Below, piece after piece: positions 1 through 64,000 of a DNA stretch of 64,000 bases. The translations under genes were made by a program, and so were the position numbers. The DNA is taken from the NCBI GenBank assembly GCA_050946275.1, contig JBMNUM010000001.1, positions 92,690 to 156,689 of the forward strand, in the 5' to 3' direction. Under the pieces are notes generated by a model, which saw only the letters and a program-made list of their open reading frames with translations, made no database searches and had not been told where the DNA came from. Positions within the stretch are counted from its first letter, which is position 1, and every line of letters starts with the position of its first letter. This DNA is from Coriobacteriales bacterium (GTDB lineage: Bacteria; Actinomycetota; Coriobacteriia; Coriobacteriales; CADBOM01).

Positions 1-42
1 GTGCAGATCGGCACCGGTGCAATAAGGAATCCGAGTTTCTGT

Positions 43-329
43 GTCCCAAAATGCGGGGTTGTCGAAAAACGGGCCCTCCGTGCATGGAAAACGCCCTCCT
101 ATGTCCCAAAATGAGGGTTTGTCGAAAGCGTCGAGCTCCGGATTTTTCGACAAACCCTCATTTCGGGACACGATTTTTCGACAACCCCGCATTTTTTGGC
201 AGTCGGCAGTGAGTCGGCTTCGACAACCCCGCATTTTTGGACAGGCGGGCCGCGAAAACGCGCCCGGGCGCTCCGTTTTTCGACAACCCCTCATTTTTGG
301 ACAGGCGGGCCGCGAAAACGCGCGCGGGC
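43..329. repeat. Family-A nested-palindrome intergenic element, copy 1 (more diverged). It has two forward half-sites GTCCCAAAATG(C/A)GGG(G/T)TTGTCGAAA followed by four reverse half-sites TTTCGACAA(C/A)CCC(G/T)CATTTTTGG.
   Basis: Half-sites read directly at about 43, 103 (forward) and 144, 173, 218, 276 (reverse). The inner pair 103/144 and the outer pair 43/173 are mutually complementary. The architecture matches 18970-19227 and the reverse complement of 49744-50029. Confidence 0.8.
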
Positions 330-628
330 TGCAGGCTGAGGCGGGCACGAGCGTCGGGCCTCGGCTGCGGCGGGCACGCGCATCGCGGCTTTCCGGCGGG
401 GCGTCATGCGCGCCTGTGTGCATCGCGTGCGTTTGCGGGGGCTGGCTTTTCCCGTTTGCATAAGTCGGGATATAATTAGTCATTCAACCATTAGTGACGG
501 TTGGTTGGCCAAGCGCGGGCTGTTCGCGGTCTGCGGGGCGCAGCGGCGCGCGCACGCGCGAGACCCCGCTGCGGGAGCCTTCGCCAACGGCCGTCTCATG
601 CGAACCTTGATAAGGGAGGGAGGCATAT

Positions 629-2527
629 ATGAGAACGCTCCATATCATGGACACCACCCTGCGTGATGCGCATCAGTCGCTGTGGGCGACGAGGATGCAG
701 ACCGGCGACATGCTGCCCATCTTGGACAAGCTCGACGAAGTGGGCTACTGGGCGCTCGAGGCGTGGGGCGGCGCGACGTTCGACACGTGCCTGCGCTTTC
801 TCGACGAGAATCCGTGGGAGCGCCTGCGCGCCATCAAGAAGCACTGCCCGAAGACGCCGCTCTCGATGCTCTCGCGTGGCCAGAACCTCGTCGGCTACCG
901 CCATTACTCGAAGGACATCGTGACGCGCTTCCTGAAGGCCGCGCAGCGCAACGGCATCGACGTGTTCCGCGTGTTCGACGCGCTCAACGACATCCGCAAC
1001 GTTGTCGATAGCGCCGAGGCCATCAAGGAGTGCGGCGCGCATCTCGAGGGCGCCATCTCCTACACGATGAGCCCGGTCCACACGCTCGACAGCTACATCG
1101 AGTACGCGCAGAAGTGGAAGGACCTCGGAGCGGACTCCATCTGCATCAAGGACATGGCCGGCATGCTCACCCCGTACCGCACCGAGCGCATCTGCACGGC
1201 GCTGCGCGAGGAGATCGGCCTCCCCATCCACCTGCATTGCCACTACGTCGGCGGCATGGCGCCTGCCAACTACATCAAGGCGGCCGAGGCCGGCGCGGCC
1301 ATCGTCGACACGGCGTCGGCGCCCCTCGCGTTCGGCAACTCCCAGCCCGCGGTCGAGATGATCGTCGCGGCGCTCAAGGAGTCCGGCTACGACACGGGCC
1401 TCGACCTCGACCTGCTGTTCGAGATCGCCCAGTACTGGGAGGGCGTCCGCGAGCGCAACCACTACAAGCGCGGCGTCAGCTCGCTCATCCACATGCAGGT
1501 CTACAGCCATCAGGTGCCGGGCGGCATGATGAGCAACCTCATCAGCCAGCTCGAGATCCAGAAGGCCGGCGACCGTCTCCAGGACGTCATGGACGAGATC
1601 CCCAAGGTGCGCGCCGAGGTCGGCTATCCGCCGCTCGTCACGCCCATGTCGCAGATCGTCGGCACGCAGGCCGTGCTGAACGTCCTGACCGGCCAGCGCT
1701 GGTCGATGGTTCCGGCGGAGATGAAGGACTACCTCGCCGGCCTCTACGGCAAGGCGCCCGGCCCGCTGAACCTCGACATCGTCAGCAAGGTGCTCGGCGA
1801 CACGAAGCCGCTCGATCCGGACGTGTGGCCCAGCAGCCTGAACACGAAATCGTACGAGGAGTACGAGGAGGAGATCGGGGACCTCGCCCGCAGCGAGGAG
1901 GACGTGCTCATGTACGCCCTGTTCCCGGAGAGCGCCCGCGCGTACTTGGAGAAGCATCGTTCATCCGGCAAGACTTCATTCCTGCTCGAGGAGGAGTCCA
2001 GCGCGATCATTGAGGAGGACTACGTGGATATCAACCAGATCAAGGAGCTCATGCGTGCATTCGAGGACTCGGGACTCGGCGAGATCTCCATCGAGGAGCC
2101 GGGCATGAAGGTCGTGCTCCGCGACAAGAGCCAGGCCGTCGCGGCGGCCCCCGTCATCATGCAGGCGGCCGACCAGCAGGCGCCGGCAGCGCCTGCCGCG
2201 GCGGAGAAGCCCGCCAAGGACAGCGGTGAACGCCCCGGCCTCATCGCGATCAAGTCGCCGATGGTCGGCACGTTCTACGCGGCCCCCTCGCCCGGTGCGG
2301 ATCCGTTCGTGCAGGTTGGCGACGAGGTCATGGCCGGCCAGTCGGTCTGCATCGTCGAGGCGATGAAGCTCATGAACGAGGTTCCCGCCGACCAGACGGG
2401 CGTCATCCGCGAGATCTGCGTCGAGGACGCCTCGCCCGTCGAGTACGGCACGGTGCTCTTCTACCTCGAGCCCATGCACGACGCGACGCCGGGCTCCGCC
2501 GACGCTGCGATGGGAGAGGGCGAGTAG
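629..2527 (+). CDS. pycB: Carboxyltransferase (5S/HMGL-like) subunit with a fused C-terminal biotinyl carrier domain. Likely pyruvate carboxylase subunit B or an oxaloacetate decarboxylase alpha-type protein.
   Basis: 632-aa ORF. N-terminus MDTTLRDAHQS...GIDVFRVFDALND is typical of the carboxyltransferase TIM-barrel. C-terminus carries a biotinyl domain with the EAMKLMNE motif. SD AAGGGAGGGAGG lies upstream of ATG 629. A biotin carboxylase gene follows directly. Confidence 0.8.
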   Translation: MRTLHIMDTTLRDAHQSLWATRMQTGDMLPILDKLDEVGYWALEAWGGATFDTCLRFLDENPWERLRAIKKHCPKTPLSMLSRGQNLVGYRHYSKDIVTRFLKAAQRNGIDVFRVFDALNDIRNVVDSAEAIKECGAHLEGAISYTMSPVHTLDSYIEYAQKWKDLGADSICIKDMAGMLTPYRTERICTALREEIGLPIHLHCHYVGGMAPANYIKAAEAGAAIVDTASAPLAFGNSQPAVEMIVAALKESGYDTGLDLDLLFEIAQYWEGVRERNHYKRGVSSLIHMQVYSHQVPGGMMSNLISQLEIQKAGDRLQDVMDEIPKVRAEVGYPPLVTPMSQIVGTQAVLNVLTGQRWSMVPAEMKDYLAGLYGKAPGPLNLDIVSKVLGDTKPLDPDVWPSSLNTKSYEEYEEEIGDLARSEEDVLMYALFPESARAYLEKHRSSGKTSFLLEEESSAIIEEDYVDINQIKELMRAFEDSGLGEISIEEPGMKVVLRDKSQAVAAAPVIMQAADQQAPAAPAAAEKPAKDSGERPGLIAIKSPMVGTFYAAPSPGADPFVQVGDEVMAGQSVCIVEAMKLMNEVPADQTGVIREICVEDASPVEYGTVLFYLEPMHDATPGSADAAMGEGE

Positions 2528-2528
2528 G

Positions 2529-3869
2529 ATGTTCGACAAGATACTCATAGCGAACAGGGGCGAGGTCGCGCTTCGCGTCATCCGCGCCGCGAAGGAGATG
2601 GGGATCGCCACGGTCGCCGTCTACTCCGAGGCCGACCGCGACACCGAGCCCGTGCGCATGGCGGATGAGGCGGTGTGCATCGGCCCCGCCCAGTCCGCGA
2701 AATCGTACCTGAACATGCAGGCGCTCATCGGCGCGGCGCAGATCACCGGTGCGCAGGCCATCCATCCCGGATACGGCTTCCTCGCCGAGAACTCCGACTT
2801 CGCGCGCGCGTGCGTCGACAACGACATCGTCTTCATCGGCCCCGATGCGGACGTCATGGACGCGCTCGGCAACAAGTCGAACGCCAAGGAGACCGCGCAG
2901 CGCGCGAACGTGCCTACCGTCCCCGGCAGCGACGGCGTCGTCGAGAGCATCGACGAGGCGCGCGCCTTCGCCGAGAAGGTCGGCTATCCGGTGCTCGTGA
3001 AGGCGAGCGCGGGCGGCGGCGGCAAGGGCATGCGCGAGGTTATGGGCCCCGACGACATGGAGAGCGCCTACACCACGGCCAAGAACGAGGCGCTCGCCGC
3101 CTTCGGCAACGACGACGTGTACATCGAGAAGCTCATCCTGCGCCCGCGCCACGTCGAGATCCAGGTGCTCGCCGACACGCACGGCAACATGATCCACCTG
3201 TGCGAGCGCGACTGCTCGATCCAGCGCCGCCATCAGAAGCTCATCGAGGAGGCTCCCTCGCCCGCGCTGACGGAGGAGCTGCGCCAGGAGATGGGCGCCA
3301 CCGCGCTGCGCATGGTCGCGGCGAGCGGCTACACGAACGCCGGCACCGTCGAGTTCCTGCTCGACGTCGACAACAGCTACTACTTCATGGAGATGAACGC
3401 CCGCGTGCAGGTCGAGCACGGCGTGTCGGAGTTCATCACCGGCATCGACATCATCAAGGAGCAGATCCGCATCGCGGCGGGGGAGGAGATGAGCTGCGCC
3501 GACCGCGCGCCCGTCTCGCCCTTCGGACATGCCATCGAGTTCCGCATCAACGCCGAGGACCCGGACAACGACTTCCGCCCGAGCCCCGGCACGATCACGA
3601 AGCTGCGCATGCCCGGCGGCCCCGGCATAAGGATCGACACCCATCTCTACGAGGGGTGCACGATCCCGCCGTACTACGATTCCATGCTGGCCAAGCTCGT
3701 CGTGTGGGGCTACACCCGCGACGAGGCCATCGACCGCGCCCGCCGCGCGCTCGACGAGTTCGAGGTGGAGGGCGTTCCCACGACCGTCTCGTTCCACCGC
3801 ACGGTCGTGGATAACCCGGCCTTCATACGCGGGGAGGTCTACACGGACTTCCTCGAGACCGAGATGTAA
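2529..3869 (+). CDS. accC: Biotin carboxylase (ATP-grasp); AccC or pyruvate carboxylase subunit A.
   Basis: 446 aa. Motifs KILIANRGEVALRVIRA, GGGGKGMR and EMNARVQVEH. Starts 2 nt after the upstream stop. Confidence 0.9.
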   Translation: MFDKILIANRGEVALRVIRAAKEMGIATVAVYSEADRDTEPVRMADEAVCIGPAQSAKSYLNMQALIGAAQITGAQAIHPGYGFLAENSDFARACVDNDIVFIGPDADVMDALGNKSNAKETAQRANVPTVPGSDGVVESIDEARAFAEKVGYPVLVKASAGGGGKGMREVMGPDDMESAYTTAKNEALAAFGNDDVYIEKLILRPRHVEIQVLADTHGNMIHLCERDCSIQRRHQKLIEEAPSPALTEELRQEMGATALRMVAASGYTNAGTVEFLLDVDNSYYFMEMNARVQVEHGVSEFITGIDIIKEQIRIAAGEEMSCADRAPVSPFGHAIEFRINAEDPDNDFRPSPGTITKLRMPGGPGIRIDTHLYEGCTIPPYYDSMLAKLVVWGYTRDEAIDRARRALDEFEVEGVPTTVSFHRTVVDNPAFIRGEVYTDFLETEM

Positions 3870-3896
3870 CGCGCACGACGATCCGTACGAGGAGTA

Positions 3897-4304
3897 ATGA
3901 TGAGAAACGCTTTCAAGGCACGCATCGACGAGGCGGGGCACCTGGTCGCCGAGGGACCGGATGGTCAGGCCATCGCCAATCTCGATATCGCCCCCGGCGT
4001 GATCGAGACGATGGTCGCGACGGCCATCGAGGAGGTTCCGGGCGTCGCCGCGGTCGGCAGCCCGAAGTTCGACCGGTCGTTCTCGACCACCCTGACGCGC
4101 GACGATGAGGACGCCGGCGTCGAGCTGATGGCCGAGGACGGCGAGATCAAGCTCGATATCCGCATCCAGATCTACTACGGCTACAAGCTGCAGGAGATCG
4201 TCGACGGGATCAGGGAGAACGTCAACGACGTCCTGATCAGCCAGGTCGGCGTGTCGATCGACGAGATTAACGTCTTCGTCACCAACCTGCAGTTCGAGGA
4301 GTAA
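3897..4304 (+). CDS. Asp23/Gls24-family envelope stress (alkaline shock) protein.
   Basis: 135 aa. IAPGVIETMVATAIEEVPGVAAV and the C-terminal VNVFVTNL pattern are typical of Asp23. The position between accC and nusB matches the conserved accBC-asp23-nusB arrangement in Gram-positives. Confidence 0.8.
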   Translation: MMRNAFKARIDEAGHLVAEGPDGQAIANLDIAPGVIETMVATAIEEVPGVAAVGSPKFDRSFSTTLTRDDEDAGVELMAEDGEIKLDIRIQIYYGYKLQEIVDGIRENVNDVLISQVGVSIDEINVFVTNLQFEE

Positions 4305-4306
4305 AC

Positions 4307-4816
4307 GTGGCACGCAATAACGCCGACAGGAGCCTGAAGCGCACGCGGGCACGCGAGCAGGCGCTCCAGCTTCTGTTCACACGCGATTTCATCAACGACG
4401 AGGACACGCCGCTGCGCTTCGTCGACGTCATGGACGACATCGTCGTCGAGGAGTACGCCCACGAGCTGTACGAGGGCGTTATCGATCGACGGCCGGCCAT
4501 CGACGAGGCGATCGAGAGCGCTTCGGAGAACTGGTCGCTGTCGCGCATGGCCCTGACCGACCGCTCGATCCTGCGCATCGCCGTGTTCGAGCTGATGTTC
4601 CGACCCGATATCCCGGCCGGCGTCTCCATCAACGAGGCCGTCGAGCTCGCGCAGCGATTCGGTGGCGAGGACGATTCGTATCGCTTCGTCAACGGCGTGC
4701 TGGGCAAGGTCGCGACGCAGCTGGGCGATGACGCGGCTGGAGCCGAAGGGGAAGCTGACGACGGACGGCCGGCGGACGAGGCCGGACAGGCCGGAGAAGA
4801 AGAGGAGATCGGCTGA
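4307..4816 (+). CDS. nusB: Transcription antitermination factor NusB.
   Basis: 169 aa with a GTG start. Contains RTRAREQALQLLF and DRSILRIAVFEL...INEAVELAQRFGG, both NusB signatures. Confidence 0.9.
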   Translation: MARNNADRSLKRTRAREQALQLLFTRDFINDEDTPLRFVDVMDDIVVEEYAHELYEGVIDRRPAIDEAIESASENWSLSRMALTDRSILRIAVFELMFRPDIPAGVSINEAVELAQRFGGEDDSYRFVNGVLGKVATQLGDDAAGAEGEADDGRPADEAGQAGEEEEIG

Positions 4817-5082
4817 TGACGGACGAGAGCACCTCCTACACGAGCGCCAAGGCGCAGCTCGACGATATCGCCGAGCAGGTGAAGTCGAAGGACCTGCCGC
4901 TCGAGAAGGCGCTGGACCTGTACGAAGAGGCCATCCGCATCGGCAACACGTGCGCCGACCTGATCGATGTCGCCGAATTCACCGTCGACGAGCTCGACGA
5001 GAATGAGGATGGCGGCGAGGCGGCGCAAGAAGAGGCGACCGGTGAGGTCGCCAAGCCGCGCGAGGAGAGCGCGGCCGAATAA
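4816..5082 (+). CDS. xseB: Exodeoxyribonuclease VII small subunit.
   Basis: 88 aa. LPLEKALDLYEEAIRIGNTCADLI matches the XseB helical hairpin. ATG overlaps the nusB stop (ATGA). Confidence 0.85.
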   Translation: MTDESTSYTSAKAQLDDIAEQVKSKDLPLEKALDLYEEAIRIGNTCADLIDVAEFTVDELDENEDGGEAAQEEATGEVAKPREESAAE

Positions 5083-5118
5083 CGCGATCGTCGCCATCGG
5101 CGGGCATCGTCCCGCACG

Positions 5119-7137
5119 ATGGGCGCGCGTGGGATGGGGGGGGAACCCGTGAGCACATACCTGAGCGACCTGCATCTATGCGATGCGGATCCAGATGAGA
5201 ACGCCGCATCGTCGCCCGAGGGCGACGGTCCGTTCATCCTGTCATCCATACAATCGCCGGCGGACCTCGTTCCGCTGAGCTACGACCAGCTCGACCAGCT
5301 CGCCGCCGAGATCCGCGCGATGATCCTCGCGACGGTCTCGAAGAACGGCGGCCACCTGGCCTCGAGCCTCGGTGCCGTGGAGATCATCATCGCCATGCAC
5401 CGCGTGTTCCCGTCGCCAGACGACAAGCTGCTGTTCGATGTGGGCCATCAGACGCTCGCGCACAAGCTGCTCACGGGGCGCTTCGACCGCTTCTCGTCGC
5501 TGCGCCAGCACGGCGGCATCTCGGGTTTCCCGCGCCGCGAGGAGAGCCCCTACGACGTCTACGATTCCGGTCATGCGGCCGACTCCCTGTCGACAGCGCT
5601 CGGCATCCTGCTCGCCAAGGACCTCGGTGGCGAACCGGGGGAGGTGGCCGCGCTCATCGGCGACGGCTCCATCTCGAGCGGCATGGCGTTCGAGGCGCTC
5701 AACCAGATCGGCCAGCTCGGCAAGAACCTCATCATCGTTCTCAACGACAACGAGATGTCCATCTCGCCCAACGTCGGCGCGCTGTCGCTGCATCTCGGCA
5801 AGATGCGCCTGAGCAAGCGCTACATCAAGACGCGCGACAAGGTCGAGCGCAAGGTCAACTCGTTCGGCGACGTGGGCAGGATCGCCATGAGCCTCGGCGA
5901 GATGGCGAAGGACTCCGTGAAGAAGGCCCTCGTCGCCGGCACGCTGTTCGAGGACATGGGCATCACCTACATCGGCCCGATCGACGGACATGACCTCGAG
6001 GGTCTCGAGGATGCCCTGCGCGCCGCGAAGGCGCACGGCGGTCCCGTGATCATCCATGCCGTGACGAAGAAGGGCAAGGGCTACGCTCTCGCCGAGGCCG
6101 ATCCCTCGCGTTTCCACGGCACGCCCCCGTTCGACCTCGAGACGGGCGAGCAATTCAAGAAACCGGGAGCATCGGGTTTCACGAAGGTGTTCTCGAAGCT
6201 CATGTGCATCGAGGCGCGGCGAAACCGCGACCTCATCGGCATCACCGCCGCGATGGCCGACGGCACGGGCCTCGCCGCATTCGCCGGCGAGTTCCCGCGG
6301 CGGTTCTTCGACGTGGGCATGGCCGAGGAGCACGCGGTGACGCTCGCGAGCGGCATGGCGCTGGGCGGCAAGAAGCCGGTCGTCGCCATCTACTCGACGT
6401 TCCTGCAGCGCGGCTTCGACCAGATGATCACCAACGTCGCCCTGCAGAACCTCAACGTGACGTTCATGGTCGACCGCGCCGGCATCGTCGGCGCCGATGG
6501 CTCGACGCACCACGGGCTGTTCGACCTCGCGTATCTGCGCATGATGCCGAACCTGATCATCATGGCGCCCTCGAACACCGAGGAGCTGGCCGGCGCGTTC
6601 GCGACGGCCATGGCCTACGACAAGGGCCCGGTCGCCATCCGCTACCCGCGCGCGTCGCGCGAGGTCTACGAGCCCACGGGCGATGAGGATCCCTGGGAGG
6701 TCGGCAAGGCCGTCAAGCGTCGCGAGGGCAGCGACATCGCGATCCTCGCCATCGGCCGCATGGTCGACGTGGCCCTTGAGGCAGCCGAGTTGCTGAGCGG
6801 GGAGGGCATCGAGTGCTCCGTCCACGACATGCGCTGGGTGAAACCGCTCGACGAGGATGTCGTGCGCCAGGCCCGCCACGCCCGTCTCATCGTGACGATC
6901 GAGGATGGGACGACTGAGGGCGGCTTCGCGACGGGAGTCCTCGAGGAGCTGGGCAAGCACGACAATCCGGACACCCACAAGGTGGGGCATCCGGCCCTCA
7001 TCCGCCTCGGCGTCTCCGATCACTTCGTCGACCACGGCAGCGACGACGAGCTGTTCGCCGACCTGGGGCTGACGCCCGAGATGATCGCACGGCGCGTCGC
7101 CGACGAGCTCGGCATCAGCGACTCCCTGAGCAAATGA
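5119..7137 (+). CDS. dxs: 1-deoxy-D-xylulose-5-phosphate synthase.
   Basis: 672-aa ORF with the TPP-binding region GDGSISSGMAFEALN and transketolase-like pyrimidine and C-terminal domains. In-frame alternative starts at ATG 5134 or GTG 5149 (after a G-rich SD) are possible. Confidence 0.9.
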   Translation: MGARGMGGEPVSTYLSDLHLCDADPDENAASSPEGDGPFILSSIQSPADLVPLSYDQLDQLAAEIRAMILATVSKNGGHLASSLGAVEIIIAMHRVFPSPDDKLLFDVGHQTLAHKLLTGRFDRFSSLRQHGGISGFPRREESPYDVYDSGHAADSLSTALGILLAKDLGGEPGEVAALIGDGSISSGMAFEALNQIGQLGKNLIIVLNDNEMSISPNVGALSLHLGKMRLSKRYIKTRDKVERKVNSFGDVGRIAMSLGEMAKDSVKKALVAGTLFEDMGITYIGPIDGHDLEGLEDALRAAKAHGGPVIIHAVTKKGKGYALAEADPSRFHGTPPFDLETGEQFKKPGASGFTKVFSKLMCIEARRNRDLIGITAAMADGTGLAAFAGEFPRRFFDVGMAEEHAVTLASGMALGGKKPVVAIYSTFLQRGFDQMITNVALQNLNVTFMVDRAGIVGADGSTHHGLFDLAYLRMMPNLIIMAPSNTEELAGAFATAMAYDKGPVAIRYPRASREVYEPTGDEDPWEVGKAVKRREGSDIAILAIGRMVDVALEAAELLSGEGIECSVHDMRWVKPLDEDVVRQARHARLIVTIEDGTTEGGFATGVLEELGKHDNPDTHKVGHPALIRLGVSDHFVDHGSDDELFADLGLTPEMIARRVADELGISDSLSK

Positions 7138-7958
7138 GCAGGCCCAGGCGCGTACGTCTCGACGACCTGCTCGTCGACCGCGGCTTCTTCGCCACCCGCG
7201 ACGAGGCCGCCCGCGCCTGCTTTGCCGGAGACGTCACGAGTCCCGCGATGGCCCTGACGGCGCCCTCGCAGGCCGTCCCCTCCGACATCGAGCTCAGCGT
7301 CCGCCAGCTTCCCCGGTTCGTCTCGCGTGGCGGGGAGAAGCTCGCCGGCGCGCTCGCCGACCTGGGCTTGCCCGTCGGGGGACTGCGCTGCATCGACGCG
7401 GGCGCCTCCACGGGAGGCTTCACCGACTGCCTGCTGCAGGCGGGTGCCGCATCCGTGTGCGCGGTCGATGTCGGCTATGGCCAGTTCGACTACGGGCTGC
7501 GCTGCGACGACCGCGTGACCCTCTTCGAGCGCACGAACATCAAGAAGGTCGGAGCTGCCGACATCGGCGGTCCGTTCGACCTGCTCGTCGCGGACCTGTC
7601 CTTCATCTCGCTCGGCGCGCTCCTGCCCGTGCTCCACGGGTTCATCTGCGAGGGCGGGCGCATGCTCGTGCTCGTCAAGCCGCAGTTCGAGGCCGACCGC
7701 GCCAGCGTGGGGGAGGGTGGCATCGTGCAGAGCGCCGCGACCCATGAATCCGTGCTCGCGGAGGTGGTCGGGGGCATGGTTGCCGAGGGACTGTTCGTCG
7801 AGGGTCTCGTCGCATCCCGCGTCACCGGGAAGAAGAGCGGGAACATCGAGTTCTTCATCTGCGCCCGCGACAGCGCTGATGCGCCGGGAGTAGATGATAG
7901 TATAGACATCGCCAGCACCGTGATGCGTGCGCATCGAGATCAAGGAGAACCCGCATGA
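7134..7958 (+). CDS. tlyA: TlyA-family rRNA 2'-O-methyltransferase (S4 domain plus FtsJ-like methyltransferase).
   Basis: 274 aa. N-terminal RLDDLLVDRGFFATRDEA is S4-like. The SAM motif is IDAGASTGGFTDCLLQ. ATG overlaps the dxs stop. Confidence 0.85.
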   Translation: MSRPRRVRLDDLLVDRGFFATRDEAARACFAGDVTSPAMALTAPSQAVPSDIELSVRQLPRFVSRGGEKLAGALADLGLPVGGLRCIDAGASTGGFTDCLLQAGAASVCAVDVGYGQFDYGLRCDDRVTLFERTNIKKVGAADIGGPFDLLVADLSFISLGALLPVLHGFICEGGRMLVLVKPQFEADRASVGEGGIVQSAATHESVLAEVVGGMVAEGLFVEGLVASRVTGKKSGNIEFFICARDSADAPGVDDSIDIASTVMRAHRDQGEPA

Positions 7959-8812
7959 AGGTGGTCATCGTCATCAACGCCAGCAAGGAAGGCGCCGTTG
8001 CGAAGTCCCACGAGCTCAACGACTGGCTCGGGGAGCACGGCGTGACGACGGCCATGATCAACGCCGAGGACATCATCGATGGTGACCAGTTCTCCGCGAG
8101 CGCCATCAAGATCGTCGAAGGCACCGACCTGTACGTGACGCTCGGGGGTGACGGTACGATCCTGTCGACGGCGCAGCTCGTCTTCCGCCACAAGGCCCCG
8201 GTGCTCGGGTTCAATTTCGGGCACCTCGGGTTCCTCACCGGGGGCTCGCAGGATGCGGTCATCGACGGCGTCAACGCGGCGCTCGAGGGCAGGCTGGAGC
8301 GGGAGGAGCGTTGCGCTCTGTCGGTGATGATCGAGGCACGCGATGGTTCGCGCCACTGCTACACGGTGCTCAACGAGGTCGCCATCACGCGCGGCATCAC
8401 GGGCAAGATGATCAACTTCGACGTGAGCATCGACGATGCGCTCTTGTCGCACATGCGCGGTGACGGCGTCATCGTGGCCTCTCCGACGGGCTCGACCGCC
8501 TACTCGCTGTCGGCCGGCGGCCCCATCATCTCGCCGAAGCTGTCGTGTATGGCCGTCGTCGCGCTCGCGCCGCACTCGCTCGTCTCGCGCGCGCTCGTGA
8601 TCGATGACGACGAGCGCGTGGTCATCACGCCCGAGGACAAGTCGAACAAGGACTGCTCCGTGTTCGTCGACGGGCACCTCGTCCGCATGAAGCGCTCGCC
8701 TGCGAAGGTCAGCGTGACGGTCCATCCGAACGCGATCACGCTTCTGCGCTACAACGTCCCCGAGTTCACGAGGCTCGCCTCGCGCGTGTTCTTCGGGAGC
8801 CCGAATGATTGA
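7955..8812 (+). CDS. nadK: NAD kinase.
   Basis: 285 aa. GGDGTIL motif and NEVAITRG...DGVIVASPTGSTAYSLSAGGPI. ATG overlaps the tlyA stop. Confidence 0.9.
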   Translation: MKVVIVINASKEGAVAKSHELNDWLGEHGVTTAMINAEDIIDGDQFSASAIKIVEGTDLYVTLGGDGTILSTAQLVFRHKAPVLGFNFGHLGFLTGGSQDAVIDGVNAALEGRLEREERCALSVMIEARDGSRHCYTVLNEVAITRGITGKMINFDVSIDDALLSHMRGDGVIVASPTGSTAYSLSAGGPIISPKLSCMAVVALAPHSLVSRALVIDDDERVVITPEDKSNKDCSVFVDGHLVRMKRSPAKVSVTVHPNAITLLRYNVPEFTRLASRVFFGSPND

Positions 8813-10460
8813 GGAACTCCACGTATCCAATCTCGCGCTCATCGAGAGCGCGACGCTCGAGTTCTCGCCCGGGCTCACGGTGCTCACCGGTGAGACGGGG
8901 ACGGGCAAGACCGCGCTTCTCGGCGCGATAAAGCTCATCATCGGCTCGCGGGCCGACGCCTCGTCGGTTCGCGACGGGCAGCGCGAGGCCGTGGTGGAGG
9001 CCCTGTTCTCCGTGAATGCCGAGCAGGAGACCGCCCTTGCCGAGCAGGGGCTCGAAGCCGCCGACGGCCAGCTGGTCGCACGGCGCCGCCTGAGTGCCGA
9101 CGGCCGCTCGCGCTGCTACCTCAACGGCGGGATGGCGACGGTCGGCGCACTCGAGGCATCCGTGGGCTCGCTCGTCGAGCTGCACGGTCAGCACGAGCAC
9201 CAGCGCCTTCTTACGCCGCGCTCGCACCGCCTGTTCCTCGACGCCTGGGGCGACGAGGCGATCTCCCCGCTGCGGGAGGGGTACGCTGCGGCGTTCGATG
9301 CCTGGCGGGTCGCATCCGATCGACTTGCCGAGGCGCGCGATTCCGCCCGGCTCACGTCCGAGAAGCTCGAGGAGGCGCGCTTCCTGTGCGCGCAAGTCGA
9401 GGCCGTCGGCCCGCAACCGGGTGAGCTCGACGAGCTCGAGGCGCGGCTGCCCATCCTGCGCGACGGCGAATCGCTTGCGCGCTCGGCAGCGGAGGCGCTT
9501 GCCATCATGCGCTCCGAGGGAGGGGCGCTCGAGCTGCTGGGAAGCGCCCGCCGCGCTCTCGCGCGCGGCGAGGGGACCGACCCGCGCCTCGATGCGCTTG
9601 GCGAGCGGCTCGAGGGCCAGCTTGCCGACATCGAGGACCTCGCGCTCGAGCTGCGCTCCTACGGCGAGCAGGTGGAATTCGACCCCGAGGCTCTCGCGGC
9701 CGCACTCGAGCGGCTCGGCCAGCTCGACGGCCTCGTGCGACGCTTCGGCCCAACATACGACGAGATGCTCTCGAGATGGGAGGAGGCGCAGCGGCTCGTC
9801 GCCCTGCACGACGACGAGGCCGGCATGCTCGGCCGGCTCGAGCGCGCAGCCGACGAGGCAGCCCGCAACCTGCAAGCCGCGGCGGCCGCGCTCGAGGATG
9901 CGCGGCGGGAGACCGCGACGGCGTTTTGCGCGGAGCTCGGCGTCCGTGTCGCCGAGCTTGCGATGACCGGCGCGTCCTTCGAGATGAGCTGCACGGAGCT
10001 CGAGATGGGCCAGTGGACGCGCGATGCGTCGTGCCGCTACGAGCTCCTCTACGCACCGGCTCCCACCGTCGCCCCGCGTCCGCTCGCGCGCATCGCGAGC
10101 GGCGGCGAGCTCTCGCGCGTCATGTTGGCGCTCGAGTGCATGGTGGACGCGGACGAGGGTGCCGTGCTCGTGTTCGACGAGGTCGATGCAGGTATCGGCG
10201 GGGCGACCGCCCGCGCCGTCGCGGATCTGATCGAACGCCTCGCGGCAACGCGCCAGGTCATCGTCGTCACGCACCTCGCCCAGATCGCGACGCGCGCCGA
10301 CGCGCATCTGCTCGTCGAGCGCCACGATGACGGGGAGACGGCGCGCACGGTGATCCGGCCCATCGATGGCGAGGAGCGCGTCGCCGAGATCGCCCGCATG
10401 CTCTCGGGATCCGTCGACGACGAGTCCCTGGCCCACGCCCGCATGATGCTCGGACGCTAA
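8805..10460 (+). CDS. recN: DNA repair protein RecN (SMC-like ATPase).
   Basis: 551 aa. Walker A GETGTGKT at the N-terminus, long coiled-coil, C-terminal ASGGELSRVMLAL signature and VLVFDEVDAGIGG Walker B. Confidence 0.92.
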   Translation: MIEELHVSNLALIESATLEFSPGLTVLTGETGTGKTALLGAIKLIIGSRADASSVRDGQREAVVEALFSVNAEQETALAEQGLEAADGQLVARRRLSADGRSRCYLNGGMATVGALEASVGSLVELHGQHEHQRLLTPRSHRLFLDAWGDEAISPLREGYAAAFDAWRVASDRLAEARDSARLTSEKLEEARFLCAQVEAVGPQPGELDELEARLPILRDGESLARSAAEALAIMRSEGGALELLGSARRALARGEGTDPRLDALGERLEGQLADIEDLALELRSYGEQVEFDPEALAAALERLGQLDGLVRRFGPTYDEMLSRWEEAQRLVALHDDEAGMLGRLERAADEAARNLQAAAAALEDARRETATAFCAELGVRVAELAMTGASFEMSCTELEMGQWTRDASCRYELLYAPAPTVAPRPLARIASGGELSRVMLALECMVDADEGAVLVFDEVDAGIGGATARAVADLIERLAATRQVIVVTHLAQIATRADAHLLVERHDDGETARTVIRPIDGEERVAEIARMLSGSVDDESLAHARMMLGR

Positions 10461-10491
10461 GCGCCACCCTGACCACCCACCGTTCGACAAA

Positions 10492-10666
10492 GGCAATCAG
10501 CAAACCCGCATTCCGGGGTTCCATGTGGGGGTTGCTGACCGCGCTTTAGGTTCAGGCAATCAGCAGGCCCGCATTTCGGTCTCCTAGGTGAGGTTTGCTG
10601 ATTGCACCTGCGCTTCGGGCAATCAGCAAACCTTCATTTCGACCCGCCAGGTGGGGTTTGCTGACC
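10492..10666. repeat. Family-B tandem hairpin repeat array, about 3 units of about 60 bp.
   Basis: Unit is GGCAATCAGCAAACCCGCATT-N13-GTGGGGTTTGCTGACCGC. CAGCAAACCC is complementary to GGGTTTGCTG, giving a 10-bp stem with a loop of about 19 nt. Three units were read directly. Confidence 0.8.
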
Positions 10667-10748
10667 TTGGCAAAGGGGTCACATGGCAAACACGTCTGGC
10701 GTGTTTGCCATGCACCTCACGCAAAGGCAAGGCACATTGGGGCTCTCT

Positions 10749-10803
10749 GGCAAAACTGCACGGAAAAGGGTGCCTGAGCTGCCCTTTTCCGTGCAGTTTT
10801 GCC
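10749..10803. terminator. Long perfect hairpin between convergent recN and murJ; candidate bidirectional terminator. It forms the 5' part of the two-copy element X.
   Basis: GGCAAAACTGCACGGAAAAGGG - tgcctgagct - CCCTTTTCCGTGCAGTTTTGCC. The stem is 22 bp. T/A-rich runs sit inside the stem arms (read as T-runs on either strand) rather than after the hairpin. Confidence 0.6.
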
Positions 10804-10924
10804 AGAATCGGGCTTGTTGGGCCGGGAACGCCACCCTTTTTCGAACGAAATTGCCGAGTCGGTCTCCGACCGTGGTTGCCACCGTGCCAGCTGACTTGTG
10901 GCCTTCGGCCACGCGCTGGTCAGA

Positions 10925-12658
10925 TTAGCCGCGGTTGCCGGCCACGCGACGGGTGAGGCGCCTGGCGAGCGAGCGGATGAGCTCCGTCTCCTGCACGCGG
11001 AAGAGCTTGGCCAGGCCGTAGAAGATGGCGAGGCCGATCAGCCCGAGCACGACGATGGAGAGGAAGGCCTGCGGAATCGTCGCAGAACTGCCGAAGTACT
11101 GGAAAAGAATGAGGACGAGGTACGCGGGTATGACCGCCGCGATGAACGAGCGGATGCCCGTCGCGAACACGCTCGGCAGGCCGTAACCGCCGACCTTCTT
11201 GCGCATGACGAAGCACAGGATGAAGAACATCACGAAGTAGTAGATCGTGTCTGCCAGGGGGATGCCCACGAGGCCGAAGCTGAGGCCCGTGGTGAACATC
11301 GCGTACATGCCGGCGTGGAAGACGCGCCCCACGGCATCGATCCAGGTGATGAGCTTGAGGTCGTGCATGGCCGAGAACGACCGGTAGAGGTACATGTATC
11401 CCGCGTAGAAGGGCAGCGACAAGCACCAATAGCGCAGCACGTCGGACACGGAGGTCACGTCATGGGCGCTGAACTCGCCCGCATGGTAGAGCGCGGTGAG
11501 CGGCTCGGCGAGGGCGAACATCAGCGCCGCGAGCGGGATGATGAGGAAGAGCGTTCCCGAGAGGCCTCCGCGCATCTTCTTGCGGAACGCGTCCCAGTTC
11601 TTCAGGGCCGCCGCGCCGCTCATCTCGGTGAGCATGGCGGTCGAGAGCGCCACGCCGATCACGCCGTAGGGGAACTGGTACCACAACCAGGCGTATGTCA
11701 GCGTCGAGGGGCCGTTGGGCGCCACGCCGAGCGAGAAAGCGTTGCGGAAGCTCACGACGATGAGGTTGACGACGACGAACACCGTCGCGGGCAGGGCGAT
11801 GCGCAGGGTCTCGCGCAGCGCCGGGTCGTGGAAGTCGATGTGCAGGCTGAGCTTGACGCCGTGCTTGCGCAGCGCCGGGATCTGCACGGCCATCATCGCG
11901 ACGACGCCGAGCGACGTTCCCACCGCCAGCACGACCTTGGCAAGCTCGGGGTCGCTCTTGTTGATGAACACGTACGAGAACATCGTGATGATGACCACGA
12001 TGTTGTTGAACACCGGCCCGAGCGACGGCCACAGGAAGTGCTTGTGGCCGTTGAGGATGCCCGATATGATGCCGCCCATCCCGTAGAACACGATCTGGAT
12101 CGCGAAGAAGCGGAAGAAGAAGATGGCCTGCGCCACGTCGGCGGGGTTCTCGGACATGAACGTCTGCGTGAACACGACCTGCGGTGCGAACACGGTGGCG
12201 AGGAGCGCGATGATGGCCAGCGCGATGGCGGCCAGGCACATCAGGTTCGAGGCGTATTTGTTCGCACCGTCGTTGCCCCGGGTCTTGAGCGTCGAGACGA
12301 ACACCGGGAGGAAGGCCGTCGTGATGATGCCGCCCGCGACGAGCTCGAAGAGCATGTTGGGGATGTTGTTGGCGACCTGGTAGGCCGACGCGAGGACGGT
12401 GTTTCCCAGGGCGAACGCGCACGCCCACGTGCGGATGAACCCGGTGATGCGCGAGAGCATCGTAGCCATCGACATGGTGATGGTCGACCTGACCACGCCG
12501 GCGACGTCGTCGTCCACCTCGCCGTCTGCCCCGACGATCTCGGATTCCCCGGCGGTGACCTCGGTGCCGGAATCGTCGGTCTCGGCTATGGCGACGGGAT
12601 CCGCGGTATCGTGCGCGCGCGGCTCCTCGAGGGATTCTGTTTCGTTTTCGCGTTGCAT
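10925..12658 (-). CDS. murJ: Lipid II flippase MurJ (MviN family).
   Basis: Polytopic membrane protein with MurJ-like N-terminal segments (SMATMLSRITGFIRTWACAFALGNTVLASAYQVANNIPNMLFELVAGG). Start chosen at MQRENE (ATG at 12658). The ORF track extends to 12814, but that upstream part crosses the palindromic promoter region. Confidence 0.85.
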   Translation of the reverse strand: MQRENETESLEEPRAHDTADPVAIAETDDSGTEVTAGESEIVGADGEVDDDVAGVVRSTITMSMATMLSRITGFIRTWACAFALGNTVLASAYQVANNIPNMLFELVAGGIITTAFLPVFVSTLKTRGNDGANKYASNLMCLAAIALAIIALLATVFAPQVVFTQTFMSENPADVAQAIFFFRFFAIQIVFYGMGGIISGILNGHKHFLWPSLGPVFNNIVVIITMFSYVFINKSDPELAKVVLAVGTSLGVVAMMAVQIPALRKHGVKLSLHIDFHDPALRETLRIALPATVFVVVNLIVVSFRNAFSLGVAPNGPSTLTYAWLWYQFPYGVIGVALSTAMLTEMSGAAALKNWDAFRKKMRGGLSGTLFLIIPLAALMFALAEPLTALYHAGEFSAHDVTSVSDVLRYWCLSLPFYAGYMYLYRSFSAMHDLKLITWIDAVGRVFHAGMYAMFTTGLSFGLVGIPLADTIYYFVMFFILCFVMRKKVGGYGLPSVFATGIRSFIAAVIPAYLVLILFQYFGSSATIPQAFLSIVVLGLIGLAIFYGLAKLFRVQETELIRSLARRLTRRVAGNRG

Positions 12659-12737
12659 TTGGTTTCCCGACCGCCTTTCGGATGCTTTCACGATGATAAC
12701 AAAGGGAAAACGCGCCGATGCCGATGAATAGCCCGTG

Positions 12738-12814
12738 TGGAACGCTCCCCGGGGGAGCGTTCCAACTGTTAACCGGCTGCAACTTGTGGAACGTTCCCCC
12801 GGGGAGCGTTCCAC
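12738..12814. promoter_or_regulatory. Two copies of a 27-29 bp palindrome, TGGAACGCTCCCC-G-GGGGAGCGTTCCA, centred 49 bp apart in the murJ / zinc-ribbon-operon divergent intergenic region.
   Basis: 12738-12764 is a perfect palindrome. 12786-12814 has one mismatch. A TATAAT hexamer at 12843-12848 lies downstream, toward the plus-strand operon. Confidence 0.6.
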
Positions 12815-12886
12815 TTCGCGCCCGCATTGCTCTCCATCTCGCTATAATCGTTGCAGGAAACACGGGTCGACGCGCGAGGAGGTGCC

Positions 12887-14497
12887 ATGAAGTGCCCGCA
12901 TTGCGGAGCTGAGCAGAGCAGCCATCTGAAGATGTGCTCCCAGTGCGGTTCGCCGCTTCTCGCGGGTTCTCCCGATGAGACGCTGCTCGTTCCCGAGGAC
13001 GTCTCCCAGGACGCGCTGCTCTCGGCCATCGCCGCACGGCTCGACGGCCGGGACGGCGACATCACGCTCGTGGCCCCCGACGCCGATGCGACGGTCGCGT
13101 GGTCCGAGGGCCGCCCCGGCGACCCGCTCGACCCGACGCTGTCGGACATGAACATCCCGTATTCCGCGGAGCACGCGGTCGATAGCGGCCGCGACGCGGC
13201 GATCGCGAGCCTCGACGATCCGACGGCTGGCGAGGACCAGTCGAAGTTCGCGGCCAAGTATTCCCGCTACGGGCACGGCAAGGAGGGCGAGCCGATCCCC
13301 GGCTCCACCATCGACAGCAGCGAGCCGACGGTCGCCGAGGTCGCGGCAGCCGCGGCGGTCGCGGCCGTCAAGGGGAGGAGCCGCCGTCGCTCGATCGGCA
13401 TCATGCTCGTCGTGATCATCCTGCTCGCCGGCATCGTCGCAGGCGGTGTCGCCTACTACATGCTCAACCAGCGGCAGGCCGCCGAGACGACCGGCGGAAC
13501 CCCCATCGTCTTCCGCCTCAACATCCCCGACTACCGCGAGGGCGCGGCGAGCCCCGTCCCCGTCCGTGTCGAGGGCAAGACGACCGAGGGGAGCGCCGTT
13601 TCGGACATCTTCTGCATAACGCCCTCCGACAACACGGTCGAGCTGCAGCCCGGCACGTACACGGTCACCGCCGCGGGTAGCCCCGTGACTGCGGACGGCA
13701 CCATCTACCAGTACCCGACCATCCCGAACAAGGTCACCGTCACCGCCACGACCGTGCGCGTCGATGAGGTCGCGACCGATGGCATCTCCTACGCGTACAC
13801 GGCGATCCTGCCCGAATACGTGACCGACGAGCAGATCCAGGCCATCGTCGCGTGGATGTCGCAGGCCGGCATCTCCGACGATGTCGCGATTCCCTACCGC
13901 GATGCGATCATCGCCTCGCGCCAGGCGCGCCTCGAGAAGCTCGCCGCCGACGCCGCGGCTCGCGAGCAGGCCGCCGAGGAGCAGGGACAGCAGGGATCCG
14001 AGTATGTGCCGCAGTTCGACGACCAGGGCCAGGCGGATGCGGCGTCGGGCTACTACATCGAGAACGATTTCGCCTACCTCGCCATCCCCGACTCGTGGGC
14101 GACGAGCGTCGAGTTCAACACCGAGAGCACGGGTGGCGAGGAGCTGCTCCGCATCTACCTGTACGGCAACCCGCAGCTGCCCATCATGTACGTCCGCAAG
14201 GTCGTGGAGGGGGAGGAGTCGTCCGCCACGTTCGACGACGATTCGGTCGACGCGGACATGGTCGAGGTCTGGCGCACCGAGCGCGATGGTGCCGTGTACA
14301 CCGTCGAGGCGTGCGAGTGGCCGTACCAGTTCAGCCAGAACCCCGGTTACCTCGGCCTATCGGAGGACCAGCGCAACCAGCTCGTGAGCGTCTCGACGGG
14401 CGGATCGCTCACGTATGCGGATGCCGCCTCGGCCGATGCGCATGCGGTCGAGTCCTTCCTGGAGGCCAACGTGATCCCGACGCTCGTCGTCAGGTAG
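12887..14497 (+). CDS. Zinc-ribbon (CxxC-N10-CxxC) single-pass membrane protein with a large extracytoplasmic domain; function unknown.
   Basis: MKCPHCGAEQSSHLKMCSQCG at the N-terminus, after SD GAGGAGG. TM segment IGIMLVVIILLAGIVAGGVAYYML. Paralogous to the product of 15589-17388. Confidence 0.8.
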   Translation: MKCPHCGAEQSSHLKMCSQCGSPLLAGSPDETLLVPEDVSQDALLSAIAARLDGRDGDITLVAPDADATVAWSEGRPGDPLDPTLSDMNIPYSAEHAVDSGRDAAIASLDDPTAGEDQSKFAAKYSRYGHGKEGEPIPGSTIDSSEPTVAEVAAAAAVAAVKGRSRRRSIGIMLVVIILLAGIVAGGVAYYMLNQRQAAETTGGTPIVFRLNIPDYREGAASPVPVRVEGKTTEGSAVSDIFCITPSDNTVELQPGTYTVTAAGSPVTADGTIYQYPTIPNKVTVTATTVRVDEVATDGISYAYTAILPEYVTDEQIQAIVAWMSQAGISDDVAIPYRDAIIASRQARLEKLAADAAAREQAAEEQGQQGSEYVPQFDDQGQADAASGYYIENDFAYLAIPDSWATSVEFNTESTGGEELLRIYLYGNPQLPIMYVRKVVEGEESSATFDDDSVDADMVEVWRTERDGAVYTVEACEWPYQFSQNPGYLGLSEDQRNQLVSVSTGGSLTYADAASADAHAVESFLEANVIPTLVVR

Positions 14498-14501
14498 ACC
14501 C

Positions 14502-15476
14502 ATGTCGTCCGCGCGCCGCTCCACCGGCACCATCATCGGATCCGCCGTCGCCTTCCTCGTCGTTGTCGCCGCCATCTGCGTCTTCGGCTGGCTGTCCGTG
14601 CGGCTGTCGGACATCCCGGTCCGCCATGCATGGCTCGCGGCCACGGAAGCGACCGACCAGGTCGACTTCCTGGAGGCGAACGGGGGCAAGGCCCCTTACG
14701 AGGGACGGTACCGCTACCAGCAGCTCGACGAGGAGGGGAGGCGCCTGTACGAGGCGATCTACCGCAACCTCTACTTCATGCGCGGCGACGCGTTCATCTA
14801 CGGAGCCGACGCCGACGATGCGCTCGACACGTACTTCGACCTCTGGTACGACTCGCCTGAGATCTTCTACACGGCCGACAACGCCTCGGCGACGGAGAGC
14901 TCGGTCGAGACCCGCTTCGGCACGGGCCATCTCGAGACGCTCGTCCACTTCCACTACCTTTACGAGCGCGACCAGATCCCGGCCGTCGCAGAGCAGCTCG
15001 AGGGCGAGGTCGCGGCCATCATGGCCGGCGTGGGCGACGGCTGGAGCGAGGAGGAGAAGGCCGCGTACTTCCACGACGTGCTCATCGAGCGAGCCGACTA
15101 CTCCTACGATTCGGAGCGGGTCGCCACCACGCAGCCCGAGTTCTTCGAGAGCAGCACGGTGGCCGGTCCGCTGCTGCGCGGAGAGGCGATCTGCGGGGGC
15201 TACACGCAGGCACTCGAGCTCCTGTGCCGTCGGGCCGGTATCGACTGCTTCACGGTGATCGGCCGCGTCGACGAGGAGGAGGACCCCGAGACCATGCACG
15301 CCTGGAACGCCCTGAACATCGACGGCTCGTGGACGAACGTCGACACCACATGGGACGAGGCGCTCTCGCAGGCGGGCATGCCGTTCGAGTACCTGTTCGT
15401 GACCGGTGCCGAGCTGCTCGAGTCGGGCCACCACGCCAACGACAACGAGGTGCTCCCCGATGCCTGCCGCACCTAG
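14502..15476 (+). CDS. Membrane-anchored transglutaminase-like (papain-fold Cys-His-Asp) protein.
   Basis: N-terminal TM IIGSAVAFLVVVAAICVFGWL. The core reads GEAICGGYTQALELLCRRAGI...HAWNALNIDGSWTNVDTTWD. ATG lies 5 nt after the upstream stop. Confidence 0.8.
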   Translation: MSSARRSTGTIIGSAVAFLVVVAAICVFGWLSVRLSDIPVRHAWLAATEATDQVDFLEANGGKAPYEGRYRYQQLDEEGRRLYEAIYRNLYFMRGDAFIYGADADDALDTYFDLWYDSPEIFYTADNASATESSVETRFGTGHLETLVHFHYLYERDQIPAVAEQLEGEVAAIMAGVGDGWSEEEKAAYFHDVLIERADYSYDSERVATTQPEFFESSTVAGPLLRGEAICGGYTQALELLCRRAGIDCFTVIGRVDEEEDPETMHAWNALNIDGSWTNVDTTWDEALSQAGMPFEYLFVTGAELLESGHHANDNEVLPDACRT

Positions 15477-15588
15477 CGGGGTGGGCTGCTTGTCGCCGGC
15501 AGCCTGTCGTGCAACTCCAGACGGGGTATAATGGCATCTTGAACGCAAACGAAACGTAGCTTAGTCGCAGCCGAACGGAGGTGCCGCT

Positions 15589-17388
15589 TTGATCTGCAAA
15601 GCGTGCGGAGCCGAACTTGATCGCGATTCCGAGGTGTGCCCGTCGTGCGGCGCGCCGATTCCCCAGCCTGTCGACGAGCCCGAGCCGTCCCTCGAGGACG
15701 AGCCGGGGGAGGACCTCGATGAGGAGTTGGGCGCCGACGAGTCCGATGATGCGCTGGACGAGGGCGAAGGCGAGCCCGAGGCCGACCTCGACGAAGAACC
15801 CGATGCCGACGCGACCGTCGTGTACGCACCGGATGGTGACGAGACCGTCGTGATCGGAGGCGACGGAGTCGATCCCGGCGATACCGCGCTCCTCGGCAAC
15901 GCCGATGCGACCGCCGTGTTCGGCGAGGCCGCTCCCGGGGATGACGACGAGGTGGTCGAGTACGTGCGCCAGGGCTTCGCCACCTTCATGCCCATCGAGC
16001 AGGGCTCGGACGAGGGCATCGACGTCGACCCCGACGAGCTGACCGTCCTCGAGCCCATCGCCATGCGCGACCTCGACGAGGACGAGGCCGCCACCACGGC
16101 CATCGGCCCCGCGTACCAGATGGAATCGGAGGCTCCCAAGAGCCGTCGCGGTCTCAAGATCTTCCTCGCCGTGTTCATCATCCTGCTCGTCGCCGCGGGA
16201 GCCGCGTGCGGCATAGGCTACTACAAGTACAAGGACCGCGTCGCGCACGAGGACGTCGCGGTGCACGTCGTGATGGAGGTGCCGGGTTACCCGGCGGGCG
16301 ACGATTCGTCCACCATTCCCGTGCGTGTCGCCGGCATGGACCTCGATGGCAACAACATCGACGAGCGCATGTACTTCGAGGAGACGTCCGGCGATATCGA
16401 GCTCAAGCGCGGCGAGTATCAGATCTCCGCTGTGGGCACGCCCGTCACGGGCGAGGGAACCATCTACCGCTATCCGAAGCGCTCCGCGAGCATCGTGGTC
16501 GACGAGACCGGCGTGCATGCTGCCGGTGCCGGTTCGGGTGGCGCCGAAGAGGGCGAGGACACCGAGGAGGCCGAGCCGGTCCAGCAGTCCGACGACGGCG
16601 CGGACTCCGGCGCGACGTTCATGGGCGAGAAGGTGCATCTCACCTATGAGCAGATCGCTCCCGAGCGCATCTCGGATGCCATGATCGACGACGCGGTCGC
16701 GTGGATGGCCGACTCCGAGGTCGATGCGCCCAAGGCCGAGACGTTCAGGGCCGCCATCACGAAGGCGCGCGACGCTCGCCTCAAGCAGATGGAGGAGGAG
16801 AAGAAGGCCCTCGAGAAGCAGCGCCGCGAGGAGGAGCTGAAGTCCGCGCTCGCCGGCAACCCCGCCAAGGTCGACTCGGCGTCGCGCGAGTGGGCGTTCA
16901 CCGGCGTCGTCGTGGAGTTCAACGTCGAGCACGAGGTCGACGGCGAGATGCGCTACTACAAGCAGTATGCGCTCGAGATTCCCGAGGAGGCGGAGTTCGA
17001 CCTCGTCAGCAAGGATGACGCGAAGAAGCTCGAGGAGCAGAAGAAGGCCGCCGAGGAAGATGACGGCGAGGGGGACGACGCTGCGGCGGACGAGAAGGAC
17101 GAAGCCGCCGAAGACGGCGATGCCGCTGCCGAGGACGAGGATGCGGCCGACGAGCCCGACCTCGTCGACCCGGTGAAGTCGACGAAGATCATCATGCTCT
17201 CGTCGGTGAGCTCGGGCTCGAGCGATACCATCGCCGCCAGCCCCTGGGCCGAGTACGTCGGCAAGACCGTGACGGTCAAGGGCAAGCTCTCGCAGTCGAT
17301 CGCGGACACTCCCGAAAACGAGCATTCCCAGATCCACTTCGCCGACGACGCCAGGATGATAAAAGACTTCGGCGTGATCGAGGAGTAG
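15589..17388 (+). CDS. Zinc-ribbon single-pass membrane protein, paralog of 12887-14497, with long acidic low-complexity tracts.
   Basis: TTG start after GGAGG. MICKACGAELDRDSEVCPSCG. TM GLKIFLAVFIILLVAAGAACGIGYY. Shared blocks with the paralog: IPVRV(A/E)G; (I/V)EL(K/Q)(R/P)G(E/T)Y...G(T/S)PVT(G/A)(E/D)GTIY(R/Q)YP; (D/A)(A/I)VAWM. Confidence 0.8.
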   Translation: MICKACGAELDRDSEVCPSCGAPIPQPVDEPEPSLEDEPGEDLDEELGADESDDALDEGEGEPEADLDEEPDADATVVYAPDGDETVVIGGDGVDPGDTALLGNADATAVFGEAAPGDDDEVVEYVRQGFATFMPIEQGSDEGIDVDPDELTVLEPIAMRDLDEDEAATTAIGPAYQMESEAPKSRRGLKIFLAVFIILLVAAGAACGIGYYKYKDRVAHEDVAVHVVMEVPGYPAGDDSSTIPVRVAGMDLDGNNIDERMYFEETSGDIELKRGEYQISAVGTPVTGEGTIYRYPKRSASIVVDETGVHAAGAGSGGAEEGEDTEEAEPVQQSDDGADSGATFMGEKVHLTYEQIAPERISDAMIDDAVAWMADSEVDAPKAETFRAAITKARDARLKQMEEEKKALEKQRREEELKSALAGNPAKVDSASREWAFTGVVVEFNVEHEVDGEMRYYKQYALEIPEEAEFDLVSKDDAKKLEEQKKAAEEDDGEGDDAAADEKDEAAEDGDAAAEDEDAADEPDLVDPVKSTKIIMLSSVSSGSSDTIAASPWAEYVGKTVTVKGKLSQSIADTPENEHSQIHFADDARMIKDFGVIEE

Positions 17389-17390
17389 TT

Positions 17391-17420
17391 GTTCCGAGCG
17401 TTCTTAGCCGAACGCTCGGA
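17391..17420 (+). terminator. Hairpin immediately after the zinc-ribbon operon.
   Basis: TTCCGAGCGTTC-ttagcc-GAACGCTCGGAA. The stem is a perfect 12 bp and begins 3 nt after the stop. No clear U-tract follows. Confidence 0.45.
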
Positions 17421-17684
17421 AACACTCGACGCTGCGCGGGCCCACAGCATGCCGCCTTGCCGTTCAACAAGAACCTCGCGGGCATAAGCCCGGCGAGAAC
17501 CTTGTTTCGCGGCAATTCGGCGCACTGTGGGCCCGCTCGCTGTCTCTGCGAACGATTCCGGGCTCGCCGGAGGTTGCCTCTCTCGGCCGCTCGACGCGGC
17601 TATCGCACTCGGCAGCCGGCCTCTCGCTGACGTTACTAACAATCCCGGGCTCGTTTTGGTTGCGGCGATCGGGTTTTTGTCTCA

Positions 17685-18692
17685 TTACCTGCGTGGGCGG
17701 AGGCGGGCTCGGGGATGGCACGTGAGGTACTCGTCGCGCACGTGTGCGCGGTCGACGTGCGTGTAGATCTGCGTGGTGGAGATGTCGCTGTGGCCGAGTA
17801 TCTCCTGGATCGAGCGCAGGTCGGCACCGCCCTCGAGCATGTGCGTCGCGAAGGAGTGGCGCAGCGTGTGGGGGTGCAGGTCCTCGAGCCCGACGCTCTC
17901 CCCGGCTGCGCGCACGATGTTGAAGACGGCCTGCCGTGTGATGCGCCTGCCGCGGGCGTTGAGGAACACGGCGTTCGCATCGGCCGGACCCGTCACGCCC
18001 TTGGGGTGCAACAGCAGCCTGCCGCGCTCGAGGTAGGTGGTGAGAGCGGAGAGCGCCGTTCCGCCGATGGGGACCACGCGCTCCTTCGACCCCTTTCCGA
18101 ACACCTGGATGAACTCCTCGTCGAGGAAGAGGCGCTGCATGTCGAGTCCGACGAGCTCCGACACGCGGATGCCGCAACCGTACAGCAGCTCGAGGATCGC
18201 CTTGTCGCGCATGCCGCGCGGGTCGTCGGGGAACGACTGGTCGAGCAGCGACGAGATCTCGGCGATGCTGATGGTGCGGGGGAGGCGTTGGGGCTTGCGG
18301 GGGAGGGGAACTGTCGACGACGGGTCGGTCGGGGCGAAGCGCTCCGCGACGCAGAACCGGTGGAACCGCTTGATCGCCGACAGCGCGCGTTCGAGCGAGG
18401 TCGGCGCATAGCCGCAGTCGCTCAGGGCCGCGAGGTATGCCGTGACGTGCTTGCGCGTCGCGTCGCGGACGTCGTGGACGCCGGAGCTGTCGAGGTACGC
18501 GCAGTAGCGGCGAACGTCGCGCAGGTAGCCGTCGAGCGTGTTGCCCGAGGCGCCGCGTTCCAGCGAAAGGTACGCGGAGAACTCCCCGAAGGGCTCCTCG
18601 AACCCGAAGGGCAGGTCGTCGGAGAAGTACGCCTCGTCGCCCTTGGCGGTGTTTCCACGCGCATGCGCGCTATGTGCGTCATCGGCTTTCAT
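17685..18692 (-). CDS. xerD: Site-specific tyrosine recombinase, XerC/XerD family.
   Basis: N-terminal SAM-like domain ([27 protein letters not shown]). Catalytic C-terminus has [39 protein letters not shown]. The start is uncertain: ATG 18692, ATG 18710, or the ORF-track start 18809. Confidence 0.8.
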
Positions 18693-18969
18693 GCCGCAGC
18701 TGTCTCCCATCGAGTCCGCCCGCGCCAACGTTGGCCGCGGGTTCCGTGTTCGCGCCCGCCGGGCCACTGGCTGTCCGCGAACCCACGCGCCGTCTCCGAC
18801 CCGGTGCACTTGCGCCCGCGGCCCACTGGCTGCCCGCCGACCCGCGCGTCGTGCTCTTGCAACCGCCGATTTGCGACGGATATCAACTGCCTCGAGTATA
18901 GCCGAATGGGTTTCGCGAGAATCAAACGGCTATGCCATGGATGCAGGTGCGCCCATCGATATCCTGCTG

Positions 18970-19227
18970 CCCCAAAGTGCGGGGATGTCGAAAACCAGAC
19001 CCGCCTTGCAAGGAAAACTCCCTCCCGTGTCCCAAAATGCGGGGATGTCGAAAGCGCGACGTTCCGGATTGTTCGACATCCCCGCATTTTCGGGCAAGAT
19101 TTTTCGACAACCCCGCATTTTCGGACACGTGGGAGGGATCCGCTTTCGACAACCCCGCATTTTGGGACAGGCGGGCCGCGAAAACGTGCACGGGCGTCTT
19201 CTTTTTCGACATCCCCGCATTTAGGGG
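18970..19227. repeat. Family-A nested-palindrome element, copy 2 (forward-forward-reverse x4).
   Basis: By manual alignment, about 90% identical to the reverse complement of 49744-50010. Half-sites lie at about 18970, 19029 (forward) and 19070, 19101, 19144, 19203 (reverse). Confidence 0.85.
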
Positions 19228-19316
19228 CGCCCATGCCGTGGCCGTCGGCCGCGATGGACCCGGGTTCCCGGCGCCCGCCGGCTGCGCGCGGGCGAAGAAT
19301 CGCGTGTTCGGGCCCA

Positions 19317-19524
19317 GGTGGGGTTTGCTGACCGCCCTTGCGCCAACCGCAATCAGCAAACCCGCATTTGGAGCCGCCATGTGGGGTTTGCTGACCGCGC
19401 TAGCGGCAACGGCAATCAGCAAACCCGCATTTGGACCTCCGGTGTGGGGCTTGCTGACCGCTCTTGCGCTTCCGGCAATCAGCAAACCCGCATTCCGGGC
19501 AGCGGTGTGGGGTTTGCTGACCGC
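19317..19524. repeat. Family-B tandem hairpin repeat array, about 3.5 units of 62-63 bp, directly abutting family-A copy 2.
   Basis: GTGGGGTTTGCTGACCGC-N15-GCAATCAGCAAACCCGCATT-N13 is repeated. Read directly. Confidence 0.85.
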
Positions 19525-19640
19525 TCTTGCGGTCTGCGCTCTGGCGGGTCGAAGCGCGCCGCGTCCCTCCAACCCCTCTTCCCATATATTGTGTGCGAAC
19601 ATGCGTTCTCTACTATATGCGGAAATCAGCCCAAATGCGC

Positions 19641-19723
19641 CGGTCATCGAATGACCGCTGATGTCATAAAAAATCATAAAATGTCATAAAAAGTTTGATT
19701 TTGGGCATCCGGTGGCCTATTAT
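19641..19723 (+). promoter_or_regulatory. Candidate dcw (Pmra) promoter with 10-bp-phased direct repeats, a possible MraZ operator.
   Basis: (G/A)TCATAAAA(A/T) appears three times with an exact 10-bp period at 19663-19692. It is preceded by the palindrome CGGTCATCGAATGACCG at 19641-19657. -35 TTGATT (19695-19700), 17-bp spacer, -10 TATTAT (19718-19723). This lies about 50 nt upstream of the mraZ GTG. Confidence 0.5.
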
Positions 19724-19772
19724 TCTTACTGCGAGGTCGTCGAGACTGAACGGTAGAAGGGAGGGTCGAAGC

Positions 19773-20204
19773 GTGTCCGTATTTCTCTTTGGAGAATACA
19801 AACACAACCTAAACGCAGCTGGACGCGTTTCGATACCGCCTGCCTTCCGCGAGGCCATCGGCTCGACCGTCGTGCTGGTTCCGGGTCCCGACGGCCAGCT
19901 GAACGGTTTCACCCCGGAGGGTTTCCAGGAGTATCGCGAGACGCTGTTCGACAAGGACGGTGGCTTCGATAGGCGAAATCCCAATCATGCGAAGATCATG
20001 ACCAGCATGAGCAGGAGCGCCAAGATGGCCAGCTTCGACAAGGCCGGCCGTCTTCTCATCTCCGAGGAGCACCGTACGGCCGCGGATCTGGAGGGCGCGG
20101 TCTCGATCGTCGGCGACGGGGATCACTTCTCCATCTGGAACCCGGAGAAGCTCGATGCCTACACCGCGGATGCCGAGGCCAGCTTCTACCGCACCGACAT
20201 CTAG
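19773..20204 (+). CDS. mraZ: Transcriptional regulator MraZ.
   Basis: GTG start after AAGGGAGGG. VSVFLFGEYKHNLNAAGRVSIPPAFR matches the first MraZ SpoVT/AbrB-like repeat, and a second repeat includes AGRLLISEEHR. Confidence 0.9.
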   Translation: MSVFLFGEYKHNLNAAGRVSIPPAFREAIGSTVVLVPGPDGQLNGFTPEGFQEYRETLFDKDGGFDRRNPNHAKIMTSMSRSAKMASFDKAGRLLISEEHRTAADLEGAVSIVGDGDHFSIWNPEKLDAYTADAEASFYRTDI

Positions 20205-20222
20205 CCCACGGCGGTACTCGCG

Positions 20223-21182
20223 TTGAGGGATTTGAAAACCGAATACAGGCACATCCCGGTGATGGCGGACGAGTCCATCGAGAGCTTGAACCTGAAGCCA
20301 TCATCGATTTTCGTCGATTGCACGCTTGGTGGAGCGGGGCACTCGATGCTCGCGGCGAAGGCCATCGCCGCCGAGGGAACCTTGATCGGAATCGACGAGG
20401 ACCCGATGGCGATAGAGGCGGCCACCGCGCGGATCGAAGGCGAGTTTCCGGGCATGGACTTCCGTCCGATGCAGGGCGACTTCGCCGACCTCGACGCCAT
20501 CCTGTGCAGGGCGCAGGTACCCGGAATCGATGCGATCCTCTTCGATCTGGGACTGAGCTCGCCGCAAATCGATTTTCCCGAGAGGGGCTTTTCCTACAAG
20601 GAGAACGCTCCCCTTGACATGCGGAGGAATTCGGGCAAACACACCAAAACAGCCGCAGAGGTCATTGCAACCTTAAACGAAACAGACCTCGCCCGAATTT
20701 TCCGGGAGTACGGAGAGGAGAAGTGGGCCGCGCGCATAGCGTCGTTCATCGTCAGACGGCGCGAGGAACAGCCGATCGAGACCACGTTCGACCTGGTCGA
20801 CGTGATCCGGGCGGCCATCCCCGCATCTGCCCGTCGAGAGGGTGGGCATCCCGCGAAACGCGTGTTCCAGGCGCTTCGAATCGAGGTGAATGGGGAACTC
20901 GAGGGTTTGAGAAAAGGTCTTGATGCTGCAATCCGGTGGCTCCGTCCAGGAGGCCGGATCGTCGTCATCTCGTACCACTCGCTCGAGGACAGGATCGTCA
21001 AGGAGACCTTCGCGAGCATGGCGAAGGGCTGCACGTGCCCGCCGGATCTTCCGGTTTGCGTGTGCGGACACGAGCCGAGCGTGAAGATCGTGACGAGAAA
21101 GCCGGTTGTGCCAACGCAAGAAGAACGAGAAACGAACCCGAGGGCCAACAGCGCGAAGCTGAGGGTGGCCGAGAAACTGTAG
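20223..21182 (+). CDS. rsmH: 16S rRNA (cytosine1402-N4)-methyltransferase RsmH (MraW).
   Basis: HIPVM...VDCTLGGAGHS...DLGLSSPQID...ISYHSLEDRIVK motifs. TTG start assumed. Confidence 0.9.
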   Translation: MRDLKTEYRHIPVMADESIESLNLKPSSIFVDCTLGGAGHSMLAAKAIAAEGTLIGIDEDPMAIEAATARIEGEFPGMDFRPMQGDFADLDAILCRAQVPGIDAILFDLGLSSPQIDFPERGFSYKENAPLDMRRNSGKHTKTAAEVIATLNETDLARIFREYGEEKWAARIASFIVRRREEQPIETTFDLVDVIRAAIPASARREGGHPAKRVFQALRIEVNGELEGLRKGLDAAIRWLRPGGRIVVISYHSLEDRIVKETFASMAKGCTCPPDLPVCVCGHEPSVKIVTRKPVVPTQEERETNPRANSAKLRVAEKL

Positions 21183-21245
21183 CACTGAACGAAACACGAG
21201 ATGCGGCTTAAACGCAGCATCAAACGCAGCAAGGACGTGTAGGAA

Positions 21246-21740
21246 ATGGCAAGCACCGCGCGTGCATATGCACCAAGGCACCGCTACGAGGAGGTACCCG
21301 CCTCCCCGCAGTTCGAGGTGCACGCTGGGCAAGGCCGGAAGGCCGAGCATGCGCAGTACTCGCAGACGATGGCCATTTTCCGCATCGGGATGATCGTTCT
21401 GGCGCTGCTCGCGGCGATGGCCGTCGGCCGTCTGTGGCTCACGAACACCTCCATGGAGGTGCTCACGCAGACGAACTCCATCAACACGACCATCAAGGAG
21501 GCGCGCCTCACGGGCTCCGAGCTCGAGGTCCAGTACTCCGAGCTCACGAATCCCGCGAAGGTCAAGCTTTACGCGCAGTATCGCCTCGGCATGGGGCCCG
21601 CATACGGCGCGACGACATACGTCGACCTCACGCCGCAGTTCGCGAAGGAGGCGACGCCGCTCGTCGTGAACAGGGTGGTGGGAGCGCAGGCGCAGGTGGC
21701 CGCGCTGGAGCAGACACCGATGCAAGTGCAGTTGCAATGA
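21246..21740 (+). CDS. ftsL: FtsL-like cell division membrane protein.
   Basis: 164 aa. Single TM (IFRIGMIVLALLAAMAVGRLWL) followed by a coiled-coil-like stretch. Canonical position between rsmH and ftsI. Confidence 0.7.
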   Translation: MASTARAYAPRHRYEEVPASPQFEVHAGQGRKAEHAQYSQTMAIFRIGMIVLALLAAMAVGRLWLTNTSMEVLTQTNSINTTIKEARLTGSELEVQYSELTNPAKVKLYAQYRLGMGPAYGATTYVDLTPQFAKEATPLVVNRVVGAQAQVAALEQTPMQVQLQ

Positions 21741-21838
21741 TAGCCGCGCGCGTGCATGCATGCGCGCACGGATTGAAAACGGGGGAAGAAACGGACGCCG
21801 TCTCGCGATCATAGGAACGCAGGCGGCGATTCGATGCT

Positions 21839-23893
21839 ATGAGCAGATACGATGACCACAGGGGGCGGCAGAACGGCCGCGGCTCTCGCACGCGCGATGG
21901 CCGCGGTAACGGTCGTCTGCGCGCCGATCGCCCCGCCCGCAGCCCCTACGAGGCGGGCATGTTCTCAGAGGGCGATTCCTCGCGCACCTCGTGGCTGCTC
22001 ATCGCCTTCGTCTTCATCGCCGTCGCCCTCGTCATCCGCCTCTTCGTGCTGCAGGTCGTCTTCGCCGACGAGTACCGCGCCGAGGCGGAGACCCATCACA
22101 CCTCCGACGAGGTCGTGTACGCCAAGCGCGGCACGATCTACGACCGCAACGGCAAGATCCTCGCGATGACCGTCGATGCGAAGACCATCTACGCCAACCC
22201 CAAGGAGATCGTCGACGCATCGGCGACGGCCAGCCAGCTCGCGGAGATCCTCGGCGGCGAGCCCGCCGACTACATGGAGGCGCTCACGAAGGATACGACG
22301 TTCTCCTACGTGCTGCGCCAGGGCGAGGTGAAGCTCGCAGAGAACCTCCAAGCGCGCAAGAAGGAGCTCCAGGAGCAGATCGATGCGCTGCAGCTCCCCG
22401 AGGGCTCGTCGCCCCCGGCGAATCCGCTCGCCGGTATCTACTACCTCGACGACACGCGCCGCGAGTACCCGTACGGCGAGGTCGCCGGCCAGATCATCGG
22501 ATACGTGGGCAGGGACGGCAAGGGCCTCTCCGGCCTCGAGCTCCAATACGACAACATCCTGCGCGGCCGCGATGGACACCGCGTCGTCGAGCAGGGCAAG
22601 GGCGGACTGCAGATTCCCGGCGGCACGAAGCTCGACCAGGAGGCCGTGGATGGAACCGACATCACGGTTTCGATCGATATCGAGCTCCAGCAGTACGCGG
22701 AGCACGAGCTGCTGGCCCAGCAGGCCGAGTCGAATGCCGAGGGTGGCGAGATCACCATCCTCGACGGCGCCACGGGCGAGATCTACGCGTCCGCCTCTCT
22801 GCCGCTCTACGACCTGAACCACGTGGACGAGGCCGCCGAGGGCGCCTCGAACCTCAAGACCGTCTCGCACGTGTACGAGCCCGGCTCGGTCTTCAAGATC
22901 GTCACCGCCGCGGCTCTGCTCGAGGAGGGCGCGGTCGACCCCGACAAGAAGATCGAGGTTCCCAACTCGCTCGAGATCGGCGATCGCACCATCACCGACG
23001 CGCACGACCATGCGGTCATGCAGTGGAACCTGCGCGACATCATCCGCGAGTCCTCGAACATCGGCATCAGCATCCTCGAGGACGAGATCGACCGCGAGAC
23101 GTTCGCCTCCTACCTCGACAAGTTCGGCTTCGGGAAGAAGACCGGCGTCGACTATCCCGGCGAGAGCGAGGGAATCCTCACGGACGTGCGCCATTGGTAC
23201 GACGTGCTCGAGGCCAACGTCGCGTTCGGCCAGAGCATCAGCGTCACGTCCGTGCAGATGGCGGGCTTCTACGGCATGGTCGCCAACGACGGCATGTACA
23301 TCCAGCCGCACTTCCTGATCGACTACCCGCACACGAGCCAGGAGGTCACGTACGAGAGCACGCGCCTGCTGTCGCCCGAGACCTGCGCCACGCTCAAGGA
23401 GATGATGATAGACGTCGTCGAGGAGGGCACGGGAACGCTCGCCCAGATCGACGGATTCGACGCGGCCGGCAAGACGGGCACGGCGCAGCAGGTCGTCGAC
23501 GGGCAGTACTCCGACGGCAAGTACACCATCACCTTCGACGGCATGCTGGCCAACACGAACAGCAAGCTCGTCTGCATCATCGCGATGAACAATCCCGGGA
23601 CGAGCGCGGCCATGCCGCTGTTCTCCTCGGTGATGGCGTTCGCCGCCGACCTGTACTCGATCATCCCGTACGCCCCGCCGTCGGCCGACGCCGATACGGG
23701 GGACGCCGACGAGTCCGGCGAGTACGATGAGGGTGAGAGCTCGTCCGATGAGGATTCGTCCGACGAGAGCTCCTACGATGAGAATTACGACGCCTCGTAT
23801 GACGAAGGCCCGGGAGAATCCGAGGGAGATTCCCCGAACGCCGACGGCTCGTACGAGGGCAATGGCGGCGAGCAGAACGGCAAGGCCGCATAG
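21839..23893 (+). CDS. ftsI: Class B penicillin-binding protein / peptidoglycan D,D-transpeptidase FtsI.
   Basis: 684 aa. N-terminal TM, PBP dimerisation domain and transpeptidase motifs (SVFK, SSN, KTGTA). Arg/Gly-rich N-terminal extension and acidic Ser/Asp/Glu/Tyr C-terminal tail. Confidence 0.9.
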   Translation: MSRYDDHRGRQNGRGSRTRDGRGNGRLRADRPARSPYEAGMFSEGDSSRTSWLLIAFVFIAVALVIRLFVLQVVFADEYRAEAETHHTSDEVVYAKRGTIYDRNGKILAMTVDAKTIYANPKEIVDASATASQLAEILGGEPADYMEALTKDTTFSYVLRQGEVKLAENLQARKKELQEQIDALQLPEGSSPPANPLAGIYYLDDTRREYPYGEVAGQIIGYVGRDGKGLSGLELQYDNILRGRDGHRVVEQGKGGLQIPGGTKLDQEAVDGTDITVSIDIELQQYAEHELLAQQAESNAEGGEITILDGATGEIYASASLPLYDLNHVDEAAEGASNLKTVSHVYEPGSVFKIVTAAALLEEGAVDPDKKIEVPNSLEIGDRTITDAHDHAVMQWNLRDIIRESSNIGISILEDEIDRETFASYLDKFGFGKKTGVDYPGESEGILTDVRHWYDVLEANVAFGQSISVTSVQMAGFYGMVANDGMYIQPHFLIDYPHTSQEVTYESTRLLSPETCATLKEMMIDVVEEGTGTLAQIDGFDAAGKTGTAQQVVDGQYSDGKYTITFDGMLANTNSKLVCIIAMNNPGTSAAMPLFSSVMAFAADLYSIIPYAPPSADADTGDADESGEYDEGESSSDEDSSDESSYDENYDASYDEGPGESEGDSPNADGSYEGNGGEQNGKAA

Positions 23894-23945
23894 AACGGGC
23901 GGGAAACCGCTGGAGTAACGTGCGAGGGAAAGCTGGTGGACTGAA

Positions 23946-25478
23946 ATGACACAGGGCAAACGGATCACGGGCGTCGCCGAGATGCTCGCCGGCATGCAGT
24001 TCGAGGCAGTGGGGGCGCACGATGTCGAGGCGACGGGGTTGGCCTACCGGTCCGACCGGGTCGAGCCCGGCGGGGTGTTCTTCTGCATCCCGGGCCTGAA
24101 GCGCGACGGGCACGACTTCGCCGCCGACGCCGTCTCGCGCGGGTGCGCGGCGCTGGTCGTCCAGCGCAAGCTCCCGCTCGATGTGCCGCAGTTCGTGGTC
24201 GCGGACTCGCGCCGCGCGCTCGCGATCGCCGCATCGCGCTTCTACGGCATGCCCTCCGAGCAGCTCGACGTGGTGGGCATCACGGGCACGAACGGCAAGA
24301 CCACGACGACGTTCCTCGTGGACTGGGCCGCGCGCTCGCGCGGGCTCAAGACGGGCCTGATCGGCACCGTCGAGACGAGGATCGGCGATGAGGCCCTCCA
24401 CGCCGACCACACGACCCCCGAGTCGCTCGACCTGCAGGCGCTGTTCGCGCAGATGGGCGAGGCCGGCTGCCAGGAGGTGACCATGGAGGTCTCGAGCCAT
24501 GCGATCGACCTGAACCGCATCCTCGGGACGCGCTTCGCCGTCGCGGCGTTCTCGAACCTCACGCAGGACCATCTCGACTACCACGAGACCATGGAGAACT
24601 ACTTCGAGGCCAAGGCCGCGCTCTTCACGCCCGAGTACACGGGCAAGGCGGCCATCTGCATCGACGACCGCTACGGCGAGAAGCTCGCCGCCCGCGCCGC
24701 CGACCTCGGCCTCGACGTCGTCACGACGGGATTCGAGCCCGCGGCCGACATCCGCGTCCTCCTGGCCAAGTACCATGCGACGCACACGGCGCTGACCATC
24801 TCGGCGTTCGGCGAGACGTACTCGTTCGACTATCCGCTCATCGGGCGCTTCAACGTCGAGAACATCGCGCTCGCGCTCGGCATCTGCCACCAGCTCGGCT
24901 ACGACCTGGGCGAGGTGTGCCATGCCATGGAGCACGCGCCGCAGGCGCCCGGGCGCATGGAGCGCGTGTCGCTGCCGGGCAAGACCGCCCGCGAGACCTA
25001 CGATGCGACGGGCATCTCCGTGTTCGTCGACTACGCGCACACACCCGACTCGATCGAGAAGGCCATCGCGGCGCTCAAGCCCATCACGTCCGGCCGCCTC
25101 ATCACCGTGTTCGGCTGCGGCGGCGACCGCGACCGCACGAAGCGCCCGAAGATGGGAGCCGCGTCGTGCGCGTCCGACCTGATGGTCGTCACGAGCGACA
25201 ATCCGCGCACGGAGGACCCCGACACCATCATCGCCGACATCCTTCCCGGCATGCGCCAGGGCACGGGCCGCTACGAGGTCATCGCCGACCGCCGCGCGGC
25301 CATCTTCCGCGCCATCGAGATGGCGGAGCCCGGCGACGGCGTGCTGATCGCCGGCAAGGGCCACGAGGATTACCAGCTCGTGGGCGACAAGGTGCTCGAC
25401 TTCGACGACCGCATCGTCGCGCGCGAGGCCCTCGAGGCGCTCGTCGCCAAGGATGGGGGTGCCGCCGATGCAGATTAG
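23946..25478 (+). CDS. murE: UDP-N-acetylmuramoyl-L-alanyl-D-glutamate--2,6-diaminopimelate ligase.
   Basis: 510 aa. GITGTNGKTTT P-loop and the DNPR motif typical of meso-DAP-adding MurE. Confidence 0.9.
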   Translation: MTQGKRITGVAEMLAGMQFEAVGAHDVEATGLAYRSDRVEPGGVFFCIPGLKRDGHDFAADAVSRGCAALVVQRKLPLDVPQFVVADSRRALAIAASRFYGMPSEQLDVVGITGTNGKTTTTFLVDWAARSRGLKTGLIGTVETRIGDEALHADHTTPESLDLQALFAQMGEAGCQEVTMEVSSHAIDLNRILGTRFAVAAFSNLTQDHLDYHETMENYFEAKAALFTPEYTGKAAICIDDRYGEKLAARAADLGLDVVTTGFEPAADIRVLLAKYHATHTALTISAFGETYSFDYPLIGRFNVENIALALGICHQLGYDLGEVCHAMEHAPQAPGRMERVSLPGKTARETYDATGISVFVDYAHTPDSIEKAIAALKPITSGRLITVFGCGGDRDRTKRPKMGAASCASDLMVVTSDNPRTEDPDTIIADILPGMRQGTGRYEVIADRRAAIFRAIEMAEPGDGVLIAGKGHEDYQLVGDKVLDFDDRIVAREALEALVAKDGGAADAD

Positions 25479-26889
25479 CCTTGCGAAGATCATCGAGGTG
25501 CTGGGGGGCGCCACCGTCGTCGCCCCGTCTCAAGCCGAGCGCGTGGTGGAGCAGATCGTGTGGGACTCGCGCGCCGTCACGGACGGATGCGCGTTCCTGG
25601 CCATCAAGGGCGAGCGCGTCGACGGCAACTCGTTCATCGGCCAGGCGCTGAGCGCCGGCGCGGCGCTCGCAATCGCCTGCGACGAGCCGGGCGAGGCGGC
25701 CTGCGAGAAGGCGCGCCTTCTCGGTGCCGGCATCGTGCGCGTCGAGGATCCCTGTGATGCGCTCAGGGCGCTCGCGGGCTACGTGCGCTCCACGCTCACG
25801 GCCACCGTCGTCGGCATCAGCGGCTCGAGCGGCAAGACCACAACGAAGAACATGATCGCCCATGTGCTCTCCGCCGAGTTCGCCACGGTCGCCACGAAGG
25901 CCAACCAGAACAACGAGCTCGGCGTCCCCGCGACGGTGCTCAACGCGTCCGAGGCCACCGAGGCGCTCGTCGTCGAGATGGGCATGCGCGGTTTCGGCCA
26001 GCTCGAGTCGCTCTGCGAGTTCGTGCGTCCCGGCATCGGCGTGCTCACGAATATCGGGACGGCCCATGCCGAGCTGCTCGGATCGCAGGAGAACATCGCC
26101 CGCGCCAAAGCCGAGCTCATCGCCGCTCTGCCTGCGGGAGGCACCGCCGTCCTCAACGGGGATGACCCCTTCACGCCGTTCGTGCGCGAGGTCGCCGGCT
26201 GCGATGAGCGCGGCGTCGATGTGCTGCTGTACGGCACGGGCGAGGAGTGCTCGGTCCGCGCGACCGACATCGAGTTCTCGCGCATCGGGCGCCCGACGTT
26301 TTCCATCACGTTCCCCAACGGGCGCAGCACGCGCGTCGAGCTGCCCCTCATGGGGATGCACAACGTCCTGAACGCGCTCGCGGCGGCCGCCGTGGGCTAT
26401 GCCTGCGACATGCCCATCGAGCGAATCGCCAACGCCCTGCGCACCGTGGAGGGCCAGAGCATGAGGCAGGAGCTCGTCGAGGCGGGTGACGGCGTCATCG
26501 TCATCAACGACGCCTACAACGCGAACCCCGATTCGATGCGGGCCGCGCTCTCGCTGCTCTCCATGATGGATGCGGGTGCGGGCCGGAAGATCGCCGTGCT
26601 CGGCGACATGGGAGAGCTCGGAGCGGACGAGGTTGCCGACCACCGCGGGGTGGGGGAGGCGGCCGCGGCGTGCGGTCCCGACCTGCTCGTCACCATCGGC
26701 GAGCTCGGCGCCCACATCGCCGCCGGTGCCGTTGACGCCGGGATGCCCGCCGACCACGTCGTCGCATGCGCCGATGTGCCGCAAGCGGTGCGCGCAATCG
26801 AGGGAGCGCGCGTGCCAGACAGTATAATCTTGGTGAAGGCCTCGCGGTTCATGGAACTCGAGCGGGTCGTCGAGGAGTTGATCGGTTAA
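25468..26889 (+). CDS. murF: UDP-N-acetylmuramoyl-tripeptide--D-alanyl-D-alanine ligase.
   Basis: Start MQISLAKIIEVLGG at ATG 25468, overlapping the murE end. P-loop GISGSSGKTTTK. Confidence 0.9.
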   Translation: MQISLAKIIEVLGGATVVAPSQAERVVEQIVWDSRAVTDGCAFLAIKGERVDGNSFIGQALSAGAALAIACDEPGEAACEKARLLGAGIVRVEDPCDALRALAGYVRSTLTATVVGISGSSGKTTTKNMIAHVLSAEFATVATKANQNNELGVPATVLNASEATEALVVEMGMRGFGQLESLCEFVRPGIGVLTNIGTAHAELLGSQENIARAKAELIAALPAGGTAVLNGDDPFTPFVREVAGCDERGVDVLLYGTGEECSVRATDIEFSRIGRPTFSITFPNGRSTRVELPLMGMHNVLNALAAAAVGYACDMPIERIANALRTVEGQSMRQELVEAGDGVIVINDAYNANPDSMRAALSLLSMMDAGAGRKIAVLGDMGELGADEVADHRGVGEAAAACGPDLLVTIGELGAHIAAGAVDAGMPADHVVACADVPQAVRAIEGARVPDSIILVKASRFMELERVVEELIG

Positions 26890-27941
26890 TGCTAGGCTCT
26901 GCCAGCTATCCCACATTCCAGGTTTTCCTGGCCATTTTCATCGCCATGGCGTTCACCATGGCGGTGCTTCCGTTCTGGATTCGCCTGCTCAAGTACGAGG
27001 GCATCGGCCAGCAGGTTCGCGCCGATGGCCCCGAGAGGCATCTGGTCAAGCAGGGAACGCCCACGATGGGCGGCGTCGTCATCCTGATCGCGGTTCTCGT
27101 CATCGTCATCCTCGTGGCGGCGTTCTCGCACAACATCGACAAGCTCGCGCTCGCCCTCGTCGTCGCGGCGACGATACTGACGGGCCTGCTCGGCTTCGTG
27201 GACGATATCACCAAGGTGCTCAAGAGCCGCTCGCTCGGCTTGAGCCCGCGTGCGAAGCTGGCCGGGCAGATCGCCATCTCGGTCATCTTCTGCCTGCTCG
27301 TCGTGAACTTCTGCGGCGTGAGCCCCGTCGTCAAGATCCCGTTCGTTGTGGACATCAACCTCGGCGTGCTCGCGATCAACATCCCCATGGGCGACGGCGT
27401 GTTCACGATCCCGTGGCTCTACGTCATCTTCGTGACGCTCCTCATGGCGGGCATGTCGAATTCCGTCAACCTCACCGATGGCCTCGATGGCCTCGCCGGC
27501 GGGTGCGTGATGATCGCCATGATCGCCATGGGCGCCATCTCGTACCGTGCCGACAACCTGGCGATGGCGATCTTCTGCGGTGCCGTGGCCGGCGGCTGCA
27601 TCGGCTTCATCTGGTTCAACACCTATCCGGCGAAGATCTTCATGGGCGACACGGGCTCGCTTGCGTTCGGCACGGCGCTCGCCGCCGTCTCCATCGTGAC
27701 GAAGTCCGAGGTCGTGGGTCTCGTGATCGGCGGCCTGTTCGTCGCCGAGTCCGTCTCGGTCCTGCTGCAAGTCATCCATTTCAAGCGGACGGGCAAGCGC
27801 ATCTTCCTCATGGCGCCGTTCCACCACCATCTCGAGAAGAAGGGCTGGTCGGAGCCGCAGGTCGTCACGCGCCTGTGGATCGTGACGGGTTTCCTCGCGT
27901 GCCTCGGCTTCGCGTGGTACTTCCCGATCGGCATGATGTAG
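26889..27941 (+). CDS. mraY: Phospho-N-acetylmuramoyl-pentapeptide transferase.
   Basis: ATG overlaps the murF TAA (TAATG). QQVRADGPERHLVKQGTPTMGG and NSVNLTDGLDGLA motifs. Polytopic membrane protein. Confidence 0.92.
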   Translation: MLGSASYPTFQVFLAIFIAMAFTMAVLPFWIRLLKYEGIGQQVRADGPERHLVKQGTPTMGGVVILIAVLVIVILVAAFSHNIDKLALALVVAATILTGLLGFVDDITKVLKSRSLGLSPRAKLAGQIAISVIFCLLVVNFCGVSPVVKIPFVVDINLGVLAINIPMGDGVFTIPWLYVIFVTLLMAGMSNSVNLTDGLDGLAGGCVMIAMIAMGAISYRADNLAMAIFCGAVAGGCIGFIWFNTYPAKIFMGDTGSLAFGTALAAVSIVTKSEVVGLVIGGLFVAESVSVLLQVIHFKRTGKRIFLMAPFHHHLEKKGWSEPQVVTRLWIVTGFLACLGFAWYFPIGMM

Positions 27942-27950
27942 GAGCATCCC

Positions 27951-29429
27951 ATGTCTAGTGGTCTGGGAAACGTCCTTGTCGTCGGGCTGGGCAAGAGCGG
28001 GCTGGCCGCCGCGCGGTTTGCCATCGCGCATCTCGGCGCCCCCGCCGATGACGCCTTCGCCGTCGAGAGCCTCACGGTCTACGGCGGCAAGTCCTCCGAT
28101 GCCGCGGTCGCGTTCGCGGCCGAGGCTGCCGAGCACGGCGTCGAGGTCATCCTCGACTGCGAGGACGTGAAGGGTTCCTACGACCTCGCCATCATCAGCC
28201 CGGGCATCTCGGTCAACAGCGGCTTCTTCCAAAGCGCCGCCGCATCCTCGCGCGAGGTCGTGACCGAGCCCGAGCTCGCGTTCCGATTCTCGCCGCGCCG
28301 TTGGATCGGCATCACGGGAACGAACGGCAAGACGACCACGACGACGCTCACGGCGCACCTTCTCGCCGAGGCCGGTGCGGGGAGCATCGCATGCGGCAAC
28401 ATCGGCCTGCCCTGCATCGAGGCGGCCTGCGCGCGCACCGACGACTCGTACCTTGTGGCCGAGCTCTCATCGTTCCAGCTCGAGTCGATGCCGACGTTCG
28501 CGCCCCGTGCGGCGATCCTGCTCAACATCACCCCCGACCACATCGAGTGGCACGGGAGCCTCGACGCCTATGCCGCGGCCAAGGAGAAGATCTTCTCCAA
28601 CCTGGGCGCGAGCGGCTACGCCATCGTCGATTGCACCGCGGAGAACACGCGTGCACTCGCCGGTCGCCTGGCCGCCCGCGGCGACGCGGTCGTCGCCATC
28701 GGCGGTCCCGACGGGTTCGGTGACGCCTACCACCCGCTCGGGGACCCTGCCGCCTGCGGGCGCGGGGGGTGCGCCTATCTGGACGGCGGCGTGCTGACCG
28801 TCGTGCTCGATGGGGCTGCGCATCGACTCGCCGCTGCCGGCGAGCTTTCCATCAAGGGCGATCACAACATGCAAAACGCGCTCGCGGCAAGCGCCGCCGC
28901 GCTCATCGCGGGCGTCGACGACGTGCAGCTTGCCGCCGGCCTGCGCTCGTACCATCCCGTCGAGCACCGGGTCGAGCCCTGCGGCGACGTGGGTGGGGTG
29001 CTCTTCTACAACGATTCGAAGGCGACGAACACCGATGCCGCCATCAAGGCCCTCACGGCGTTCCCCGGCCAGCGCGTCTGGATGCTTCTGGGCGGGCACG
29101 ACAAGGGCACGGATCTCTCCGAGCTGGTCGGCGCCTGCACGGATTCCTGCACGGGCGTCATCTGCTTCGGCGAGGCTGCGGGTCGCTTCCTCGCGGCGTT
29201 TGCGGACGCCGGCGCGGAGGCTGCGGGACTGCAGGTCATCGAGGCGCCCCACATGCGCGAGGCGTTCGCGGCGGCATGCGATGTGGCCCAGGACGGCGAC
29301 GTCGTGCTGCTCTCCCCGGCCTGCTCGTCGTTCGACGAGTTCTCCTCGTACGAGGAGCGCGGCAAGCTGTTCAAGCAGCTGGTGGCCGACCTGCGCGGCA
29401 CGGTCGCGGAGGAGGTCGTCCATGGTTGA
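27951..29429 (+). CDS. murD: UDP-N-acetylmuramoylalanine--D-glutamate ligase.
   Basis: 492 aa. GITGTNGKTTTT P-loop and NDSKATN motif. Confidence 0.9.
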   Translation: MSSGLGNVLVVGLGKSGLAAARFAIAHLGAPADDAFAVESLTVYGGKSSDAAVAFAAEAAEHGVEVILDCEDVKGSYDLAIISPGISVNSGFFQSAAASSREVVTEPELAFRFSPRRWIGITGTNGKTTTTTLTAHLLAEAGAGSIACGNIGLPCIEAACARTDDSYLVAELSSFQLESMPTFAPRAAILLNITPDHIEWHGSLDAYAAAKEKIFSNLGASGYAIVDCTAENTRALAGRLAARGDAVVAIGGPDGFGDAYHPLGDPAACGRGGCAYLDGGVLTVVLDGAAHRLAAAGELSIKGDHNMQNALAASAAALIAGVDDVQLAAGLRSYHPVEHRVEPCGDVGGVLFYNDSKATNTDAAIKALTAFPGQRVWMLLGGHDKGTDLSELVGACTDSCTGVICFGEAAGRFLAAFADAGAEAAGLQVIEAPHMREAFAAACDVAQDGDVVLLSPACSSFDEFSSYEERGKLFKQLVADLRGTVAEEVVHG

Positions 29430-30675
29430 AGAGCAGGACAAGGAGCGTAGGGCCGCACGCAGGAGCCGCGACAAGGGCCGCGGCGACATGGCCGTGCTCA
29501 CCCCGCGCCTGACCTTCATCATCTCCGTCGCGCTGCTGCTGGCGATCGGGCTCGTCATGGTGTACTCGGCATCCGCTCCCGAGGCGTACCGCGACTTCAA
29601 CGACACGGCCTACTTCCTCAAGCGCGAGGTCATCTGGGTCGCCGCGGGCGTCGTCCTGACGTTCATCGTGGCGAAACTTCCCTTCGGGTTATGGAACCGC
29701 AAGGTGCTCTGGGTGATCTGGGGCATCATGGTGGCGATCCTGATATTCAACCACATCGCGGGCTTCGTCGGTCTGGGAGCGCGCCGCTGGATCATGATCG
29801 GGCCGTTCACGTTCCAGCCCTCGGAGTTCGCCAAGATCGCGATGATGCTGCTCGCGGCGTCCATCGTCATAGGCTACCGCAACGGCGAGTTCCGCTCATT
29901 CGGGCAGTTCGCCGTCGTGTTCATCGGCAGCATCGCGATACCCACGTTCCTCATCCTGGCCCAGCCCGACCTCGGCACCGTCCTCGTCGCCCTGGTGGGC
30001 ATCCTCGCCGTCCTGTGGTTCGGCGAGTTCTCCAAGCGCATCATCGCCGCGGTGATCATCGCCGTGATCGTGCTCGCCCTTCTGGCCATCGTGTCGCAGG
30101 GATTCCGTTCCGACCGCATCGCGGCGTGGATCCATCCCGAGGACGATCCCGCGGGCACGGGCTACCAGATCCTCAACTCCTTCTACGCCTTCTCCGAGGG
30201 AGGCGTCTTCGGCGTGGGACTGGGCAACTCGACGCAGAAGTACCTGTACCTGCCCTTCGCCTACAACGACTTCATCTTCGCCGTCATCGGCGAGGAGTTC
30301 GGGCTCATCGGATGCGCCGTCATCATCGTGCTGTTCCTCGTGATGCTGCGCTCGGCGCTCCAGATTGGCGAGATGGCGTCGAGCCCCTTCGCGAAGATCA
30401 TCGCGTGCTCGTCGGCCACGGTCATCGCGTTCCAGGCCTTCTTGAACATGGCCTGCACCATCGGGGCGTTACCCGTCACGGGCAAGCCCCTGCCCTTCAT
30501 CAGCTACGGTGGCTCGTCCATGTTCGCGACGATGATCCTCGTCGGCTTCGTGCTGGCGGTCTCGTTCCAGAGCTCGGACGACACCGCGACGCGCCGCAGG
30601 AAGGACATCCGCGTGTACGAGACCGGATCGGGCGGCTCGTCGTCGTATCCATCGAGAACCAGAAGAGGTGCCTGA
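29422..30675 (+). CDS. ftsW: SEDS-family peptidoglycan glycosyltransferase FtsW.
   Basis: Start MVEEQDK at ATG 29422, overlapping the murD end. Ten predicted TM segments, with FQPSEFAKI and PFISYGGSSM motifs. Confidence 0.9.
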   Translation: MVEEQDKERRAARRSRDKGRGDMAVLTPRLTFIISVALLLAIGLVMVYSASAPEAYRDFNDTAYFLKREVIWVAAGVVLTFIVAKLPFGLWNRKVLWVIWGIMVAILIFNHIAGFVGLGARRWIMIGPFTFQPSEFAKIAMMLLAASIVIGYRNGEFRSFGQFAVVFIGSIAIPTFLILAQPDLGTVLVALVGILAVLWFGEFSKRIIAAVIIAVIVLALLAIVSQGFRSDRIAAWIHPEDDPAGTGYQILNSFYAFSEGGVFGVGLGNSTQKYLYLPFAYNDFIFAVIGEEFGLIGCAVIIVLFLVMLRSALQIGEMASSPFAKIIACSSATVIAFQAFLNMACTIGALPVTGKPLPFISYGGSSMFATMILVGFVLAVSFQSSDDTATRRRKDIRVYETGSGGSSSYPSRTRRGA

Positions 30676-30676
30676 T

Positions 30677-31822
30677 ATGAGGTTCGTCATCTCCGGCGGA
30701 GGGACCGCCGGCCACATCTACCCGGCTATCGCCGTCGGCAAGCAGCTCGCGTCCATGGGGCACGAGGTGTTCTTCGCCGGCACGCCCGAGGGTCTCGAGG
30801 CGCGCCTGGTGCCCGAGGCGGGCTTCCCGTTCGAGGCGTTCGACGTCTCGGGATTCAACCGCAGCCATCCGCTGACACTCCTGAAGTCGTCCATGAAAGC
30901 GCTCAAGGGCTCGTCGGCCGCCAAGAAGTGGCTCAAGTCCCTCGGCGCCGATGCCGTCATCGGCTTCGGCGGCTATGTGTCGATTCCCGTGGGCAAGGCC
31001 GCGGGCGACCTTGGCATCCCGCTCGTCATCCACGAGCAGAACTCCGCTTGCGGCATGGCGAACAAGTACCTTGCCCCGCATGCCGCGCATATCGCGCTGA
31101 CGTACGACGTCGCGCGCAGGGACCTGAAGACCGACGCTCCCATCGAGGTCACGGGCAATCCGGTGCGTCCCGAGCTGCTCGAGGTCGACGCGGCCTCGGC
31201 CCGCTCGAGGCTCGGCGTTCCCGACGATGCGGAGCTGCTGTTCGTGTTCGGCGGCTCGCTCGGCGCCCGCCATATCAACACGGCGATCTGCAAGCTGGCC
31301 GCGCGCCTGCTCGAGCGTCCGAACCTGCACGTCATCCATGTGACAGGGCCCAAGGAGTACGACACGGTGCGCGCCGACCTCGAGGCGCAGGGCATCGCGC
31401 TATCCGGACCGGGCTTCTCGCCGGAGACGGGTTGGGAGAACGCGGGCGAGCGCTACCACCTCACCGGCTACTTCAACAGCATGGGCGAGGCCCTGACGGC
31501 CAGCGACGCCGTCGTGTGCCGCGCCGGTGCCACGACGCTCGCGGAGCTGACGGCCATCGGCGTGCCGGCGCTCCTCGTCCCGTATCCGCATGCGACGGAC
31601 GACCATCAGACGAAGAACGCGCGGGCGCTCGTGGAATCGGGCGCATCGTTCATGTGCGCGGATGACGATGTCGAGGGAGAGGGCTTCGCCGAGATGCTCT
31701 TCACGCTGCTCGACGATGGCGCGCGCCGCGACGAGATGAGAGAATTGACGAGGAAACTCGGCCGCACGAACGCGGCGGAATTGGTCGCCAACCTGGCGAT
31801 CGACGCCGCGGCGCGCAAATGA
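30677..31822 (+). CDS. murG: UDP-N-acetylglucosamine--N-acetylmuramyl-(pentapeptide) pyrophosphoryl-undecaprenol GlcNAc transferase.
   Basis: MRFVISGGGTAGHIYPA N-terminus after SD AGAAGAGGTG. The ORF track offers GTG 30668 as an alternative start. Confidence 0.9.
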   Translation: MRFVISGGGTAGHIYPAIAVGKQLASMGHEVFFAGTPEGLEARLVPEAGFPFEAFDVSGFNRSHPLTLLKSSMKALKGSSAAKKWLKSLGADAVIGFGGYVSIPVGKAAGDLGIPLVIHEQNSACGMANKYLAPHAAHIALTYDVARRDLKTDAPIEVTGNPVRPELLEVDAASARSRLGVPDDAELLFVFGGSLGARHINTAICKLAARLLERPNLHVIHVTGPKEYDTVRADLEAQGIALSGPGFSPETGWENAGERYHLTGYFNSMGEALTASDAVVCRAGATTLAELTAIGVPALLVPYPHATDDHQTKNARALVESGASFMCADDDVEGEGFAEMLFTLLDDGARRDEMRELTRKLGRTNAAELVANLAIDAAARK

Positions 31823-31868
31823 GCCGATACCGATCATGAGCGGCTTATCGAAGGACTTACGGAGGTAG

Positions 31869-33272
31869 ATGGCGATGACGGGCGGAAACATGGACAGGAA
31901 CATAGCGAAGGTTCACTTCGTCGGCGTCGGCGGCGTTGGCATGAGCGGCATCGCGTCGGTCGCGAAGAAGCTGGGCATGCAGGTCACGGGCTCCGACTTG
32001 AAGGAGTCGAAGTACTCGAAGGCCCTCAAACGCCAGGGGATCAAGGTCTCCGTCGGACACGACGCGCGTAACATCACCGATAGCGACCCCGACGTGGTCG
32101 TCGTGTCGAGCGCCATCCCCGAGACGAACCCCGAGGTCGTCGCGGCCCGCGCGGCGGGCATCGAGATCTGGCCCCGCGCCAAGATGCTCGCGTATGTCGG
32201 CAACGGTTACAAGGTGCTGGCGGTCGCGGGAACGCACGGCAAGACGACGACCTCCTCGATGCTCTCGGCCGCGCTCGTCGAGCTGGGCGCCGACCCGGCG
32301 TTCCTCGTGGGCGGCATCATCGACGGCTTCGACTCCAACGCCCGCTACGGCGGCGGCGAGTACTGCGCCGTGGAGGCGGATGAGTCGGATGGCTCGTTCA
32401 CGTACCTCGATCCTTACATGGCCATCGTCACGAACATCGAGGCCGACCACCTCGACCATTACGGCGACCTCGAGAGCATCCGGAAGGCGTTCGCGGAGTT
32501 CGTCTCCAACATTCCCGGCGAGGGATGCGTCATCGCCTGCGGGGACAACGAGGGGCTCGTGGAGCTGATGCGCGCGTCCACGGAGGCGCCCGTGGTCTCC
32601 TACGGTATCGGCGAGGGGTGCGATGTGCGCACGGTGCCCGCCGATGATGGCTCGTTCGACATCATCGCCGCGGACGGCTCCCGCGCGACCATGCGCCTGC
32701 AGTCCAACCCCGGCGTGCACAACATGCTCAACGCCACGTCGGTCGTGGCGCTGCTCATGCGGCTCGGCTACGGCCTGGACGAGAGCGTCCGCGCCGTGGA
32801 GTCCTTCAGCGGCGTGCGGCGCAGGTTCGACCTCGTCGGCACGGCCAAGGGCGTCACGGTCATCGACGACTACGGACATCATCCGACGGAGATCAAGGCG
32901 ACGCTCGCCGCGGCCCGCAACCAGGGTGCCAAGCGCATCCACGTGCTCTTCCAGCCGCATCGCTACTCGCGCACGGCCTCGCTGGCCGACGAGTTCGCGA
33001 CCGCCTTCGACGGCGTCGACAAGGTGACGGTCATGGACGTGTACTCGGCGGGCGAGACGCCCATCCCGGGCATCACGGGCAAGACCGTCGTGGATTCGGT
33101 GCTGCGCCACGACCCTGCGATGGACATCTCGTGGGTGCAGGGACGCGCCGAGGTCGTCTCCTATCTGGCCGACTGGCTCGAGGAGGGCGACATGCTCATC
33201 ACGATGGGCGCCGGCGACGTCACCGCCATCGGCCCGATGGTCCTCGAGGCCCTCGAATCCGCAGGGGAGTAG
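31869..33272 (+). CDS. murC: UDP-N-acetylmuramate--L-alanine ligase.
   Basis: HFVGVGGVGMSGIA and AGTHGKTTTSSM motifs. 467 aa. Confidence 0.9.
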   Translation: MAMTGGNMDRNIAKVHFVGVGGVGMSGIASVAKKLGMQVTGSDLKESKYSKALKRQGIKVSVGHDARNITDSDPDVVVVSSAIPETNPEVVAARAAGIEIWPRAKMLAYVGNGYKVLAVAGTHGKTTTSSMLSAALVELGADPAFLVGGIIDGFDSNARYGGGEYCAVEADESDGSFTYLDPYMAIVTNIEADHLDHYGDLESIRKAFAEFVSNIPGEGCVIACGDNEGLVELMRASTEAPVVSYGIGEGCDVRTVPADDGSFDIIAADGSRATMRLQSNPGVHNMLNATSVVALLMRLGYGLDESVRAVESFSGVRRRFDLVGTAKGVTVIDDYGHHPTEIKATLAAARNQGAKRIHVLFQPHRYSRTASLADEFATAFDGVDKVTVMDVYSAGETPIPGITGKTVVDSVLRHDPAMDISWVQGRAEVVSYLADWLEEGDMLITMGAGDVTAIGPMVLEALESAGE

Positions 33273-33275
33273 CCG

Positions 33276-34208
33276 ATGACCGATATCGATGCATTCACCG
33301 CGTTGCTGCAACGCAACGTTTCCAACGTATGGCCCGATGAGGTCATGGCGCGCCACACGGGCTTCCGCATCGGCGGGCAGGCGAAGCTCTACGTCGAGTG
33401 CGACACGATGGACGAGCTCGTGACGACCATCGAGGTCGCCGGGGAGTGCGGTCTGGACTGGACGATCCTCGGCAAGGGGACGAACGTCCTGATCGCCGAC
33501 GAGGGCTACGACGGCATCATCATCACGCTCGGACGCGAGTTCAAGCGCTACGAGGTGCTACGGGACGAGGAGACGGGCAGGCCGTACGCCATGGTGTGCG
33601 GAGCCGCCGTCGCGCTCGGGTCGCTCGTCCAGGAGGCCGTCAAGACCGGTTACTCCGGCTTCGAGTTCGCCGTGGGCATCCCGGGGTCGCTCGGCGGCGC
33701 CGTGCTCATGAACGCAGGCACCAAGGAGGCCACCATCGGCCAGGTCTGCCGCTCTATCGTGGTCTACCGGCCCGACACCGGCCTGCACCGCTACGCGGGC
33801 GACGAGCTGCCCTGGCACTACCGCTATTCCGGCCTTCCGCGCGGCGAGGTGGTCCTCGAGGCCGAGATCGCCATCGAGGAGGCCTCGACGTCCTTCATCC
33901 AGGCGAAGATGGAGGGCATCCTCAAGAGGCGCAGGAAGACGCAGCCCGTCGGCGTTCCCAACGCCGGGAGCATCTTCCGCAATCCGCCCGATGATTCGGC
34001 GGGCCGGCTCATCGAGGCCTGCGGGTTCAAGGGCAAGAGCGTTGGCGGAGCGCAGGTTTCCGAAACGCATGCAAACTTTATAATCAACACAGGGCATGCG
34101 ACCGCGCGCGACGTGGTCGTGCTCATGACCGAGATCCGCAAGCGGGTGAGGGAAGAATATGGCATCGAACTCAAACCGGAGATCAAATTCCTCGGTTTCG
34201 GGCAGTAG
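33276..34208 (+). CDS. murB: UDP-N-acetylenolpyruvoylglucosamine reductase.
   Basis: 310 aa. FAD-binding PCMH-type N-terminal domain (GKGTNVLIADEGYDG) and C-terminal GSIFRNP...GGAQVSETHANFIIN. Confidence 0.9.
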   Translation: MTDIDAFTALLQRNVSNVWPDEVMARHTGFRIGGQAKLYVECDTMDELVTTIEVAGECGLDWTILGKGTNVLIADEGYDGIIITLGREFKRYEVLRDEETGRPYAMVCGAAVALGSLVQEAVKTGYSGFEFAVGIPGSLGGAVLMNAGTKEATIGQVCRSIVVYRPDTGLHRYAGDELPWHYRYSGLPRGEVVLEAEIAIEEASTSFIQAKMEGILKRRRKTQPVGVPNAGSIFRNPPDDSAGRLIEACGFKGKSVGGAQVSETHANFIINTGHATARDVVVLMTEIRKRVREEYGIELKPEIKFLGFGQ

Positions 34209-35535
34209 GAACGGCGCGCACGCGAGGCCCTCGGGCCAGCGCGGTGCATCCGGCCGCGGTGCCGCGCCCGACCAGCGCGCCGGCTCGGCCCGCTCCCATG
34301 CGCGTCCCAAGATCCCGACGATCGAGGAGCCGGCTCCCCTCGAGACGGCTTCCGACGACATCGAGGTCGGCGGCGACCGTCGCGGGCGCCGCGGCCGGCG
34401 AGGCGGACGCGGGGGCAAGATCCGGGCCCTGCTCATCGTCATCGTCGTGCTGCTCGTCGCAGCCGGCGTCTCGTGGGGCGTGCTCGGCCACACGGACGTG
34501 TTCAAGATCACGTCCATCGACGTGAAGAACACCTCGCGCCTCTCCGACAACTACCTCACCGCCCTCGTCGACATCCCCGAGGGCACGAACCTCATGAACA
34601 TCGATACGAACGACGTGAAGGAGCGCCTCACCGCCAATCCGTGGATTGAGAAGGTCTCCGTGCACCGCTCGTACCCGCATACGCTCGTCCTCGACATCGA
34701 GGAGAACATGCCCACGGCCGTCGTGCAGGTCGATCCGGCGACGGCGATAGGCGCCACGGAATACTGGTTCATATCGGGTGACGGCATCTGGATGAGCCAG
34801 GTCTCGTCGACGGGCATCGAGCAGGCGCGCGAGGTCGTCATGGACTCCACGGGCTCCGAGGACCTCACCGCCGCCATCGAGGAGACGCCGGTGGTCGACG
34901 ATCCGCTCGTCGACACCGATGGCGACGGCGTACCCGATGCGGCGGCCGGCAGCGTCGACGAGGACGGCGACGGCATCGACGACAACACCGGCGAGCCGAT
35001 CGCCCAGACCACCACCGTCCACGAGGACGAGGACGGCGATGGCTACGATGACTACACGAACGAGTGGATCGGCGGCTCCGAGGAGGATTCCGACGACTCG
35101 GACGATTCGTCTGACGAGGCCGCGGATGAGAAGGCCGATGATGCCGCGAAGGAGAACGCGGGCGGCGAGCAGAGCGTGTGCGCCGATGCTTTCGTTACCG
35201 TCGAGGAGCTCGCGAAGATTCCCGTCGTGTCCGGCGTGGCCATCGGCGTGCAGCCCGAGACGGGCAAGCAGGAGACCGATGCCGGCGTGATCAACGCTCT
35301 CAACATCCTGGAGGGCGCCGATGAGGAGTTCCGCGCGCAGATCGCCTCCATCACCTCGGCCACGGGGGACAGCACCGACATCATGCTGAACAACGGCATC
35401 GAGGTGGCGTTCGGTCCGGCCACGGACATCCAGAGCAAGATCCGCATCGTCGAGCAGCTCATAGAGGAGCATCCCGATTCCATCGCCTACATCAACGTGC
35501 GCGTCGTCTCGCGCCCGTCGTGGAGGGGGTTCTAA
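34159..35535 (+). CDS. ftsQ: Cell division protein FtsQ (POTRA-containing) with a large acidic insertion.
   Basis: Basic N-terminus, TM (ALLIVIVVLLVAAGVSWGVL) and POTRA-like FKITSIDVKNTSRLSDNYLTALVDIPEGTNLMNID. Canonical position after murB. ATG 34159 would overlap murB by 50 nt, so the start is uncertain. Confidence 0.8.
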   Translation: MASNSNRRSNSSVSGSRNGAHARPSGQRGASGRGAAPDQRAGSARSHARPKIPTIEEPAPLETASDDIEVGGDRRGRRGRRGGRGGKIRALLIVIVVLLVAAGVSWGVLGHTDVFKITSIDVKNTSRLSDNYLTALVDIPEGTNLMNIDTNDVKERLTANPWIEKVSVHRSYPHTLVLDIEENMPTAVVQVDPATAIGATEYWFISGDGIWMSQVSSTGIEQAREVVMDSTGSEDLTAAIEETPVVDDPLVDTDGDGVPDAAAGSVDEDGDGIDDNTGEPIAQTTTVHEDEDGDGYDDYTNEWIGGSEEDSDDSDDSSDEAADEKADDAAKENAGGEQSVCADAFVTVEELAKIPVVSGVAIGVQPETGKQETDAGVINALNILEGADEEFRAQIASITSATGDSTDIMLNNGIEVAFGPATDIQSKIRIVEQLIEEHPDSIAYINVRVVSRPSWRGF

Positions 35536-35536
35536 C

Positions 35537-36505
35537 ATGGAGGACCGGCTCGTCCAGACCGTGAGGTGGACCGAGCAGGAGCATGCGCTGCTGCTGCCCG
35601 CAATCGATCCGGATGCGAGCAAATACTCCCGTGGCTCGGTGCTCGTGGCGGGAGGAAGTGCCCGCTACACGGGAGCGCCCGTGCTGGCGGCCCGTGCCGC
35701 GGCCCGTGCGGGTGCGGGCTACACGAGCCTGATGGTTCCCTCCGACATGGAGCAGGTCGCACGTGCCCATCTGCTCTCCATTCCCGTGATCGCCGCGCCG
35801 TGCATCGACGGCGCCTTCCGGCCCGGAGCCGCCACCTTGCCCGGTGAGCTGCTCGGGCACCTCGACGCGCTCGTCGCCGGGCCCGGCATGGGCGTGACAG
35901 ATGCCACGGCGGGCTTTATCACGCGTCTCCTCGACGGCTACGACGTGCCCGTCGTGCTCGACGCGGATGCGCTCAACGTGGTCGCGGGCCGCAATCCGAT
36001 TGCCCGCGGTACCGGACGTCCCGGGGATGCGTTCCGCTCGCTGCTGGCCCGCGGGAAGCGCGGCGCGACGACGATCCTCACGCCGCACGACGGCGAGCTC
36101 AAGCGTCTGCTCGCGGCATGCGGCGTCTCCGACGATGCGGCTGGCTCCGAGGAGGACCTCGATTCCGCTCGCTTGCGCAGGGCGGTTGCCGTCGCGGAGG
36201 CGACGGGCGCCGTCGTGGTCGCCAAGGGCAGGAGGACGCTCGTCGTGGAGGCAGGCCGTCCCGTGCTCGTCTCGGCGTACGCATCCGCCGTGCTCGCGAA
36301 GGCGGGGACGGGAGACGTGCTCTCGGGCATCATCGGCTCGCTGTGCGCGCAGGGTCTGCAGGGTTTCGAGGCCGCCGCGCTCGGCGTCTTCGTGCACGCC
36401 AAGGCGGGGGAGGAGACGCGCGCCCGACTCGGGATGCACGCCCCGATGGCGGAGGATGTCATCGACGGGATAGCCCCGGCCCTCAAGGCCCTCGAGGAGC
36501 TGTAA
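35537..36505 (+). CDS. nnrD: ADP/ATP-dependent NAD(P)H-hydrate dehydratase (YjeF C-terminal / carbohydrate-kinase-like domain).
   Basis: 322 aa. YSRGSVLVAGGSARYTGAPVLAARAAARAGAGY and AKAGTGDVLSGIIGSL motifs. Starts 2 nt after the ftsQ stop. Confidence 0.8.
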   Translation: MEDRLVQTVRWTEQEHALLLPAIDPDASKYSRGSVLVAGGSARYTGAPVLAARAAARAGAGYTSLMVPSDMEQVARAHLLSIPVIAAPCIDGAFRPGAATLPGELLGHLDALVAGPGMGVTDATAGFITRLLDGYDVPVVLDADALNVVAGRNPIARGTGRPGDAFRSLLARGKRGATTILTPHDGELKRLLAACGVSDDAAGSEEDLDSARLRRAVAVAEATGAVVVAKGRRTLVVEAGRPVLVSAYASAVLAKAGTGDVLSGIIGSLCAQGLQGFEAAALGVFVHAKAGEETRARLGMHAPMAEDVIDGIAPALKALEEL

Positions 36506-36517
36506 CCGGCGAAGAAC

Positions 36518-36542
36518 GAGTCAAAGGACTGTCCTTTGACTC
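36518..36542. terminator. Perfect 25-nt palindrome between convergent nnrD and the lipoprotein gene.
   Basis: GAGTCAAAGGAC-T-GTCCTTTGACTC, followed by ATTGTGG on the plus strand. Confidence 0.5.
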
Positions 36543-36587
36543 ATTGTGGCCGCATTACGGTTGGAAGCTTGTCTGCATCAAACGCTG

Positions 36588-38516
36588 CTACAAGATGTGC
36601 TTGTGGTTCTTCATCCATGAATACGTCTTCATGAAGTACGTGGTCTTGGCCTTCTTGGTCTTGGAGGCGTCCCAGGTGGTGTCGACGTAGTAGGTCTTGC
36701 CCTTGATGACGATCTTGTTCCACGCGTGCTCGTTGGCACGGCCCTTCGGCGTGGTCTTGCCCACGACGACCGTGCAGCTCAGGCCGACCTTGTTGCACAT
36801 GTCGCGGTAGAGCGTCGCGTAGCCGAGGCAGCGCGAGGACTTCTTCACGGCCGCGGCGTACGTGGTCCAGGAGAGGTCGGAGACGGGCTTGTAGTCGTAG
36901 CGGACGTTGGTGGCGATCCAATCGTGGATGTACCTCGCACGCTTGACCGGGTCCTTGATCCTCTTGGCCTTCTTGATGACGTTTTGCTGGACCTTGTTCT
37001 GCTGGGCCACCATCTTGGTGATGGTCGGCTTGTTGAAGGTGTAGCGGAAGAAGAGGCTCTTGGCCGGCGTCTGGGTCTTCGTCGTGGTGACCTTGCCCGT
37101 GACGGGGTCGATGGTCCTTCTCGTCGTCCGCAGCGCATCCGAGTAGACGAGCTTGACGTTTTGCGTGTAGCTGTCCGTGTACCTCTTGGGGGACTGCCCG
37201 CCCTGCCACAGCTGGTATGCCTTCTGGAGCGTGTCGTAGGAGAAGCAGAACCTCTCGACATCGACCCTCGCGGAGCACGCGCGGGCCACGTTGGTCATGA
37301 CCTGCACGGCCTTGTTGGGGTTGTTGTAGCGCGAGGTGACGTTGGAGAACGCGAATATCTGGGACTTGCCGCCGTTTTCGGCCCATAGCTGGACGTTGGT
37401 CTTGTTGGCGGTATTGCCGCCCTTGACGTCGATGGCCAGCTCATCGACGTCATATGCCTTGGTGTAGATGGGGACGATCTCGTAGTCCTTGCCGCTCCTC
37501 TGGATGATGAACTTCTGGGCGTTGGAGCCGTTTTGCTGGTAGAGGACGATGTTCGTGCCGTTCTTCGTGCCCGTGGCGTTGGCATGGAGGGCGAGGTTGC
37601 TCTTCATGTTGATGATCGTGTAGAGACCGCGCTCGTCGACCTTGAAATACCATGCCTGGGCATCGGAGTTGTTGGACTGGTGGATCTGGACGTTCGTGCC
37701 GTTCTTGACGCCGCCGCCGGCGGCCTCGAGCACCTTGCCCGTCGCGCAGTAGAGCCTGATGATGTAGACACCCGATTTGACGGGGGCGGCGTACACGCGC
37801 TCGGACACGTCGTATGCGGCCTGTCGCCTGGCCTCGGCTTCCGCCTCAGCCTTGGCCTTCGCCTCGGCCTCTGCGCGGGCCTTCGCCTCAGCTTCCACCC
37901 GCGCGGCCGCCTCTGCCTCTGCCCTTGCCTTCGCCTCCGCCTCCGCTGCGGCCTGAGCCTCGGCCTCGGCCGCTGCCTGCGCCTCCGCCTCGGCCAGCGC
38001 CGCCGCCTCGGCCTCGGCTGCCGCCGCGGCGTCCGCCTCGGCCTGGGCGGGATCGACCTCGCCCGCCACCTCGGCGTTCTCTGCGACGGTGTCATCGGTG
38101 CTCTGCGCCGTCTCGTCGCTGGCGGTCTGCGCATCGGCATCCTGCTGCTCGGGCACGGGCGTCTCGGCGGCCTGGCCCTCGTCAGGCGTCTCGGCGGGAG
38201 GAGTCGTCTCGGCGAGCTGGGTCTCGCCCGACGGGGTGGTCTCCGCAGGTGCCTCCGCACCTTCCTGGCTGGGCGGCCAGGGAGCGGGTTGCTGCTCGGT
38301 GGACTCGTCCTGGTCCGTGGTTCCCTCGAGATCGCCCGCGAGGGGCACGGAATCGTCCGTGATGGTGTCGGACGGCTGCTCCTGGGTGGCGCCGGGTCCG
38401 GGTGCGGGCTTCTCGGCGCTCGGAGCGCATGCGGTTGCGAGGAATGCGATATAGGCGACGCACAGGGCGGCGACGATCGCGGTGATGAGCCGTTTTCTCG
38501 TTTTAGCCCTTCTCAT
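36588..38516 (-). CDS. Predicted lipoprotein. Domains in order: disordered acidic region, Glu/Ala/Lys-rich helical repeat, ricin-type beta-trefoil lectin, transglutaminase-like domain.
   Basis: Signal peptide plus lipobox-like AFLATAC. (AEAEA[KQA]A[RA])n tract. QxW-type trefoil repeats (SDAQAWYF, SNAQKFII, GKSQIFAF). C-terminal SSRCLGYATLYRDMCNKVGL...HAWNKIVIKGKTYYVDTTWD. Confidence 0.8.
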   Translation of the reverse strand: MRRAKTRKRLITAIVAALCVAYIAFLATACAPSAEKPAPGPGATQEQPSDTITDDSVPLAGDLEGTTDQDESTEQQPAPWPPSQEGAEAPAETTPSGETQLAETTPPAETPDEGQAAETPVPEQQDADAQTASDETAQSTDDTVAENAEVAGEVDPAQAEADAAAAAEAEAAALAEAEAQAAAEAEAQAAAEAEAKARAEAEAAARVEAEAKARAEAEAKAKAEAEAEARRQAAYDVSERVYAAPVKSGVYIIRLYCATGKVLEAAGGGVKNGTNVQIHQSNNSDAQAWYFKVDERGLYTIINMKSNLALHANATGTKNGTNIVLYQQNGSNAQKFIIQRSGKDYEIVPIYTKAYDVDELAIDVKGGNTANKTNVQLWAENGGKSQIFAFSNVTSRYNNPNKAVQVMTNVARACSARVDVERFCFSYDTLQKAYQLWQGGQSPKRYTDSYTQNVKLVYSDALRTTRRTIDPVTGKVTTTKTQTPAKSLFFRYTFNKPTITKMVAQQNKVQQNVIKKAKRIKDPVKRARYIHDWIATNVRYDYKPVSDLSWTTYAAAVKKSSRCLGYATLYRDMCNKVGLSCTVVVGKTTPKGRANEHAWNKIVIKGKTYYVDTTWDASKTKKAKTTYFMKTYSWMKNHKHIL

Positions 38517-38696
38517 CGTCGTCCGTCCTCTCCGTCCGTGGTCGTGAAGGCAATATGTCTTGCGGCCAGGATGACTTCAGGGATGTCAACGTCTGCCTAC
38601 CATACGTATAGGCTATTTTACAACGTCATACAAACGCTTAGCGAAATTGGTTGGTTTGCGAGGATATTGGTCGTGGCGTGGCAGCGGTTGCCGGCC

Positions 38697-39137
38697 CTAA
38701 TCGTCGAAGTTCCAGAGGAACGTGCCCGTCTCGGCATCGCGCCTGCCGGTTATGGTCCCGCCCTGCACGGGGCGCAGGACGATCTCGGCCGTGTAGAGGA
38801 AGGTCGTCGCCTTGACGTGCCCGCCGATCATGCGGTGCTCGCCCTGCTCGACGTAGGAGAACTGCGCATGCGCGTGCTGGTGCATCTCGTTGCCATCGCC
38901 GGCGAACACGCTTCCGGTGATGGAGACCATCTCGAGCATGCCCTCGATGCGCTCGGTCCGGAAAGCCTGCTCGACGGGGTCGAAGACGGCGACCTCGACG
39001 CTGCTGCAGCCGCCGATGCCCGTATATGTCGCGCACGCGACGTTCTCCTCGCGGCAGATACGCAGGATTGACGAGAGGACCTCGTCCCCGCGGTCCATGC
39101 GGATGTAGTATGCGTCTCCCAGCTTGCGGTAGTCCAT
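38697..39137 (-). CDS. PPC (DUF296) domain protein.
   Basis: 146 aa from ATG 39137, after SD GAGGGGG. MDYRKLGDAYYIRMDRGDEVLSSILRICREENV...LEMVSITGSV...HAHAQF...GGHV pattern is typical of the bacterial PPC/DUF296 fold family. The ORF-track upstream extension is judged non-coding. Confidence 0.7.
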   Translation of the reverse strand: MDYRKLGDAYYIRMDRGDEVLSSILRICREENVACATYTGIGGCSSVEVAVFDPVEQAFRTERIEGMLEMVSITGSVFAGDGNEMHQHAHAQFSYVEQGEHRMIGGHVKATTFLYTAEIVLRPVQGGTITGRRDAETGTFLWNFDD

Positions 39138-39334
39138 GCGGAGCCCCCTCGCGTGTAGATGCCGTGCACGAGTCCATGGTACCGCATGGCGGAACGGGAG
39201 GGGGGCTGCCGATCGAGGTGGCGCCTCGGCCGGGATGCGCGATGTCCGCGACCTTTGGGACCCCAAATCGACCAATTCCGCAGCCGTCGACTCATCGGGC
39301 GGCAAGCTCATACAATTGCAACATGAGCAAATCC

Positions 39335-39359
39335 GGAACGCTCCCCGGGGGAGTGTTCC
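39335..39359. promoter_or_regulatory. Third copy of the GGAACGCTCCCC-G-GGGGAG(T/C)GTTCC palindrome.
   Basis: One mismatch. It lies between a TACAAT hexamer (39311-39316) and the SD AGGGGGG / ATG 39380 of the surface-protein gene, in the intergenic region divergent from the PPC gene. Confidence 0.55.
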
Positions 39360-39379
39360 ACGTTAGGGGGGTGGACGAT

Positions 39380-40489
39380 ATGACGAGAAGAACGAGCGTA
39401 TCCGGAAGGGCCGTTTCCCTTCTCGCCTCTGTTGCGCTGATGACGTCCATCGCCTTCCCGATTTCCGCTTATGCGGCCGATGGGGCCGAGGGCGCGGAGC
39501 AGGTTGCCCAGGGCATCGAGGCACCGGCCGCCGGGGACGTGACCTCCACGGATGCCGGCGCTGATGTTGCCGCGGGGAACGTGGTCGTGGACTCCGATGC
39601 CGTGGCTCCTGCGAATCCGGCGGCAACCCCCGCTGCGCCTGCAAGCGCCGTGGCTGACACCGAGATGGCGGGCATCGACGGTCCTTCGGCTGCGCCGATC
39701 CCCGATGCAGCCGTTGACGATGCGTCCGCTCCCGCGGTTGTCGATGACGTACGCGCCTCCCAGCCTGCAGCGCAGGACGTCGTCCGGGGATTTGCCCCCA
39801 TGGCGGCCGCAACCGTGAGCAGCGGCACGGGCGACGCGGGCCAGGGCACCCCATCCGAGGGTGCCGCCCAGACGTACTACTTCGCATTCGCCGATGCCAA
39901 GGGCAACGTTATCCTGGGCACGGACGGCAAGCCCCTGATCCAGAGCATCACGGTCGTCGATGGCGTCGCGCAGGGCAGCGAGGTCCTCGCGTCCGTCAAG
40001 GGCGCCGCCGAGATCTGGGAAGTCGATGCGAACGGGAACAGGCTCGCCGAGGGCACGCCGTTCGGCAAGATGATCATCGCCGAGGTCGCCGCGCTCCTCA
40101 CCGGCGCCGATGATGTCGAGCCGGGTGCCCCCACCCGCGTCATCAGCTCGCTCATGGTGGTCTCCGAGACCACCGACGCCGCGCCGCCCGCCTACGACGA
40201 TCCGGCCCCCGCGGCTCCGACCAGGTCCGCGGCGGTCTGGTCCACCCCGGCTGCATACGCTAGCCCCGTGGGAGCTTCGGCGACTACCGTCTCCGCCACA
40301 TCGCCGACCACCGCCCCGACGGTCGCCGAGGTCATCGACGACGCGGCGAACCCGCTCGCATCGGGCGTCCCCGCCGAATCGAACATGACCCATGCGGCCT
40401 GGTCCTACTGGCTGATCGTTCTCGGCATCCTGGCCGTGGCGATTCTCGCCGTCACCGTGATCCTGCCCAAGCGGCGCAGGGAGCAGTAG
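39380..40489 (+). CDS. Secreted Ala/Pro-rich protein with a C-terminal membrane anchor; function unknown.
   Basis: Signal peptide MTRRTSVSGRAVSLLASVALMTSIAFPISAYA. Low-complexity A/P/D/V region. Small central folded segment. C-terminal TM WLIVLGILAVAILAVTVIL followed by PKRRREQ. Confidence 0.7.
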   Translation: MTRRTSVSGRAVSLLASVALMTSIAFPISAYAADGAEGAEQVAQGIEAPAAGDVTSTDAGADVAAGNVVVDSDAVAPANPAATPAAPASAVADTEMAGIDGPSAAPIPDAAVDDASAPAVVDDVRASQPAAQDVVRGFAPMAAATVSSGTGDAGQGTPSEGAAQTYYFAFADAKGNVILGTDGKPLIQSITVVDGVAQGSEVLASVKGAAEIWEVDANGNRLAEGTPFGKMIIAEVAALLTGADDVEPGAPTRVISSLMVVSETTDAAPPAYDDPAPAAPTRSAAVWSTPAAYASPVGASATTVSATSPTTAPTVAEVIDDAANPLASGVPAESNMTHAAWSYWLIVLGILAVAILAVTVILPKRRREQ

Positions 40490-40746
40490 GGTCGGGTATG
40501 CCGGGCGTGCTCGCGGCGTGGCCCCACCTGCCCAGTTACTAGGGCCTTGGCGGCGCAATGCCCCGACACGCGTGCATCGCTCGCTTGCCAGTCGGCGCCT
40601 GCGCCGGCACACCTACACCGCTCGTTTACCGGGCGCAGCTCGCGTCGGCGCACGCGCATCGTGCATGTTCCGGACGGCACGTCGACGACAGCTTGGCAAC
40701 TTCGTTCGAAAAAGAGCGTCTCATCCGGGTCAAATGGCTCGATTCT

Positions 40747-40801
40747 GGCAATTCCTAACGAAAAAGGGCGTGTGAAACGCCCTTTTTCGTTAGGAATTGC
40801 C
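40747..40801. terminator. Long perfect hairpin between the convergent surface-protein and MFS genes; second copy of the element X hairpin.
   Basis: GGCAATTCCTAACGAAAAAGGGCGT-gtgaa-ACGCCCTTTTTCGTTAGGAATTGCC. The stem is 25 bp, with T-runs inside the arms on both strands. Confidence 0.6.
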
Positions 40802-40859
40802 AAGAGGTCGCCATGCTGGAGCATCCCTGGCACGGCGGTGTCGGGTCGGGAGAGGACCC

Positions 40860-42203
40860 CTACTCCTTCACCTCGTCCGTCGTCTCCGCGAGCGAGCGAC
40901 CCTTCGTCTCCTGACCTATCACGGCCATGACGATCGCGACGATTGCGAACGCTGCAGTCAGCACGATGAACACTGCGGTGAATCCCACCTGCTCGCCGAA
41001 CATGCTGTAGACGACCGGCACGATGAACGGGGCGATGAACGCGCCGATGCGGCCGAATGCGGCGGCCCAGCCGGTACCCGATCCTCGCACGTCGGTGGGG
41101 TAGACCTCGGGGGTGTAGGAGTACACGCAGCCCCATGCGCCGAGCGCGAAGAAGTACAGCAGGCAGCCCGCGGCGAGGATGGCGCCCTCGCTACCGGCAT
41201 GGCCGAACAGCCACGCGGCGAGCGCCGTTCCCGCGAAGTAGATGATGAGCACGGGCTTGCGGCCGATCTTCTCGATGAGATACGCGGCGCTGAAGTAGCC
41301 GGGCAGCTGCGCGATGCACATGATCACGGTGAAGCCGAAGCTGCGCACCATGTCGAAGCCCTGGCCCATGAGCAGCGACGGCGTCCACAGCACGAATCCG
41401 TAGTAGCCGAAGTTGATGCCGAACCAGATGACCCACAGCACGATGGTCGAGCGGAGATGCGGCTTCTGCCAGAGCTTCGCGAAGGCGGTGCCGCGCTTGG
41501 TCGGGGGCACCAGCGCCGTCTTGTCCTCGTCGGCAACGGTGACGCCGGCCTGCGACTCCATCTTGGAGACGATGGCCTCGGCCTCGTCGTGCCTGCCGGC
41601 CAGCTCGAGGTAGCGCGGCGACTCGGGCACGGAGCGCCTCAGCACGGCCGCGAAGAACGCGGGGATGGCGCCCACGAAGAATGCGATGCGCCAGCCGTAG
41701 ACCGGGATGAGCAGGTACGCGACGAGCGCGGCGACGATCCATCCCCAGGCCCAGAAGCTCTCGAGGATGACGACGTTGCGGCCGCGCGACTTGAGCGGCG
41801 AGAACTCGCTGACGAGCGTCGAGGCCGCCGGCAGCTCGCCGCCAAGCCCGAAGCCCGTGACGAAGCGGCAGATGACGAGCATCACGTAGTTCGCCGATAG
41901 GCCGCACAGCAGGCTGCCCACGCTGTAGAACAGCAGCGTGACGAGGATGACGTTGCGGCGTCCCCATTTGTCGGACATGATGCCCGAGAGCGCGGCGCCT
42001 ATGATCATGCCGAACGTGCCGGCGCTGGCGAGGATGGAGCCGTCGAGCGGGGTGAGGGCCCAGCTCTGGCCGACGGCCGCGAGCACGCCGCTGACCATGC
42101 CCTGGTCCATGGCGTCGAACAGCCAGCCGATGCCCACGAGGAAGAGAATCTTGCGCATCATGGGCGTCATGGGGAGAGCTTCGAGGCGCTCCGAGATATT
42201 CAT
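40860..42203 (-). CDS. Major facilitator superfamily transporter (12 TM, sugar-porter/metabolite:H+ symporter-like).
   Basis: About 447 aa from MNISERLE (ATG 42203). GWLFDAMDQGMVS, SDKWGRR and PESPRYL motifs are typical of MFS sugar-porter-like proteins. Confidence 0.85.
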   Translation of the reverse strand: MNISERLEALPMTPMMRKILFLVGIGWLFDAMDQGMVSGVLAAVGQSWALTPLDGSILASAGTFGMIIGAALSGIMSDKWGRRNVILVTLLFYSVGSLLCGLSANYVMLVICRFVTGFGLGGELPAASTLVSEFSPLKSRGRNVVILESFWAWGWIVAALVAYLLIPVYGWRIAFFVGAIPAFFAAVLRRSVPESPRYLELAGRHDEAEAIVSKMESQAGVTVADEDKTALVPPTKRGTAFAKLWQKPHLRSTIVLWVIWFGINFGYYGFVLWTPSLLMGQGFDMVRSFGFTVIMCIAQLPGYFSAAYLIEKIGRKPVLIIYFAGTALAAWLFGHAGSEGAILAAGCLLYFFALGAWGCVYSYTPEVYPTDVRGSGTGWAAAFGRIGAFIAPFIVPVVYSMFGEQVGFTAVFIVLTAAFAIVAIVMAVIGQETKGRSLAETTDEVKE

Positions 42204-42653
42204 GTTCTTGTTCCTTTGTTTGATTGGTGGGATATAGGAGCCCATCCGGCCCTTACATCGTGTTGTCTCCAGTCATGCTAGCCGAAAGTGGCTGATTATC
42301 GGGGGACGTATGGCGTCAAGGGCGCTATGCGGGAGGTTCGCGGCCATCGCGCGCGGCGGGCGGTTCCGCTCGGCCGGTGCGCGGCGGGCCCGGATGCGGG
42401 ATGGGGTGTGGCAAGCACGGCGAGCGCCATTGTCGCGTCGACTGCTCCTGCTCCGCGGCGGGCCCGGCCCGAGAGGCTCCCTTTTGCACCACCTCGCATG
42501 CGATGCAGGTGCAATCCGTGTGGTTTTCGTCGTTTATGGTAATTATTTCCTCTCACCCGGCATATTGATGTAAAATCGGGGAGATTGAACGCAAGCGGAT
42601 GCTTACGCTTCACAGATGAAACACGCAATGCAAACACTACGAAAGGTGAGAAG

Positions 42654-43757
42654 ATGCTTGAACCGACCGCGATGGATCATCTTGCAGTTATCAAGGTTGT
42701 CGGCGTCGGAGGCGGCGGCACCAACGCTGTGAACAGGATGGTCGAGGCAGGCATAAAGGGCGTCGAGTTCATCGCCGTCAACACCGACCGTCAGGCGCTG
42801 CTCATGTCCGATGCCGACCAGACGGTCCATATCGGCGAGGATTACACGCGCGGCCTCGGCGCCGGCGGCAACCCCGAGATCGGCGCACGTGCCGCCGAGG
42901 AGTCCCGCAACGAGATCAGGGATGCCCTTGCGGGCGCCGACATGATCTTCGTCACGGCTGGCGAGGGCGGTGGAACCGGTACCGGTGCCGCTCCCGTGGT
43001 CGCCGAGATCGCCCGCGACGAGATTGGCGCGCTGACCGTGGCCGTCGTCACGAAGCCGTTCGGCTTCGAGGGCCGCAAGCGCTCTCAGCAGGCCGAGGAG
43101 GGCATCGACGTCCTCTCCGACAAGGCCGACACGCTCATCACGATTCCCAATGACCGCCTCCTGCAGGTCATCGAGAAGAAGACGACGATGCTCGACGCGT
43201 TCCGCATCGCCGACGACATCCTGCGCCAGGGCGTGCAGGGCATCACGGACCTCATCACGATCCCGGGTCTCATCAACCTCGACTTCGCGGACGTGCGCAC
43301 GGTCATGAAGGATGCCGGCTCGGCCATGATGGGCATCGGCGTCGCGTCCGGCGAGAACAGGGCCATCGAGGCCGCCAGCCAGGCGGTGTCGAGCAAGCTG
43401 CTCGAGTCCTCCGTCGTGGGCGCCCGCCGCATCCTCGTCTCCGTCGCCGGCGCGAGCGACATGGGTCTCGTCGAGGTCTCCGATGCCGCGAGCACGGTCA
43501 CCGAGGCGGCCGATCCCGAGGCGACGATCATCTTCGGTTCCGTCATCGACGACAGCCTCGACGATCAGATCCGCGTCACCGTCATCGCGACGGGCTTCTC
43601 GGATGTCGCCCCGCAGGGCAGCTTCGACTTCGCGAACGACCTCTCGCAGGCGCGCCAGCCGCAGCCGGTCGCCTACGCTGAGCCCGAGGCCGCGCCCGGC
43701 TCGCCGTCCATCTTCGACGAGGACTTCATTCCCGACTTCCTCAAGAAGGACTTCTAA
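42654..43757 (+). CDS. ftsZ: Cell division GTPase FtsZ.
   Basis: ATG after [28 protein letters not shown] and [11 protein letters not shown] tubulin signature. C-terminal DFIPDFLKK peptide. Confidence 0.95.
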
Positions 43758-43770
43758 GCGGGGAGAGGCA

Positions 43771-44658
43771 TTGGCTCCATTGGAGAACGAATCCGCGCTG
43801 CCGCTGCCGAGGCTGGAGAGATCCGCCTTGAGCAGCGGCAGCTTCTTTATCGGGGACCCGGCGCTCGGTCGGGCCCTCCTCGCGTTCACGTCGCGGCACG
43901 GTGGGACGAGCGCGGCGCCGTACGCCTCGCGCAATCTCGGCCGCCGCACCGATGACGACGCGGCCGCCATCGAGCGCAACATCGACATCACGCTTACCGA
44001 GCTCGGCCTCGCGGATGCGAGAGATGCGCTCGTGAACCCCGTGCAGGTGCACGGCGAGGCGATCCTCGCGCTCCTCGACGACGAGGAGGACCGGCGTCTT
44101 GAAGCCGCTGCACGGCACGACGGCCTCGAGGTCGTCCATCGGCAGGGGAGCGGCGACGTGGAATGCGACGCCGTCGTCTGCACCGCGCCCGGTATCCCCG
44201 TCATGCTGTGCTTCGCCGACTGCGTGCCCGTGGCCGTGGTCGCCCCCGACGGGAGCTTCGCGGCCATCCACTCCGGTTGGCGCGGCACCATCGCCGACAT
44301 CGCCGGCAAGGGCGCGACCGCGCTTGCTCGCGCGCTCGATTGCGACCCGGCGTCGCTCAATGCATACATCGGGCCTCATATCGGCACGTGCTGCTACGAG
44401 GTGTCCGACGAGCTGGCACAGCGGTTCGCCGAGCGCTTCGGTGCGGGATGCATCGCCGGGGAGCGTCATCTCGACCTGGAATTCGCGGTCCGCGCGTCGC
44501 TGGTCGATGCGGGCATCGCCCCGGGGCGAATCGCGTCTGCGGGCGTGTGCACCTCGTGCGACACGGGCGAGTTCTTCTCGCATCGAGCGGAACATGGCAC
44601 GACGGGCCGATTTGGCATGATCGTCTGCAAGGGAAAGCAGGGAAGCGAATGGAAGTGA
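43771..44658 (+). CDS. pgeF: Peptidoglycan editing factor PgeF (YfiH/DUF152 laccase-domain protein).
   Basis: FTSRHGG, ADCVPV, HSGWRG, CCYEV and FSHR motifs. There is no in-frame ATG, so TTG 43771 or TTG 43780 is assumed. Confidence 0.85.
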   Translation: MAPLENESALPLPRLERSALSSGSFFIGDPALGRALLAFTSRHGGTSAAPYASRNLGRRTDDDAAAIERNIDITLTELGLADARDALVNPVQVHGEAILALLDDEEDRRLEAAARHDGLEVVHRQGSGDVECDAVVCTAPGIPVMLCFADCVPVAVVAPDGSFAAIHSGWRGTIADIAGKGATALARALDCDPASLNAYIGPHIGTCCYEVSDELAQRFAERFGAGCIAGERHLDLEFAVRASLVDAGIAPGRIASAGVCTSCDTGEFFSHRAEHGTTGRFGMIVCKGKQGSEWK

Positions 44659-45362
44659 CGAACCCGGCCCCGGTAAACGGGGATGGCAGGATAGCCGCGC
44701 ATATCGCGGCGGCGCGCGATGATATCGCATCCGCGCTCGCGGAGAGCACCGACCCCGCGCGCGACGTGCTCCTCATCGCGGTGAGCAAGACGGTGGGGCT
44801 CGAGGAGGTCGCCGAGGCGATCGCCGCGGGCGTGCACGACTTCGGCGAGAATAGGACCGCCGAGCTCAAGCGCAAGCAGGAGGCGTATCCGGAGGAGAAC
44901 TGGCATTTCATCGGGCGCATCCAGACGAACAAGCTCAAGGATGTCGTCGGGCGCGCCTGCCTCATCCACTCCGTGGCCTCGCTTCACGCGCTCGACGCCA
45001 TCGAGAAGCAGGCGGCCAAGCTCGACATCGTGCAGCCGGTCCTCCTCGAGGTCAACGTCTCGGGCGAGGAGTCGAAGGACGGGTTCGCGCCCGCGGAGCT
45101 CGATGGCGCGCTCGAGCATGCCTCGGGGCTCTCGCACGTGCGGGTCGACGGCCTCATGACCATGGCGCCGCTCGGCGACACGGAGACGGCGCGGACGGTC
45201 TTCGAGAATTTGCGGGAAATGCGAGATAAACGCGCCGCAAGGTTCAAAGTCTGCAATAATATAGGTTTGAATGAGCTTTCCATGGGAATGACCCAGGACT
45301 TCCGCGAGGCGGTCCGGGAGGGCGCGACCATGGTGAGGCTCGGGCGTTCCATATTCGCCTGA
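44649..45362 (+). CDS. yggS: YggS-family pyridoxal-phosphate homeostasis protein.
   Basis: ATG 44649 overlaps the pgeF end. IAVSKT...FGENR...WHFIGRIQTNK...LSMGMTQDF motifs. Confidence 0.88.
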   Translation: MEVTNPAPVNGDGRIAAHIAAARDDIASALAESTDPARDVLLIAVSKTVGLEEVAEAIAAGVHDFGENRTAELKRKQEAYPEENWHFIGRIQTNKLKDVVGRACLIHSVASLHALDAIEKQAAKLDIVQPVLLEVNVSGEESKDGFAPAELDGALEHASGLSHVRVDGLMTMAPLGDTETARTVFENLREMRDKRAARFKVCNNIGLNELSMGMTQDFREAVREGATMVRLGRSIFA

Positions 45363-45387
45363 CACAGGATTCGACCGGGAGAAGAAC

Positions 45388-46158
45388 ATGAGCATTCTGG
45401 ATAGCGTCAAAGGCAAGCTTGGGGACAAGCTGGACGGTTTTCGCGGCAGGGATAATTGGGACGACGATTACGACGATTACGATGAGTGGGATGAGGAGTA
45501 CGACGAGGACGACTACTACGATTCCCAGTCCGATGATTACGATGACGGCTACGATCCCAACGCCACGCAGGCTCCCGGCTGGGATCGCGGTGGCCGCGGG
45601 GACGCGGGCACGCCGCTCGTCTCCTCGACCGACATCCGCGCATCGCGCGGCTACGAGTCGCGTCGCCGCGACAGCTCTTCGATAAGCACGCCCGACTACG
45701 AGTCGTCGCTGTCGATGTACAAGATCGAGCCGCGCGACGGCATCGGCCGCGCGTCCAACCACTCGCCCGAGGCGATCGACGCTGCCCGCGAGGAGCTCGA
45801 CCAGCTGCAGCGCGGCATTCCGGTTCCGCTGAACAGCATGTCCAGCAACCTGCCGCGTTCCGCGCAGGTTAAGCAGCCCTCCACCGTCAGCCGCAGGATC
45901 GTGACCATCACGCCGACGAACTACGAGGACGCCGCGAAGGTCGCCGATGCGTTCCGCGCCGGCTCTTCCGTCGTGATCGCGCTGACCGCCATCCGCCCGG
46001 ATCTGGCGCGTCGCCTGCTCGACTTCTCGTTCGGCGTCGTGAGCGTCAGCGAGGGCAAGGTCGAGAAGATCGGCGAGCGCGTGTTCTTCCTGTCGCGCGG
46101 CGGCATCTCGATCACCGAGTCCGAGAAGCAGCAGCTGGTCGACGCCGGGGTGCTGTAG
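45388..46158 (+). CDS. sepF: Cell division protein SepF.
   Basis: The C-terminal SepF core reads ITPTNYEDAAKVADAFRAGSSVVIALT...RLLDFSFGVVSVSEGKVEKIGERVFFL. Long Asp/Tyr/Trp-rich N-terminal region. Confidence 0.88.
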   Translation: MSILDSVKGKLGDKLDGFRGRDNWDDDYDDYDEWDEEYDEDDYYDSQSDDYDDGYDPNATQAPGWDRGGRGDAGTPLVSSTDIRASRGYESRRRDSSSISTPDYESSLSMYKIEPRDGIGRASNHSPEAIDAAREELDQLQRGIPVPLNSMSSNLPRSAQVKQPSTVSRRIVTITPTNYEDAAKVADAFRAGSSVVIALTAIRPDLARRLLDFSFGVVSVSEGKVEKIGERVFFLSRGGISITESEKQQLVDAGVL

Positions 46159-46986
46159 ATGACGGAGGCCGCCGAGATCCGATCGGCGCTCGGCCGGGTG
46201 CTCATCGTTGGCGGCGGGAGAATGGGTGAGGCCATCCTCGCCGGCCTGCTCAACGCGCGGGCGCTCGAGCCCTCGGACGTGATCGTCGCGAATCCGGGAC
46301 TCGCCAAGCGCGAGCGTCTCTCATCAACCTATGGAATCGCCTGCGTCGCCGACGCGACGGAGGCCGGTTCGTGCGATACGTGCATCCTCGCGGTGAAGCC
46401 GCAGGTCATGCATGATGTGCTCGTCTCCCTGACGGAGGGTCGCGAGTTCGCCCCGCAGCGGGTGATCTCGGTCGCCGCCGGTGTGAAGACGGCGTTCCTC
46501 GCGGAGTTCTTCCCAGCCAGCCATGTGATCCGCGTCATGCCCAACACGCCGTTGACGGTCGGGGAGGGCATGGTCGGCATCTCGCTGGGAGCCGGCGTTC
46601 CCGCCGAGGAGGGCGAACTTGCAAGCGCGCTCTTCGAGCTCATGGGCAAGGCCGTCGTCGTCGACGAGCCGCTGCAGGATGCGGTGGTCGCGCTTTCCGG
46701 CTCGGGTCCGGCGTATTTCGCGCTGGTCTGCCGCGAGCTGGCCGCTGCAGGCGAGGAACTGGGACTTCCCGCGGATTTGGCGCGCGAGCTCGCCATCCAG
46801 ACGATGGTCGGCACGGGTGCGCTCCTGACCGAGACGGGGCAGTCGCCCGAGGAGCTCATCGATGCGGTGAGCAGCCCCGGCGGCACCACCATCGCCGCGC
46901 TCGACGCCATGCGCGCGGCTGGTCTGCCCGAGGCGCTGCATGAGGGCGCGCGGGCTGCCGCGAGGCGATCGGAGGAGCTGTCATGA
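46159..46986 (+). CDS. proC: Pyrroline-5-carboxylate reductase.
   Basis: 275 aa. Rossmann N-terminus VLIVGGGRMGEAI. RVMPNTP and SPGGTTIAAL motifs. Confidence 0.9.
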   Translation: MTEAAEIRSALGRVLIVGGGRMGEAILAGLLNARALEPSDVIVANPGLAKRERLSSTYGIACVADATEAGSCDTCILAVKPQVMHDVLVSLTEGREFAPQRVISVAAGVKTAFLAEFFPASHVIRVMPNTPLTVGEGMVGISLGAGVPAEEGELASALFELMGKAVVVDEPLQDAVVALSGSGPAYFALVCRELAAAGEELGLPADLARELAIQTMVGTGALLTETGQSPEELIDAVSSPGGTTIAALDAMRAAGLPEALHEGARAAARRSEELS

Positions 46987-47237
46987 TTCCCTGGCTGATC
47001 CTCAAGATCATCGACCTCTACGTCCTCGTCATCTTCGTCTACATCATCATGTCGTGGATCCCGAACAACAATGCGACGTTCAACACGGTCTACGAAGCGC
47101 TCGGTCGGATCTGCGAGCCGTTTCTCGGGCTGTTCCGCAAGATCATACCCCCGGTTGGCGGGCTCGATTTCAGCCCGATAGTCGCCGTGATTGTATTACA
47201 ATTAATTGCAAGACTGGTCATAGGACTGCTATTCTAG
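46983..47237 (+). CDS. yggT: YggT-family membrane protein.
   Basis: 84 aa, two TM segments, with the IIMSWIP...GGLDFSPIVA pattern. ATGA overlap with proC. Confidence 0.85.
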   Translation: MIPWLILKIIDLYVLVIFVYIIMSWIPNNNATFNTVYEALGRICEPFLGLFRKIIPPVGGLDFSPIVAVIVLQLIARLVIGLLF

Positions 47238-47317
47238 AGTGTGGCAAGTTCATCAGGCATTTCGGCCCGCAGGGCAGAGCTGCGAAGTCGGTTGAGACAG
47301 ACGGAAGGAATCGTTAG

Positions 47318-48049
47318 ATGAGCATTTCCAGCATTGATATTCAGGAGCAGGGTTTCGGTACGGCTCGCAATGGCTACGATATGCAAGAGGTCGACGTGTT
47401 CCTCGAGCGTGTGGCTACGGAGCTCGACAAGATGCAGGCCGATTTCGAGGATCAGCTCGCGGCTGCGCGCGCAGAGGCCGCCAAGGCTGCTGCCAACCAG
47501 TCGTCCCCCGAGCAGGAGGCCGAGATTCGCGCCCTCAAGGCCGAGGTCGCCAAGCTGCAGAATCAGCTCGCTGAGCAGCAGACGAACGAGTCGGTGATCT
47601 CCGAGGCGTTCATCGCCGCTCAGAAGAGCGCGAACAAGATCAAGGACGAGGCTCGCAGCGAGGGCGACAAGGTCCTGCGCGATGCGGATGCCAAGGCCAA
47701 GCAGATCATCGGCGAGGCCGCCGGCGAGAAGAAGCGCATCATCGCCGAGATCGAGCGCCTCGAGACCTCCCGCACGAATTTCGTCGAGGAGTACTCGAAG
47801 CTCGTCGCCCACTTCCAGGATGAGGCGAAGCGCGTCTTCACGAGCGTCGGCCTGACGACCGACGATGGCGTCATCAACAAGGACATGAAGTCGATCCTCG
47901 ACGATGCCGACCGCGATTACGGCGTCTCCGCCGGCGACGAGAGCTACGGCGACGATGCCATTCCGTCGTACGGCTCGCTCGGCGATGCCCCCAAGGCCGA
48001 TGACACCATGTTCGGCGCGACGGGCAGCATCGACATCGACATCGACTAG
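47318..48049 (+). CDS. divIVA: DivIVA-domain cell-pole/septum scaffold protein.
   Basis: The N-terminus reads IDIQEQGFGTARNGYDMQEVDVFLERVATEL, followed by a long coiled coil. Confidence 0.88.
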   Translation: MSISSIDIQEQGFGTARNGYDMQEVDVFLERVATELDKMQADFEDQLAAARAEAAKAAANQSSPEQEAEIRALKAEVAKLQNQLAEQQTNESVISEAFIAAQKSANKIKDEARSEGDKVLRDADAKAKQIIGEAAGEKKRIIAEIERLETSRTNFVEEYSKLVAHFQDEAKRVFTSVGLTTDDGVINKDMKSILDDADRDYGVSAGDESYGDDAIPSYGSLGDAPKADDTMFGATGSIDIDID

Positions 48050-48051
48050 AC

Positions 48052-48327
48052 ATGCCCGTGCGTCTCGCGGTCAAGGTCAGCCCCAAGGCCTCGAGGAACG
48101 GAATACAAGGATGGACGGATAGCTCCCCGCGGGAGCTGTCCGTTTGCGTTAGCGTCGCTCCCGAGGGCGGCAAGGCGAACAAGGCGGTCTGCGAGCTCGT
48201 GGCAAAGTCGCTCGGCATCGCGAAGTCGCGCGTGAGCGTGAAGAGGGGAGAGACCGCGCGCCACAAGCAGCTCGAGATCGACATCGACGAAGCCGCCTTT
48301 CAGGAGTGGTGCGACGGCATCGGCTGA
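48052..48327 (+). CDS. DUF167 (YggU-like) protein.
   Basis: 91 aa. LAVKVSPKASRNGI...GGKANKAVCELVAKSLGIAKSRVSVKRGETARHKQLEI is the typical DUF167 pattern. Confidence 0.8.
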   Translation: MPVRLAVKVSPKASRNGIQGWTDSSPRELSVCVSVAPEGGKANKAVCELVAKSLGIAKSRVSVKRGETARHKQLEIDIDEAAFQEWCDGIG

Positions 48328-48398
48328 GCCCGAGCGGAGCAGGCTCGCCCGCGCATCCGGCCGGTGCTCTCCGCGTCGCGCCATCACAGCATCCCATG

Positions 48399-48407
48399 TG
48401 GTAGAAT
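48399..48407 (+). promoter_or_regulatory. Extended -10 element (TGgTAGAAT) for rnpB.
   Basis: TGG TAGAAT read at 48399-48407, 7 nt upstream of the first base that pairs in the RNase P P1 stem. Confidence 0.5.
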
Positions 48408-48413
48408 CGCAGT

Positions 48414-48768
48414 CCGGAGCGGGCCGGGCGGCCGCGCCATGGGTTGGTCCCATGGTGAGGAAAGTCCGGGCTCCACAGGGCAGGATGCCAGCTAACGGCT
48501 GGGCGGGGCGACCCGACGGAAAGTGCCACAGAAAAGGAAACTCCCCTGTACCTTCGGGTGCGGGAGAAAAGCTGAAAAGGTGCGGTAAGAGCGCACCAGC
48601 GTCGCGGTAACGCGGCGGCTTGGCAAACCCCATCCGGAGCAAGGGCAAATAGGGGTGCTATGCGCTGGCCCGGCGTGCATCCGGGTTGCCTGCTAGAGCT
48701 GTCCGGCGACGGGCAGTCGAGATAAATGACCGCACACGACAGAACCCGGCTTACAGGCCCGCTCCGGT
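48414..48768 (+). ncRNA. rnpB: RNase P RNA, bacterial type A.
   Basis: Universally conserved GAGGAAAGTCCGGGCTCCACAGGGCA and ACAGAACCCGGCTTA blocks. The 5' CCGGAGCGGGCC pairs with the 3' GGCCCGCTCCGG (P1). Confidence 0.92.
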
Positions 48769-48782
48769 TCATCATCTTCGCG

Positions 48783-49047
48783 CCTTGCTGACCGCTCCTG
48801 CGGCAGCGGCAATCAGCAAACCCGCATTTCGACCCTCAAGGTGGGGTTTGCTGACCGCGGACCGGGCAACGACAATCAGCAAACCCGCATTCCGGCCTCC
48901 CAGGTGGGGTTTGCTGACCGCTCCTGCGGCAGCGGCAATCAGCAAACCCGCATTTCGACCCTCAAAGTGGGGTTTGCTGACCGCTCCTGCGCTTCCGGCA
49001 ATCAGCAAACCCGCATTCCAGCCTCCCGGGTGGGGTTTGCTGATTGC
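48783..49047. repeat. Family-B tandem hairpin repeat array, about 4 units with a 62-63 bp period.
   Basis: Units start at 48841, 48904, 48966 and 49029 (GTGGGGTTTGCTGA...). Each contains AATCAGCAAACCCGCATT(T/C)C. The array lies between convergent rnpB and the tRNA operon. Confidence 0.88.
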
Positions 49048-49160
49048 GGTTGACATCCGTGGAGGCCATTATCCGCCCGGCACTGCGTCCGTCCGGTGCC
49101 GTGTCCCGCGTACAGGGGAAAACAGCCAATTATGGCTTGAGGCTTGAAAGGGGGCTAGGG

Positions 49161-49191
49161 CAAACAAAAAGGCCAACCGTTCGGTTGACCT
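49161..49191 (-). terminator. Rho-independent terminator of the tRNA-Gln/tRNA-Glu operon.
   Basis: The minus strand reads AGGTCAACCG-AA-CGGTTGGCCT followed by TTTTTGTTTG. Confidence 0.75.
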
Positions 49192-49199
49192 GAAGTAGT

Positions 49200-49276
49200 T
49201 GGTAGCCCGTGCGGGATTCGAACCCGCGATCTCCGCCTTGAGAGGGCGGTGTCCTAAACCGCTAGACGAACGGGCC
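49200..49276 (-). tRNA. tRNA-Glu (anticodon CTC).
   Basis: Manual cloverleaf: GGCCCGT acceptor (G1-U72), anticodon arm CCGCC-CTCTCAA-GGCGG, T-arm GCGGG-TTCGAAT-CCCGC, encoded CCA. Confidence 0.85.
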
Positions 49277-49293
49277 ATTCACAGTTGCTCTAA

Positions 49294-49367
49294 TGGCTGG
49301 GGTGGAAGGAGTCGAACCCTCACTGACGGAACCAGAATCCGCTGTCCTACCATTAGACGACACCCCA
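49294..49367 (-). tRNA. tRNA-Gln (anticodon CTG).
   Basis: Manual cloverleaf: acceptor TGGGGTG/CACCCCA, anticodon loop TTCTGGT, T-loop TTCGACT, encoded CCA. Confidence 0.85.
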
Positions 49368-49414
49368 GTGCAGAGAGCAGATCGAGCACTCGGTGCCCTG
49401 CAAATGCAAGAGAG

Positions 49415-49443
49415 ATATTACAGAAGGGCGCGGACGTTGGCAA
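49415..49443 (-). promoter_or_regulatory. Sigma-70-type promoter of the tRNA-Gln/Glu operon.
   Basis: Minus strand: TTGCCA, 17-nt spacer, TAATAT, about 45 nt upstream of the tRNA-Gln 5' end. Confidence 0.65.
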
Positions 49444-49488
49444 GTGTGAATTTCAAATTGACCGTTCACGAACGACGAGCGGAAACTG

Positions 49489-49696
49489 AGGGGCTTACTG
49501 ACCCCGCTTGCGGCGAGAGCAATCAGCAAACCCGCATTTCGACCTCCCAGGTGGGGTTTGCTGACCGCGTTCGGGGTCCCGGCAATCAGTAAACCCGCAT
49601 TTCGACCCCTCATGTGGGGTTTGCTGACCGCTGGGAGAGCGACTGCAGTCAGCAAACCCGCATTCCGGCCTCCCGTGTGGGGTTTGCTGATTGCGC
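49489..49696. repeat. Family-B tandem hairpin repeat array, about 3.5 units.
   Basis: The same unit as at 48783-49047. It abuts family-A copy 3, mirroring the A+B arrangement at 18970-19524. Confidence 0.85.
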
Positions 49697-49743
49697 TTAT
49701 GGCGGGCGACAGAGTATGGCCGCCGGGCTAGGTCTCGTCCGTC

Positions 49744-50029
49744 TGTCCGGAAATGCGGGGATGTCGAAAACAGGGGCGCCCGTGCACGTTTCCACGGCCC
49801 GCCTGTCCCAAATTGCGGGGTTGTCGAAAGCGGATCCCTCCCGCCTGTCCGGAAATGCGGGGTTGTCGAAAAATCTTGCCCGAAAACGCGGGGATGTCGA
49901 ATAATCCGGAGCGCCCCGCTTTCGACATCCCCGCATTTTGGGACACGGGAGGGAGTTTTCCTTGCAAGGCGGGTCTGGTTTTCGACAAACCCGCAATTTC
50001 GGGCCCTCGCGTGGGGCTTGCTGATTGCG
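49744..50029. repeat. Family-A nested-palindrome element, copy 3 (inverted relative to copy 2), ending in an A/B hybrid unit.
   Basis: Four forward and two reverse half-sites. Its reverse complement aligns at about 90% identity to 18970-19227. The last unit joins TTTCGACAAACCCGCAATTTCGGG to GTGGGGCTTGCTGATTGCG. Confidence 0.85.
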
Positions 50030-50032
50030 TTC

Positions 50033-50100
50033 GGGAAAAACGCCCCTGCGTTGGGGCGTTGTCTTTGAGGTGGCGCGCCCTGGGGTTCGAGCGCCCGGAG
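50033..50100 (-). repeat. Direct duplicate of the tRNA-Arg 3' end plus its terminator, with a decayed T-arm.
   Basis: 50033-50082 matches 50166-50220 almost base for base (apart from a 5-nt indel) across the terminator hairpin plus TGGCGCGCCCTG. The following GGGGTTCGAGCGCCCGG resembles AGGGATTCGAACCCCCGG of the tRNA, but no acceptor 5' strand is present. Confidence 0.7.
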
Positions 50101-50167
50101 AACGTGCCGGCTTTAGCCGGCCCAGGGGCCGGAGGCCAGGTGCGAATCCCTCCGCGGGGATGTTCGG

Positions 50168-50198
50168 GAAAAGAAAAACGCCCCTGCGTTGGGGCGTT
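50168..50198 (-). terminator. Rho-independent terminator of tRNA-Arg.
   Basis: The minus strand reads AACGCCCC-AACGCA-GGGGCGTT followed by TTTCTTTTCCC. Confidence 0.75.
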
Positions 50199-50208
50199 GT
50201 CTTTGAGG

Positions 50209-50285
50209 TGGCGCGCCCTGAGGGATTCGAACCCCCGGCGTTCTGATTCGTAGTCAGACCCTCTATCCAGCTGAGGTAAGGGCGC
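50209..50285 (-). tRNA. tRNA-Arg (anticodon ACG).
   Basis: Manual cloverleaf: acceptor GCGCCCT/AGGGCGC, anticodon arm TCTGA-CTACGAA-TCAGA, T-arm GGGGG-TTCGAAT-CCCTC, discriminator G, encoded CCA. Confidence 0.9.
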
Positions 50286-50297
50286 GTGCAGGAAATT

Positions 50298-50326
50298 ATT
50301 TTTGCACCAGCGTGGTCCTATGTCAA
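50298..50326 (-). promoter_or_regulatory. Sigma-70-type promoter of tRNA-Arg.
   Basis: Minus strand: TTGACA, 17-nt spacer, AAAAAT, about 12 nt upstream of the tRNA 5' end. Confidence 0.55.
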
Positions 50327-50599
50327 ATGCATTCGCCGAGCGGACGGTGACCGGTTTGCGGATCGTGCAGGGCAACGCATGACCGAGGGGCGGCTGCGCG
50401 TGCGCCGCGGCGGCTCGCAGGCCTGCTCGCAGGTCGTCCGGGCCCGACGACGCACGGTTGGGGGATGGGAGCGGCGGCTCGCATGCATGCTCGCAGGCCG
50501 CATGGGTGCGGCAAGACGCTGGCGGGGAGGGGCGAGGGTGGGTCCACCTCGACGACTCACAAGCCTGCTCGCAGGCCGCGTTCGCGCGCAGCCGGACCG

Positions 50600-51709
50600 C
50601 TAGTCTCGCCTCACGTGCTTGCCGTGAGCGCTCTCGGAGGCATCCGGTTCTCCCATGGGGGCGAGCAGGAGCTCGTCCTCCACGTGCACGGCCGCGGGGT
50701 TCTTCGAGCTGATGATCGACTGCCTCATCTCCACGAGGCGCTCGCCCTTGGCGCCCGGATCCTTCTTGTGGGCGCGGTCCGTGTGGTGGCTCTTGTGCGC
50801 ACCCTCGGTCTTGAGCCTCGAAAGGTTGCGCAAGTAGAGCTGCTGCAGGCCGATGATCGCCATCGACGCGACGGCACCCAGGACGCCCATGTAGATGTGG
50901 ATCGTCCCCGGGAAGACGAACGACAGCCCGAGGCTCAGCACGAGCAGCACCGCCGTCGTTATGAAGGCGCCCTTCAGCTTCCACCTTATCTCGAATATCT
51001 GCACGATGAGGGCGAATCCCATCGCGTAGTAAACAGCGATCTTGTGCAGGTGGACGTCGATGCCCTCGCAGAACAGCACGACTCCGATGATGACGATGAA
51101 GCACAGCGCGAGGATCTTCACACCCGAATTGCGGTTGATGAACTCCGAGATGGGGTTCGCGAAGATGATCATGATGGCCACGGCGATCATGACGGCCGCG
51201 ATCATGATGGGCAGGTCGTTGACCATGCCCACGGCGGTGATGACGGAGTCGAGCGAGAAGATGATGTCCATCACCATGATGAGCGCGACTGCATGCACGA
51301 GCCCGATATGGCGCATCTCGCCGCCGGATTCCGCATGGCGCTCCTCCTCCAGCCCGATCTTGCCGACGAGCTCGCGGATGCCCTTGTACACGAGGTAGAT
51401 ACCACCCGCGAGCATGATGATGTCGCGCGCGGTGATCTGAGCCATGTCGCCCTCGAGGAACTCGAGCGTGAGCAGGGGCGTGTGCAGCGACGCGAGCCAC
51501 GAGATCATGCACAGCAGCACGATGCGCATGCACAGCGCGCCGACGAGTCCCGCCCGGCGCCCGAGCGACTTGCGGTGGTCGGGGAGGCGGTCGGTGGTGA
51601 TGGCGATGAAGACGAGGTTGTCGATGCCGAGCACGAGCTCGAGGAACGTGAGCGTTGCGAGCTCGACCCATGCCTGGGGCGTCGAGAATATCGCGAGCGC
51701 ATCGAGCAT
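50600..51709 (-). CDS. TerC-family integral membrane protein.
   Basis: ELVLGIDNLVFIAI and FSLDSVITAVGM TerC signature repeats. Start chosen at MLDALAIF (ATG 51709). The basic/His-rich C-terminal tail is probably cytoplasmic. Confidence 0.85.
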   Translation of the reverse strand: MLDALAIFSTPQAWVELATLTFLELVLGIDNLVFIAITTDRLPDHRKSLGRRAGLVGALCMRIVLLCMISWLASLHTPLLTLEFLEGDMAQITARDIIMLAGGIYLVYKGIRELVGKIGLEEERHAESGGEMRHIGLVHAVALIMVMDIIFSLDSVITAVGMVNDLPIMIAAVMIAVAIMIIFANPISEFINRNSGVKILALCFIVIIGVVLFCEGIDVHLHKIAVYYAMGFALIVQIFEIRWKLKGAFITTAVLLVLSLGLSFVFPGTIHIYMGVLGAVASMAIIGLQQLYLRNLSRLKTEGAHKSHHTDRAHKKDPGAKGERLVEMRQSIISSKNPAAVHVEDELLLAPMGEPDASESAHGKHVRRD

Positions 51710-51741
51710 CGTATGAGCATCCTCCGTGATCCGCGGCGGCC

Positions 51742-51774
51742 ACAAAAAACAAACGGCGCCTCGAGGGGCGCCGT
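51742..51774 (-). terminator. Rho-independent terminator of tRNA-Leu.
   Basis: The minus strand reads ACGGCGCC-CCTCGA-GGCGCCGT followed by TTGTTTTTTGTG. Confidence 0.75.
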
Positions 51775-51785
51775 GAAGTTCACGA

Positions 51786-51872
51786 TGGTGCGGGTGAAAG
51801 GACTTGAACCTTCATGGGGTTGCCCCCATACGGACCTGAACCGTACGCGTCTGCCAATTCCGCCACACCCGC
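51786..51872 (-). tRNA. tRNA-Leu (anticodon CAG), long variable arm.
   Basis: Manual cloverleaf: acceptor GCGGGTG/CACCCGC, anticodon arm TACGG-TTCAGGT-CCGTA, variable arm stem-loop (ATGGGG-GCAA-CCCCAT), T-loop TTCAAGT, encoded CCA. Confidence 0.9.
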
Positions 51873-51885
51873 ACTAGCGGAAGCC

Positions 51886-51894
51886 ATCATACCA
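51886..51894 (-). promoter_or_regulatory. Extended -10 (TGgTATGAT) upstream of tRNA-Leu.
   Basis: The minus strand reads ATGGTATGATGG, about 14 nt upstream of the tRNA 5' end, inside an AT-rich stretch. Confidence 0.5.
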
Positions 51895-52012
51895 TAAATG
51901 CCGAAAGTCAATCTTAAAAGTTAGAAAACGGGTAAAATAAACCTGTTGATGGCAAAACGGCCGCAACGCCTTGCAAACGAACACCAACCAGACCACGCAA
52001 GGAGCTGCAGAG

Positions 52013-53890
52013 TTGGACTCCAACCTCCTGCTCGATCGATATGTGATACAGGAAACCCTTGGCTCGGGGAGCGGGGGCGTGGTCAATCTCGCCTGGGACA
52101 CGCGCATGCAGCGCAACGTCGCCATCAAGCGCATCGAGCTTCCCGTGCACCAGGACCTCGCGCAGATCCCCGGCCTCGAGGAGGCGCGCACCGGTGCGCA
52201 GCTGCACGACTCGCGCATCGTCAACGTCTTCGACTTCGAGGTCACCGACGACGAGGCACTGCTCATCATGGAGTTCGTCGACGGCATCTCGCTCGGCGCG
52301 CTCATGGACCGAATCCCGCGCATGCTCACGCTCGACGAGATCGCGTCCATCGTGCAAAACGTCGGCAAGGCGCTGCAGCATGCGCACCAGCATCACGTGC
52401 TGCACCTCGACGTCAAGCCCGACAACATCCTCATCGACACCACGGGCATGAGCAAGATGACCGACTTCGGCATCGGCAGGCTCGCCAGGCTCGGCGGCTT
52501 CGGCGAGGCCACGGCCGGCACGATCGGCTACATGCCGCCCGAGCAGCTGCGCGGCGAGGAGATCACGGAGAAGAGCGACCAGTGGGCGTTCGCCGTGGTG
52601 GTCTACGAGCTGCTGGTGGGGGAGGACCCCTTCATCCGCGACACGTTCGACGAGTCGCTCCAGGCGATGCAGCATGAGGAGATACCGCTGCCCTCGGCCT
52701 CCGACGAGGAGCTCGACCCCGCCATTGACGATGTGATCTTCAAGGCGCTCAGCCTCGACCCGGCCGAGCGCTATCCGTCCGTCGCGAAGTTCGTCGCGGC
52801 GCTGAACCCGTATCTCGGCACGGCCCGCACGGGCAGGAGCCGCCTCGGCAAGCTCGTCTCGGTCTTCGGAGACGAGATCGCCCTCGGCAGTCCCGAGGAG
52901 CGCATGGCGGCCATCCGGGACATGGATGACCTCTACGAGCCGGGCGACCAGCTCCAGTTCGACGAGATGTACTACGACGACGAGACCGAGCCGCTCGACG
53001 TGCAGCCCGACTACGACGTCGACGGCTACGGCGAGGATGCGATCGACCCCTACGACGAGCGCCGGGTCGTGAAGCGCCGCAGCTACAAGAACATCCTGGG
53101 TGACCGCGGCGTATCCATCATCGCGCGCGTCGTCGCGGCGGCGTGCAACGCGGCGCTCGCGTATCTGGGCATGGTCTCGATCCCACTGCCGCTTCCGTGG
53201 GCGGGTTGGGCGCTCGTGGGCATCGCCGCAATCGTGGGTGTCATCATCCCGCGCGTGGCCCCGCTCGTCTCGATGGCCATCCTCGCCTTCGGCATGGTGT
53301 GCGCCGACTGGATACCCCAGGCGGTCATCCTCATCATCGCCGGGCTGGCGTGGTGGATCTTCGTCGGCCGCAAGTCGAACGGCGCGGCGAACTGCGGCGT
53401 GCTGGCCCCCGCGGCCGGACTCCTCGGCTTCGCCTACCTGCAGCCCCTGTTCACCGGCTACCTCCTGCGCTGGCGCGAGGCGCTGGTGACGGGCCTGTTC
53501 GGCGTGGCGCTCATGCTGCTCGTCTACCCGCTCACCGGCTCGGGCGAGCTGTTCAAGACGTCGCTCGGGTTCATCCCCAACACGACCGCCATGAGGGCGT
53601 CACTTGTGGAGGTTTATTGGAGCGCGGAGCTGTGGATATACGTCGTTGCATGGCTTGTGGCTACTCTCGCCATGTCTGTGCTTGCCAACCGCGGAAGTAA
53701 AGCGCTCTCCATGGTTGGCGCGGTTATATCGACGGCTATAATTGTTATTTCGAGAGTGATGTACGGCATCGCGGGAGGAACGCTCCCCGCGCTCATGACG
53801 GTGGATTTCGTCTTCGCGGTGCTCCTGCCCCTGGTCATCGTGTGCGTCGCGGTTTGGATTCACGCGCCCAGGGCAGGCGGAAGCAACTGA
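52013..53890 (+). CDS. Hanks-type Ser/Thr protein kinase with a C-terminal polytopic (about 8 TM) membrane domain.
   Basis: GSGSGGVV...VAIKRI, HLDVKPDNIL, DFG and GYMPPEQ kinase motifs. The C-terminal about 270 aa are almost entirely hydrophobic helices. Start TTG 52013 (after GGAG) is preferred over the ORF-track TTG 51971. Confidence 0.85.
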   Translation: MDSNLLLDRYVIQETLGSGSGGVVNLAWDTRMQRNVAIKRIELPVHQDLAQIPGLEEARTGAQLHDSRIVNVFDFEVTDDEALLIMEFVDGISLGALMDRIPRMLTLDEIASIVQNVGKALQHAHQHHVLHLDVKPDNILIDTTGMSKMTDFGIGRLARLGGFGEATAGTIGYMPPEQLRGEEITEKSDQWAFAVVVYELLVGEDPFIRDTFDESLQAMQHEEIPLPSASDEELDPAIDDVIFKALSLDPAERYPSVAKFVAALNPYLGTARTGRSRLGKLVSVFGDEIALGSPEERMAAIRDMDDLYEPGDQLQFDEMYYDDETEPLDVQPDYDVDGYGEDAIDPYDERRVVKRRSYKNILGDRGVSIIARVVAAACNAALAYLGMVSIPLPLPWAGWALVGIAAIVGVIIPRVAPLVSMAILAFGMVCADWIPQAVILIIAGLAWWIFVGRKSNGAANCGVLAPAAGLLGFAYLQPLFTGYLLRWREALVTGLFGVALMLLVYPLTGSGELFKTSLGFIPNTTAMRASLVEVYWSAELWIYVVAWLVATLAMSVLANRGSKALSMVGAVISTAIIVISRVMYGIAGGTLPALMTVDFVFAVLLPLVIVCVAVWIHAPRAGGSN

Positions 53891-53950
53891 AAAGGACAAC
53901 TTAAATGAAGCAGCAGTGGCACGACGGAATACTTGAGGGGGAGTTCTAAA

Positions 53951-54904
53951 GTGGGTATCTTCTCTGCTTTCGAGGGTAAAGTCGATGACGCGTTCGACGG
54001 CATGGCGGGCGCGGTGTTCAAGTCTCCCATCGAGCCGACCCAGATAGCGAAGCGATGCGAGAAGCAGATGCACCGCAACAAGCTCGTGGGCAAGGGCGTG
54101 CAGTATGCGCCGACGCTCTACACCGTCTTGGTGAACGTCGACGACGACAGGCGCCTGTTCGGGTTCTATCCGACGATGGCCGGCGAGCTCGAGACCTATC
54201 TCGTGGGCGCGTCCGACGACGCGGGGCTCTCGCTCGAGTGCCGCCCGCTCGTCCGCTTCATCGCCGACGAGGGCCTCAAGAGCGGCAAGTTCGATGTCGT
54301 CGCCGAGGTCGTCACCTCCAACATCATCTCCGAGCTGCGCGAGGAGGAGGCCGAGTACTACGGCCTCGACGTGTTCCAGAAGGGACCGGCGCGCCAGTCC
54401 GGATCCGGCAGGGGCGGCAGGCGCCCGCGCGGCACGAAGCCGAAGAGCGGCGAGAAGCGCGGCGGCCGCCAGTCGCACGTGCAGGTCATGCCCGTGCAGC
54501 CCATCGACAACGGCCAGGACTTCCGCGACGACGACGTCGCGACCGAGCCCGTCGCCGACGAGCGCTACGAAGAGCGCGAGGACGACGGCTACCGCGGCGG
54601 CCACGCGAACTACGGCTTCCAGCCGGCGGTGCTCGTGGACGCGCGTTCCGGCGACGAGTATCCCATCGATTACGACAGCGTGATCATCGGCCGTGATGAC
54701 ACGAGCGACATCGCCCTGCCCGACGCGAGCGTCTCGCGCGCCCATGCGCGCATCAGCCGCGACGAGCTGGGCAAGTGGAGCATCACGGACCTCAACTCCA
54801 CGAACGGCACGTCCGTCAACGGGCGCAAGATCTCCAACGCGCGCCTCTCGTATGGCGACCAGGTGACCGTCGGCACGACGATCCTGCTGTTCCAGAAAGG
54901 ATAA
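53951..54904 (+). CDS. fhaA: FhaA-like protein (DUF3662 N-terminal domain plus C-terminal FHA domain).
   Basis: GTG start after GAGGGGGAG. VGIFSAFEGKVDDAFDG...AKRCEKQM is the N-domain. The C-terminal FHA reads IIGRDDTSDIALPDASVSRAHARI...TDLNSTNGTSVNG. Confidence 0.85.
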   Translation: MGIFSAFEGKVDDAFDGMAGAVFKSPIEPTQIAKRCEKQMHRNKLVGKGVQYAPTLYTVLVNVDDDRRLFGFYPTMAGELETYLVGASDDAGLSLECRPLVRFIADEGLKSGKFDVVAEVVTSNIISELREEEAEYYGLDVFQKGPARQSGSGRGGRRPRGTKPKSGEKRGGRQSHVQVMPVQPIDNGQDFRDDDVATEPVADERYEEREDDGYRGGHANYGFQPAVLVDARSGDEYPIDYDSVIIGRDDTSDIALPDASVSRAHARISRDELGKWSITDLNSTNGTSVNGRKISNARLSYGDQVTVGTTILLFQKG

Positions 54905-54907
54905 GCG

Positions 54908-55321
54908 TTGATAGACGTTGCCCTGTGGATCGGCCGCATCCTCCTCATAGCGCTGCTGTACCTCTTCCTCTTCGCGCTCATGCGCACGGGGATCAGGCTC
55001 GTCAGCGACCAGCGCAAGAAGGAGGGTGGCTGGACGATTACCGTCGAACATGGCCCCAAGGAGCTCAAGGGCGTGAAGATCAAGGTTTCCGGCCCTGTTG
55101 TGGTCGGCAGGTCGCCGGGTGCCGACATCGTCATCGGCGACTCCTTCGTGTCGGGCAAGCACGCCCGCTTCACGATCGCCGGCAACGACCTCCTCGCCGA
55201 GGACCTGCAGTCGACGAACGGCACGCTGCTCAACGGCCAGCCGCTGCTCCAGCCCACGGTGCTGCACAAGAACGACATGATCGTCATCGGCGACGTGCAG
55301 ATCAAGGTTGGTAGGGAATGA
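54908..55321 (+). CDS. fhaB: FhaB/FipA-like membrane-anchored FHA-domain protein.
   Basis: TTG start. N-terminal TM. FHA core VVGRSPGADIVIGDSFVSGKHARF...DLQSTNGTLLNG. Confidence 0.8.
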   Translation: MIDVALWIGRILLIALLYLFLFALMRTGIRLVSDQRKKEGGWTITVEHGPKELKGVKIKVSGPVVVGRSPGADIVIGDSFVSGKHARFTIAGNDLLAEDLQSTNGTLLNGQPLLQPTVLHKNDMIVIGDVQIKVGRE

Positions 55322-56544
55322 GCCCTCGCAAAGCCAAGGCGCAGCCCCCGATCACGGTCGGTGCCAAGACCGATGTCGGCCAGGTGCGTGCGCAGAACGA
55401 AGATTCCATGCTCGTGAAGCTGCCCCTGCTCGTCGTTGCCGACGGCATCGGCGGTCAGGAGGCGGGCGAGATCGCGAGCCAGATCGCCATCGAGACGATG
55501 GAGATCGAGGCTCCCGTGAGCGCTGACGCCGAGCAGCTCGGAGACGCCGTCGTGCATGCGAACGCGGCGGTCATGCGCGCGGCCGAAGAGGGTCGCGGCA
55601 GGCCGGGCATGGGCACCACCATGACGGCCGCCTACATCGAGCACTCGACGCTCGCGGTCGCCCAGGTCGGCGACTCGCGCGCTTACCGTATCCGCGCGGG
55701 CGAGATCGAGCAGCTCACGCACGACCACTCGCTCATCGCGGCCATGGTCGACAGCGGCCAGATCACCGAGGAGGAGGCGCGCACGCATCCGTCGCGCTCC
55801 ATCATCACCCGCGCGCTCGGGTCCGATCCCGACATGCGCCCGGACCTCTTCGAGTTCGACCTGCGCGACGGCGACCGCATCATCCTGTGCTCCGACGGCC
55901 TGCATGGCATGATCCCGGACGACCACATCAAGCTCATCATGGACGAGTATCCCGACGCCCAGGAGGCGGCGGATGCGCTCGTTGCTGCGGCGAACGCGGC
56001 CGGCGGCATGGACAACGTCACCGTCATCGTCGCCAACGTCGACAAGGTCAGCCCCGCCGAGGAGGTCAAGATGAAGCGCTCGCGGCGCTTCTCGGCCATC
56101 ATCTTCGCGGTCGTGGCGGCCGTTCTGGTCGTGGCGGCTATCGGCGGGTTCACGTTCTTCATCAACAGCTCGGCGTACCTCATCGCGGAGGATGGGGTGG
56201 TCGCCGTGTACAAGGGCCGGCTCGACAACTCGTCGGGCCTGGGCAAGAGCGAGCTCCAGTACGCCTCGGACGTGAAGGTGGACAAGCTGCCCGACATCAC
56301 GCAGGAGAAGCTCGCCGAGGGCGTGCAGTTCGGCTCCCTCGAGGAGGCCGAGGAGACGCTCGAGAGCTATCGCGTGCAGATTCAGGTGGACGAGAAGTCC
56401 GCCGAGGAGGCCAAGAAGAAGGAGGCCGCCGCCAAGAAGGAGGTCGAGGCCAAGGAGGCCGAGCGGGCCGCAAAGCTCGCCGCCATGGAGGCGGAGTACT
56501 ACGGCTACGACGAAGAGTACTACTACGACGAGGATGAGGGCTAG
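55318..56544 (+). CDS. pstP: PP2C-family Ser/Thr phosphatase (PstP-like) with a TM segment and an extracytoplasmic tail.
   Basis: GAKTDVGQVRAQNEDS, VADGIGG and DNVTVIV PP2C motifs. TM FSAIIFAVVAAVLVVAAIGGFTFFI. The tail is Lys/Glu/Ala-rich and then Tyr/Asp/Glu-rich. Confidence 0.88.
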   Translation: MSPRKAKAQPPITVGAKTDVGQVRAQNEDSMLVKLPLLVVADGIGGQEAGEIASQIAIETMEIEAPVSADAEQLGDAVVHANAAVMRAAEEGRGRPGMGTTMTAAYIEHSTLAVAQVGDSRAYRIRAGEIEQLTHDHSLIAAMVDSGQITEEEARTHPSRSIITRALGSDPDMRPDLFEFDLRDGDRIILCSDGLHGMIPDDHIKLIMDEYPDAQEAADALVAAANAAGGMDNVTVIVANVDKVSPAEEVKMKRSRRFSAIIFAVVAAVLVVAAIGGFTFFINSSAYLIAEDGVVAVYKGRLDNSSGLGKSELQYASDVKVDKLPDITQEKLAEGVQFGSLEEAEETLESYRVQIQVDEKSAEEAKKKEAAAKKEVEAKEAERAAKLAAMEAEYYGYDEEYYYDEDEG

Positions 56545-56556
56545 GGCTAGAGGCTG

Positions 56557-59295
56557 ATGTCAAGCTGGAGGTCGACAGAGCTGCTGCTGATTTTGGGTGC
56601 AACCCCCGTGGTCGCGCTCATCTCCATCATGTCCATCATCACCGGTGGCAACGCGATCACGTTCGAGACGCTCGCAGTGCCGATCGGCCTGTTCCTCGCG
56701 TTCATCGCGGCGCATTTCGCCGTGTGCAGGCTGGCGCCCAACGCGGACAACGCGCTGCTGCCCATCACGTACCTGCTCTCGGGTATCGGCATCGCGTTCG
56801 TGTTCCGCCTCGCGCCCGATTTGGCCACGAACCAGCTCATATGGCTGTTCGCGGGCATCGCGCTCATGGTGCTGACGCTCGTGTTCGTGCCATCGCTCTC
56901 GGCGCTCTCGCGCTACAAGTACACGATGATGGTGTTCGGCTTGCTGCTCCTGCTGCTGCCGATCGTCGCCGGCGTGGAGATCTACGGCTCCAAGATCTGG
57001 CTGTCCATCGGCGGTTTCTCGTTCCAGCCGGGCGAGCTCGCCAAGATCCTCATCGTGCTGTTCCTCGCCGCGTACCTCGCCGAGAACCGCGAGATGCTCT
57101 CCGTGTCGTCGCGGCGCATCCTGGGCATGCAGCTGCCGGACTTCAAGACGCTGTTCCCGCTCGTGTTCATGCTCCTGGTTTCGATCGTGATCGTGGTCTT
57201 CGAGCGCGACCTCGGTAGCGCGCTGCTGTTCTTCGGCCTGTTCCTCGTGATGATCTACGTGTGCACGGGCCGCATCAGCTTCGTCGTGATCAGCCTGATC
57301 GTCGTGGGCATCGTCGGCGTGCTGCTCTACCTCTCGTTCTCGCACATCCAGGCGCGCTTCGCCGTCTGGATCGACCCGTTCGAATACGCGCAGGACACGG
57401 GATACCAGCTCGTGCAGGCGCTCTACTCCATGGCCGACGGCGGCATGTTCGGCGTCGGCATCGGCAAGGGCATGCCGACGACGATCCCCATCGTCGAGAG
57501 CGACTTCATCTTCGCGGCGTTCGCCGAGGAGATGGGCCTGCTCGGCGCCTCGGGCGTCCTGCTGCTCTTCGTGCTGTTCGCGATTCGCGGCTTCGCCACG
57601 GCGGCCCGCGCTCGTCGCGACGTCGACGCCTTCGCGGCGGTGGGCCTCACGGCGGCCATCTCGCTGCAGGCGTTCGTCATCGTCGGCGGCGTGACCGGCT
57701 TCATCCCGTTGACGGGTGTGACGTTGCCCTTCATGAGCCAGGGTGGCTCATCGCTCATCTCGAGCTTCATCATCGTGGGACTCCTGCTGCGTACCGGCGA
57801 CGACGGAACCGGCACCGCGGAGGAGCTGACGATGTTCTCGCGCAGCATGGACGGCGGAACGCTCGGCAGGCGTGCGCTCGGCAAGCGCCTCACGCGCATC
57901 CTCACCGTGTTCTGCATCCTGTTCGCGCTGCTCATCGCCAACCTCACGAACATCATGGTCGTGAGGGCCGAGGCGCTGCAGACGATGCCGTCGAACAACC
58001 ACACGCTCGCGCATCACGAGCAGATCGAGCGCGGCTCGATCACGACGGCCGACGACGTGACGCTCGCCGAGTCCGTCCTGCAAGACGACGGATTCTACGC
58101 GCGCGAGTACCCGCAGGGCGACCTCGCGCCGCAGGTGCTGGGCTACTACTCGCTGCGCTACGGCACGGCGGGCCTCGAGGCGTCGCTCGACCAGACGCTC
58201 ACCGGCAACCGCAACTTCTCGACCATCACAGGTGCTATCACATCGCTGTCGGGCGGGACGAACCCGGGCAACAGCGTGCAGCTGACCATCGACTCGCGCA
58301 TCCAGCGGGCCGCGCAGGACGCTCTGGGCGGCTACGATGGCGCGTGCGTCGTGCTCGACCCCGAGACGGGCGCCGTGCTCGGCATGGCATCCGGCCCGGA
58401 CTACGACGTCAACGAGGTCGAGGACCTGCTCGCCGGCGACGTCGAGACCGACGCGCTGTTCAACCGCGCGACGCAGGGTCTCTACTCGCCCGGTTCGACG
58501 TTCAAGACGGTGACGCTCGCCACGGCGATCGAGAACAAGATCGCGACGCTCGACACCGAGTACTACTCGCCCGGCGAGCTCGAGATCGGCGGTGGAAAGG
58601 TCACCTCGTTCGACGGCAACAACCTGGGCACCATCACGCTGCAGGAGGCGTTCGCCTACTCGAGCAACACGGTGTTCGCGCAGGTCGGCGAGGAGATTGG
58701 CGACAAGATGCTCGTCGCGGGCTCGAACGCCTTCGGCTTCGGCAAGACCGTGTCGACGGACTTCAACATCCGCGTCTCGCTCATGCCCGACCCGAACGAG
58801 ATGATCCTGTGGGAGACCGCGTGGGCGGCTGTCGGACAGCCCGTCGGCGAGCACGACAGCCCGGCGGGTCCGCAGGCGACGCCCATCCAGATGGCGATGG
58901 TCGCGGCGTGCATCGCCAACGACGGCAAGATCATGACGCCGTATCTCGTCGACAACGTGAAGAGCCCGGAGGGCGCCGTGGTGACCACGACGAAGCCGAG
59001 CGAGTTCGCGAGTCCCATCAGCGCCGAGACGGCATCGAAGGTCCGCACCGCCATGGAGGACGTGGTGGATTACGGAACCGGTACCGGTGCCTATGTCGAG
59101 GGCGCCATCGTGTACGGCAAGACCGGCACGGCCCAGACGAGCATCCACGACGACAACTCGTGGTTCATCGGCACGGCCGAGGCCGGCGGCCGCAAGGTCA
59201 CGATCGCGATCGTGCTCGAGGACTACGACGAGCCAGTGACGTTCAAGGCCGCGGATGTGTTCGAGACCTCGCTCGAGGCTTTGGGGGCTTTGTGA
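56557..59295 (+). CDS. Fused SEDS glycosyltransferase (RodA/FtsW family) and class B PBP transpeptidase (PbpA-like) in one ORF.
   Basis: 912 uninterrupted codons. Residues 1-400 are polytopic with FQPGELAKI and LPFMSQGGSS. A TM (ILTVFCILFALLIANL) follows, then a PBP dimerisation domain and transpeptidase motifs STFK, SSN and KTGTA. Confidence 0.85.
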   Translation: MSSWRSTELLLILGATPVVALISIMSIITGGNAITFETLAVPIGLFLAFIAAHFAVCRLAPNADNALLPITYLLSGIGIAFVFRLAPDLATNQLIWLFAGIALMVLTLVFVPSLSALSRYKYTMMVFGLLLLLLPIVAGVEIYGSKIWLSIGGFSFQPGELAKILIVLFLAAYLAENREMLSVSSRRILGMQLPDFKTLFPLVFMLLVSIVIVVFERDLGSALLFFGLFLVMIYVCTGRISFVVISLIVVGIVGVLLYLSFSHIQARFAVWIDPFEYAQDTGYQLVQALYSMADGGMFGVGIGKGMPTTIPIVESDFIFAAFAEEMGLLGASGVLLLFVLFAIRGFATAARARRDVDAFAAVGLTAAISLQAFVIVGGVTGFIPLTGVTLPFMSQGGSSLISSFIIVGLLLRTGDDGTGTAEELTMFSRSMDGGTLGRRALGKRLTRILTVFCILFALLIANLTNIMVVRAEALQTMPSNNHTLAHHEQIERGSITTADDVTLAESVLQDDGFYAREYPQGDLAPQVLGYYSLRYGTAGLEASLDQTLTGNRNFSTITGAITSLSGGTNPGNSVQLTIDSRIQRAAQDALGGYDGACVVLDPETGAVLGMASGPDYDVNEVEDLLAGDVETDALFNRATQGLYSPGSTFKTVTLATAIENKIATLDTEYYSPGELEIGGGKVTSFDGNNLGTITLQEAFAYSSNTVFAQVGEEIGDKMLVAGSNAFGFGKTVSTDFNIRVSLMPDPNEMILWETAWAAVGQPVGEHDSPAGPQATPIQMAMVAACIANDGKIMTPYLVDNVKSPEGAVVTTTKPSEFASPISAETASKVRTAMEDVVDYGTGTGAYVEGAIVYGKTGTAQTSIHDDNSWFIGTAEAGGRKVTIAIVLEDYDEPVTFKAADVFETSLEALGAL

Positions 59296-59377
59296 TGAGA
59301 CAGCCGAATATATATCAACAAGGGAATGAATGTGCTAAGTTCAACCTGGAGTTTTTTGGAAGGCCGGGGGATGTAAA

Positions 59378-61210
59378 GTGATCAACAGGGTTATAGCTTC
59401 TCGATATCGCATTATCGAGCGAATCGGCATCGGGGGCATGGCCGAGGTCTACAAGGCGCAGGACGAGGTCCTGGGACGCGTGGACGCGGTCAAGGTGCTT
59501 CTCCCGCAGTATGCCACCGACCCGACATTCGCACGGCGGTTCAGGCAGGAGGCGCAGGCAGCTGCGAATCTCTCGAGCCCGTACATCGTGAGCATCTACG
59601 ACTGGGGTCTCGACGGCGAGACGTATTACATCGTCATGGAGTACGTCCGCGGCGTCGACCTCAAGACCGCCATCACGCAGCGCGGCGCCATCGACCAGCG
59701 CAAGGTCGCGCAGATCGCGTCGCAGGTGTGCTCCGGTCTCGCCGTCGCGCATGACAACGACGTCATCCACCGCGACATCAAGCCGCAGAACGTCATGATC
59801 CAGCCCGATGGCAACATCAAGATCATGGACTTCGGCGTCGCGCGTGCCGGCAACTCGACGATGACGCAGACGGGTTCCGTGCTCGGCACGGCCAACTACG
59901 TCTCGCCCGAGCAGGCGCAGGGCAAGGTGCCCGGCGCGGCATCGGACCTGTACTCCCTCGGCATCATGATGTACGAGGCCGTCACGGGCAGGCTGCCCTT
60001 CGAGGGCTCGGACGCCATCTCGGTGGCGCTCAAGCAGGTCAACGAGATCCCCGAGCCGCTGAGCGTGCACAACCCGCAGATCAGCCCGGACTTCGAGGCC
60101 ATCATCATGAAGGCCCTCGAGAAGGATCCGGCCAAGCGCTTCGCCAGCGCGGACGAGATGCGCGGCGCGCTCAACAACTTCCTCAACGGCAAGCCCGTGC
60201 GCATCGCCGGCGTGACCGGCATGGGCGCGGCCGCGACGCAGGTCCTCCCGGATGGCACGAAGACCAAGGTGCTCGGCCCCGATGCCAGCACGACCGCCGT
60301 CATGCCCGTCTCCAGCTACGGCCAGGGTGGCGGCAAGGGCGGCGTCAAGACCCCCGACAAGGACAAGAAGAAGCTCTCGGGCAAGAAGCGCGCCCTCATC
60401 GCCATCATCACCGTCGTGGCCATCGCGGCGATCGCGGCCGGCGTGTACTTCTTCATGGGAGGCAACTCGCTCGCCCAGGTGCCCAACGTCGTGGGCGAGA
60501 CCAAGGAGAGCGCGAAGAGCATCATCGAGGAGGCCGGCTTCGTGGTCGGCACCGAGAAGGAAGAGTACAGCGACACGGTCGAGGAGGGCCTCGTGATGCG
60601 GCAGTCGCCCAAGGCGAACTCCGAGCTCGCCAAGGGCAAGACGATCGACCTCGTCTACTCGAAGGGTCCCAAGCCGCCCGACCAGGTGAAGGTCCCCGAC
60701 TTGCGCAACCTGACAGCCGAGGAGGCCGAGAAGGCGCTCTCGGACAAGAACCTGCACGGCAGGGCGGGTGATGCGGTCTACGACGACGAGATCGAGGCCG
60801 GCAAGGTCGTGAAGCAGGACCCGGCTGCGGGCGAGACGGTCGACGAGGGCTCGACGATCACGTTCTACATCTCGCTTGGGCCCGAGCCGGTGACGAGCGT
60901 CACCGTGCCGAGCGTCATAGGCGATTCGGAGTCCGGCGCCGCGTGGGATCTCGAGCAATACGGCTTGTACCCGGATTACTACTACGTGTACTCCGACACC
61001 GCCAGCGCGGGCGTCGTCATCGATCAGTACCCGGGCGCGGGCGCCGAGGTCTCGCCGGGCTCGTACATCCAGGTGACCGTCTCGCAGGGTCCGGAGCCGA
61101 CGCCCGAGCCGGATGAGGGCGGCACGGACGGCTCGACCGATGGATCCACGGACGACAGCGGCAACACGGACGCGAACAACAACAACGGCAACGGCAACAC
61201 GAACCAGTAG
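59378..61210 (+). CDS. pknB: Ser/Thr protein kinase PknB with three extracellular PASTA domains.
   Basis: GTG start. GIGGMAEVYKA, HRDIKPQNVM, DFG and NYVSPEQ motifs. TM IAIITVVAIAAIAAGVYFF. Three PASTA-like repeats begin at VPNVVG, VPDLRN and VPSVIG. Confidence 0.9.
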   Translation: MINRVIASRYRIIERIGIGGMAEVYKAQDEVLGRVDAVKVLLPQYATDPTFARRFRQEAQAAANLSSPYIVSIYDWGLDGETYYIVMEYVRGVDLKTAITQRGAIDQRKVAQIASQVCSGLAVAHDNDVIHRDIKPQNVMIQPDGNIKIMDFGVARAGNSTMTQTGSVLGTANYVSPEQAQGKVPGAASDLYSLGIMMYEAVTGRLPFEGSDAISVALKQVNEIPEPLSVHNPQISPDFEAIIMKALEKDPAKRFASADEMRGALNNFLNGKPVRIAGVTGMGAAATQVLPDGTKTKVLGPDASTTAVMPVSSYGQGGGKGGVKTPDKDKKKLSGKKRALIAIITVVAIAAIAAGVYFFMGGNSLAQVPNVVGETKESAKSIIEEAGFVVGTEKEEYSDTVEEGLVMRQSPKANSELAKGKTIDLVYSKGPKPPDQVKVPDLRNLTAEEAEKALSDKNLHGRAGDAVYDDEIEAGKVVKQDPAAGETVDEGSTITFYISLGPEPVTSVTVPSVIGDSESGAAWDLEQYGLYPDYYYVYSDTASAGVVIDQYPGAGAEVSPGSYIQVTVSQGPEPTPEPDEGGTDGSTDGSTDDSGNTDANNNNGNGNTNQ

Positions 61211-61238
61211 CGGTTGCCGCCACATACCGCAAGCGAGA

Positions 61239-61274
61239 ATGAGTCGGAGGACGGTCCTCCGACTCATTTTTTTG
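61239..61274 (+). terminator. Rho-independent terminator after pknB.
   Basis: ATGAGTCGGAGGAC-G-GTCCTCCGACTCAT followed by TTTTTTG. Confidence 0.8.
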
Positions 61275-61319
61275 CAGCGGGGCAAAAGCGGACCACCCGC
61301 TTCTGGCGCGTCGGGTGCT

Positions 61320-61328
61320 TGCTATACT
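61320..61328 (+). promoter_or_regulatory. Extended -10 (TGcTATACT) upstream of tcdA.
   Basis: Read at 61320-61328, about 35 nt upstream of the GAAAGGA SD and GTG 61364. Confidence 0.45.
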
Positions 61329-61363
61329 CTTGGGGAGTTGTAAACAGCTGGAAAGGACGTGCC

Positions 61364-62116
61364 GTGGGCGCTGCCGAGACAGAGAAGCTTGCCGTGATCA
61401 TCGGGCGCGAGGGCGTGGAGCTGCTCGCGAACTCGACCGTCATGGTGCTCGGATGCGGCGGTGTGGGGTCGAGCTGTGTCGAGGCGCTCGCGCGCAGCGG
61501 CGTGGGCCGGCTCATCATCGTCGATCGCGACGTGGTCTCAGAGAGCAACATCAACCGCCAGGCCATCGCGTTCCACTCCACGCTCGGGCGCAGGAAGGTC
61601 GACGTGATGCGCGACATGATCCACGACATCAACCCGGCCATCGAGGTCGAGGCGCACGACGTCTTCCTGCTCTCGGAGAGCGTGGGGGAGTTCATGGACG
61701 AGTTCGCCGGGCGTGCCGATTGGGTGATCGACGCGATTGACAGCATCGCCGTGAAGCTCGCGCTGACGGAGCACGCGCAGCGCACCGGCATACGGCTCGT
61801 GAGCAGCATGGGCGGCGGCAACAAGCTCCACCCCGAGTTCTTCGCGTTCGCGGACCTCTACGACACGGTCAACTGCCCCGTGTGCCGCATCATGCGCAAG
61901 GAGGGCCGCAAGCGGGGCATCGAGCGGCTTCCCGTGCTGTACTCGTCGGAGCTGCCGGCCAAGACGGAGACGGCTCCGGGTGCCACGCGGGCCGACCGTT
62001 CGGACCTCGGGACGATGTCGTACATCCCGCCGATCATGGGGCAGATGCTGGCCGGATGGGTGATCCGGCAGCTGCTGGGGATGGACCCCGATCCGTATGG
62101 CGGTGGGCATGAGTAG
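61364..62116 (+). CDS. tcdA: ThiF/MoeB-family tRNA threonylcarbamoyladenosine dehydratase (TcdA-like).
   Basis: VMVLGCGGVGSSCVEALARSGVGRLIIVDRDVVSESNINRQ Rossmann/ATP motif. Length and overall pattern fit TcdA/CsdL. GTG 61364 is chosen over the ORF-track start at 61214, which crosses the terminator. Confidence 0.8.
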   Translation: MGAAETEKLAVIIGREGVELLANSTVMVLGCGGVGSSCVEALARSGVGRLIIVDRDVVSESNINRQAIAFHSTLGRRKVDVMRDMIHDINPAIEVEAHDVFLLSESVGEFMDEFAGRADWVIDAIDSIAVKLALTEHAQRTGIRLVSSMGGGNKLHPEFFAFADLYDTVNCPVCRIMRKEGRKRGIERLPVLYSSELPAKTETAPGATRADRSDLGTMSYIPPIMGQMLAGWVIRQLLGMDPDPYGGGHE

Positions 62117-62909
62117 CGTGCTGGACGTGGCCGGTGCCGGGTGGGCGGACGCCGGTGCGGTGACATTCGAGGAAGTGCTGGGCGCTGCGGGGTCGCCTTT
62201 AGACGCGCTCCCGCTTCACGACGCGCATTGCCATCTCGACTTCATGGCCGATGGCGAGCAGGTTGCCGCGGATGCGCTGGTGGCCGGGTGCGCCATCTTC
62301 GCGAACACGGTGGAGCCGGAGGCGTTCTCGCAGGTGAGCAAGCGATTCGCTCCGTATTCCAACGTGTCGGTCGGTTTGGGCTTGCACCCGTGGTGGGTGC
62401 GGGAAGACCCTCACGCGCAGATTCAGGCGTTCTCGGAGGCATTCGAGGCGTCGGGGACGCGCTTCGTGGGCGAGGTCGGATTGGACTTCGGCAAGCGCGC
62501 GGGCGCGACGCGCGATGCGCAGACCGTGGCGTTCGAGGCCATCGCCGCGCTGGCGGGGGAGCGGGGCGGATGCACGCTCTCGATTCACGCCGTACGCAGC
62601 GCGGGGACGGTGCTCGATATCCTGGAGGGCGCGGGCGCGCTCGGGAATTGCACGTGTATCTTCCACTGGTTCTCGGGCTCGTCCGACGAGCTGCAGCGGG
62701 CCGTGCGGGCGGGCTGCCTTTTCTCGGTCAACGAGATGATGGCGGCGTCGCGCCGGGGACGCGAGTACATCAAGGCGATTCCCGCCGCACAGCTTCTGCT
62801 GGAGACGGATGCCCCGCCCGAGGACGAGCGCGGCGCATATGCTTACGAGCGCCTCGAGGCGAGCCTGCGCAATGCGCTGGCGGCGATTGGGGAGCTGAAA
62901 GGCCGATGA
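62097..62909 (+). CDS. tatD: TatD-family metal-dependent hydrolase.
   Basis: HDAHCHLDF, GLHPW, EVGLDF, SIHAV, FHWFSGS and LLETDAP motifs. Start ATG 62097 or ATG 62109. Confidence 0.82.
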   Translation: MAVGMSSVLDVAGAGWADAGAVTFEEVLGAAGSPLDALPLHDAHCHLDFMADGEQVAADALVAGCAIFANTVEPEAFSQVSKRFAPYSNVSVGLGLHPWWVREDPHAQIQAFSEAFEASGTRFVGEVGLDFGKRAGATRDAQTVAFEAIAALAGERGGCTLSIHAVRSAGTVLDILEGAGALGNCTCIFHWFSGSSDELQRAVRAGCLFSVNEMMAASRRGREYIKAIPAAQLLLETDAPPEDERGAYAYERLEASLRNALAAIGELKGR

Positions 62910-62931
62910 GCAGGGATGACTGCCGTCTTTG

Positions 62932-63726
62932 ATGCATCGGGTTCGGCGGGGAGATCAGATGGGGCGGAAACGCATGCATAGCGTGGTGCTGATAGTGGTC
63001 GGCGTGCTCGTGCTGGGCATGTTCGCGCTGCCCCTTGCGCGCAGCGCGGTCAATCTCGGCAGCGTGCTCGGCATCGCCATCGGGCTCGTGCTGCTGCTCT
63101 ACGGCATCTTCTTCCGAGCCGTCAACAGCGGCATCGCGCACATATGGCAGGGGATGGCCGGACGGGTCGTGCTCTGCATCGTCGGTGCCGTCGTGGTGGC
63201 GGCGATCGCCGTGGGCGCTGTTGCAGGTGTCCATATCGCCGGCGCGCTTGCCAAGGCGCCTGCGGAGAACGCAACCGTCGTGGCGCTCGGCTGCAAGGTG
63301 CGCGGCACGGTGCCGAGCCTGTCGCTCTACCATCGCATCGAGGCGGCCGCCGACTATCTCGAGGAGCATCCGGATGCGGTGTGCATCCTCGCCGGCGGGC
63401 AGGGAGATGCCGAGGACATCTCGGAGGCCGAGTGCATGTACCGTTATCTCGTCGACATGGGCATCGATCCCGACCGTCTCATCAAGGAGGATGAGTCGAC
63501 GACGACGGTGGAGAACATCGCCAATGCGAAGGCCATCATCGAGGAGCGCGGCCTCTCGCGCGATCTCGCGCTCGTGACGAACGGCTATCACCAGTACCGC
63601 GCCCAGCTCATCGCGCGCGAGCAGGGCCTCGAGGCCGGTGCCGTGTGCGCCAAGACGGCCTGGTGGCTCGTCCCCACGTACGTGCTCCGGGAGATCTGCG
63701 CCATAGCCCACGAGTGGCTGCCGTAG
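62932..63726 (+). CDS. DUF218 (YdcF/ElyC/SanA-like) membrane-associated protein.
   Basis: Two to three N-terminal TM segments, then VVALGCKVRG...LAGGQGDAEDISEAECMYRYL...ESTTTVENI...LVTNGYHQYRA, typical of DUF218. Confidence 0.8.
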   Translation: MHRVRRGDQMGRKRMHSVVLIVVGVLVLGMFALPLARSAVNLGSVLGIAIGLVLLLYGIFFRAVNSGIAHIWQGMAGRVVLCIVGAVVVAAIAVGAVAGVHIAGALAKAPAENATVVALGCKVRGTVPSLSLYHRIEAAADYLEEHPDAVCILAGGQGDAEDISEAECMYRYLVDMGIDPDRLIKEDESTTTVENIANAKAIIEERGLSRDLALVTNGYHQYRAQLIAREQGLEAGAVCAKTAWWLVPTYVLREICAIAHEWLP

Positions 63727-63788
63727 CGAGGCGGTTACAGACTGCAGGGACCGTGGCAATGACGGTCGTCGTCGTTGTCGTCAAATTT

Positions 63789-63860
63789 GTGTACACAAGT
63801 TCGAAAAAACTTCGGTTTTGCTGTTCGAAAACGGGGGGGGTTTCGGCAACTTGTGTACAC
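63789..63860. repeat. 13-bp inverted repeat (GTGTACACAAGTT / AACTTGTGTACAC) enclosing two small hairpins. It lies between convergent gene ends.
   Basis: Arms at 63789-63801 and 63848-63860. Inner hairpins are AAAAC-ttcg-GTTTT and CGAAA-acgggggggg-TTTCG. The stretch is locally AT-rich. Confidence 0.6.
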
Positions 63861-63948
63861 TAATTCGCAATCCTCGCGGCGTCCGCCCGTTTCCCGCTCT
63901 CGCTCGGAGCGCCCCGTTCCTCCTGCGCGGTCCGCTTCCGAAAGGCGG

Positions 63949-64000
63949 CTACCCTTCCTTGCGGTGCTCGTCGGCGAAGCGGTTGAAGAAGGCCATCACC
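63949..64000 (-). CDS. 3' end of an unidentified minus-strand gene running off the window.
   Basis: The minus-strand frame reads ...VMAFFNRFADEHRKEG-stop (TAG at 63949-63951) with strongly GC3-biased codons. Too short to assign a function. Confidence 0.3.
   Translation of the reverse strand, partial: VMAFFNRFADEHRKEG

Follow-up and report, generated by a model that had tools for sequence, protein, structure and literature searches.

Two copies of a GC-rich palindrome lie in the gap between murJ, the gene of a lipid II flippase, and a divergently oriented zinc-ribbon operon of a Coriobacteriales bacterium, and a third copy lies in a second divergent gap of the same stretch of DNA. Are these the binding sites of a regulator, or are they copies of a dispersed repeat? 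The original prediction had put forward the operator of a dimeric regulator of surface or envelope genes and, as an alternative, a REP-like hairpin family. We analyzed the whole 64-kb stretch (here referred to as the window) together with the corresponding loci of relatives. The feature is real and non-random. Of the two readings, the dispersed repeat is favoured over the operator, with moderate confidence.

Sequence and symmetry of the palindromes

By reading the sequence and by a degenerate pattern search of the window, we found three near-identical GC-rich palindromes of 27–29 bp in two promoter-bearing gaps. Copy 1 (12738–12764) is a perfect 13+1+13 palindrome, TGGAACGCTCCCC-G-GGGGAGCGTTCCA, whose core at 12739–12763 is GGAACGCTCCCCGGGGGAGCGTTCC and whose left flank extends to GTGGAAC. 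Copy 2 (12786–12814) has the form 14+1+14, GTGGAACGTTCCCC-C-GGGGAGCGTTCCAC, with one T.G mismatch on the plus strand and the core GGAACGTTCCCCCGGGGAGCGTTCC at 12788–12812. Copy 3 is a singlet (39335–39359), where the match GGAACGCTCCCCGGGGGAGTGTTCC can be written as GGAACGCTCCCC-G-GGGGAGTGTTCC with one G.T mismatch on the plus strand; its right end runs on to ...GTTCCAC and its left outer bases are degenerate. The perfect palindrome, the one-mismatch palindrome at a distance of 49 bp (centre to centre) and the third copy had all been predicted, and all were confirmed at these positions. The motif common to the three is GTGGAACG[C/T]TCCCC-N-GGGGAG[C/T]GTTCCAC. As a consensus it is a 29-bp dyad, GTGGAACGCTCCCC-S-GGGGAGCGTTCCAC, with the search form GTGGAACGYTCCCC-N-GGGGARCGTTCCAC, and degeneracy is limited to two of its six half-sites, at the outermost one or two positions.

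The motif had no match in 100 dinucleotide-preserving shuffles, against three in the real window, and by simple arithmetic on the base composition (65.8% GC), a 64-kb stretch should contain about 0.003 perfect 13+1+13 palindromes by chance. The copies agree with one another at 24–25 of 25 positions, including the central C/G tract, and the similarity stops where the palindrome ends, with flank agreement of at most 10/20 in any orientation. No target-site duplications were found around the three copies. Moreover, the 64-kb window contains no decayed copies, no variant-spacing forms and no isolated conserved half-site pairs; the half-site matches at 20602 and 53777 are single arms. The spacer between copies 1 and 2 (12765–12785; 21 bp, ACTGTTAACCGGCTGCAACTT) is non-palindromic and has no counterpart at copy 3.

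The centre base is the sole asymmetric position, and it is G, C and G in copies 1, 2 and 3, respectively. This is compatible with copy 2 being inverted relative to copy 1, an orientation that can be read from the centre base only, because each unit is itself palindromic. Since the 49 bp between the two centres correspond to 4.7 helical turns, copies 1 and 2 are out of phase. Both stem mismatches are G.T on the plus strand, and both downstream genes (starting at 12887 and 39380) are also on the plus strand. Folded as single-stranded DNA, copy 1 gives -14.7 kcal/mol (z = -5.1), copy 2 gives -12.9 kcal/mol and copy 3 gives -10.2 kcal/mol, while copies 1 and 2 can pair into one hairpin with a 28-bp stem of -38.9 kcal/mol (z = -9.3).

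The same palindromes are present in contigs L002 and L017, which come from the same sample but were assembled independently by Logan. In that assembly (SRR31066337), the end of L017 and the start of L002 break on palindrome 1, at 12739–12766 of the window; the two contigs overlap by 28 nt, and only the two 31-mers spanning the whole of palindrome 1 are missing. We considered this breakpoint as a sign of multiple copies and rejected it, as the shared sequence is shorter than k = 31 and is uninformative on copy number. A likelier cause of the break is the hairpin, through its effect on coverage or assembly. Another palindrome of the window, at 48115–48143, lies inside a DUF167 gene, and relatives have a palindrome at the matching place.

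The two loci and their counterparts in relatives

The window, part of the MAG of an uncultured Coriobacteriales bacterium (locus tag ACOYIP_00485), is core chromosome. It contains recN, murJ, an xerD-like gene, mraZ-rsmH-ftsL-PBP-mur genes-ftsQ and ftsZ-sepF-divIVA, as well as the RNase P RNA, tRNAs and an FHA/PP2C/RodA-PBP/PknB cluster. Within this cluster, a single ORF of 912 aa (56557–59292) has FtsW/RodA/SpoVE, PBP dimerisation and transpeptidase domains and is an apparent SEDS-bPBP fusion. When about 55 proteins of the window were compared with Pfam, no helix-turn-helix regulator, transposase, RAYT or IS200/IS605 gene was found, and mraZ is the only gene for a DNA-binding regulator in these 64 kb.

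Pfam bore out the flanking genes that had been named for the first locus. murJ occupies 10925–12658 on the minus strand (PF03023, 6e-79), with its ATG at 12658. It is divergent from the zinc-ribbon operon (12887–17388, plus strand), which encodes a zinc-ribbon/TM protein of 536 aa, a Transglut_core protein of 324 aa and a paralogous zinc-ribbon/TM protein of 599 aa. The operon has a TATAAT -10 at 12843–12848 on the plus strand (CGCTATAAT), kept in a sister species; it had been described as lacking a convincing -35, and we found no -35 for it either. The predicted extended -10 of murJ is at 12693–12701 on the minus strand (TGTTATCAT; sister form TGCTATCAT, TGnTATCAT). With the predicted TSS set about 7 nt past each -10, the centres of copies 2 and 1 fall at about -55 and -104 of the predicted operon promoter (TSS at about 12855); for murJ, the centres of copies 1 and 2 fall at about -65 and -114, as judged from the consensus elements. 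The palindromes of this locus are probably outside the transcripts, because both conserved -10s lie outside them and point away.

We then turn to the sister species, which is represented by four contigs from four independent samples (L004, L014, L015 and L016) with the same gene order. The zinc-ribbon operon is syntenic there, and the sister contig is collinear with the window at 76–87% nucleotide identity (blastn). MurJ relatives are found at 80–81% identity, the sister-species MurJ being at about 81%, and the zinc-ribbon protein has one detectable relative, with 72% identity. The sister gap between murJ and the zinc-ribbon operon is 194 bp long and almost identical in the four samples. Alignment to the window showed that the murJ leader, the murJ extended -10, CGCTATAAT and the zinc-ribbon RBS and start are kept. 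The palindrome is absent from this syntenic gap in all four samples. For about 100 bp between the conserved promoter parts, the sister sequence is unrelated to that of the window, and because the sister samples also differ from one another there, this central stretch appears to be a weakly constrained spacer between divergent core promoters. In place of the palindromes, L004 has three short ATGCCGG/CCGGCAT half-site-like elements (3440–3475), one of which is mutated in L014; these elements are probably non-functional.

The search was further extended to other DNA. No palindrome copy with up to 6/25 mismatches is present in about 115 kb of relatives' loci, which include 21.7 kb syntenic with window positions 500–23700 and three ftsZ regions. 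An exact scan for GGAACGNTCCCCNGGGGANNGTTCC in GTDB species representatives, JGI metagenomes and IMG/VR gave no true copy, a null result that is no measure of the copy number in the source genome. Were the rest of the source MAG among the scanned GTDB genomes with only the window masked, the null result would imply that it has no more exact copies, and this would count against a large family. The sole matches of the scan fall within one coding sequence, that of a diacylglycerol kinase, in an Acidiferrales MAG and again in a metagenome contig. Plasmid and phage collections likewise gave no true palindrome copy, and the palindrome sequence strings retrieved only unrelated eukaryotic primers and constructs from the full-text literature.

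At the second locus, copy 3 is flanked by a PCC-domain gene on the minus strand and by a plus-strand gene with its ATG at 39380. The product of the latter is an Ala/Pro-rich protein of 369 aa with a signal peptide and a C-terminal TM anchor, for which an exact-product look-up returned no record. Copy 3 ends 21 bp before this ATG and 5 nt before a G-rich RBS. The sole promoter-like site at the locus is TCGACT-18-TACAAT (39287–39316, plus strand), the predicted promoter of the 39380 gene (one site found, 0.0 expected in shuffles), relative to which copy 3 spans about +12 to +37 and is centred at about +24. Because there is no room for a -10 between copy 3 and the RBS, the palindrome is almost certainly within the leader of the 39380 mRNA. 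The longest ORF of the PCC-domain gene, 38697–39311 (204 aa), has a 58-residue N-terminus that is rich in Arg, Pro and Ser and seemingly non-coding. Its true start is likely to be the ATG at 39137, which has a GAGGGGG RBS, and with this start the gap around copy 3 is 242 bp.

Copy 3 is carried by a 6-kb, four-gene island (36588–42245) between a Carb_kinase gene and ftsZ, in the dcw cluster. The island genes encode a RicinB+Transglut_core protein (RicinB-lectin/TolA-like/transglutaminase-core; minus strand), the PCC-domain protein (minus), the secreted/anchored 369-aa protein (plus) and an MFS sugar transporter (minus). The island is missing in the relatives L005, L009 and L011; the Carb_kinase gene is followed directly by ftsZ in the former two and by other genes in L011. 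No foreign composition is evident for 36588–42245. Transglutaminase-core proteins are thus encoded at both loci, distantly related to each other. Relative to the predicted promoters, the palindromes stand at about -55/-104 at the first locus and at about +24 at the second, so that the two loci do not appear to have a common operator geometry.

Intergenic repeat gain and the competing explanations

Three gaps of the window are much longer than their counterparts in the collinear sister contig L014. The gap 10444–10925 is 482 bp here and 71 bp there, 17354–17690 is 337 bp here and 82 bp there, and 18697–19583 is 887 bp here and 84 bp there. The extra DNA consists mostly of repeats and hairpins. 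The divergent xerD/mraZ spacer is one of the expanded gaps, which shows that repeat gain in this genome does not spare divergent promoter regions.

At least two abundant repeat families are found among the intergenic stretches. First, a 63-bp unit, GGCAATCAGCAAACCCGCATTnnGG...GTGGGGTTTGCTGACCGC, with an internal imperfect hairpin, occurs as 15 units in tandem arrays at five intergenic places, all in plus orientation (10491–10666, 19253–19592, 48713–49115, 49486–49762 and 49996–50029). It is far commoner in the window than the GGAACG palindrome, and neither IMG/VR nor about 115 kb of relatives' DNA contains it. Second, a 24-mer, TCGACAWCCCCGCATTTTSGG (family TCGACAWCCCCGCATTTT; degenerate form TCGACA[A/T]CCCCGCATTTT[C/G]GG), has 17 matches with at most 3 mismatches, in both orientations. 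They are gathered into blocks of about 255 bp at 42–329, 18968–19222 and 49744–49998, with about six copies per locus; the blocks are 60–80% alike, and two of them adjoin 63-bp arrays. The 24-mer is absent from the same 115 kb or so of relatives' DNA. Both families are similar to the palindrome in being intergenic only, hairpin-forming, present at several places per 64 kb and missing at the orthologous sister positions. They differ from it in that they are longer, have far more units (15 and 17), form arrays or clusters and are not perfect palindromes, and they have no sequence in common with it.

Several other hairpins were also recorded in the window. Very long perfect hairpins at 10746–10806 and 40746–40802, with arms of 25 bp and 26–28 bp, lie in gaps between convergent genes, recN/murJ in one case and the 39380 gene/MFS transporter in the other. 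Long perfect hairpins of this kind, too, are missing from the relatives' DNA. A palindrome with 15-bp arms, CATGGCAAACACGTC-T-GGCGTGTTTGCCATG, is at 10682–10712. These three are probably bidirectional terminators or further repeat elements. Related palindromes with 15–17-bp arms, AATGAGTCnnnGGAC-N-GTCCnnnGACTCATT, are at 36515–36545, just downstream of the Carb_kinase gene, and at 61236–61270, just downstream of the PASTA kinase gene, and this pair makes up a small terminator-like hairpin family.

The explanation that we prefer, to which we give about an even chance, is that the three sites are copies of a young, recently spread and lineage-specific short palindromic repeat with REP-like behaviour. 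Because the palindromes are absent from the same gap of the sister species, they look more like a young dispersed repeat than like a conserved site of regulation. Under this explanation the palindrome would have settled in intergenic stretches that tolerate insertion: at the first locus the fast-evolving spacer between divergent core promoters, and at the second the leader of an island gene. It may have been spread in trans by an enzyme that recognises hairpins on single-stranded DNA, as RAYT or IS200/IS605-type transposases do. The doublet 12738–12814 could then be a REPIN-like unit with copy 3 as a singlet, and any effects on murJ, the zinc-ribbon operon or the 39380 gene, for example through a 5'-UTR hairpin in the 39380 mRNA, would be incidental.

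The evidence for a dispersed repeat includes the near-identity at every position including the centre, the boundaries exactly at the palindrome ends, the absence from the orthologous site though the core promoters are kept, the potential to form hairpins, and the lack of copies in relatives. Moreover, the predicted promoter geometry differs between the loci, copy 3 sits in an island that relatives lack, the genome is gaining lineage-specific hairpin repeats, and the window has no regulator besides mraZ. Against it, there are only three copies at two loci in the 64-kb window, without decayed copies; high copy number, of dozens to hundreds per genome, is typical of REP/REPIN. The sequence is a perfect palindrome with a one-base centre and without a GTAG/CGTC tag, and neither a RAYT nor an IS200/IS605 gene is present in the window. 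The two loci are also both divergent gaps with promoters. This last argument from location is weak, because there are two loci only and divergent gaps make up about 1.8 of the about 5.8 kb of intergenic DNA in the window, or about 31% by our tally.

The orthologous-promoter check, which had been named beforehand, thus found no palindrome in the sister gap and weakened the proposed operator of an envelope-gene regulator. The REP-like hairpin family fits better, as lineage-specific intergenic repeats abound in this genome; the GTAG/CGTC tag and the location bias of REPs are the parts of it that did not hold. The sister species is fairly distant (76–87% nucleotide identity), and loss or gain of an operator is therefore also possible.

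The most serious rival, which we regard as possible and as the weaker of the two, is that an operator has newly evolved here: a lineage-specific dimeric or tetrameric transcription factor would bind the dyad GTGGAACGCTCCCC-N-GGGGAGCGTTCCAC. The pair at the first locus would serve as upstream activator or looping sites, and copy 3 at about +24 would repress the surface-protein gene, so that the murJ/zinc-ribbon-transglutaminase locus and the newly acquired surface-protein island in dcw would form one small envelope regulon. The exact dyad symmetry with its one-base centre agrees with this, as does the presence of three of three copies in promoter-bearing divergent gaps. The sites of the first locus are upstream of both predicted TSSs and probably untranscribed, and both loci encode surface or envelope proteins, including the transglutaminase-core proteins. 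Neither a copy at a gene 3' end nor a decayed copy is present in the 64 kb, and a small, species-specific regulon would also agree with the null scans of public collections. A precedent exists in CIRCE/HrcA operators, which are long, near-invariant palindromes in 5' leaders, commonly near +24. However, the sites are missing from the sister promoter region although the operon and both core promoters are kept, and mraZ is the sole regulator gene of the window; MraZ recognises direct GTGGG-type repeats. Every position including the central tract is conserved, which is more than an HTH dimer normally specifies. The out-of-phase spacing of 4.7 turns, the different placement at the two loci relative to the predicted promoters and the rampant gain of non-regulatory repeats in this genome also count against an operator.

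Two regulators encoded at the loci themselves were considered and rejected. The zinc-ribbon membrane proteins as NrdR-like autoregulators were discarded because the same proteins occur in the sister species without the palindromes. For the PCC-domain protein, the N-terminal extension is seemingly non-coding and the 39137 start has a good RBS; we are aware of no report of DNA binding by bacterial PCC domains.

An element acting at the RNA level is improbable. Here the palindrome would be a transcribed stem-loop that either stabilises a 5' UTR or modulates translation, or else serves as a factor-independent terminator or insulator. Copy 3 suits this, as it follows the predicted promoter of the 39380 gene and precedes the RBS, and both stem mismatches are G.U-compatible on the plus strand, the strand of both downstream genes. 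However, G.T in two of two mismatches is a one-in-four chance, and at the first locus the -10s point away from the palindromes, so that probably no transcript covers them. There is no T-run after any copy, and a terminator scan found none. Rfam 15 gave no match in the palindrome region at the gathering threshold, and at a permissive threshold only sub-threshold, generic hairpin matches of the miRNA-precursor kind.

Other DNA-transaction sites are still more improbable, and we give them very little weight: a recombinase or Xer-type site, a ParB/Noc-like loading site, a CRISPR-like remnant or a bidirectional ECF-type promoter has no supporting genes in the 64-kb window. An XerD-like gene lies about 5 kb off, but it is kept in the sister species without the palindromes, and both an Xer/dif site and an MraZ box were dismissed on their wrong architecture, mraZ too being present in the sister species. 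In its GGAAC...CGTT content the palindrome is reminiscent of ECF -35/-10 motifs; such a bidirectional promoter was rejected because the spacing from AAC to CGT is 14 nt here, against the about 16–17 nt that ECF sigma factors require. The 29-bp length and the GTTCCCC...GGGGA core superficially resemble type I-E CRISPR repeats, but a 21-bp spacer and an array of two units only are unlike CRISPR. The palindrome is unrelated to the parS or NBS consensus. A sigma-54 promoter with enhancer sites was also tried, and no GG-N10-GC element was found.

Meaning and comparison with known systems

If the palindrome is a dispersed repeat, the result is mainly descriptive: the lineage would have had a burst of intergenic repeat gain, comprising the palindrome and the two larger families, none of which is present in the sister-species stretches compared. 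It would also extend REP-like hairpin repeats to the class Coriobacteriia, from which, to our knowledge, none has been described. For regulon prediction it would be a caution that perfect dyads in promoter regions need not be operators. Should it prove to be an operator, the regulation of murJ and of surface-protein genes beside the cell-division cluster would have been rewired very recently, and this would be a clean example. Either reading alters current understanding little.

Compared with known operators, the palindrome is similar to CIRCE/HrcA and to tandem NrdR boxes, which are also near-invariant dyads of about 27 bp, sometimes in tandem, in promoter or leader position. The known operators keep their sequence across genera but vary in the central spacer, whereas the palindrome is conserved at its centre and absent from the sister orthologous promoter and from all other genomes scanned. 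Unlike them, it also has no cognate regulator identified in the 64-kb window.

Compared with REPs, several departures are seen. REP units carry a conserved GTAG (or CGTC) tetranucleotide at one end (PMC3733652), whereas the three copies end in GTGG.../...CCAC, TGG.../...CCAA and CCGG.../...CCAC without such a tag. A REP is a stem-loop with a loop and bulges, and the sequence here is a perfect palindrome with a single base at its centre. Most REPs are found where the neighbouring ORFs are unidirectional or convergent, that is, in transcribed regions (PMC3733652), while both palindrome loci are divergent gaps, a weak departure with n = 2. A genome with REP/REPIN elements has a cognate RAYT gene, often with the repeats on its flanks; the 64-kb window has three palindrome copies, and no RAYT gene was seen among its scanned proteins. 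The host belongs to Coriobacteriia, and the main text of the REP survey nowhere mentions Actinobacteria (PMC3733652). On the other hand, there are likenesses. The palindrome is short (27–29 bp, within the class of 20–40 bp) and GC-rich, and three of three copies are extragenic. REPINs consist of two inverted units that fold into a larger hairpin (PMC3116915); here a close doublet that can fold into one long hairpin occurs together with a more degenerate singlet (PMC3116915, PMC3733652), and an inverted orientation of its two units would be marked by the centre base only. G.T pairs in the stems, lineage restriction and coexistence with other repeat families are also shared (PMC3116915, PMC3733652). 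By this analogy, the closest known behaviour appears to be that of REP/REPIN, of which the palindrome is a candidate rather than a demonstrated member.

Follow-up and report, generated by a model that had tools for sequence, protein, structure and literature searches.

What is the composite palindromic element of about 260 bp that lies between xerD and mraZ in the genome of a Coriobacteriales bacterium, and how did it come to be there? The sequence-only reading of the 64,000-nt stretch of DNA analysed here (the window; 65.8% G+C) had located three copies of the element and had taken it to be either a MITE/REP-like mobile or recombinogenic element or a family of structured transcripts. The window carries a biotin carboxylase/oxaloacetate decarboxylase pair, dxs, recN, murJ, xerD, an mraZ-dcw cluster that includes ftsZ, sepF and divIVA, the RNase P RNA gene, four tRNA genes, terC and a pknB/ftsW-PBP group; the window proteins scanned are housekeeping proteins only, with no transposase (including rve-type), RAYT or cas domain among them. 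The element, hereafter family A, represents non-coding palindromic mosaic repeats of a family not described before, which has spread recently in the intergenic gaps of one uncultured Coriobacteriales bacterium.

Family A is built from a half-site of 25 nt (consensus TTTCGACAWCCCCGCATTTTGGGAC), or, as a building block of ~25-32 nt, TTTCGACAWCCCCGCATTTTGGGAC(AGGCGGG). Six half-sites occur in each of the three window copies, in the order forward, forward, reverse, reverse, reverse, reverse (F1, F2, R1 to R4), and their start-to-start spacing is 60/42/31/42/60 nt in every family A copy. The positions of the three copies and their arrangement as two forward followed by four reverse half-sites, both already given by the sequence-only reading, were borne out: a 19-nt half-site pattern with ≤3 mismatches has 18 matches in the window, six per copy, against 0.02 expected from dinucleotide-preserving shuffles, and a second, 15-nt pattern has 19 matches in the window against 1.55 expected. 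The copies and their half-sites are as follows.

43-329, forward strand: family A copy 1, ~300 nt upstream of an oxaloacetate decarboxylase/pyruvate carboxylase subunit gene (629-2527, forward strand)
Half-sites of copy 1: F1 43-67, F2 103-127, R1 145-169, R2 176-200, R3 218-242, R4 278-302
18969-19228, forward strand: family A copy 2, between the divergent genes xerD (17685-18710, reverse strand) and mraZ (19773-20204, forward strand)
Half-sites of copy 2: F1 18969-18993, F2 19029-19053, R1 19071-19095, R2 19102-19126, R3 19144-19168, R4 19204-19228
49745-50004, reverse strand: family A copy 3, inverted, 92% identical to copy 2
Half-sites of copy 3: R4 49745-49769, R3 49805-49829, R2 49847-49871, R1 49878-49902, F2 49920-49944, F1 49980-50004

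The fixed unit of ~260 bp thus comprises six full half-sites together with degenerate ones within the spacers. F1 and R4, at the two extremes of the unit, match each other in inverted orientation with 2-5 mismatches per 25 nt, and with the adjoining spacers the inverted match reaches ~40 nt, giving inverted termini of roughly that length; within them, a palindrome of 25 bp is made up of F2 and R1. Each half-site position has its own sequence signature, which is kept across family A copies. Copies 2 and 3, mutually inverted and 30.5 kb apart, are 92% identical over 254 nt, close to the ~90% estimated earlier by manual alignment, while copy 1 is 80-82% identical to both rather than the ~75% estimated. 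In a similar way, the earlier statement that R3 and R4 are both followed by GGACAGGCGGGCCGCGAAAACG holds for copy 1 only, since in copies 2 and 3 the motif follows R3 alone. In copy 1, AGGCGGGCCGCGAAAACG, a degenerate forward half-site, stands after both R3 and R4. All family A copies are intergenic, and none of the three window copies lies inside an open reading frame with the strong coding GC3 signature of the genome, in agreement with the earlier claim that no copy falls in a credible coding sequence; IMG still calls a "hypothetical protein" (P0136) over copy 2, corresponding to the ORF at 18922-19677 on the minus strand, which runs across the copy itself.

As the element is open in all six reading frames, protein collections could be searched with its translations, and these searches found spurious ORFs lying over further copies (P0121, P0122, P0123/P0125, P0124, P0134, P0135, P0137, P0138, P0139 and P0140) on seven further JGI contigs, in two ENA samples and in one Logan run. 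P0134 and P0135 are close enough to P0121 to be the same locus in other assemblies, and the further copies beyond the window are counted as up to eight, at least five of them at different places. The documented total is therefore up to 11 copies (at least 8 distinct places), on JGI contigs that total ~692 kb and may belong to one genome, plus the ENA and Logan samples, so that the family extends beyond the three copies in the window. DNA was recovered for three of the further copies.

L116: family A copy upstream of a histidine-kinase-like gene
L117: family A copy between atpC and a convergent gene
L120: family A copy from ENA

All three have the 2+4 layout and the same spacing. Variants are documented by ORFs, one copy having an extra forward unit (P0137, 3+4) and another an extra forward pair. 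The six copies available as DNA align end to end, with a mean column identity of 81% for five of them, and all six match a profile of the element over its full length at 269-311 bits, nothing else being found among the 945 kb of DNA scanned. Family A copies are 80-92% identical to one another, and those with a common spacer type 79-82%. In every pairwise comparison the homology edge is sharp at F1, and beyond the R4 side homology takes in a spacer of one of two types, followed by units of a second repeat, family B; the homology extended in this way spans 398 nt between copy 2 and L116 and 487 nt between copy 3 and L117.

Family B consists of 63-nt tandem hairpin arrays, which mostly adjoin family A and also occur elsewhere. 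In these arrays the half-sites GGGTTTGCTGA and TCAGCAAACCC alternate strictly, 31/32 nt apart, and form 43-nt hairpins. The B arrays of the window and the spacers that join them to family A are given here.

10495-10669, forward strand: family B array in the convergent recN/murJ intergenic region, 464 bp here and 53 bp in a sister lineage described below
19229-19315, forward strand: type I spacer from A to B, conserved with the L116 copy
19316-19530, forward strand: family B array beside copy 2, seven alternating half-sites, 31/32-nt spacing, 63-nt period, 43-nt hairpins
48776-49048, forward strand: family B array between the RNase P RNA gene (48416-48769) and tRNA-Glu
49486-49695, forward strand: family B array between copy 3 and the tRNA-Gln/tRNA-Glu module
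49696-49744, reverse strand: type II spacer from A to B, containing GGCGGCCATAC, conserved with the L117 and L120 copies

Several features join the two families. TCAGCAAACCCGCATTT, the half-site of B, is similar to TCGACAACCCCGCATTT, the half-site of A, and the core CCCGCATTT is common to both; F1 of family A pairs with a B half-site at B's own 32-nt spacing in copy 3 and in L120, copy 3 forming a hybrid A/B hairpin from F1 and the B-type half-site at 50014-50024, 32 nt off; and the spacer GGCGGGCCGCGAAAA after R3 is itself a degenerate forward half-site. On the basis of the related half-sites, the pairing of F1 with B at the B spacing and the degenerate forward half-site in the spacer, we regard A and B as one superfamily, with 18 (A) and 29 (B), that is, 47 half-sites in the 64-kb window. 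Together the A and B repeats make up ~2% of the window. Since the type I spacer is common to copy 2 and L116, the A unit, the spacer and the first B unit were copied as one block in this subfamily (82% identity over 398 nt).

The sequence-only reading had proposed that the element can fold back on itself, and the predicted folds of copy 2 agree, at -143 and -151 kcal/mol for its two strands with z = -9.4 and -8.7 against shuffles. A single A half-site has no fold of its own (-1.2 and -1.5 kcal/mol, z about 0); doublets do fold (-24.5 kcal/mol for F2:R1, -15.8 kcal/mol for the 43-mer of B). Of the nested stems proposed earlier, the inner one, F2:R1, stood, and the outer one, F1:R2, gave way to F1:R4: with F1:R4 outside, F2:R1 inside and R2 and R3 left over, a five-copy alignment is 91.6% paired with 6 compensated pairs, a number matched by 15/500 shuffles, and its covariation score is reached by 2/500 shuffles, whereas the F1:R2 outer stem has 4 compensated pairs, matched by 131/500 shuffles. 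RNAalifold predicted the same nesting, with the outer stem running into the spacers to ~40 bp and compensatory changes in 9/90 pairs. In copy 1, F2 and R1 both carry the double variant AAACCCTCA. The pairing also proposed between the spacer motifs CTCCCTCCCGTG and CACGTGGGAGGG is present in copies 2 and 3 and, weakly, in L117, and is lacking in copy 1 and L116. Covariation among these five or six sequences is suggestive: partner half-sites change together, as either selection on the hairpin or conversion within the element would produce.

These folds raise the question of whether family A might be a structured RNA family, either small RNAs or cis-acting 5'/3' elements in which the nested hairpin is the functional fold. 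The high predicted stability and the compensatory changes in 9/90 consensus pairs are in keeping with this idea, as is the orientation of the copies, which is the same relative to the next downstream gene in 4/6. However, L117 and L120 depart from this orientation (reversed or neutral), the fold is as good on one strand as on the other, and every paired region is a repeated half-site, so that the structure follows from the repeat. Predicted transcription signals point the same way, for copy 2 sits upstream of the promoter predicted for mraZ, copy 3 falls in the gap that separates the predicted terminator of tRNA-Arg from the predicted promoter of tRNA-Gln/Glu, and no predicted promoter is positioned to transcribe either of them. 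At Rfam gathering thresholds only the RNase P RNA and the tRNAs pass in the window, and a permissive search over the element returned only generic hairpin models (miRNA precursors) far under their gathering scores, the best being a plant miRNA hairpin model at 38 bits against a gathering score of 84. We thus consider a functional RNA very unlikely, and with it the structured transcripts of the sequence-only reading.

Searches for relatives at the DNA level gave no described family. The exact pattern TTCGACAWCCCCGCATTT was found at 53 loci in GTDB species genomes and 58 loci in JGI metagenomes, every one a single site, and had no match in IMG/VR; the GTDB and JGI loci are attributable to chance, since the full-length profile matches them only around the seed, at 4-17 bits. 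Neither a full-length element nor a related autonomous IS with the motif was found in GTDB species genomes, JGI metagenomes, IMG/VR, plasmids or phages, and blastn against plasmids, phages and 5,426 complete E. coli genomes returned no match. The literature yielded nothing on the motif strings or on REP families in Coriobacteriia. As no described family matches, a point on which the sequence-only reading is upheld by Rfam, the literature motif search, plasmids, phages and E. coli alike, family A is new as a family; as a kind, interspersed palindromic mosaic repeats have long been known.

Other classes of repeat were considered and rejected. A CRISPR array is incompatible with units that alternate in orientation, with conserved "spacers" and with the lack of cas domains in the window; a parS or iteron centromere with the lack of likeness to parS or iteron motifs and with the presence of many loci rather than one; MraZ operator repeats with the occurrence of the same repeats at atpC, tRNA and other loci; and promoter arrays with half-sites that lack -10/-35 matches. 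Integration at a tRNA 3' end was likewise rejected, the duplicated tRNA-Arg 3' end enclosing only ~70 nt.

Evidence on the age of the repeats comes from a sister lineage (89% amino-acid identity in XerD, 76% in TerC) represented in several ENA samples (L114, L118, L119, L121 and L122), in which the gene order is the same as in the window. All three comparable sites are compact there.

mraZ-xerD spacer: 1062 bp in the window, 274 bp in the sister lineage
recN-murJ spacer: 464 bp in the window, 53 bp in the sister lineage
RNase P to terC: 2272 bp in the window, 1124 bp in the sister lineage

In 39.8 kb of synteny in the sister lineage there are 0 half-sites of A or B against 47 in the window, so that the insertion polymorphism proposed as a check was found as presence versus absence at every comparable site; around copy 2, the alignment with the sister intergenic region consists of blocks only, with junctions too diverged for base-level boundaries. 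Since the sister lineage lacks the half-sites, either the split was followed by expansion of the family in the window lineage or, as a less simple account, the sister was purged of it; the absence could in principle be a loss there rather than a gain here.

The same comparison bears on the possibility that the half-sites are arrays for a host DNA-binding protein (nucleoid-associated, topological or regulatory), that is, domesticated architectural or insulating elements. In favor of such a role, spacings of 31/32, 42 and 63 nt are near whole helical turns (3, 4 and 6, respectively), the sites occupy gaps between predicted terminators and promoters of the dcw operon, the tRNAs and atpC, and the position-specific half-site signatures are kept across copies. 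Yet the 60-nt spacings are not integral helical turns, the 8-20% drift between copies and the co-change of partner half-sites are not required by a pure site array, and no candidate protein was found. Moreover, the sister lineage has the same gene order without the repeats, so that these operons do not need them. On balance, we regard a host-binding array as unlikely.

The sister lineage also reveals a rearrangement. In two sister assemblies tRNA-Gln/Glu lies on the other side of tRNA-Arg, on the opposite strand. The corresponding module of 327 nt in the window (49157-49483), 93% identical to that of the sister, is inverted and relocated and is bracketed by the B arrays at 48776-49048 and 49486-49695, on a MAG contig in which the surroundings of copy 3 (a short unique segment between arrays) could hold an assembly error. 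Near copy 3 the tRNA-Arg 3' end and its terminator are duplicated ~135 nt away, and in L117 a block composed of B3, A and 135 nt is flanked by a direct duplication of ~105 nt, terminator included. Copies 2 and 3 have different spacer types despite cores that are 92% identical, an indication of gene conversion across the 30 kb that separate these inverted copies. On the assembled sequence, then, the repeat family is associated with local rearrangement, and the recombinogenic character ascribed to the element earlier is reflected both in the homogenised cores of copies 2 and 3 and in the rearranged tRNA module.

Signatures of conventional transposition were sought at the ends of the element. No adjacent direct repeat is present at any of the six copies, and shifting the ends 0-12 nt outward gave nothing consistent; the best offset candidates, GCCCAT (copy 2) and CAGGGGTC (L117), both lie inside sequence conserved in the spacers of the respective subfamilies. 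The termini differ as well, reading TGT...ACA in copy 1 only, TGC...GCG in copy 2 and something different again in copy 3. Of the MITE/REP-like reading made from the sequence alone, the MITE part does not hold in the strict sense, given that there is no consistent target-site duplication and that no parent IS was found in the collections searched. The lack of a consistent target duplication fits an HUH-type or a recombinational mechanism.

The oriented layout nevertheless invites comparison with the ends of DDE transposons. Family A could represent a miniature transposon of the Tn7, Mu or Tn402-Tn5053 type reduced to its ends, with the two forward half-sites as the left end, the four reverse half-sites as the right end, and a TnsB/TniA/MuA-like transposase encoded elsewhere as its mobiliser. 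Tn5090/Tn402 is said, in the 2001 work of Kamali-Moghaddam and Sundstrom, to have TniA sites at both ends, two at one and four at the opposite one. The ends of Tn7 have 3+4 sites (PMC8649781), and such ends (TnsB/TniA sites) share with family A asymmetric, oriented arrays of ~20-25 bp sites, with few, spaced sites on one side and a larger, denser set on the opposite side (for Tn7, PMC8649781). The 2+4 asymmetry and the spacings of ≤60 nt are found in all copies of family A, and copy 1 starts with TGT and ends with ACA. In contrast to Tn7- and Tn402-like ends, however, family A has no cargo, transposase, 5-bp duplication or uniform TGT...ACA termini, and, unlike the sites of transposon ends, its half-site is also strung into long alternating arrays (family B). 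Neither a 5-bp nor any other consistent duplication appeared with the ends shifted 0-12 nt outward, copies 2 and 3 depart from the expected termini, the window is without an rve-type transposase, and a full-length element bearing the motif is absent from the GTDB, JGI, IMG/VR, plasmid and phage collections. Furthermore, the half-sites run seamlessly into the B arrays and degenerate ones fill the spacers, for which an array of the REP/BIME kind is the better fit. We therefore hold a transposon reduced to its ends to be quite unlikely.

The boldest reading, to which we give similarly little credence, is that the fixed 2+4 array, with its spacings close to whole helical turns, is no accident of the history of the repeats and constitutes a dedicated protein platform, either a new machine that mobilises fold-back elements by their ends only or an architectural factor of the lineage. 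A fold-back element of this type would move without target duplication and could carry short modules, for example the B-bracketed tRNA-Gln/Glu unit.

Taken together, we lean, with some reserve, toward reading family A as a non-coding mosaic repeat, specific to its lineage and active at the level of DNA, of the BIME/REPIN/BOX kind, presumably mobilised or copied in trans and expanded locally. For this reading we propose that a single strand exposed in replication folds back into the nested hairpin, and that a protein encoded elsewhere in the genome may recognise the half-site or the hairpin and copy or move the element to new intergenic sites. Such a step would leave no short target duplication, as with HUH/Y1 enzymes (RAYT, IS200/IS605 type), and ectopic recombination would have the same outcome. 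The arrays would then grow by slipped-strand or unequal recombination, which would account for the tandem units of 60 and 63 nt and for flank duplications of 66-105 nt, and the copies would swap sequence by gene conversion and could mediate rearrangements. Against a mosaic repeat of this kind stand a half-site that, unlike classical REPs, has neither a fold of its own nor a GTAG head, and the absence of a mobilising gene from the window; the label "REP-like" is accordingly used for family A by analogy only.

BIMEs (enterobacterial REP/PU) are, like family A, strictly intergenic mosaics of units in two orientations with conserved linkers, and like A and B they occur singly or in tandem arrays, fold back, are species-specific in sequence and are associated with rearrangements. 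In contrast, family A has no sequence similarity to them (5,426 E. coli genomes), its host belongs to the Coriobacteriales rather than the Enterobacteria, and its unit is not self-palindromic, lacks the GTAG head and is fixed in an asymmetric 2+4 array of 260 bp instead of simple alternation. REPINs, which are mobilised by RAYTs (e.g., in Pseudomonas fluorescens), resemble A and B in their inverted doublet hairpins (here F2:R1 and the 43-nt B hairpin), in leaving no target-site duplication and in occurring in lineage-specific bursts, clusters and arrays, whereas family A nests two doublets with two unpaired units and shows no recognised GTAG or cleavage motif, the GTAG (GT[AG]G) head being absent from 30/30 aligned half-sites and from the six of L120.

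The BOX elements of Streptococcus pneumoniae (boxA - boxB(n) - boxC) parallel the order A, spacer, B(n) in their modularity and in the variable number of tandem internal subunits, and they are likewise intergenic, stable in their predicted folds and without a known transposase; their sequence and host phylum are unrelated to those of family A, and A and B, unlike the BOX modules, derive from one related half-site and also occur independently. MITEs (Correia in Neisseria, ERIC/IRU, RUP) share with family A small size, lack of coding capacity, dispersal, terminal inverted repeats (F1/R4) and polymorphism between lineages, but family A is distinguished from them by the absence of a consistent target-site duplication and of a related IS, by its internal multi-copy half-sites and by its fusion to tandem arrays.

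The repeats have practical consequences for the study of this genome, for they break short-read assemblies, the Logan contig L054 ending inside the arrays, and draw spurious IMG "hypothetical protein" calls, at least ten here. They also coincide with the tRNA locus that is rearranged and with the long stretches found upstream of core operons (mraZ/dcw). The understanding of bacterial repeats would change only if the mobilising or binding protein proved to be new. If the expansion post-dates the split of the two lineages, the window and its sister would form a natural before/after comparison of the invasion of a genome by repeats.

Family A is a non-coding repeat of about 260 bp with six half-sites (two forward, F1-F2, and four reverse, R1-R4). 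A second repeat, family B, has a related core motif and is usually found adjoining family A. The family B unit is a 63-nt tandem repeat in which the half-sites GGGTTTGCTGA and TCAGCAAACCC alternate at 31/32-nt spacing and form hairpins of 43 nt in which a CC·AA mismatch is conserved. Family B is not present in the ~40 kb of synteny compared in the sister lineage (a relative with 89% amino acid identity in XerD).

10460-10673, 19253-19592, 48713-49115, 49486-49762 and 50014-50029: family B in the window
49157-49483: tRNA-Gln/tRNA-Glu module with promoter and terminator

Comparison of the tRNA-Gln/tRNA-Glu module with two sister-lineage assemblies (L121, 8701-10000, and L122) revealed 93% identity; in the window the module is inverted and located on the opposite side of tRNA-Arg, with one family B array on each side of it. 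This arrangement could be the result of repeat-mediated rearrangement or of misassembly of the metagenome-assembled genome. At 50035-50165, the 3' end of tRNA-Arg together with its terminator (ACAACGCCCCAACGCAGGGGCGTTTTT) is present twice, as opposed to a single copy in the sister lineage; the second copy forms the closing part of a ~95-nt tRNA-like pseudogene, for which neither ARAGORN nor Rfam returned a call. The interval that separates the tRNA-Arg promoter from the terC 3' end contains a 52-nt unit in three tandem copies (50385-50578; spacing 64 and 78 nt, 73-75% identity).

Additional repeats were observed around family A copies at other loci. Downstream of atpC at L117, a direct duplication of ~105 nt (500-660 and 1255-1390), containing a terminator hairpin and the palindrome GTGACAATCAC...GTGATTGTCAC, lies on both sides of the entire B3-A block, and a similar GTGACAATCA palindrome adjoins the family A copy at L120 (977-1010); these may constitute a third repeat module or, alternatively, a long target duplication. 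The 13-nt segment immediately 3' of R4 is inverted between window copy 2 (19229-19241, GCCCATGCCGTGG in element orientation) and the copy at L116 (4313-4325, CCACGACATGGGC) in otherwise homologous spacers.

At 18750-18850, immediately 5' of the start of xerD, GCGCCCGCCGGGCCACTGGCTGTCCGC... and GCGCCCGCGGCCCACTGGCTGCCCGC... form a direct repeat, which belongs to ~170 nt of additional sequence that the sister lineage lacks. Between the zinc-ribbon gene and the xerD 3' end lies a long imperfect inverted repeat (17436-17536; arms of 47 nt with 74% complementarity, loop of 7 nt) that bears no relation to families A and B. Elsewhere, a GCC-rich run (37819-38070) with repeats of 12-24-nt period is located within the ricin-lectin/transglutaminase gene and presumably encodes a low-complexity linker.

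36588-38576, minus strand: ricin-lectin/transglutaminase gene

All six reading frames are open across the family A element, and "hypothetical proteins" of 147-304 amino acids in public annotations (IMG, ENA, Logan) are mere translations of the A and B repeats.

18922-19677, minus strand: repeat-derived protein calls (also database proteins P0121-P0125 and P0134-P0140)

The "hypothetical protein" calls over the A and B repeats are annotation artefacts.

Follow-up and report, generated by a model that had tools for sequence, protein, structure and literature searches.

Gene content of the locus

The DNA analysed here (the window, 64,000 nucleotides) comes from the MAG of an uncultured gut-type Coriobacteriales bacterium and lies on a 202,523-nt contig (NCBI proteins MGI6220362-66). 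Genes were called from Pfam, NCBIfam and the ORF listing of the window, and the calls agree with those of the original prediction. The upstream dcw unit extends from mraZ (19695) to ftsQ, and the order mraZ-rsmH-(ftsL)-ftsI-murE-murF-mraY-murD-ftsW-murG-murC-murB was checked; the ORF at the position of ftsL, 21246-21740, has no Pfam match. The downstream unit reads ftsZ-pgeF-yggS-sepF-proC-yggT-divIVA-yggU. The dcw genes from mraZ to ftsQ, together with ftsZ, pgeF, yggS, sepF and divIVA, stand in canonical order, all on the plus strand. As a dcw cluster, the window departs from the usual arrangement in that ftsQ does not immediately precede ftsZ, and 7.1 kb with five genes lie between them. 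The features of this region are the following:

34159-35535, plus strand: ftsQ, with which the canonical genes of the upstream dcw unit end (Pfam POTRA_1 and FtsQ_DivIB_C)
35537-36505, plus strand: nnrD (Pfam YjeF_C/Carb_kinase, TIGR00196), layer 1
36518-36542, unstranded: hairpin between the convergent nnrD and ricTG, 11-bp perfect stem with a 3-nt loop
36588-38516, minus strand: ricTG lipoprotein (Pfam RicinB_lectin_2 twice, and Transglut_core), layer 3
38615-38622, minus strand: TGTAAAAT -10-like element, 99 nt 5' of the ricTG start
38697-39137, minus strand: PCC/DUF296 (PPC-domain) protein (Pfam PF03479), layer 2
39287-39359, plus strand: promoter-like site TCGACT-18-TACAAT (promoter scan) and palindrome, just 5' of the surface-protein gene
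39380-40489, plus strand: Ala/Pro-rich surface protein with signal peptide and C-terminal TM anchor, layer 3
40746-40802, unstranded: hairpin between the surface-protein and MFS genes, 26-nt perfect arms with a 5-nt loop
40860-42203, minus strand: MFS transporter of an aromatic-acid/H+ symporter-like family (Pfam and NCBIfam), layer 2
42212-42462, unstranded: GC-rich spacer of ~250 nt, present in this genome only
42517-42653, plus strand: conserved ftsZ control region, with TGTAAAAT at 42569-42576, a ~70-nt leader and the RBS AAAGGTGAG at 42642-42650
42654-43757, plus strand: ftsZ (Pfam Tubulin and FtsZ_C), which opens the downstream unit

The original prediction had placed five genes and two long perfect hairpins (36518-36542 and 40747-40801) between the end of ftsQ at 35535 and the start of ftsZ at 42654. 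These positions and gene calls were reproduced, and both hairpins are real, the second being measured at 40746-40802. The ~450-nt non-coding stretch before ftsZ was likewise confirmed, its AT-rich part being only the last ~135 nt. The description of the cargo as envelope-related holds for the location of three products; for a link to division, no evidence was found.

Synteny and phylogeny

The relatives used for comparison are all metagenome contigs or MAGs, and the taxon labels of some of them are unreliable. The synteny check of ftsQ to ftsZ across Coriobacteriia, which the original prediction had proposed, revealed that the five-gene block is not shared by related genera. In six sister lineages (L001, L002, L004, L005, L006 and L038) the order is ftsQ-nnrD-ftsZ, with spacers of 89-472 nt and the other four islet genes missing, and every congener carries nnrD between the two division genes as well. 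In 15 more distant Coriobacteriia loci, ftsQ stands directly before ftsZ. By this distribution, nnrD appears as a clade-wide fixture coupled to ftsQ, common to the six sister lineages and the genus of the window. The ftsQ/nnrD junction is TAA-c-ATG, a 1-nt gap with translational coupling, and NnrD here consists of the YjeF C-terminal NAD(P)HX-dehydratase domain only (Pfam).

The second layer is the MFS/PCC pair. All four congeneric lineages recovered have it between nnrD and ftsZ, it occurs at this place nowhere else, and it hence reads as a genus-wide fixture. The MFS orthologues of the congeners are 88-95% identical and occupy the same site; the start at 42203 is supported by alignment to the orthologue P0001. 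The PCC orthologues (66-75% identity in L083, L092 and L094-L096) lie 10-11 nt past the MFS stop, directly downstream of MFS in all congeners; in the window the two genes are apart. More distant MFS homologues, of 62-84% identity, were collected from 80 metagenome loci and from L088, L089-L091 and L093. Their contexts are unrelated, and ftsZ, nnrD or PCC was never seen beside them. The metagenome scan with MFS returned no further congeners, only homologues of 62-78% identity in other contexts; it was useful as a negative control and did not polarise the rearrangement in the window. Members of the MFS family from Methanomassiliicoccales, Desulfitobacterium and Coriobacteriia share 66-70% identity, a level that suggests lateral spread of the gene in the past. 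The genomic context of the archaeal homologue, L097, gave no substrate clue.

Two of the congener arrangements are short: L092/L096 and L094/L095 read ftsQ-nnrD-[PCC<-MFS]-ftsZ. The long one, L083, reads ftsQ-nnrD-[ricTG<-178aa<-1045aa<-PCC<-MFS]-ftsZ, and shorter contigs from related samples (L084-L087) show the ftsZ|MFS-PCC end of the same arrangement. An NJ tree of 1633 concatenated protein columns gave (window,(L096,(L094,L083))) with support of 296/300, and the p-distance is 0.34-0.39 to the sister lineages as against 0.04-0.14 within the genus. Between the window and the three congener lineages, FtsQ is 75-79% and NnrD 80-81% identical; next to these values, the divergence of the cargo (PCC 66-75%; ricTG 70%, in L083 only) fits vertical descent within the genus. 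In an exact-sequence look-up, FtsZ of the window had no match, and NnrD and PCC matched only their own genome.

The window is thus a case of ordinary, neatly layered gene-order drift between ftsQ and ftsZ. The original prediction had offered a choice between an insertion and a fixed alternative architecture. The insertion part of it stands; a single five-gene cargo does not, as synteny resolves three layers. Since these differ in age, both readings are true, at different depths. In other lineages, an SDR gene, a DUF2339 protein, an ABC transporter or a CmpB-type protein lies directly 5' of ftsZ, and this variety in other Coriobacteriales MAGs marks the junction as repeatedly permissive.

The secreted-protein module

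The third layer comprises the ricTG lipoprotein and the surface protein. The former has an Ala/Glu-rich coil, two ricin-type lectin domains and a transglutaminase-like cysteine-protease core, and is 70% identical to its L083 orthologue across 410 aa. The NCBI name ‘TolA’ for this protein is based on the low-complexity coil. Comparison with six sister-lineage loci and with the L092 contig gave no match to ricTG, and no gene of this type was called in L094/L095/L096. The Ala/Pro-rich surface protein has no Pfam domain. Compared with its homologue in L083, a beta-helix surface protein of 1045 aa, it is short and inverted. The two have 56% identity over 86 aa and a matching signal peptide by BLASTP, and 39% over 234 aa, anchor included, by tblastn; at the DNA level, the two genes match in opposite orientation.

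The module is therefore present in the window and one congener, missing from two others and rearranged in the window, and by these comparisons the lectin/transglutaminase lipoprotein and the surface protein constitute a variable module. On the inferred tree, its distribution requires two losses, or one transfer among congeners. A single inversion turning the gene order of L083 into that of the window could not be derived. A 9-nt match seen by eye between the nnrD-PCC spacer of L094 and the nnrD-ricTG spacer of L083 was discarded as too weak.

Hairpins and proposed transcription units

Both hairpins lie far outside the shuffled controls, with z = -4.0 to -4.2 (both strands) at 36518-36542 and z = -10.9 to -11.9 at 40746-40802, and each is unique within the window. 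A terminator consensus scan called neither of them. A related GTCAA...TTGAC hairpin is present at the position of the first one in L083, and the first is likely a bidirectional terminator closing the upstream dcw unit; as it has no U-tract, this role is only deduced. The second contains the core A5-GGGCG-loop-CGCCC-T5, the classical bidirectional form within a longer stem, and is likely a bidirectional terminator at a junction specific to the window. It is missing in the congeners, where PCC directly follows MFS. At the Rfam gathering threshold the islet has no matches; miRNA-type matches to the long hairpin at E<=1 were dismissed as generic hairpin matches.

The palindrome at 39335-39359, GGAACGCTCCCCGGGGGAGTGTTCC, is perfect over 25 nt and has two further copies at 12739-12812, where chance predicts 0.

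From these features, a set of transcription units may be proposed. The hairpin 36518-36542 most likely closes the upstream dcw unit, which runs from mraZ to nnrD. The PCC unit, which has ricTG downstream on the same strand with its own TGTAAAAT -10-like element, would end at the same hairpin from the other side. The MFS and surface-protein units would both end at the hairpin 40746-40802. The putative terminator and promoter activities are read from sequence and conservation.

The ftsZ control region

It had been predicted that ftsZ relies on its own promoter within 42204-42653. This is well supported by conservation, and the element could be narrowed to 42517-42653 with TGTAAAAT at 42569-42576. 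The block 42517-42653 hardly varies among five congener assemblies, which stand for four lineages: over the 140 nt 5' of ftsZ, identity among congeners is 0.86-0.96, as against 0.76-0.82 at the four-fold sites of ftsZ. The TGTAAAAT octamer has just two occurrences in 64 kb, each 5' of a gene and correctly oriented. In a generic sigma-70 scan, the sequence before ftsZ gave no two-hexamer promoter, and the candidate consists of a -10 with the adjacent TG only.

Five sister lineages have a readable region 5' of ftsZ, and four of them, L002, L038, L005 and L004, also carry the octamer or a close variant. In these four, nnrD stands directly before ftsZ and the islet is missing; therefore, the separate promoter of ftsZ very probably predates the insertions. 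For the same reason, the suggestion that an insertion uncoupled ftsZ from the upstream transcript is probably not correct. In more distant Coriobacteriia, other -10-like elements are seen at a similar distance from the ftsZ start codon.

The same block probably also holds a divergent MFS promoter, with AATAAT on the minus strand near 42543-42548 as the candidate, and the conservation of the 135-nt block could come partly from this promoter and not from that of ftsZ. The GC-rich spacer between the block and MFS is missing from the 194-nt MFS-ftsZ spacers of L083, L092, L094 and L096, and has no Rfam or Pfam signal and no repeats. Neither the spacer (z = 0.25) nor the ftsZ leader (z = -0.15) is more structured than its shuffles, and the idea of a riboswitch or structured leader was therefore dropped.

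Composition and mobile-element signatures

The comparison of GC, GC3 and codon adaptation proposed by the original prediction left the islet indistinguishable from the core. GC across the region is 0.63-0.67, the window mean being ~0.66, and GC3 is 0.82-0.93 for the cargo and 0.84-0.95 for the core. The CAI values, 0.61-0.77 for the cargo and 0.66-0.85 for the core, are approximate, since an ftsW ORF in the wrong frame and an rsmH of doubtful frame were part of the reference set, with a small effect on the comparison. The islet is native in composition and codon usage. A repeat search over 35000-43500 detected neither direct nor inverted repeats at either end of the block, and no tRNA gene is closer than 49.2 kb. 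Every ORF has been assigned, and the islet genes and spacers contain no integrase, recombinase or transposase domains. ORFs in the non-coding stretches had no domain matches, so no pseudogene or transposase remnant was recognized, and in the plasmid and phage collections nothing matched beyond generic MFS and low-complexity sequence.

Origin of the islet

The region is, with good probability, a chromosomal islet of native composition, built stepwise at an insertion-tolerant site upstream of an older ftsZ promoter. In the first step, nnrD would have been added behind ftsQ, and then coupled to it, in the ancestor of a Senegalimassilia-related clade. In the second, the MFS/PCC pair would have landed between nnrD and the ftsZ promoter in the genus ancestor, on the opposite strand and divergent from ftsZ. 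In the third, the lectin/transglutaminase-like lipoprotein and a large surface protein may have joined between PCC and nnrD, this module since being lost or exchanged among congeners. In the window, the surface-protein gene would then have been shortened and inverted, PCC parted from MFS, and a new long hairpin formed at the junction. All through, ftsZ would have been transcribed from its own proximal promoter, older than the second and third steps and left intact by them, and it is this autonomy that would make the junction tolerant of insertions. Gene content, synteny series, phylogeny, conservation and hairpins are direct observations; we infer the order of events within the third step, as well as the absence of a functional link between cargo and division.

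It might instead be advocated that the block is ancestral to a wider clade, the window preserving the old state and the sister lineages and short-form congeners having deleted it. The lectin/surface module is indeed found in L083 and in the window, which branches first within the genus, and not in L096/L094, and the nnrD|ricTG junction is homologous between the window and L083; for layer 3, ancestral presence with two losses therefore equals or beats two gains. For the block as a whole, this history is unlikely, and for layers 1 and 2 the outgroups point the other way. The gene directly 5' of ftsZ is nnrD in all six sister lineages and ftsQ in the 15 distant loci, every sampled lineage outside the genus lacks MFS-PCC at the ftsZ junction, and the 80+ more distant MFS homologues are all elsewhere. 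Many independent clean deletions would be demanded.

A functional placement, in which MFS/PCC and perhaps the surface module are co-regulated with ftsZ through a bidirectional region, so that uptake or envelope remodelling is coupled to division, is distinctly unlikely. Every congener has MFS and ftsZ in divergent orientation, purifying selection acts on the ~135-nt block that separates the two genes, and their candidate -10 elements are ~25 nt apart. However, the cargo domains have no known division role, the MFS homologues of all other taxa sit in unrelated contexts, 250 additional nt are tolerated in the window between the conserved block and MFS, and the ftsZ motif is present also where the MFS gene is missing. 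A bolder form of this thought, and a very unlikely one, is that the nnrD|ftsZ junction is a selected ‘landing pad’, whose conserved back-to-back region drives both ftsZ and a divergent transporter/PCC operon and ties uptake to the division cycle. If so, the islet would extend the function of the dcw cluster in a lineage-specific way instead of being neutral accretion, and the display of lectin/transglutaminase surface proteins would also be tied to division in some species.

That the block is a mobile genomic island (integrative, transposon- or phage-borne), recently acquired from a foreign donor, is highly improbable. The mixed gene orientation, the surface-protein cargo, the hairpins at internal boundaries and the MFS identity across distant taxa would suit such an origin. 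Against it stand the missing integrase, transposase, recombinase, end repeats and nearby tRNA gene, the core-like GC, GC3 and codon adaptation, the lack of plasmid or phage matches, and the fact that the block is common to four congeneric lineages with a genome-typical divergence. The chance of an assembly or binning artefact is negligible: the source is a MAG and short-read contigs break exactly at the 36518-36542 palindrome, but L081 and L082, two Logan contigs that match the window at 100% identity, overlap by 29 nt only at this palindrome, and independent metagenome assemblies repeat the nnrD|ricTG (L083) and MFS|ftsZ (L083-L087, L092, L094-L096) junctions.

Comparison with known systems

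The canonical actinobacterial dcw cluster runs mraZ-rsmH-ftsL-ftsI-murE-murF-mraY-murD-ftsW-murG-murC-ftsQ-ftsZ, then pgeF/yfiH-yggS-sepF-yggT-divIVA. The window has every one of these genes in the same order and on one strand, to either side of the islet; it differs in including murB and nnrD and in the separation of nnrD from ftsZ by 6.1 kb with four unrelated genes, three of them on the opposite strand. The dcw cluster is reportedly conserved with occasional splits, as a broad survey by Megrian et al. in Nat Microbiol in 2022 is said to have found. The locus offers a natural series of five architectures at one junction. It illustrates how a highly conserved bacterial cluster can be opened harmlessly, the insertions gathering just 5' of a promoter that already frees the downstream gene. 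For annotation, it cautions that in Coriobacteriia ftsZ need not adjoin ftsQ. The understanding of cell division itself is unchanged by the islet.

Like flexible genomic islands, the islet has conserved flanks (nnrD and the ftsZ promoter), presence/absence polymorphism, rearranged surface genes and native composition; unlike them, it is very small, lies inside the dcw cluster and has a fixed core that is MFS-PCC and not a surface protein. With integrase-borne islands it shares the breaking of a conserved operon-like cluster by an accessory block, but not the integrase, att repeats, adjacent tRNA target or compositional shift.

For M. tuberculosis, S. coelicolor, S. griseus and C. glutamicum (PMC6683498), and likewise for M. 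smegmatis (PMC3139271), it has been described as the rule that ftsZ has several promoters of its own between ftsQ and ftsZ, and that it is largely expressed from these. In many Actinobacteria, the MerR-type regulator FtsR has a conserved operator 5' of ftsZ, the 25-bp inverted repeat AACCCTAAAGTAAAGGTTGAGGGTA (PMC6683498). Like these systems, the window has a conserved proximal promoter-like element and leader directly 5' of ftsZ; in contrast, it has one candidate element and no FtsR operator, the core pattern being unmatched across the window with up to 3 mismatches allowed. For a gut lineage that has received little study, the locus supplies a candidate ftsZ promoter. In the distant loci L028-L030, FtsR-like motifs were seen by eye 5' of ftsZ.

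Organization of the split division cluster

The islet between ftsQ and ftsZ is layered, native and largely vertically inherited, and not the product of a single recent insertion. The original prediction had placed five genes in this gap of the dcw cluster (for division and the cell wall), and the gene map drawn from six-frame ORFs, GC3 phase and domain searches matches it.

Genes of the split region (coordinates, strand, identity)
33276-34208, +, murB
34159-35535, +, ftsQ
35537-36505, +, nnrD (YjeF_C domain only; ftsQ/nnrD junction TAA-c-ATG)
36588-38516, -, lipoprotein, here ricTG (Ala/Glu coil, two ricin-type lectin domains, transglutaminase-like core)
38697-39137, -, PCC/DUF296
39380-40489, +, Ala/Pro-rich protein (signal peptide, C-terminal anchor)
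40860-42203, -, MFS transporter
42654-43757, +, ftsZ

The remainder of the cluster is intact, with mraZ, rsmH, ftsI, murE, murF, mraY, murD, ftsW, murG and murC on the 5' side, and pgeF, yggS, sepF, proC, divIVA and yggU on the 3' side of ftsZ. GC content is 66% across the window. The genome, a MAG labelled 'Coriobacteriales bacterium' by NCBI, has proteins MGI6220362-66 on a contig of 202,523 nt. The two long hairpins noticed in the block are genuine and lie far outside shuffled controls, at 36518-36542 (z ~ -4) and 40746-40802 (26-nt perfect arms, z ~ -11). Assembly error is rejected as the source of the arrangement, as the palindrome is spanned by the overlap of two short-read contigs that are 100% identical there, and both outer junctions recur in independent assemblies of relatives.

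Directly 3' of the division cluster, at 48416-48769, is a class A RNase P RNA (304 bits); beyond it, the minus strand carries four tRNA genes (Glu, Gln, Arg, Leu) at 49200-51872. FtsQ itself carries a long acidic insertion (residues ~230-350) between its POTRA and C-terminal domains. Its repeated DxDGDG motifs, such as DTDGDGVPD and DEDGDGIDD, are similar to thrombospondin-type-3 repeats, which bind calcium. In several sister lineages this segment is missing or aligns poorly.

The ftsQ-ftsZ junction across Coriobacteriia

The FtsZ protein was used as a query against one genome per species, which gave 80 loci with 10-kb flanks, and the window proteins were mapped onto them. In fifteen Coriobacteriia loci ftsZ directly follows ftsQ (class listed as L009-L016, L019, L020, L022-L025, L027 and L031), with a spacer of ~150-820 nt, mostly 150-530. 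Six sister loci, namely L001 (Senegalimassilia sp.), L002, L004, L005, L006 and L038, show the order murC-(murB)-ftsQ-nnrD-ftsZ, with a nnrD-ftsZ gap of 89-472 nt and FtsZ 81-94% identical to that of the window. The lectin, PCC, surface-protein and MFS genes are found at the nnrD-ftsZ junction in none of these six. Elsewhere, an SDR gene lies between ftsQ and ftsZ (L017/L018), and ftsZ is preceded in L007 by a gene for a DUF2339 membrane protein, in L008 by one for an ABC transporter and in L037 by genes for CmpB-type proteins. Because various lineages carry different genes there, the junction was opened several times independently in the class.

Directly after ftsQ, a gene with YjeF_C (NAD(P)HX dehydratase) as its sole domain is seen throughout a clade of Coriobacteriales, in the window, the six sister loci and the congeners L083, L092 and L094-L096. 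Its translational coupling to ftsQ (1-nt gap) was seen in the window, the one locus checked. No published connection of this metabolite-repair enzyme with the dcw operon is known to us.

Order of the layers

Contigs of congeners were reached through close homologues of the window MFS protein. One of them, L083 (MFS 94%, FtsZ 98% and MurB 95% identical), carries between nnrD and ftsZ the genes for ricTG, a 178-aa protein, a 1045-aa beta-helix surface protein, PCC and MFS, in that order, all on one strand and divergent from ftsZ. Shorter contigs from related samples (L084-L087) share its ftsZ/MFS-PCC end. The pairs L092/L096 and L094/L095 hold PCC and MFS between nnrD and ftsZ with no further cargo, and only 11-14 nt separate the nnrD and PCC stops. 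Unrelated genes surround the MFS homologues at 80-84% identity (L088, L089-L091, L093), and likewise those at 62-78% in 80 metagenome loci, none of which has ftsZ, ftsQ, nnrD or PCC within 10 kb.

Neighbour-joining of 1633 concatenated protein columns gave (window,(L096,(L094,L083))), with a support of 296/300 for the inner clade; p-distances are 0.04-0.14 within the genus versus 0.34-0.39 to sister lineages. The whole clade has nnrD (layer 1) in common, and the MFS-PCC pair (layer 2) occurs at this site in the genus only; the lectin/surface module (layer 3) is present in the window and L083 and absent from L096 and L094. Gain is the parsimonious reading for layers 1 and 2 by outgroup comparison. 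The nnrD/ricTG junction aligns continuously at the DNA level between the window and L083, with a related hairpin at the same place; it is homologous in the two, and layer 3 therefore has a single origin. Afterwards the module would have been lost twice, or congeners would have exchanged it via the conserved flanks. The proposal of an insertion was essentially right, with nested layers of differing depth (clade, genus, variable) in place of a single recent event.

A mobile island is very unlikely. The cargo stays inside the core-gene range in regional GC, GC3 (0.82-0.93) and codon adaptation. A repeat search found none at the block ends, the nearest tRNA gene is at 49.2 kb, domain searches detected no recombinase or transposase among genes or spacer ORFs, and plasmid and phage matches to the block were limited to generic MFS and low-complexity ones. 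Furthermore, identities between the window and three congener lineages (PCC 66-75%; ricTG 70%, L083 only) are of the same order as those of fast-evolving core genes (FtsQ 75-79%, NnrD 80-81%), which fits vertical descent of the cargo within the genus.

Members of the MFS family are 76-84% identical in other gut Coriobacteriia and still 66-70% in Desulfitobacterium and in archaea of the Methanomassiliicoccales. Such unusual cross-domain conservation suggests lateral spread among gut anaerobes; the gene context of the archaeal homologue gave no clue to the substrate. None of the four cargo products (transporter, PPC-domain protein, lectin/transglutaminase-like lipoprotein, surface protein) shows a link to division. 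The locus adds a variant to an already known kind of variation in dcw cluster architecture, and its significance is modest.

Rearrangement in the window

The L083 surface protein has a short homologue in the window, the Ala/Pro-rich protein. Both have a signal peptide, an 86-aa domain (56% identity) and a C-terminal ~230 aa with the anchor; the window protein lacks the beta-helix repeats, and its gene is oriented opposite to that of L083. In every congener PCC begins 10-11 nt after MFS, and in the window the surface-protein gene and the long hairpin lie between them. The 40746-40802 hairpin has no other copy in the window and is not found in the congeners. One inversion does not convert the one gene order into the other.

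The window holds three copies of a perfect palindrome of 25 nt, GGAACGCTCCCCGGGGGAGYGTTCC (39335-39359, 12739-12763 and 12788-12812; 0 expected by chance), which is absent from all fetched relatives. From the first of them to the surface-protein gene the distance is 20 nt. The tandem copies are upstream of a gene for a zinc-ribbon/TM protein (12887-14497) and of a TATAAT at 12843-12848; a second transglutaminase-like gene (14502-15476) comes after the zinc-ribbon gene. The palindrome resembles an operator, and a small regulon of surface and transglutaminase genes may be marked by it.

The ftsZ upstream region

It had been proposed that ftsZ relies on its own promoter in 42204-42653, and conservation supports this. 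The last ~135 nt before ftsZ are nearly invariant in five congener assemblies (four lineages). Between-species identity over the 140 nt 5' of ftsZ is 0.86-0.96 versus 0.76-0.82 at ftsZ four-fold degenerate sites, a conservative comparison because codon bias inflates four-fold identity. The conserved block holds the ftsZ RBS, AAAGGTGAG, and a -10-like octamer, TGTAAAAT (42569-42576, +), 78 nt before the start codon, as a candidate promoter. This octamer occurs only twice in the 64 kb; its other site is 99 nt 5' of the lipoprotein gene, on the strand that encodes the lipoprotein.

The accompanying alternative, that an insertion uncoupled ftsZ, probably does not hold, as the islet-less sister lineages L002, L038, L005 and L004 have the motif, or one closely like it, about equally far from ftsZ. 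More distant Coriobacteriia have other -10-like elements (TGTATACT, TTGACA...TAGAAT and others) at a similar start-codon distance. In studied Actinobacteria, own ftsZ promoters in the ftsQ-ftsZ region are described as the rule (PMC6683498, PMC3139271). The insertions would lie between the nnrD stop and the candidate promoter; judging from the conserved motif, ftsZ very probably had independent transcription by the time layers 2 and 3 arrived, and insertion very probably left its expression unaffected.

The FtsR operator (PMC6683498) was not found in the window. In contrast, operator-like sequences as in FtsR-regulated actinobacterial ftsZ, such as AAACTCTAAAGTGATGGTTTAAGAATGG, were seen by eye 80-110 nt 5' of ftsZ in distant 'Actinomycetota' MAGs (L028-L030), though not in the clade of the window, which suggests that FtsR control was lost from the sampled Coriobacteriales or was never present in them. 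A stretch of ~250 nt of GC-rich non-coding DNA (42212-42462), located between the MFS start and the conserved block, occurs in the window genome only; it is no more structured than expected, and repeat, Rfam and Pfam searches gave no signal in it.

From these elements, five transcription units are inferred:
mraZ to nnrD, with the hairpin 36518-36542 as its end
MFS, starting in the conserved divergent block (AATAAT, minus strand, near 42543-42548) and ending at the hairpin 40746-40802
surface protein, from a promoter-like site at 39287-39316 to the hairpin 40746-40802
PCC, then ricTG further downstream on that strand, preceded by an TGTAAAAT of its own, up to 36518-36542
ftsZ to yggU, from 42569-42576

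In L009-L018, mostly labelled 'Coriobacteriaceae', a stem-loop was seen by eye in the ftsZ leader, ~30-60 nt 5' of ftsZ. Its arms vary by species yet stay complementary (for example, GGAGATT/AATCTCC versus GGAATCC/GGATTCC), and it may be a conserved 5'-UTR structure.

Follow-up and report, generated by a model that had tools for sequence, protein, structure and literature searches.

The intergenic DNA of an uncultured Coriobacteriales bacterium holds two linked repeat families, A and B, which are probably modules of one clade-restricted, non-coding and non-autonomous mosaic, self-propagating in the manner of REP, REPIN and BIME elements, built like BOX and served by an enzyme that acts in trans. 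The window, as the whole analysed stretch of 64,000 nucleotides is called here, belongs to a short-read MAG of a bacterium of the gut or rumen type and has a G+C content of 65.8%. Reading at the DNA level covered about 66 kb of this genome and one 2.4-kb contig (L037) from another sample. Genes take up 90% of the window and intergenic DNA about 10% (6.4 kb). The ORFs scanned against Pfam are housekeeping genes; those from 2529 to 8812 and from 20223 to 33272 were read only by synteny with the relative L010. The gene groups of the window are:

carboxylase subunits, nusB, dxs, a tlyA-type methyltransferase, NAD kinase, recN and murJ
an xer-type integrase gene, then mraZ and the dcw cluster
ftsZ, sepF, yggT, divIVA and yggU, then rnpB
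tRNA-Glu/Gln, tRNA-Arg, terC and tRNA-Leu
the pknB, fhaA, PP2C and rodA-PBP cluster

Family B forms four tandem arrays, all on the + strand and all intergenic:

10492 to 10668, + strand: array 1, three 63-bp units, with GGCAATCAGCAAACCC as the first arm and GTGGGGTTTGCTGA as the last
19318 to 19524, + strand: array 2, a leading arm and three units
48785 to 49047, + strand: array 3, a truncated leading arm and four units with a 126-bp super-period
49488 to 49694, + strand: array 4, a degenerate leading arm and three units

Tandem Repeats Finder reports a period of 63 at each of them, with 2.8 copies at 10491-10666, 3.5 copies at 19314-19531, 4.1 copies at 48785-49043, where the super-period of 126 bp shows a 91% match, and 2.7 copies at 49519-49690. 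The arm TCAGCAAACCCGCATT occurs 23 times at up to three mismatches against 0.41 expected, and the arm GTGGGGTTTGCTGA 28 times against 3.6 expected; neither count was attained in any of 100 shuffles. The original prediction of family-B arrays at four loci is borne out by both approaches, and the unit, put there at 62-63 bp, is exactly 63 bp long, on the + strand and free of indels in all 13 complete units. These 13 units also uphold the predicted consensus, which reads GTGGGGTTTGCTGACCGC, 12 variable nucleotides (sp1), GGCAATCAGCAAACCCGCATT and 12 semi-variable nucleotides (sp2). An nhmmer profile made from them and run across the window picks up, beyond the arrays, only one hybrid unit and, on the opposite strand, weak echoes of palindromes.

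Two RNA genes flank the arrays of the tRNA region:

48416 to 48769, + strand: rnpB, the class A RNase P RNA (Rfam match, 304 bits)
49200 to 49367, - strand: the tRNA-Glu(CTC) and tRNA-Gln(CTG) operon, between arrays 3 and 4

The neighbourhoods given earlier for the arrays (recN, rnpB, tRNA-Glu/Gln and mraZ) are correct. Array 1 lies 32 nt past the recN stop codon and ahead of the convergent murJ, in the sense orientation to recN and with no terminator between them. Array 3 begins about 15 nt past the 3' end of rnpB, is sense to it and converges with tRNA-Glu; there is no terminator-like site between rnpB and the array, which would form the 3' trailer of rnpB if transcription reads through. Array 2 is found between the xer-type integrase gene (- strand) and the mraZ promoter (+ strand), where promoters diverge, 88 nt to the right of a family-A copy, A2. 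Array 4 is upstream of the tRNA-Gln/Glu promoter on the - strand, at about 45 bp from the predicted -35 box; another copy, A3, lies 50 bp to its right, and the strand of the array is opposite to that of both flanking tRNA genes. The placement of the arrays at operon ends, as had been proposed, therefore holds for arrays 1 and 3 and fails for array 2, in a divergent promoter region, and array 4, upstream of a tRNA promoter. Their proposed role as transcript stabilisers or insulators fits the same two positions and not the other two and, with only two of the four arrays at the 3' ends of transcription units, stabilisation of transcripts at operon ends is not a general explanation.

The seven blocks of families A and B add up to 1,663 bp, or 26% of the 6.4 kb of intergenic DNA. 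Of the 12 gaps that measure 150 bp or more, five contain repeat blocks, and the genic 90% of the window contains none. The arrays show no clear target motif, and neither a promoter nor a terminator is found within the units. Intrinsic terminators, GC-rich hairpins with a run of T behind them, were rejected as an identity for the arrays, since no terminator-like site was called within the arrays of the scanned region and no T-run follows the arms. All four arrays of the window are on the presumed leading-strand sequence. The unit counts come from short-read assemblies, in which collapse within arrays is possible. Logan contigs of the same organism end inside arrays 1 and 2 (L001 in the case of array 1), and such breaks are to be expected of multi-copy repeats.

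Family A is a defined element of 262 bp with three copies in the window, which are 80-92% identical:

42 to 303, + strand: element A1, between the end of the upstream gene and a pyruvate carboxylase subunit gene
18968 to 19229, + strand: element A2, with the six-site layout and 92% complementary to A3
49744 to 50005, - strand: element A3, inverted, lying between array 4 and the hybrid arm
49981 to 50028, + strand: the hybrid A/B junction, the outermost A half-site TTCGACAAACCCGCAATTT, 11 nt and then the B arm GTGGGGCTTGCTGATTGC

Each element contains six half-sites of 25 nt, TTCGACA(A/T)CCCCGCATTTTGGGACA, of which two point leftward and the next four rightward, at spacings of 60, 44, 31, 42 and 60 nt. 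It is bounded by terminal inverted repeats of about 27 bp with the ends TGT...ACA, and it holds four additional internal copies of the terminal repeat. In A1, an internal duplication of 60 bp runs on to about position 338. None of the three copies is flanked by a target-site duplication. The core CAA(A/C)CCCGCATTT is common to the B arm and the A half-site, as had been noted from the first reading, and the hybrid unit that was placed at 49977-50029 also proved real. The same junction recurs in L037 (1278-1334) and in the peptides P0121, P0123, P0127 and P0129, which are translated repeats found by database searching.

The arms of family B are mutually inverted copies, GC(AA)TCAGCAAACCC and GGGTTTGCTGA(CC/TT)GC, which alternate in orientation along the array at fixed offsets of 28 and 35 nt and leave two classes of spacer. 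Because they are inverted and alternate, each arm is able to pair with either neighbour. In the sp2 register, CAGCAAACCC pairs with the next GGGTTTGCTG in a core stem of 11 bp with a loop of 20 nt, and the stem reaches 15 bp where the arm ends in TTGC, at three array ends. This is the hairpin with the next unit that had been predicted; it exists, but it is only one of two equivalent registers. The other, across the 12-nt variable spacer sp1, has a stem of 11 bp and two more pairs. As single-stranded DNA, both registers are equally stable, at -13 to -17.5 kcal/mol. The share of paired cells is 96% in the sp1 register and 87% in the 15-pair sp2 register, whose 11 core pairs are almost fully paired. 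Whole arrays fold much better than shuffled sequence, with z-scores of -7.2 to -7.8 on either strand and as RNA or DNA.

Neither hairpin register shows significant covariation. Compensatory changes number only two, both in the sp1 register: a G-C to A-U exchange in array 1 and GCTGG/CCAGC in L037. Changes in the arms are not biased toward G-U pairs on the + strand, a bias that would be a sign of RNA function. The arms depart from the consensus in only 21 of 507 cells (4%) against 107 of 312 spacer cells (34%), a roughly eightfold better conservation of arms than of spacers; the Fisher p of about 1e-30 for this difference is overstated, since the test treats related units as independent. The conserved bases GCATT and GTG reach beyond the paired stem, and what is conserved in the arms is sequence and not just pairing. 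Neighbouring units are about 80% identical, with almost all of the differences in the spacers. The exception is the pair 3a and 3c, identical at 62 of 63 positions, which points to a recent local duplication layered over older units with diverged spacers. In 12 of the 13 units, GTGG stands 5' of the arm GGTTTGCTGA; in the other hairpin register it falls in the loop. GTGG and CCCGCATT are arm-region segments that offer targets for mutation in studies of binding or cleavage.

Relatives that share the flanking genes do without the repeats. L010, L011 and L012 have RecN proteins 79-80% identical to that of the window, and the same gene order. In L010, the spacer between recN and murJ is only 54 bp long and lacks array 1, the xer-mraZ spacer measures 275 bp and is missing the entire block of about 680 bp around array 2, and the efp-carboxylase spacer, the site of A1, contains no family A. 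In L028, which has an rnpB 97% identical and a divIVA-yggU region 91% identical to those of the window, as well as in L031, unrelated sequence follows straight after rnpB in place of array 3. Searches with nhmmer for both families in L010-L012 and L025-L034 found neither. The flanking genes thus do not need the arrays, and their absence from the orthologous sites of relatives identifies the repeats as gains in a narrow lineage. Absence from related genomes was a finding that the original prediction had set against itself, and it is partly what was seen, with arrays missing from L010, L028 and L031; this favours selfish or recently expanded DNA over a conserved host function. A link of the repeats to the adjacent xer-type integrase was considered and rejected, because L010 conserves that gene without having any repeats.

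Outside the window, an exact two-arm pattern run against 185,579 GTDB species genomes returned eight single palindromes in unrelated phyla, none of which belongs to the family. Two scans of JGI metagenome contigs gave no match and then 11 chance single 19-mers, the scans of IMG/VR for B and for A gave no match each, and blastn against plasmids and phages found none. In Rfam, with gathering and E-value thresholds, only rnpB and the tRNAs pass and the repeats have no match; family A resembles MIR1862 below threshold (35 bits against 84), which reflects a generic long hairpin. A full-text literature search for the arm sequence retrieved unrelated primers only.

As GC-rich repeats are often annotated as genes, further copies could be reached through protein databases. 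Array 3 was translated in its four open frames, two per strand, and the peptides were used as queries; a second search ran one of the ORFs found against 1.84 billion representative proteins. These searches yielded ten spurious ORFs (P0121-P0130) and nothing else convincing, apart from the weak match P0131 (E = 4.8e-4). Eight of the ten are JGI "hypothetical proteins" on contigs of 24.9, 47.3, 61.8, 66.0, 117.0, 124.4 and 202.5 kb, evidently from the same MAG as the window, and one of these eight is the window ORF 18922-19677. The other two lie on ENA contigs from other samples. At least eight further repeat loci are known from the peptides; beyond the window, the ORFs are spread over six or more other contigs of the MAG and the two ENA contigs. 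P0128 carries family-A sites only, and all the other ORFs carry both B units and A half-sites. Two layouts recur, A(+)-B(+) and [B(-)n-hybrid]-A(+)-B(-); the composite is present at at least eight loci, with two to six units per array. L037 shows the second layout at the DNA level, and in addition a solitary B hairpin that begins 5 nt past the stop codon of a gene. One spacer in L037 is 4 nt longer than usual, and a unit deduced from P0123 shifts the frame. P0127 resembles an orthologue, from another strain, of the first half of P0121; both have the same two units and hybrid, and their peptide divergence of about 20% lies mostly in the spacers.

The reading of A and B as one mobile mosaic draws on their intergenic dispersal, narrow clade, insertion-like differences from relatives, shared core, constrained arms, fixed architecture and hairpin potential. 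The recognition site would be the conserved arm of 15-18 nt, GCAATCAGCAAACCCGCATT, with its inverted partner GTGGGGTTTGCTGA(CC/TT)GC and the core CAA(A/C)CCCGCATTT. The arm would be recognised by a sequence-specific enzyme, a transposase or recombinase, whose gene lies elsewhere in the genome and which may read the arm in single-stranded DNA, as a hairpin, or in duplex DNA, as a terminal inverted repeat. Copies would then be inserted into intergenic DNA, often beside existing copies, and slippage or unequal exchange may lengthen or shorten arrays by whole units of 63 bp. Where arrays lie inside transcripts, past recN and rnpB, the RNA would form these hairpins too, and they could protect its 3' end as a side effect. 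Among the window ORFs scanned against Pfam there is no transposase, RAYT, cas gene or other candidate enzyme. There is also no pair of empty and filled sites within one species, and hence no recent transposition event is demonstrated.

Of the known repeat systems, the best reading is that A and B come closest in build to pneumococcal BOX, with a working mode that would be like that of REP, BIME and REPIN. BOX elements of Streptococcus pneumoniae and S. suis consist of boxA, a tandem array of boxB and boxC (PMC3049150). They are likewise modular intergenic mosaics of a fixed module and a variable number of short tandem units, are lineage-restricted, have predicted stem-loops and open frames on both strands that are annotated as spurious genes, and have no known dedicated transposase (PMC3049150). 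In contrast, BOX has no sequence similarity to the A/B repeats, and its boxB units are 45 bp long and lie inside the element, between boxA and boxC, while the 63-bp arrays lie outside the 262-bp element. Unlike boxB, they occur on one or both sides of A, in either orientation, and also alone (arrays 1 and 3). BOX has terminal inverted repeats and target-site duplications, the latter being absent here.

A REP is an imperfect palindrome of 20-40 bp that forms one stem-loop, with a stem of 6-13 bp and usually a short loop (PMC3733652). REPs alternate in orientation within BIMEs (PMC2817692), and single-copy RAYTs, which are Y1 HUH transposases with genes typically flanked by the repeats, mobilise REPINs in trans (PMC3116915, PMC3337134). 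The original description of the arrays as REP/BIME-like is a fair one, given that they are extragenic, palindromic and lineage-specific with regularly alternating arms; they further match BIMEs in regular spacing and recurrent linker types (PMC2817692, PMC3333891). REPs have a conserved GTAG or CGTC tag at one end of the palindrome; the GTGG found 5' of one arm may correspond to it, a GTGG variant being reported for one GTAG family (PMC3733652), and sites 2 and 3 of family A form an inverted doublet as in REPINs (PMC3116915). Like REP and REPIN sequences, the A/B repeats appear to be inherited vertically and restricted to a clade. They are not REPs in the strict sense, since a single arm of 15-18 nt is not self-complementary and the hairpin of two arms spans 43-50 nt; with a stem of 11-15 bp and a loop of 13-20 nt, it is larger than that of a typical REP. 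The alternating units are half-palindromes, and not complete REPs as in BIMEs. REPs are also high in copy number and limited to extragenic DNA; of the A/B repeats, the copies seen are all intergenic, with seven blocks in 64 kb and at least eight further loci. The differences from REP/RAYT systems also include the actinobacterial host and the lack of a RAYT among the window ORFs scanned, and a literature search on REP/RAYT in Coriobacteriia returned nothing relevant, nor does any of the REP/RAYT papers retrieved deal with that class.

Family A, taken alone, resembles MITEs and the repeat families linked to tyrosine transposases (TIRYT "TIRtrons") in being small (262 bp) and non-coding, with terminal inverted repeats of about 27 bp ending in TGT...ACA. 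TIR families organised in dimers or clusters have been described (PMC3733652). The GGGGWSAS motif of the TIRYT group is absent from family A, as read from its sequence. It also falls outside the definition of a MITE, having no target-site duplication and no related parent sequence in plasmids, phages or IMG/VR. The six-site layout, split two and four between the ends and with TGT and ACA termini, is reminiscent of Tn7- or Mu-type transposon ends.

Mycobacterial MIRUs repeat directly in tandem, with units of 40-100 bp in multiples of 3; they are intergenic within operons, overlap the flanking stop and start codons and are not built from inverted arms. They share with family B an actinobacterial host and tandem intergenic repeats with a period that is a multiple of 3. 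The differences are that array 1 starts 32 nt past the recN stop codon, and that family B has palindromic arrays and is linked to another repeat family.

The hairpins could instead be RNA elements that serve the host, blocking 3'-to-5' exonucleases or insulating transcription units when co-transcribed. This account is unlikely, even though it would suit arrays 1 and 3, sense to recN and rnpB at 32 nt and about 15 nt past them with no terminator between, the solitary unit of L037 at 5 nt past a stop codon, the RNA folding z-score of -7.6, and the actions of REP and BOX in 3' UTRs reported in PMC3049150 and in bioRxiv 10.64898/2026.03.23.713779. It leaves arrays 2 and 4 unexplained, as they are at the 3' end of no + strand unit and array 4 runs opposite to the tRNA genes, and close relatives have no arrays after rnpB and recN. 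It is also at odds with the lack of significant covariation and of a + strand G-U bias, with the conservation of sequence and not just pairing, and with the linkage to family A, for which there is no RNA rationale. For arrays 1 and 3, stabilisation of RNA 3' ends is plausible only as a secondary effect. Binding by a host protein would fit the conservation of the arms equally well, and the arrays may be read as platforms for a DNA-binding protein of the host, of a nucleoid-structuring, gyrase/IHF-type or partition-like kind, that would bind the inverted arms as duplex. Arm sequence that is conserved while the spacers drift, GCATT and GTG bases that extend past the paired stem, and the constant period of 13 of 13 units at 63 bp, which is about six helical turns and would set all sites on one face of the helix, are what such a protein would lead one to see, and REPs and BIMEs are known to bind several proteins (PMC2817692). 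It is nevertheless an improbable explanation, as close relatives with all of the surrounding housekeeping genes lack the arrays, no candidate binding protein was found, the A half-sites with the same core are unphased (60, 44, 31, 42 and 60 nt), and the frame shift in P0123 and the 4-nt-longer spacer of L037 mean that the phasing is not absolute.

There is little to commend the view of the arrays as plain minisatellites (VNTRs), neutral local duplications with neither sequence-specific function nor mobility. Head-to-tail units of identical length, the match of 3a to 3c at 62 of 63 positions and a period that is a multiple of 3, like that of mycobacterial MIRUs, are all in its favour. Such duplications would not put the same unit at ten or more dispersed loci, nor confine the roughly 20% difference between adjacent units almost wholly to the spacers, and they do not explain why the family-A architecture and the hybrid junction recur or why the array of P0121 and P0127 keeps its unit number despite a peptide divergence of about 20%. 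The chance that a degenerate CRISPR array or a protein-coding repeat accounts for the arrays is slight in the extreme. The 63-bp period is in the CRISPR range, and each strand has two open frames, of a kind that JGI annotated as hypothetical proteins. A CRISPR array has identical direct repeats, unique spacers of about 26-72 nt between them and usually cas genes close by. The CRISPR identity was rejected on account of the "spacers", which are only 12 nt long, interrelated and of two alternating classes, the inverted arms and the lack of cas genes among the ORFs scanned. A coding repeat was rejected because the ORFs span rnpB flanks, A elements and both strands and have no Pfam domain and no homologue outside the repeat.

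A bolder version of the transposition theme is that the A/B mosaic represents the cis-acting DNA of a new transposition or recombination system of Coriobacteriia, perhaps domesticated, or else that the arrays are platforms for chromosome-structuring proteins; either way, this is speculative and has a low probability. If the mosaic is such cis-acting DNA, one dedicated enzyme that recognises the core CAA(A/C)CCCGCATTT could maintain both the 262-bp element and the phased 63-bp arrays, and this would be the first persistent repeat-enzyme partnership of the REPIN/RAYT type to be described in Actinomycetota. The repeats look like a lineage-local version of REP/BIME/BOX-type repeats and not like a new kind of system.

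As a probable self-propagating mosaic of two modules, families A and B extend the study of palindromic intergenic repeats, well advanced in Proteobacteria and streptococci, to Coriobacteriia, for which no report was found. They make a clean example, with two modules, one core, a fixed composite, constrained arms and relatives that lack the elements at these sites. Should the partner enzyme be found, the system can be used to test repeat-enzyme partnerships of the REPIN/RAYT type outside Proteobacteria. In practical terms, the repeats fragment short-read assemblies of the organism and give rise to spurious "hypothetical proteins" in public databases (P0121-P0130), and rnpB and recN are directly followed by long structured trailers that consist of them.

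Family A is a discrete element in which a 25-nt site occurs six times per copy, twice leftward and four times rightward, with constant spacing, and whose termini read TGT...ACA. No target-site duplication was seen at the window copies. The same site layout is found at 1046-1301 of L037, a contig from another sample that carries the mosaic of families A and B, the latter being tandem 63-bp hairpin units. This asymmetric multi-site arrangement is similar to that of Tn7- and Mu-type transposon ends, as if the ends had been fused into a miniature element.

Repeats and an annotated ORF in the window
42-303, family A, 262 bp
18968-19229, family A, 262 bp
49744-50005, family A, 262 bp
18922-19677, minus strand, annotated ORF over A/B repeats
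19664-19692, triple direct repeat (T)GTCATAAAA, period about 10 nt, immediately upstream of mraZ
50035-50085 and 50173-50223, 51-nt direct repeat, copies 98% identical
50385-50578, imperfect repeat of about 52 nt, three copies, ending GGCTCGCAGGCCTGCTCGCAGG(T/C)CG

JGI and ENA annotations contain ORFs of 147-304 aa that span A/B repeats and are entered as hypothetical proteins. The ORF at 18922-19677 is one of these database proteins (P0121-P0130); all are translation artefacts and the underlying repeats are non-coding, and such artefact ORFs served as handles to locate more A/B copies.

The 51-nt repeat, which contains the tRNA-Arg terminator hairpin and the tRNA-Arg 3' end, has its copies separated by 87 bp enclosing a tRNA-like 3' fragment (GGGTTCGAGCGCCC). 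Lying beside the A/B mosaic, it looks like either a scar of the att type or a partial duplication of a tRNA that has since decayed. The repeat of about 52 nt, its copies spaced by 64 and 78 nt between the tRNA-Arg promoter and the terC 3' end, is a third local repeat, unrelated to the others.

The triple repeat upstream of mraZ is retained at 18808-18838 of L010, a relative's contig that lacks A/B repeats, and probably serves the mraZ-dcw operon as its operator or promoter region.

Two more hairpins were observed past array 1 of family B, in the gap between recN and murJ.

Hairpins within window 10680-10800
first, ggcaaacacgtctggcgtgtttgcc
second, ctgcacggaaaagggtgcctgagctgcccttttccgtgcag, then TTTT

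The second, with its TTTT, looks like the true bidirectional terminator for the convergent recN and murJ, in which case array 1 would belong to the recN 3' UTR.

Coding-sequence features in the window
56557-59295, plus strand, single ORF of 912 aa with a SEDS (FtsW/RodA) and a penicillin-binding transpeptidase domain
37825-38048, GCCTCG-based hexamer repeat, 224 bp, inside an ORF at 36588-38516, minus strand

The 912-aa ORF, within the pknB-fhaA-PP2C cluster, appears to be a RodA-PBP fusion. The hexamer repeat, for which periods of 18, 24 and 48 nt were also scored, presumably encodes a low-complexity linker in the ricin-lectin/transglutaminase-domain protein specified by its gene.
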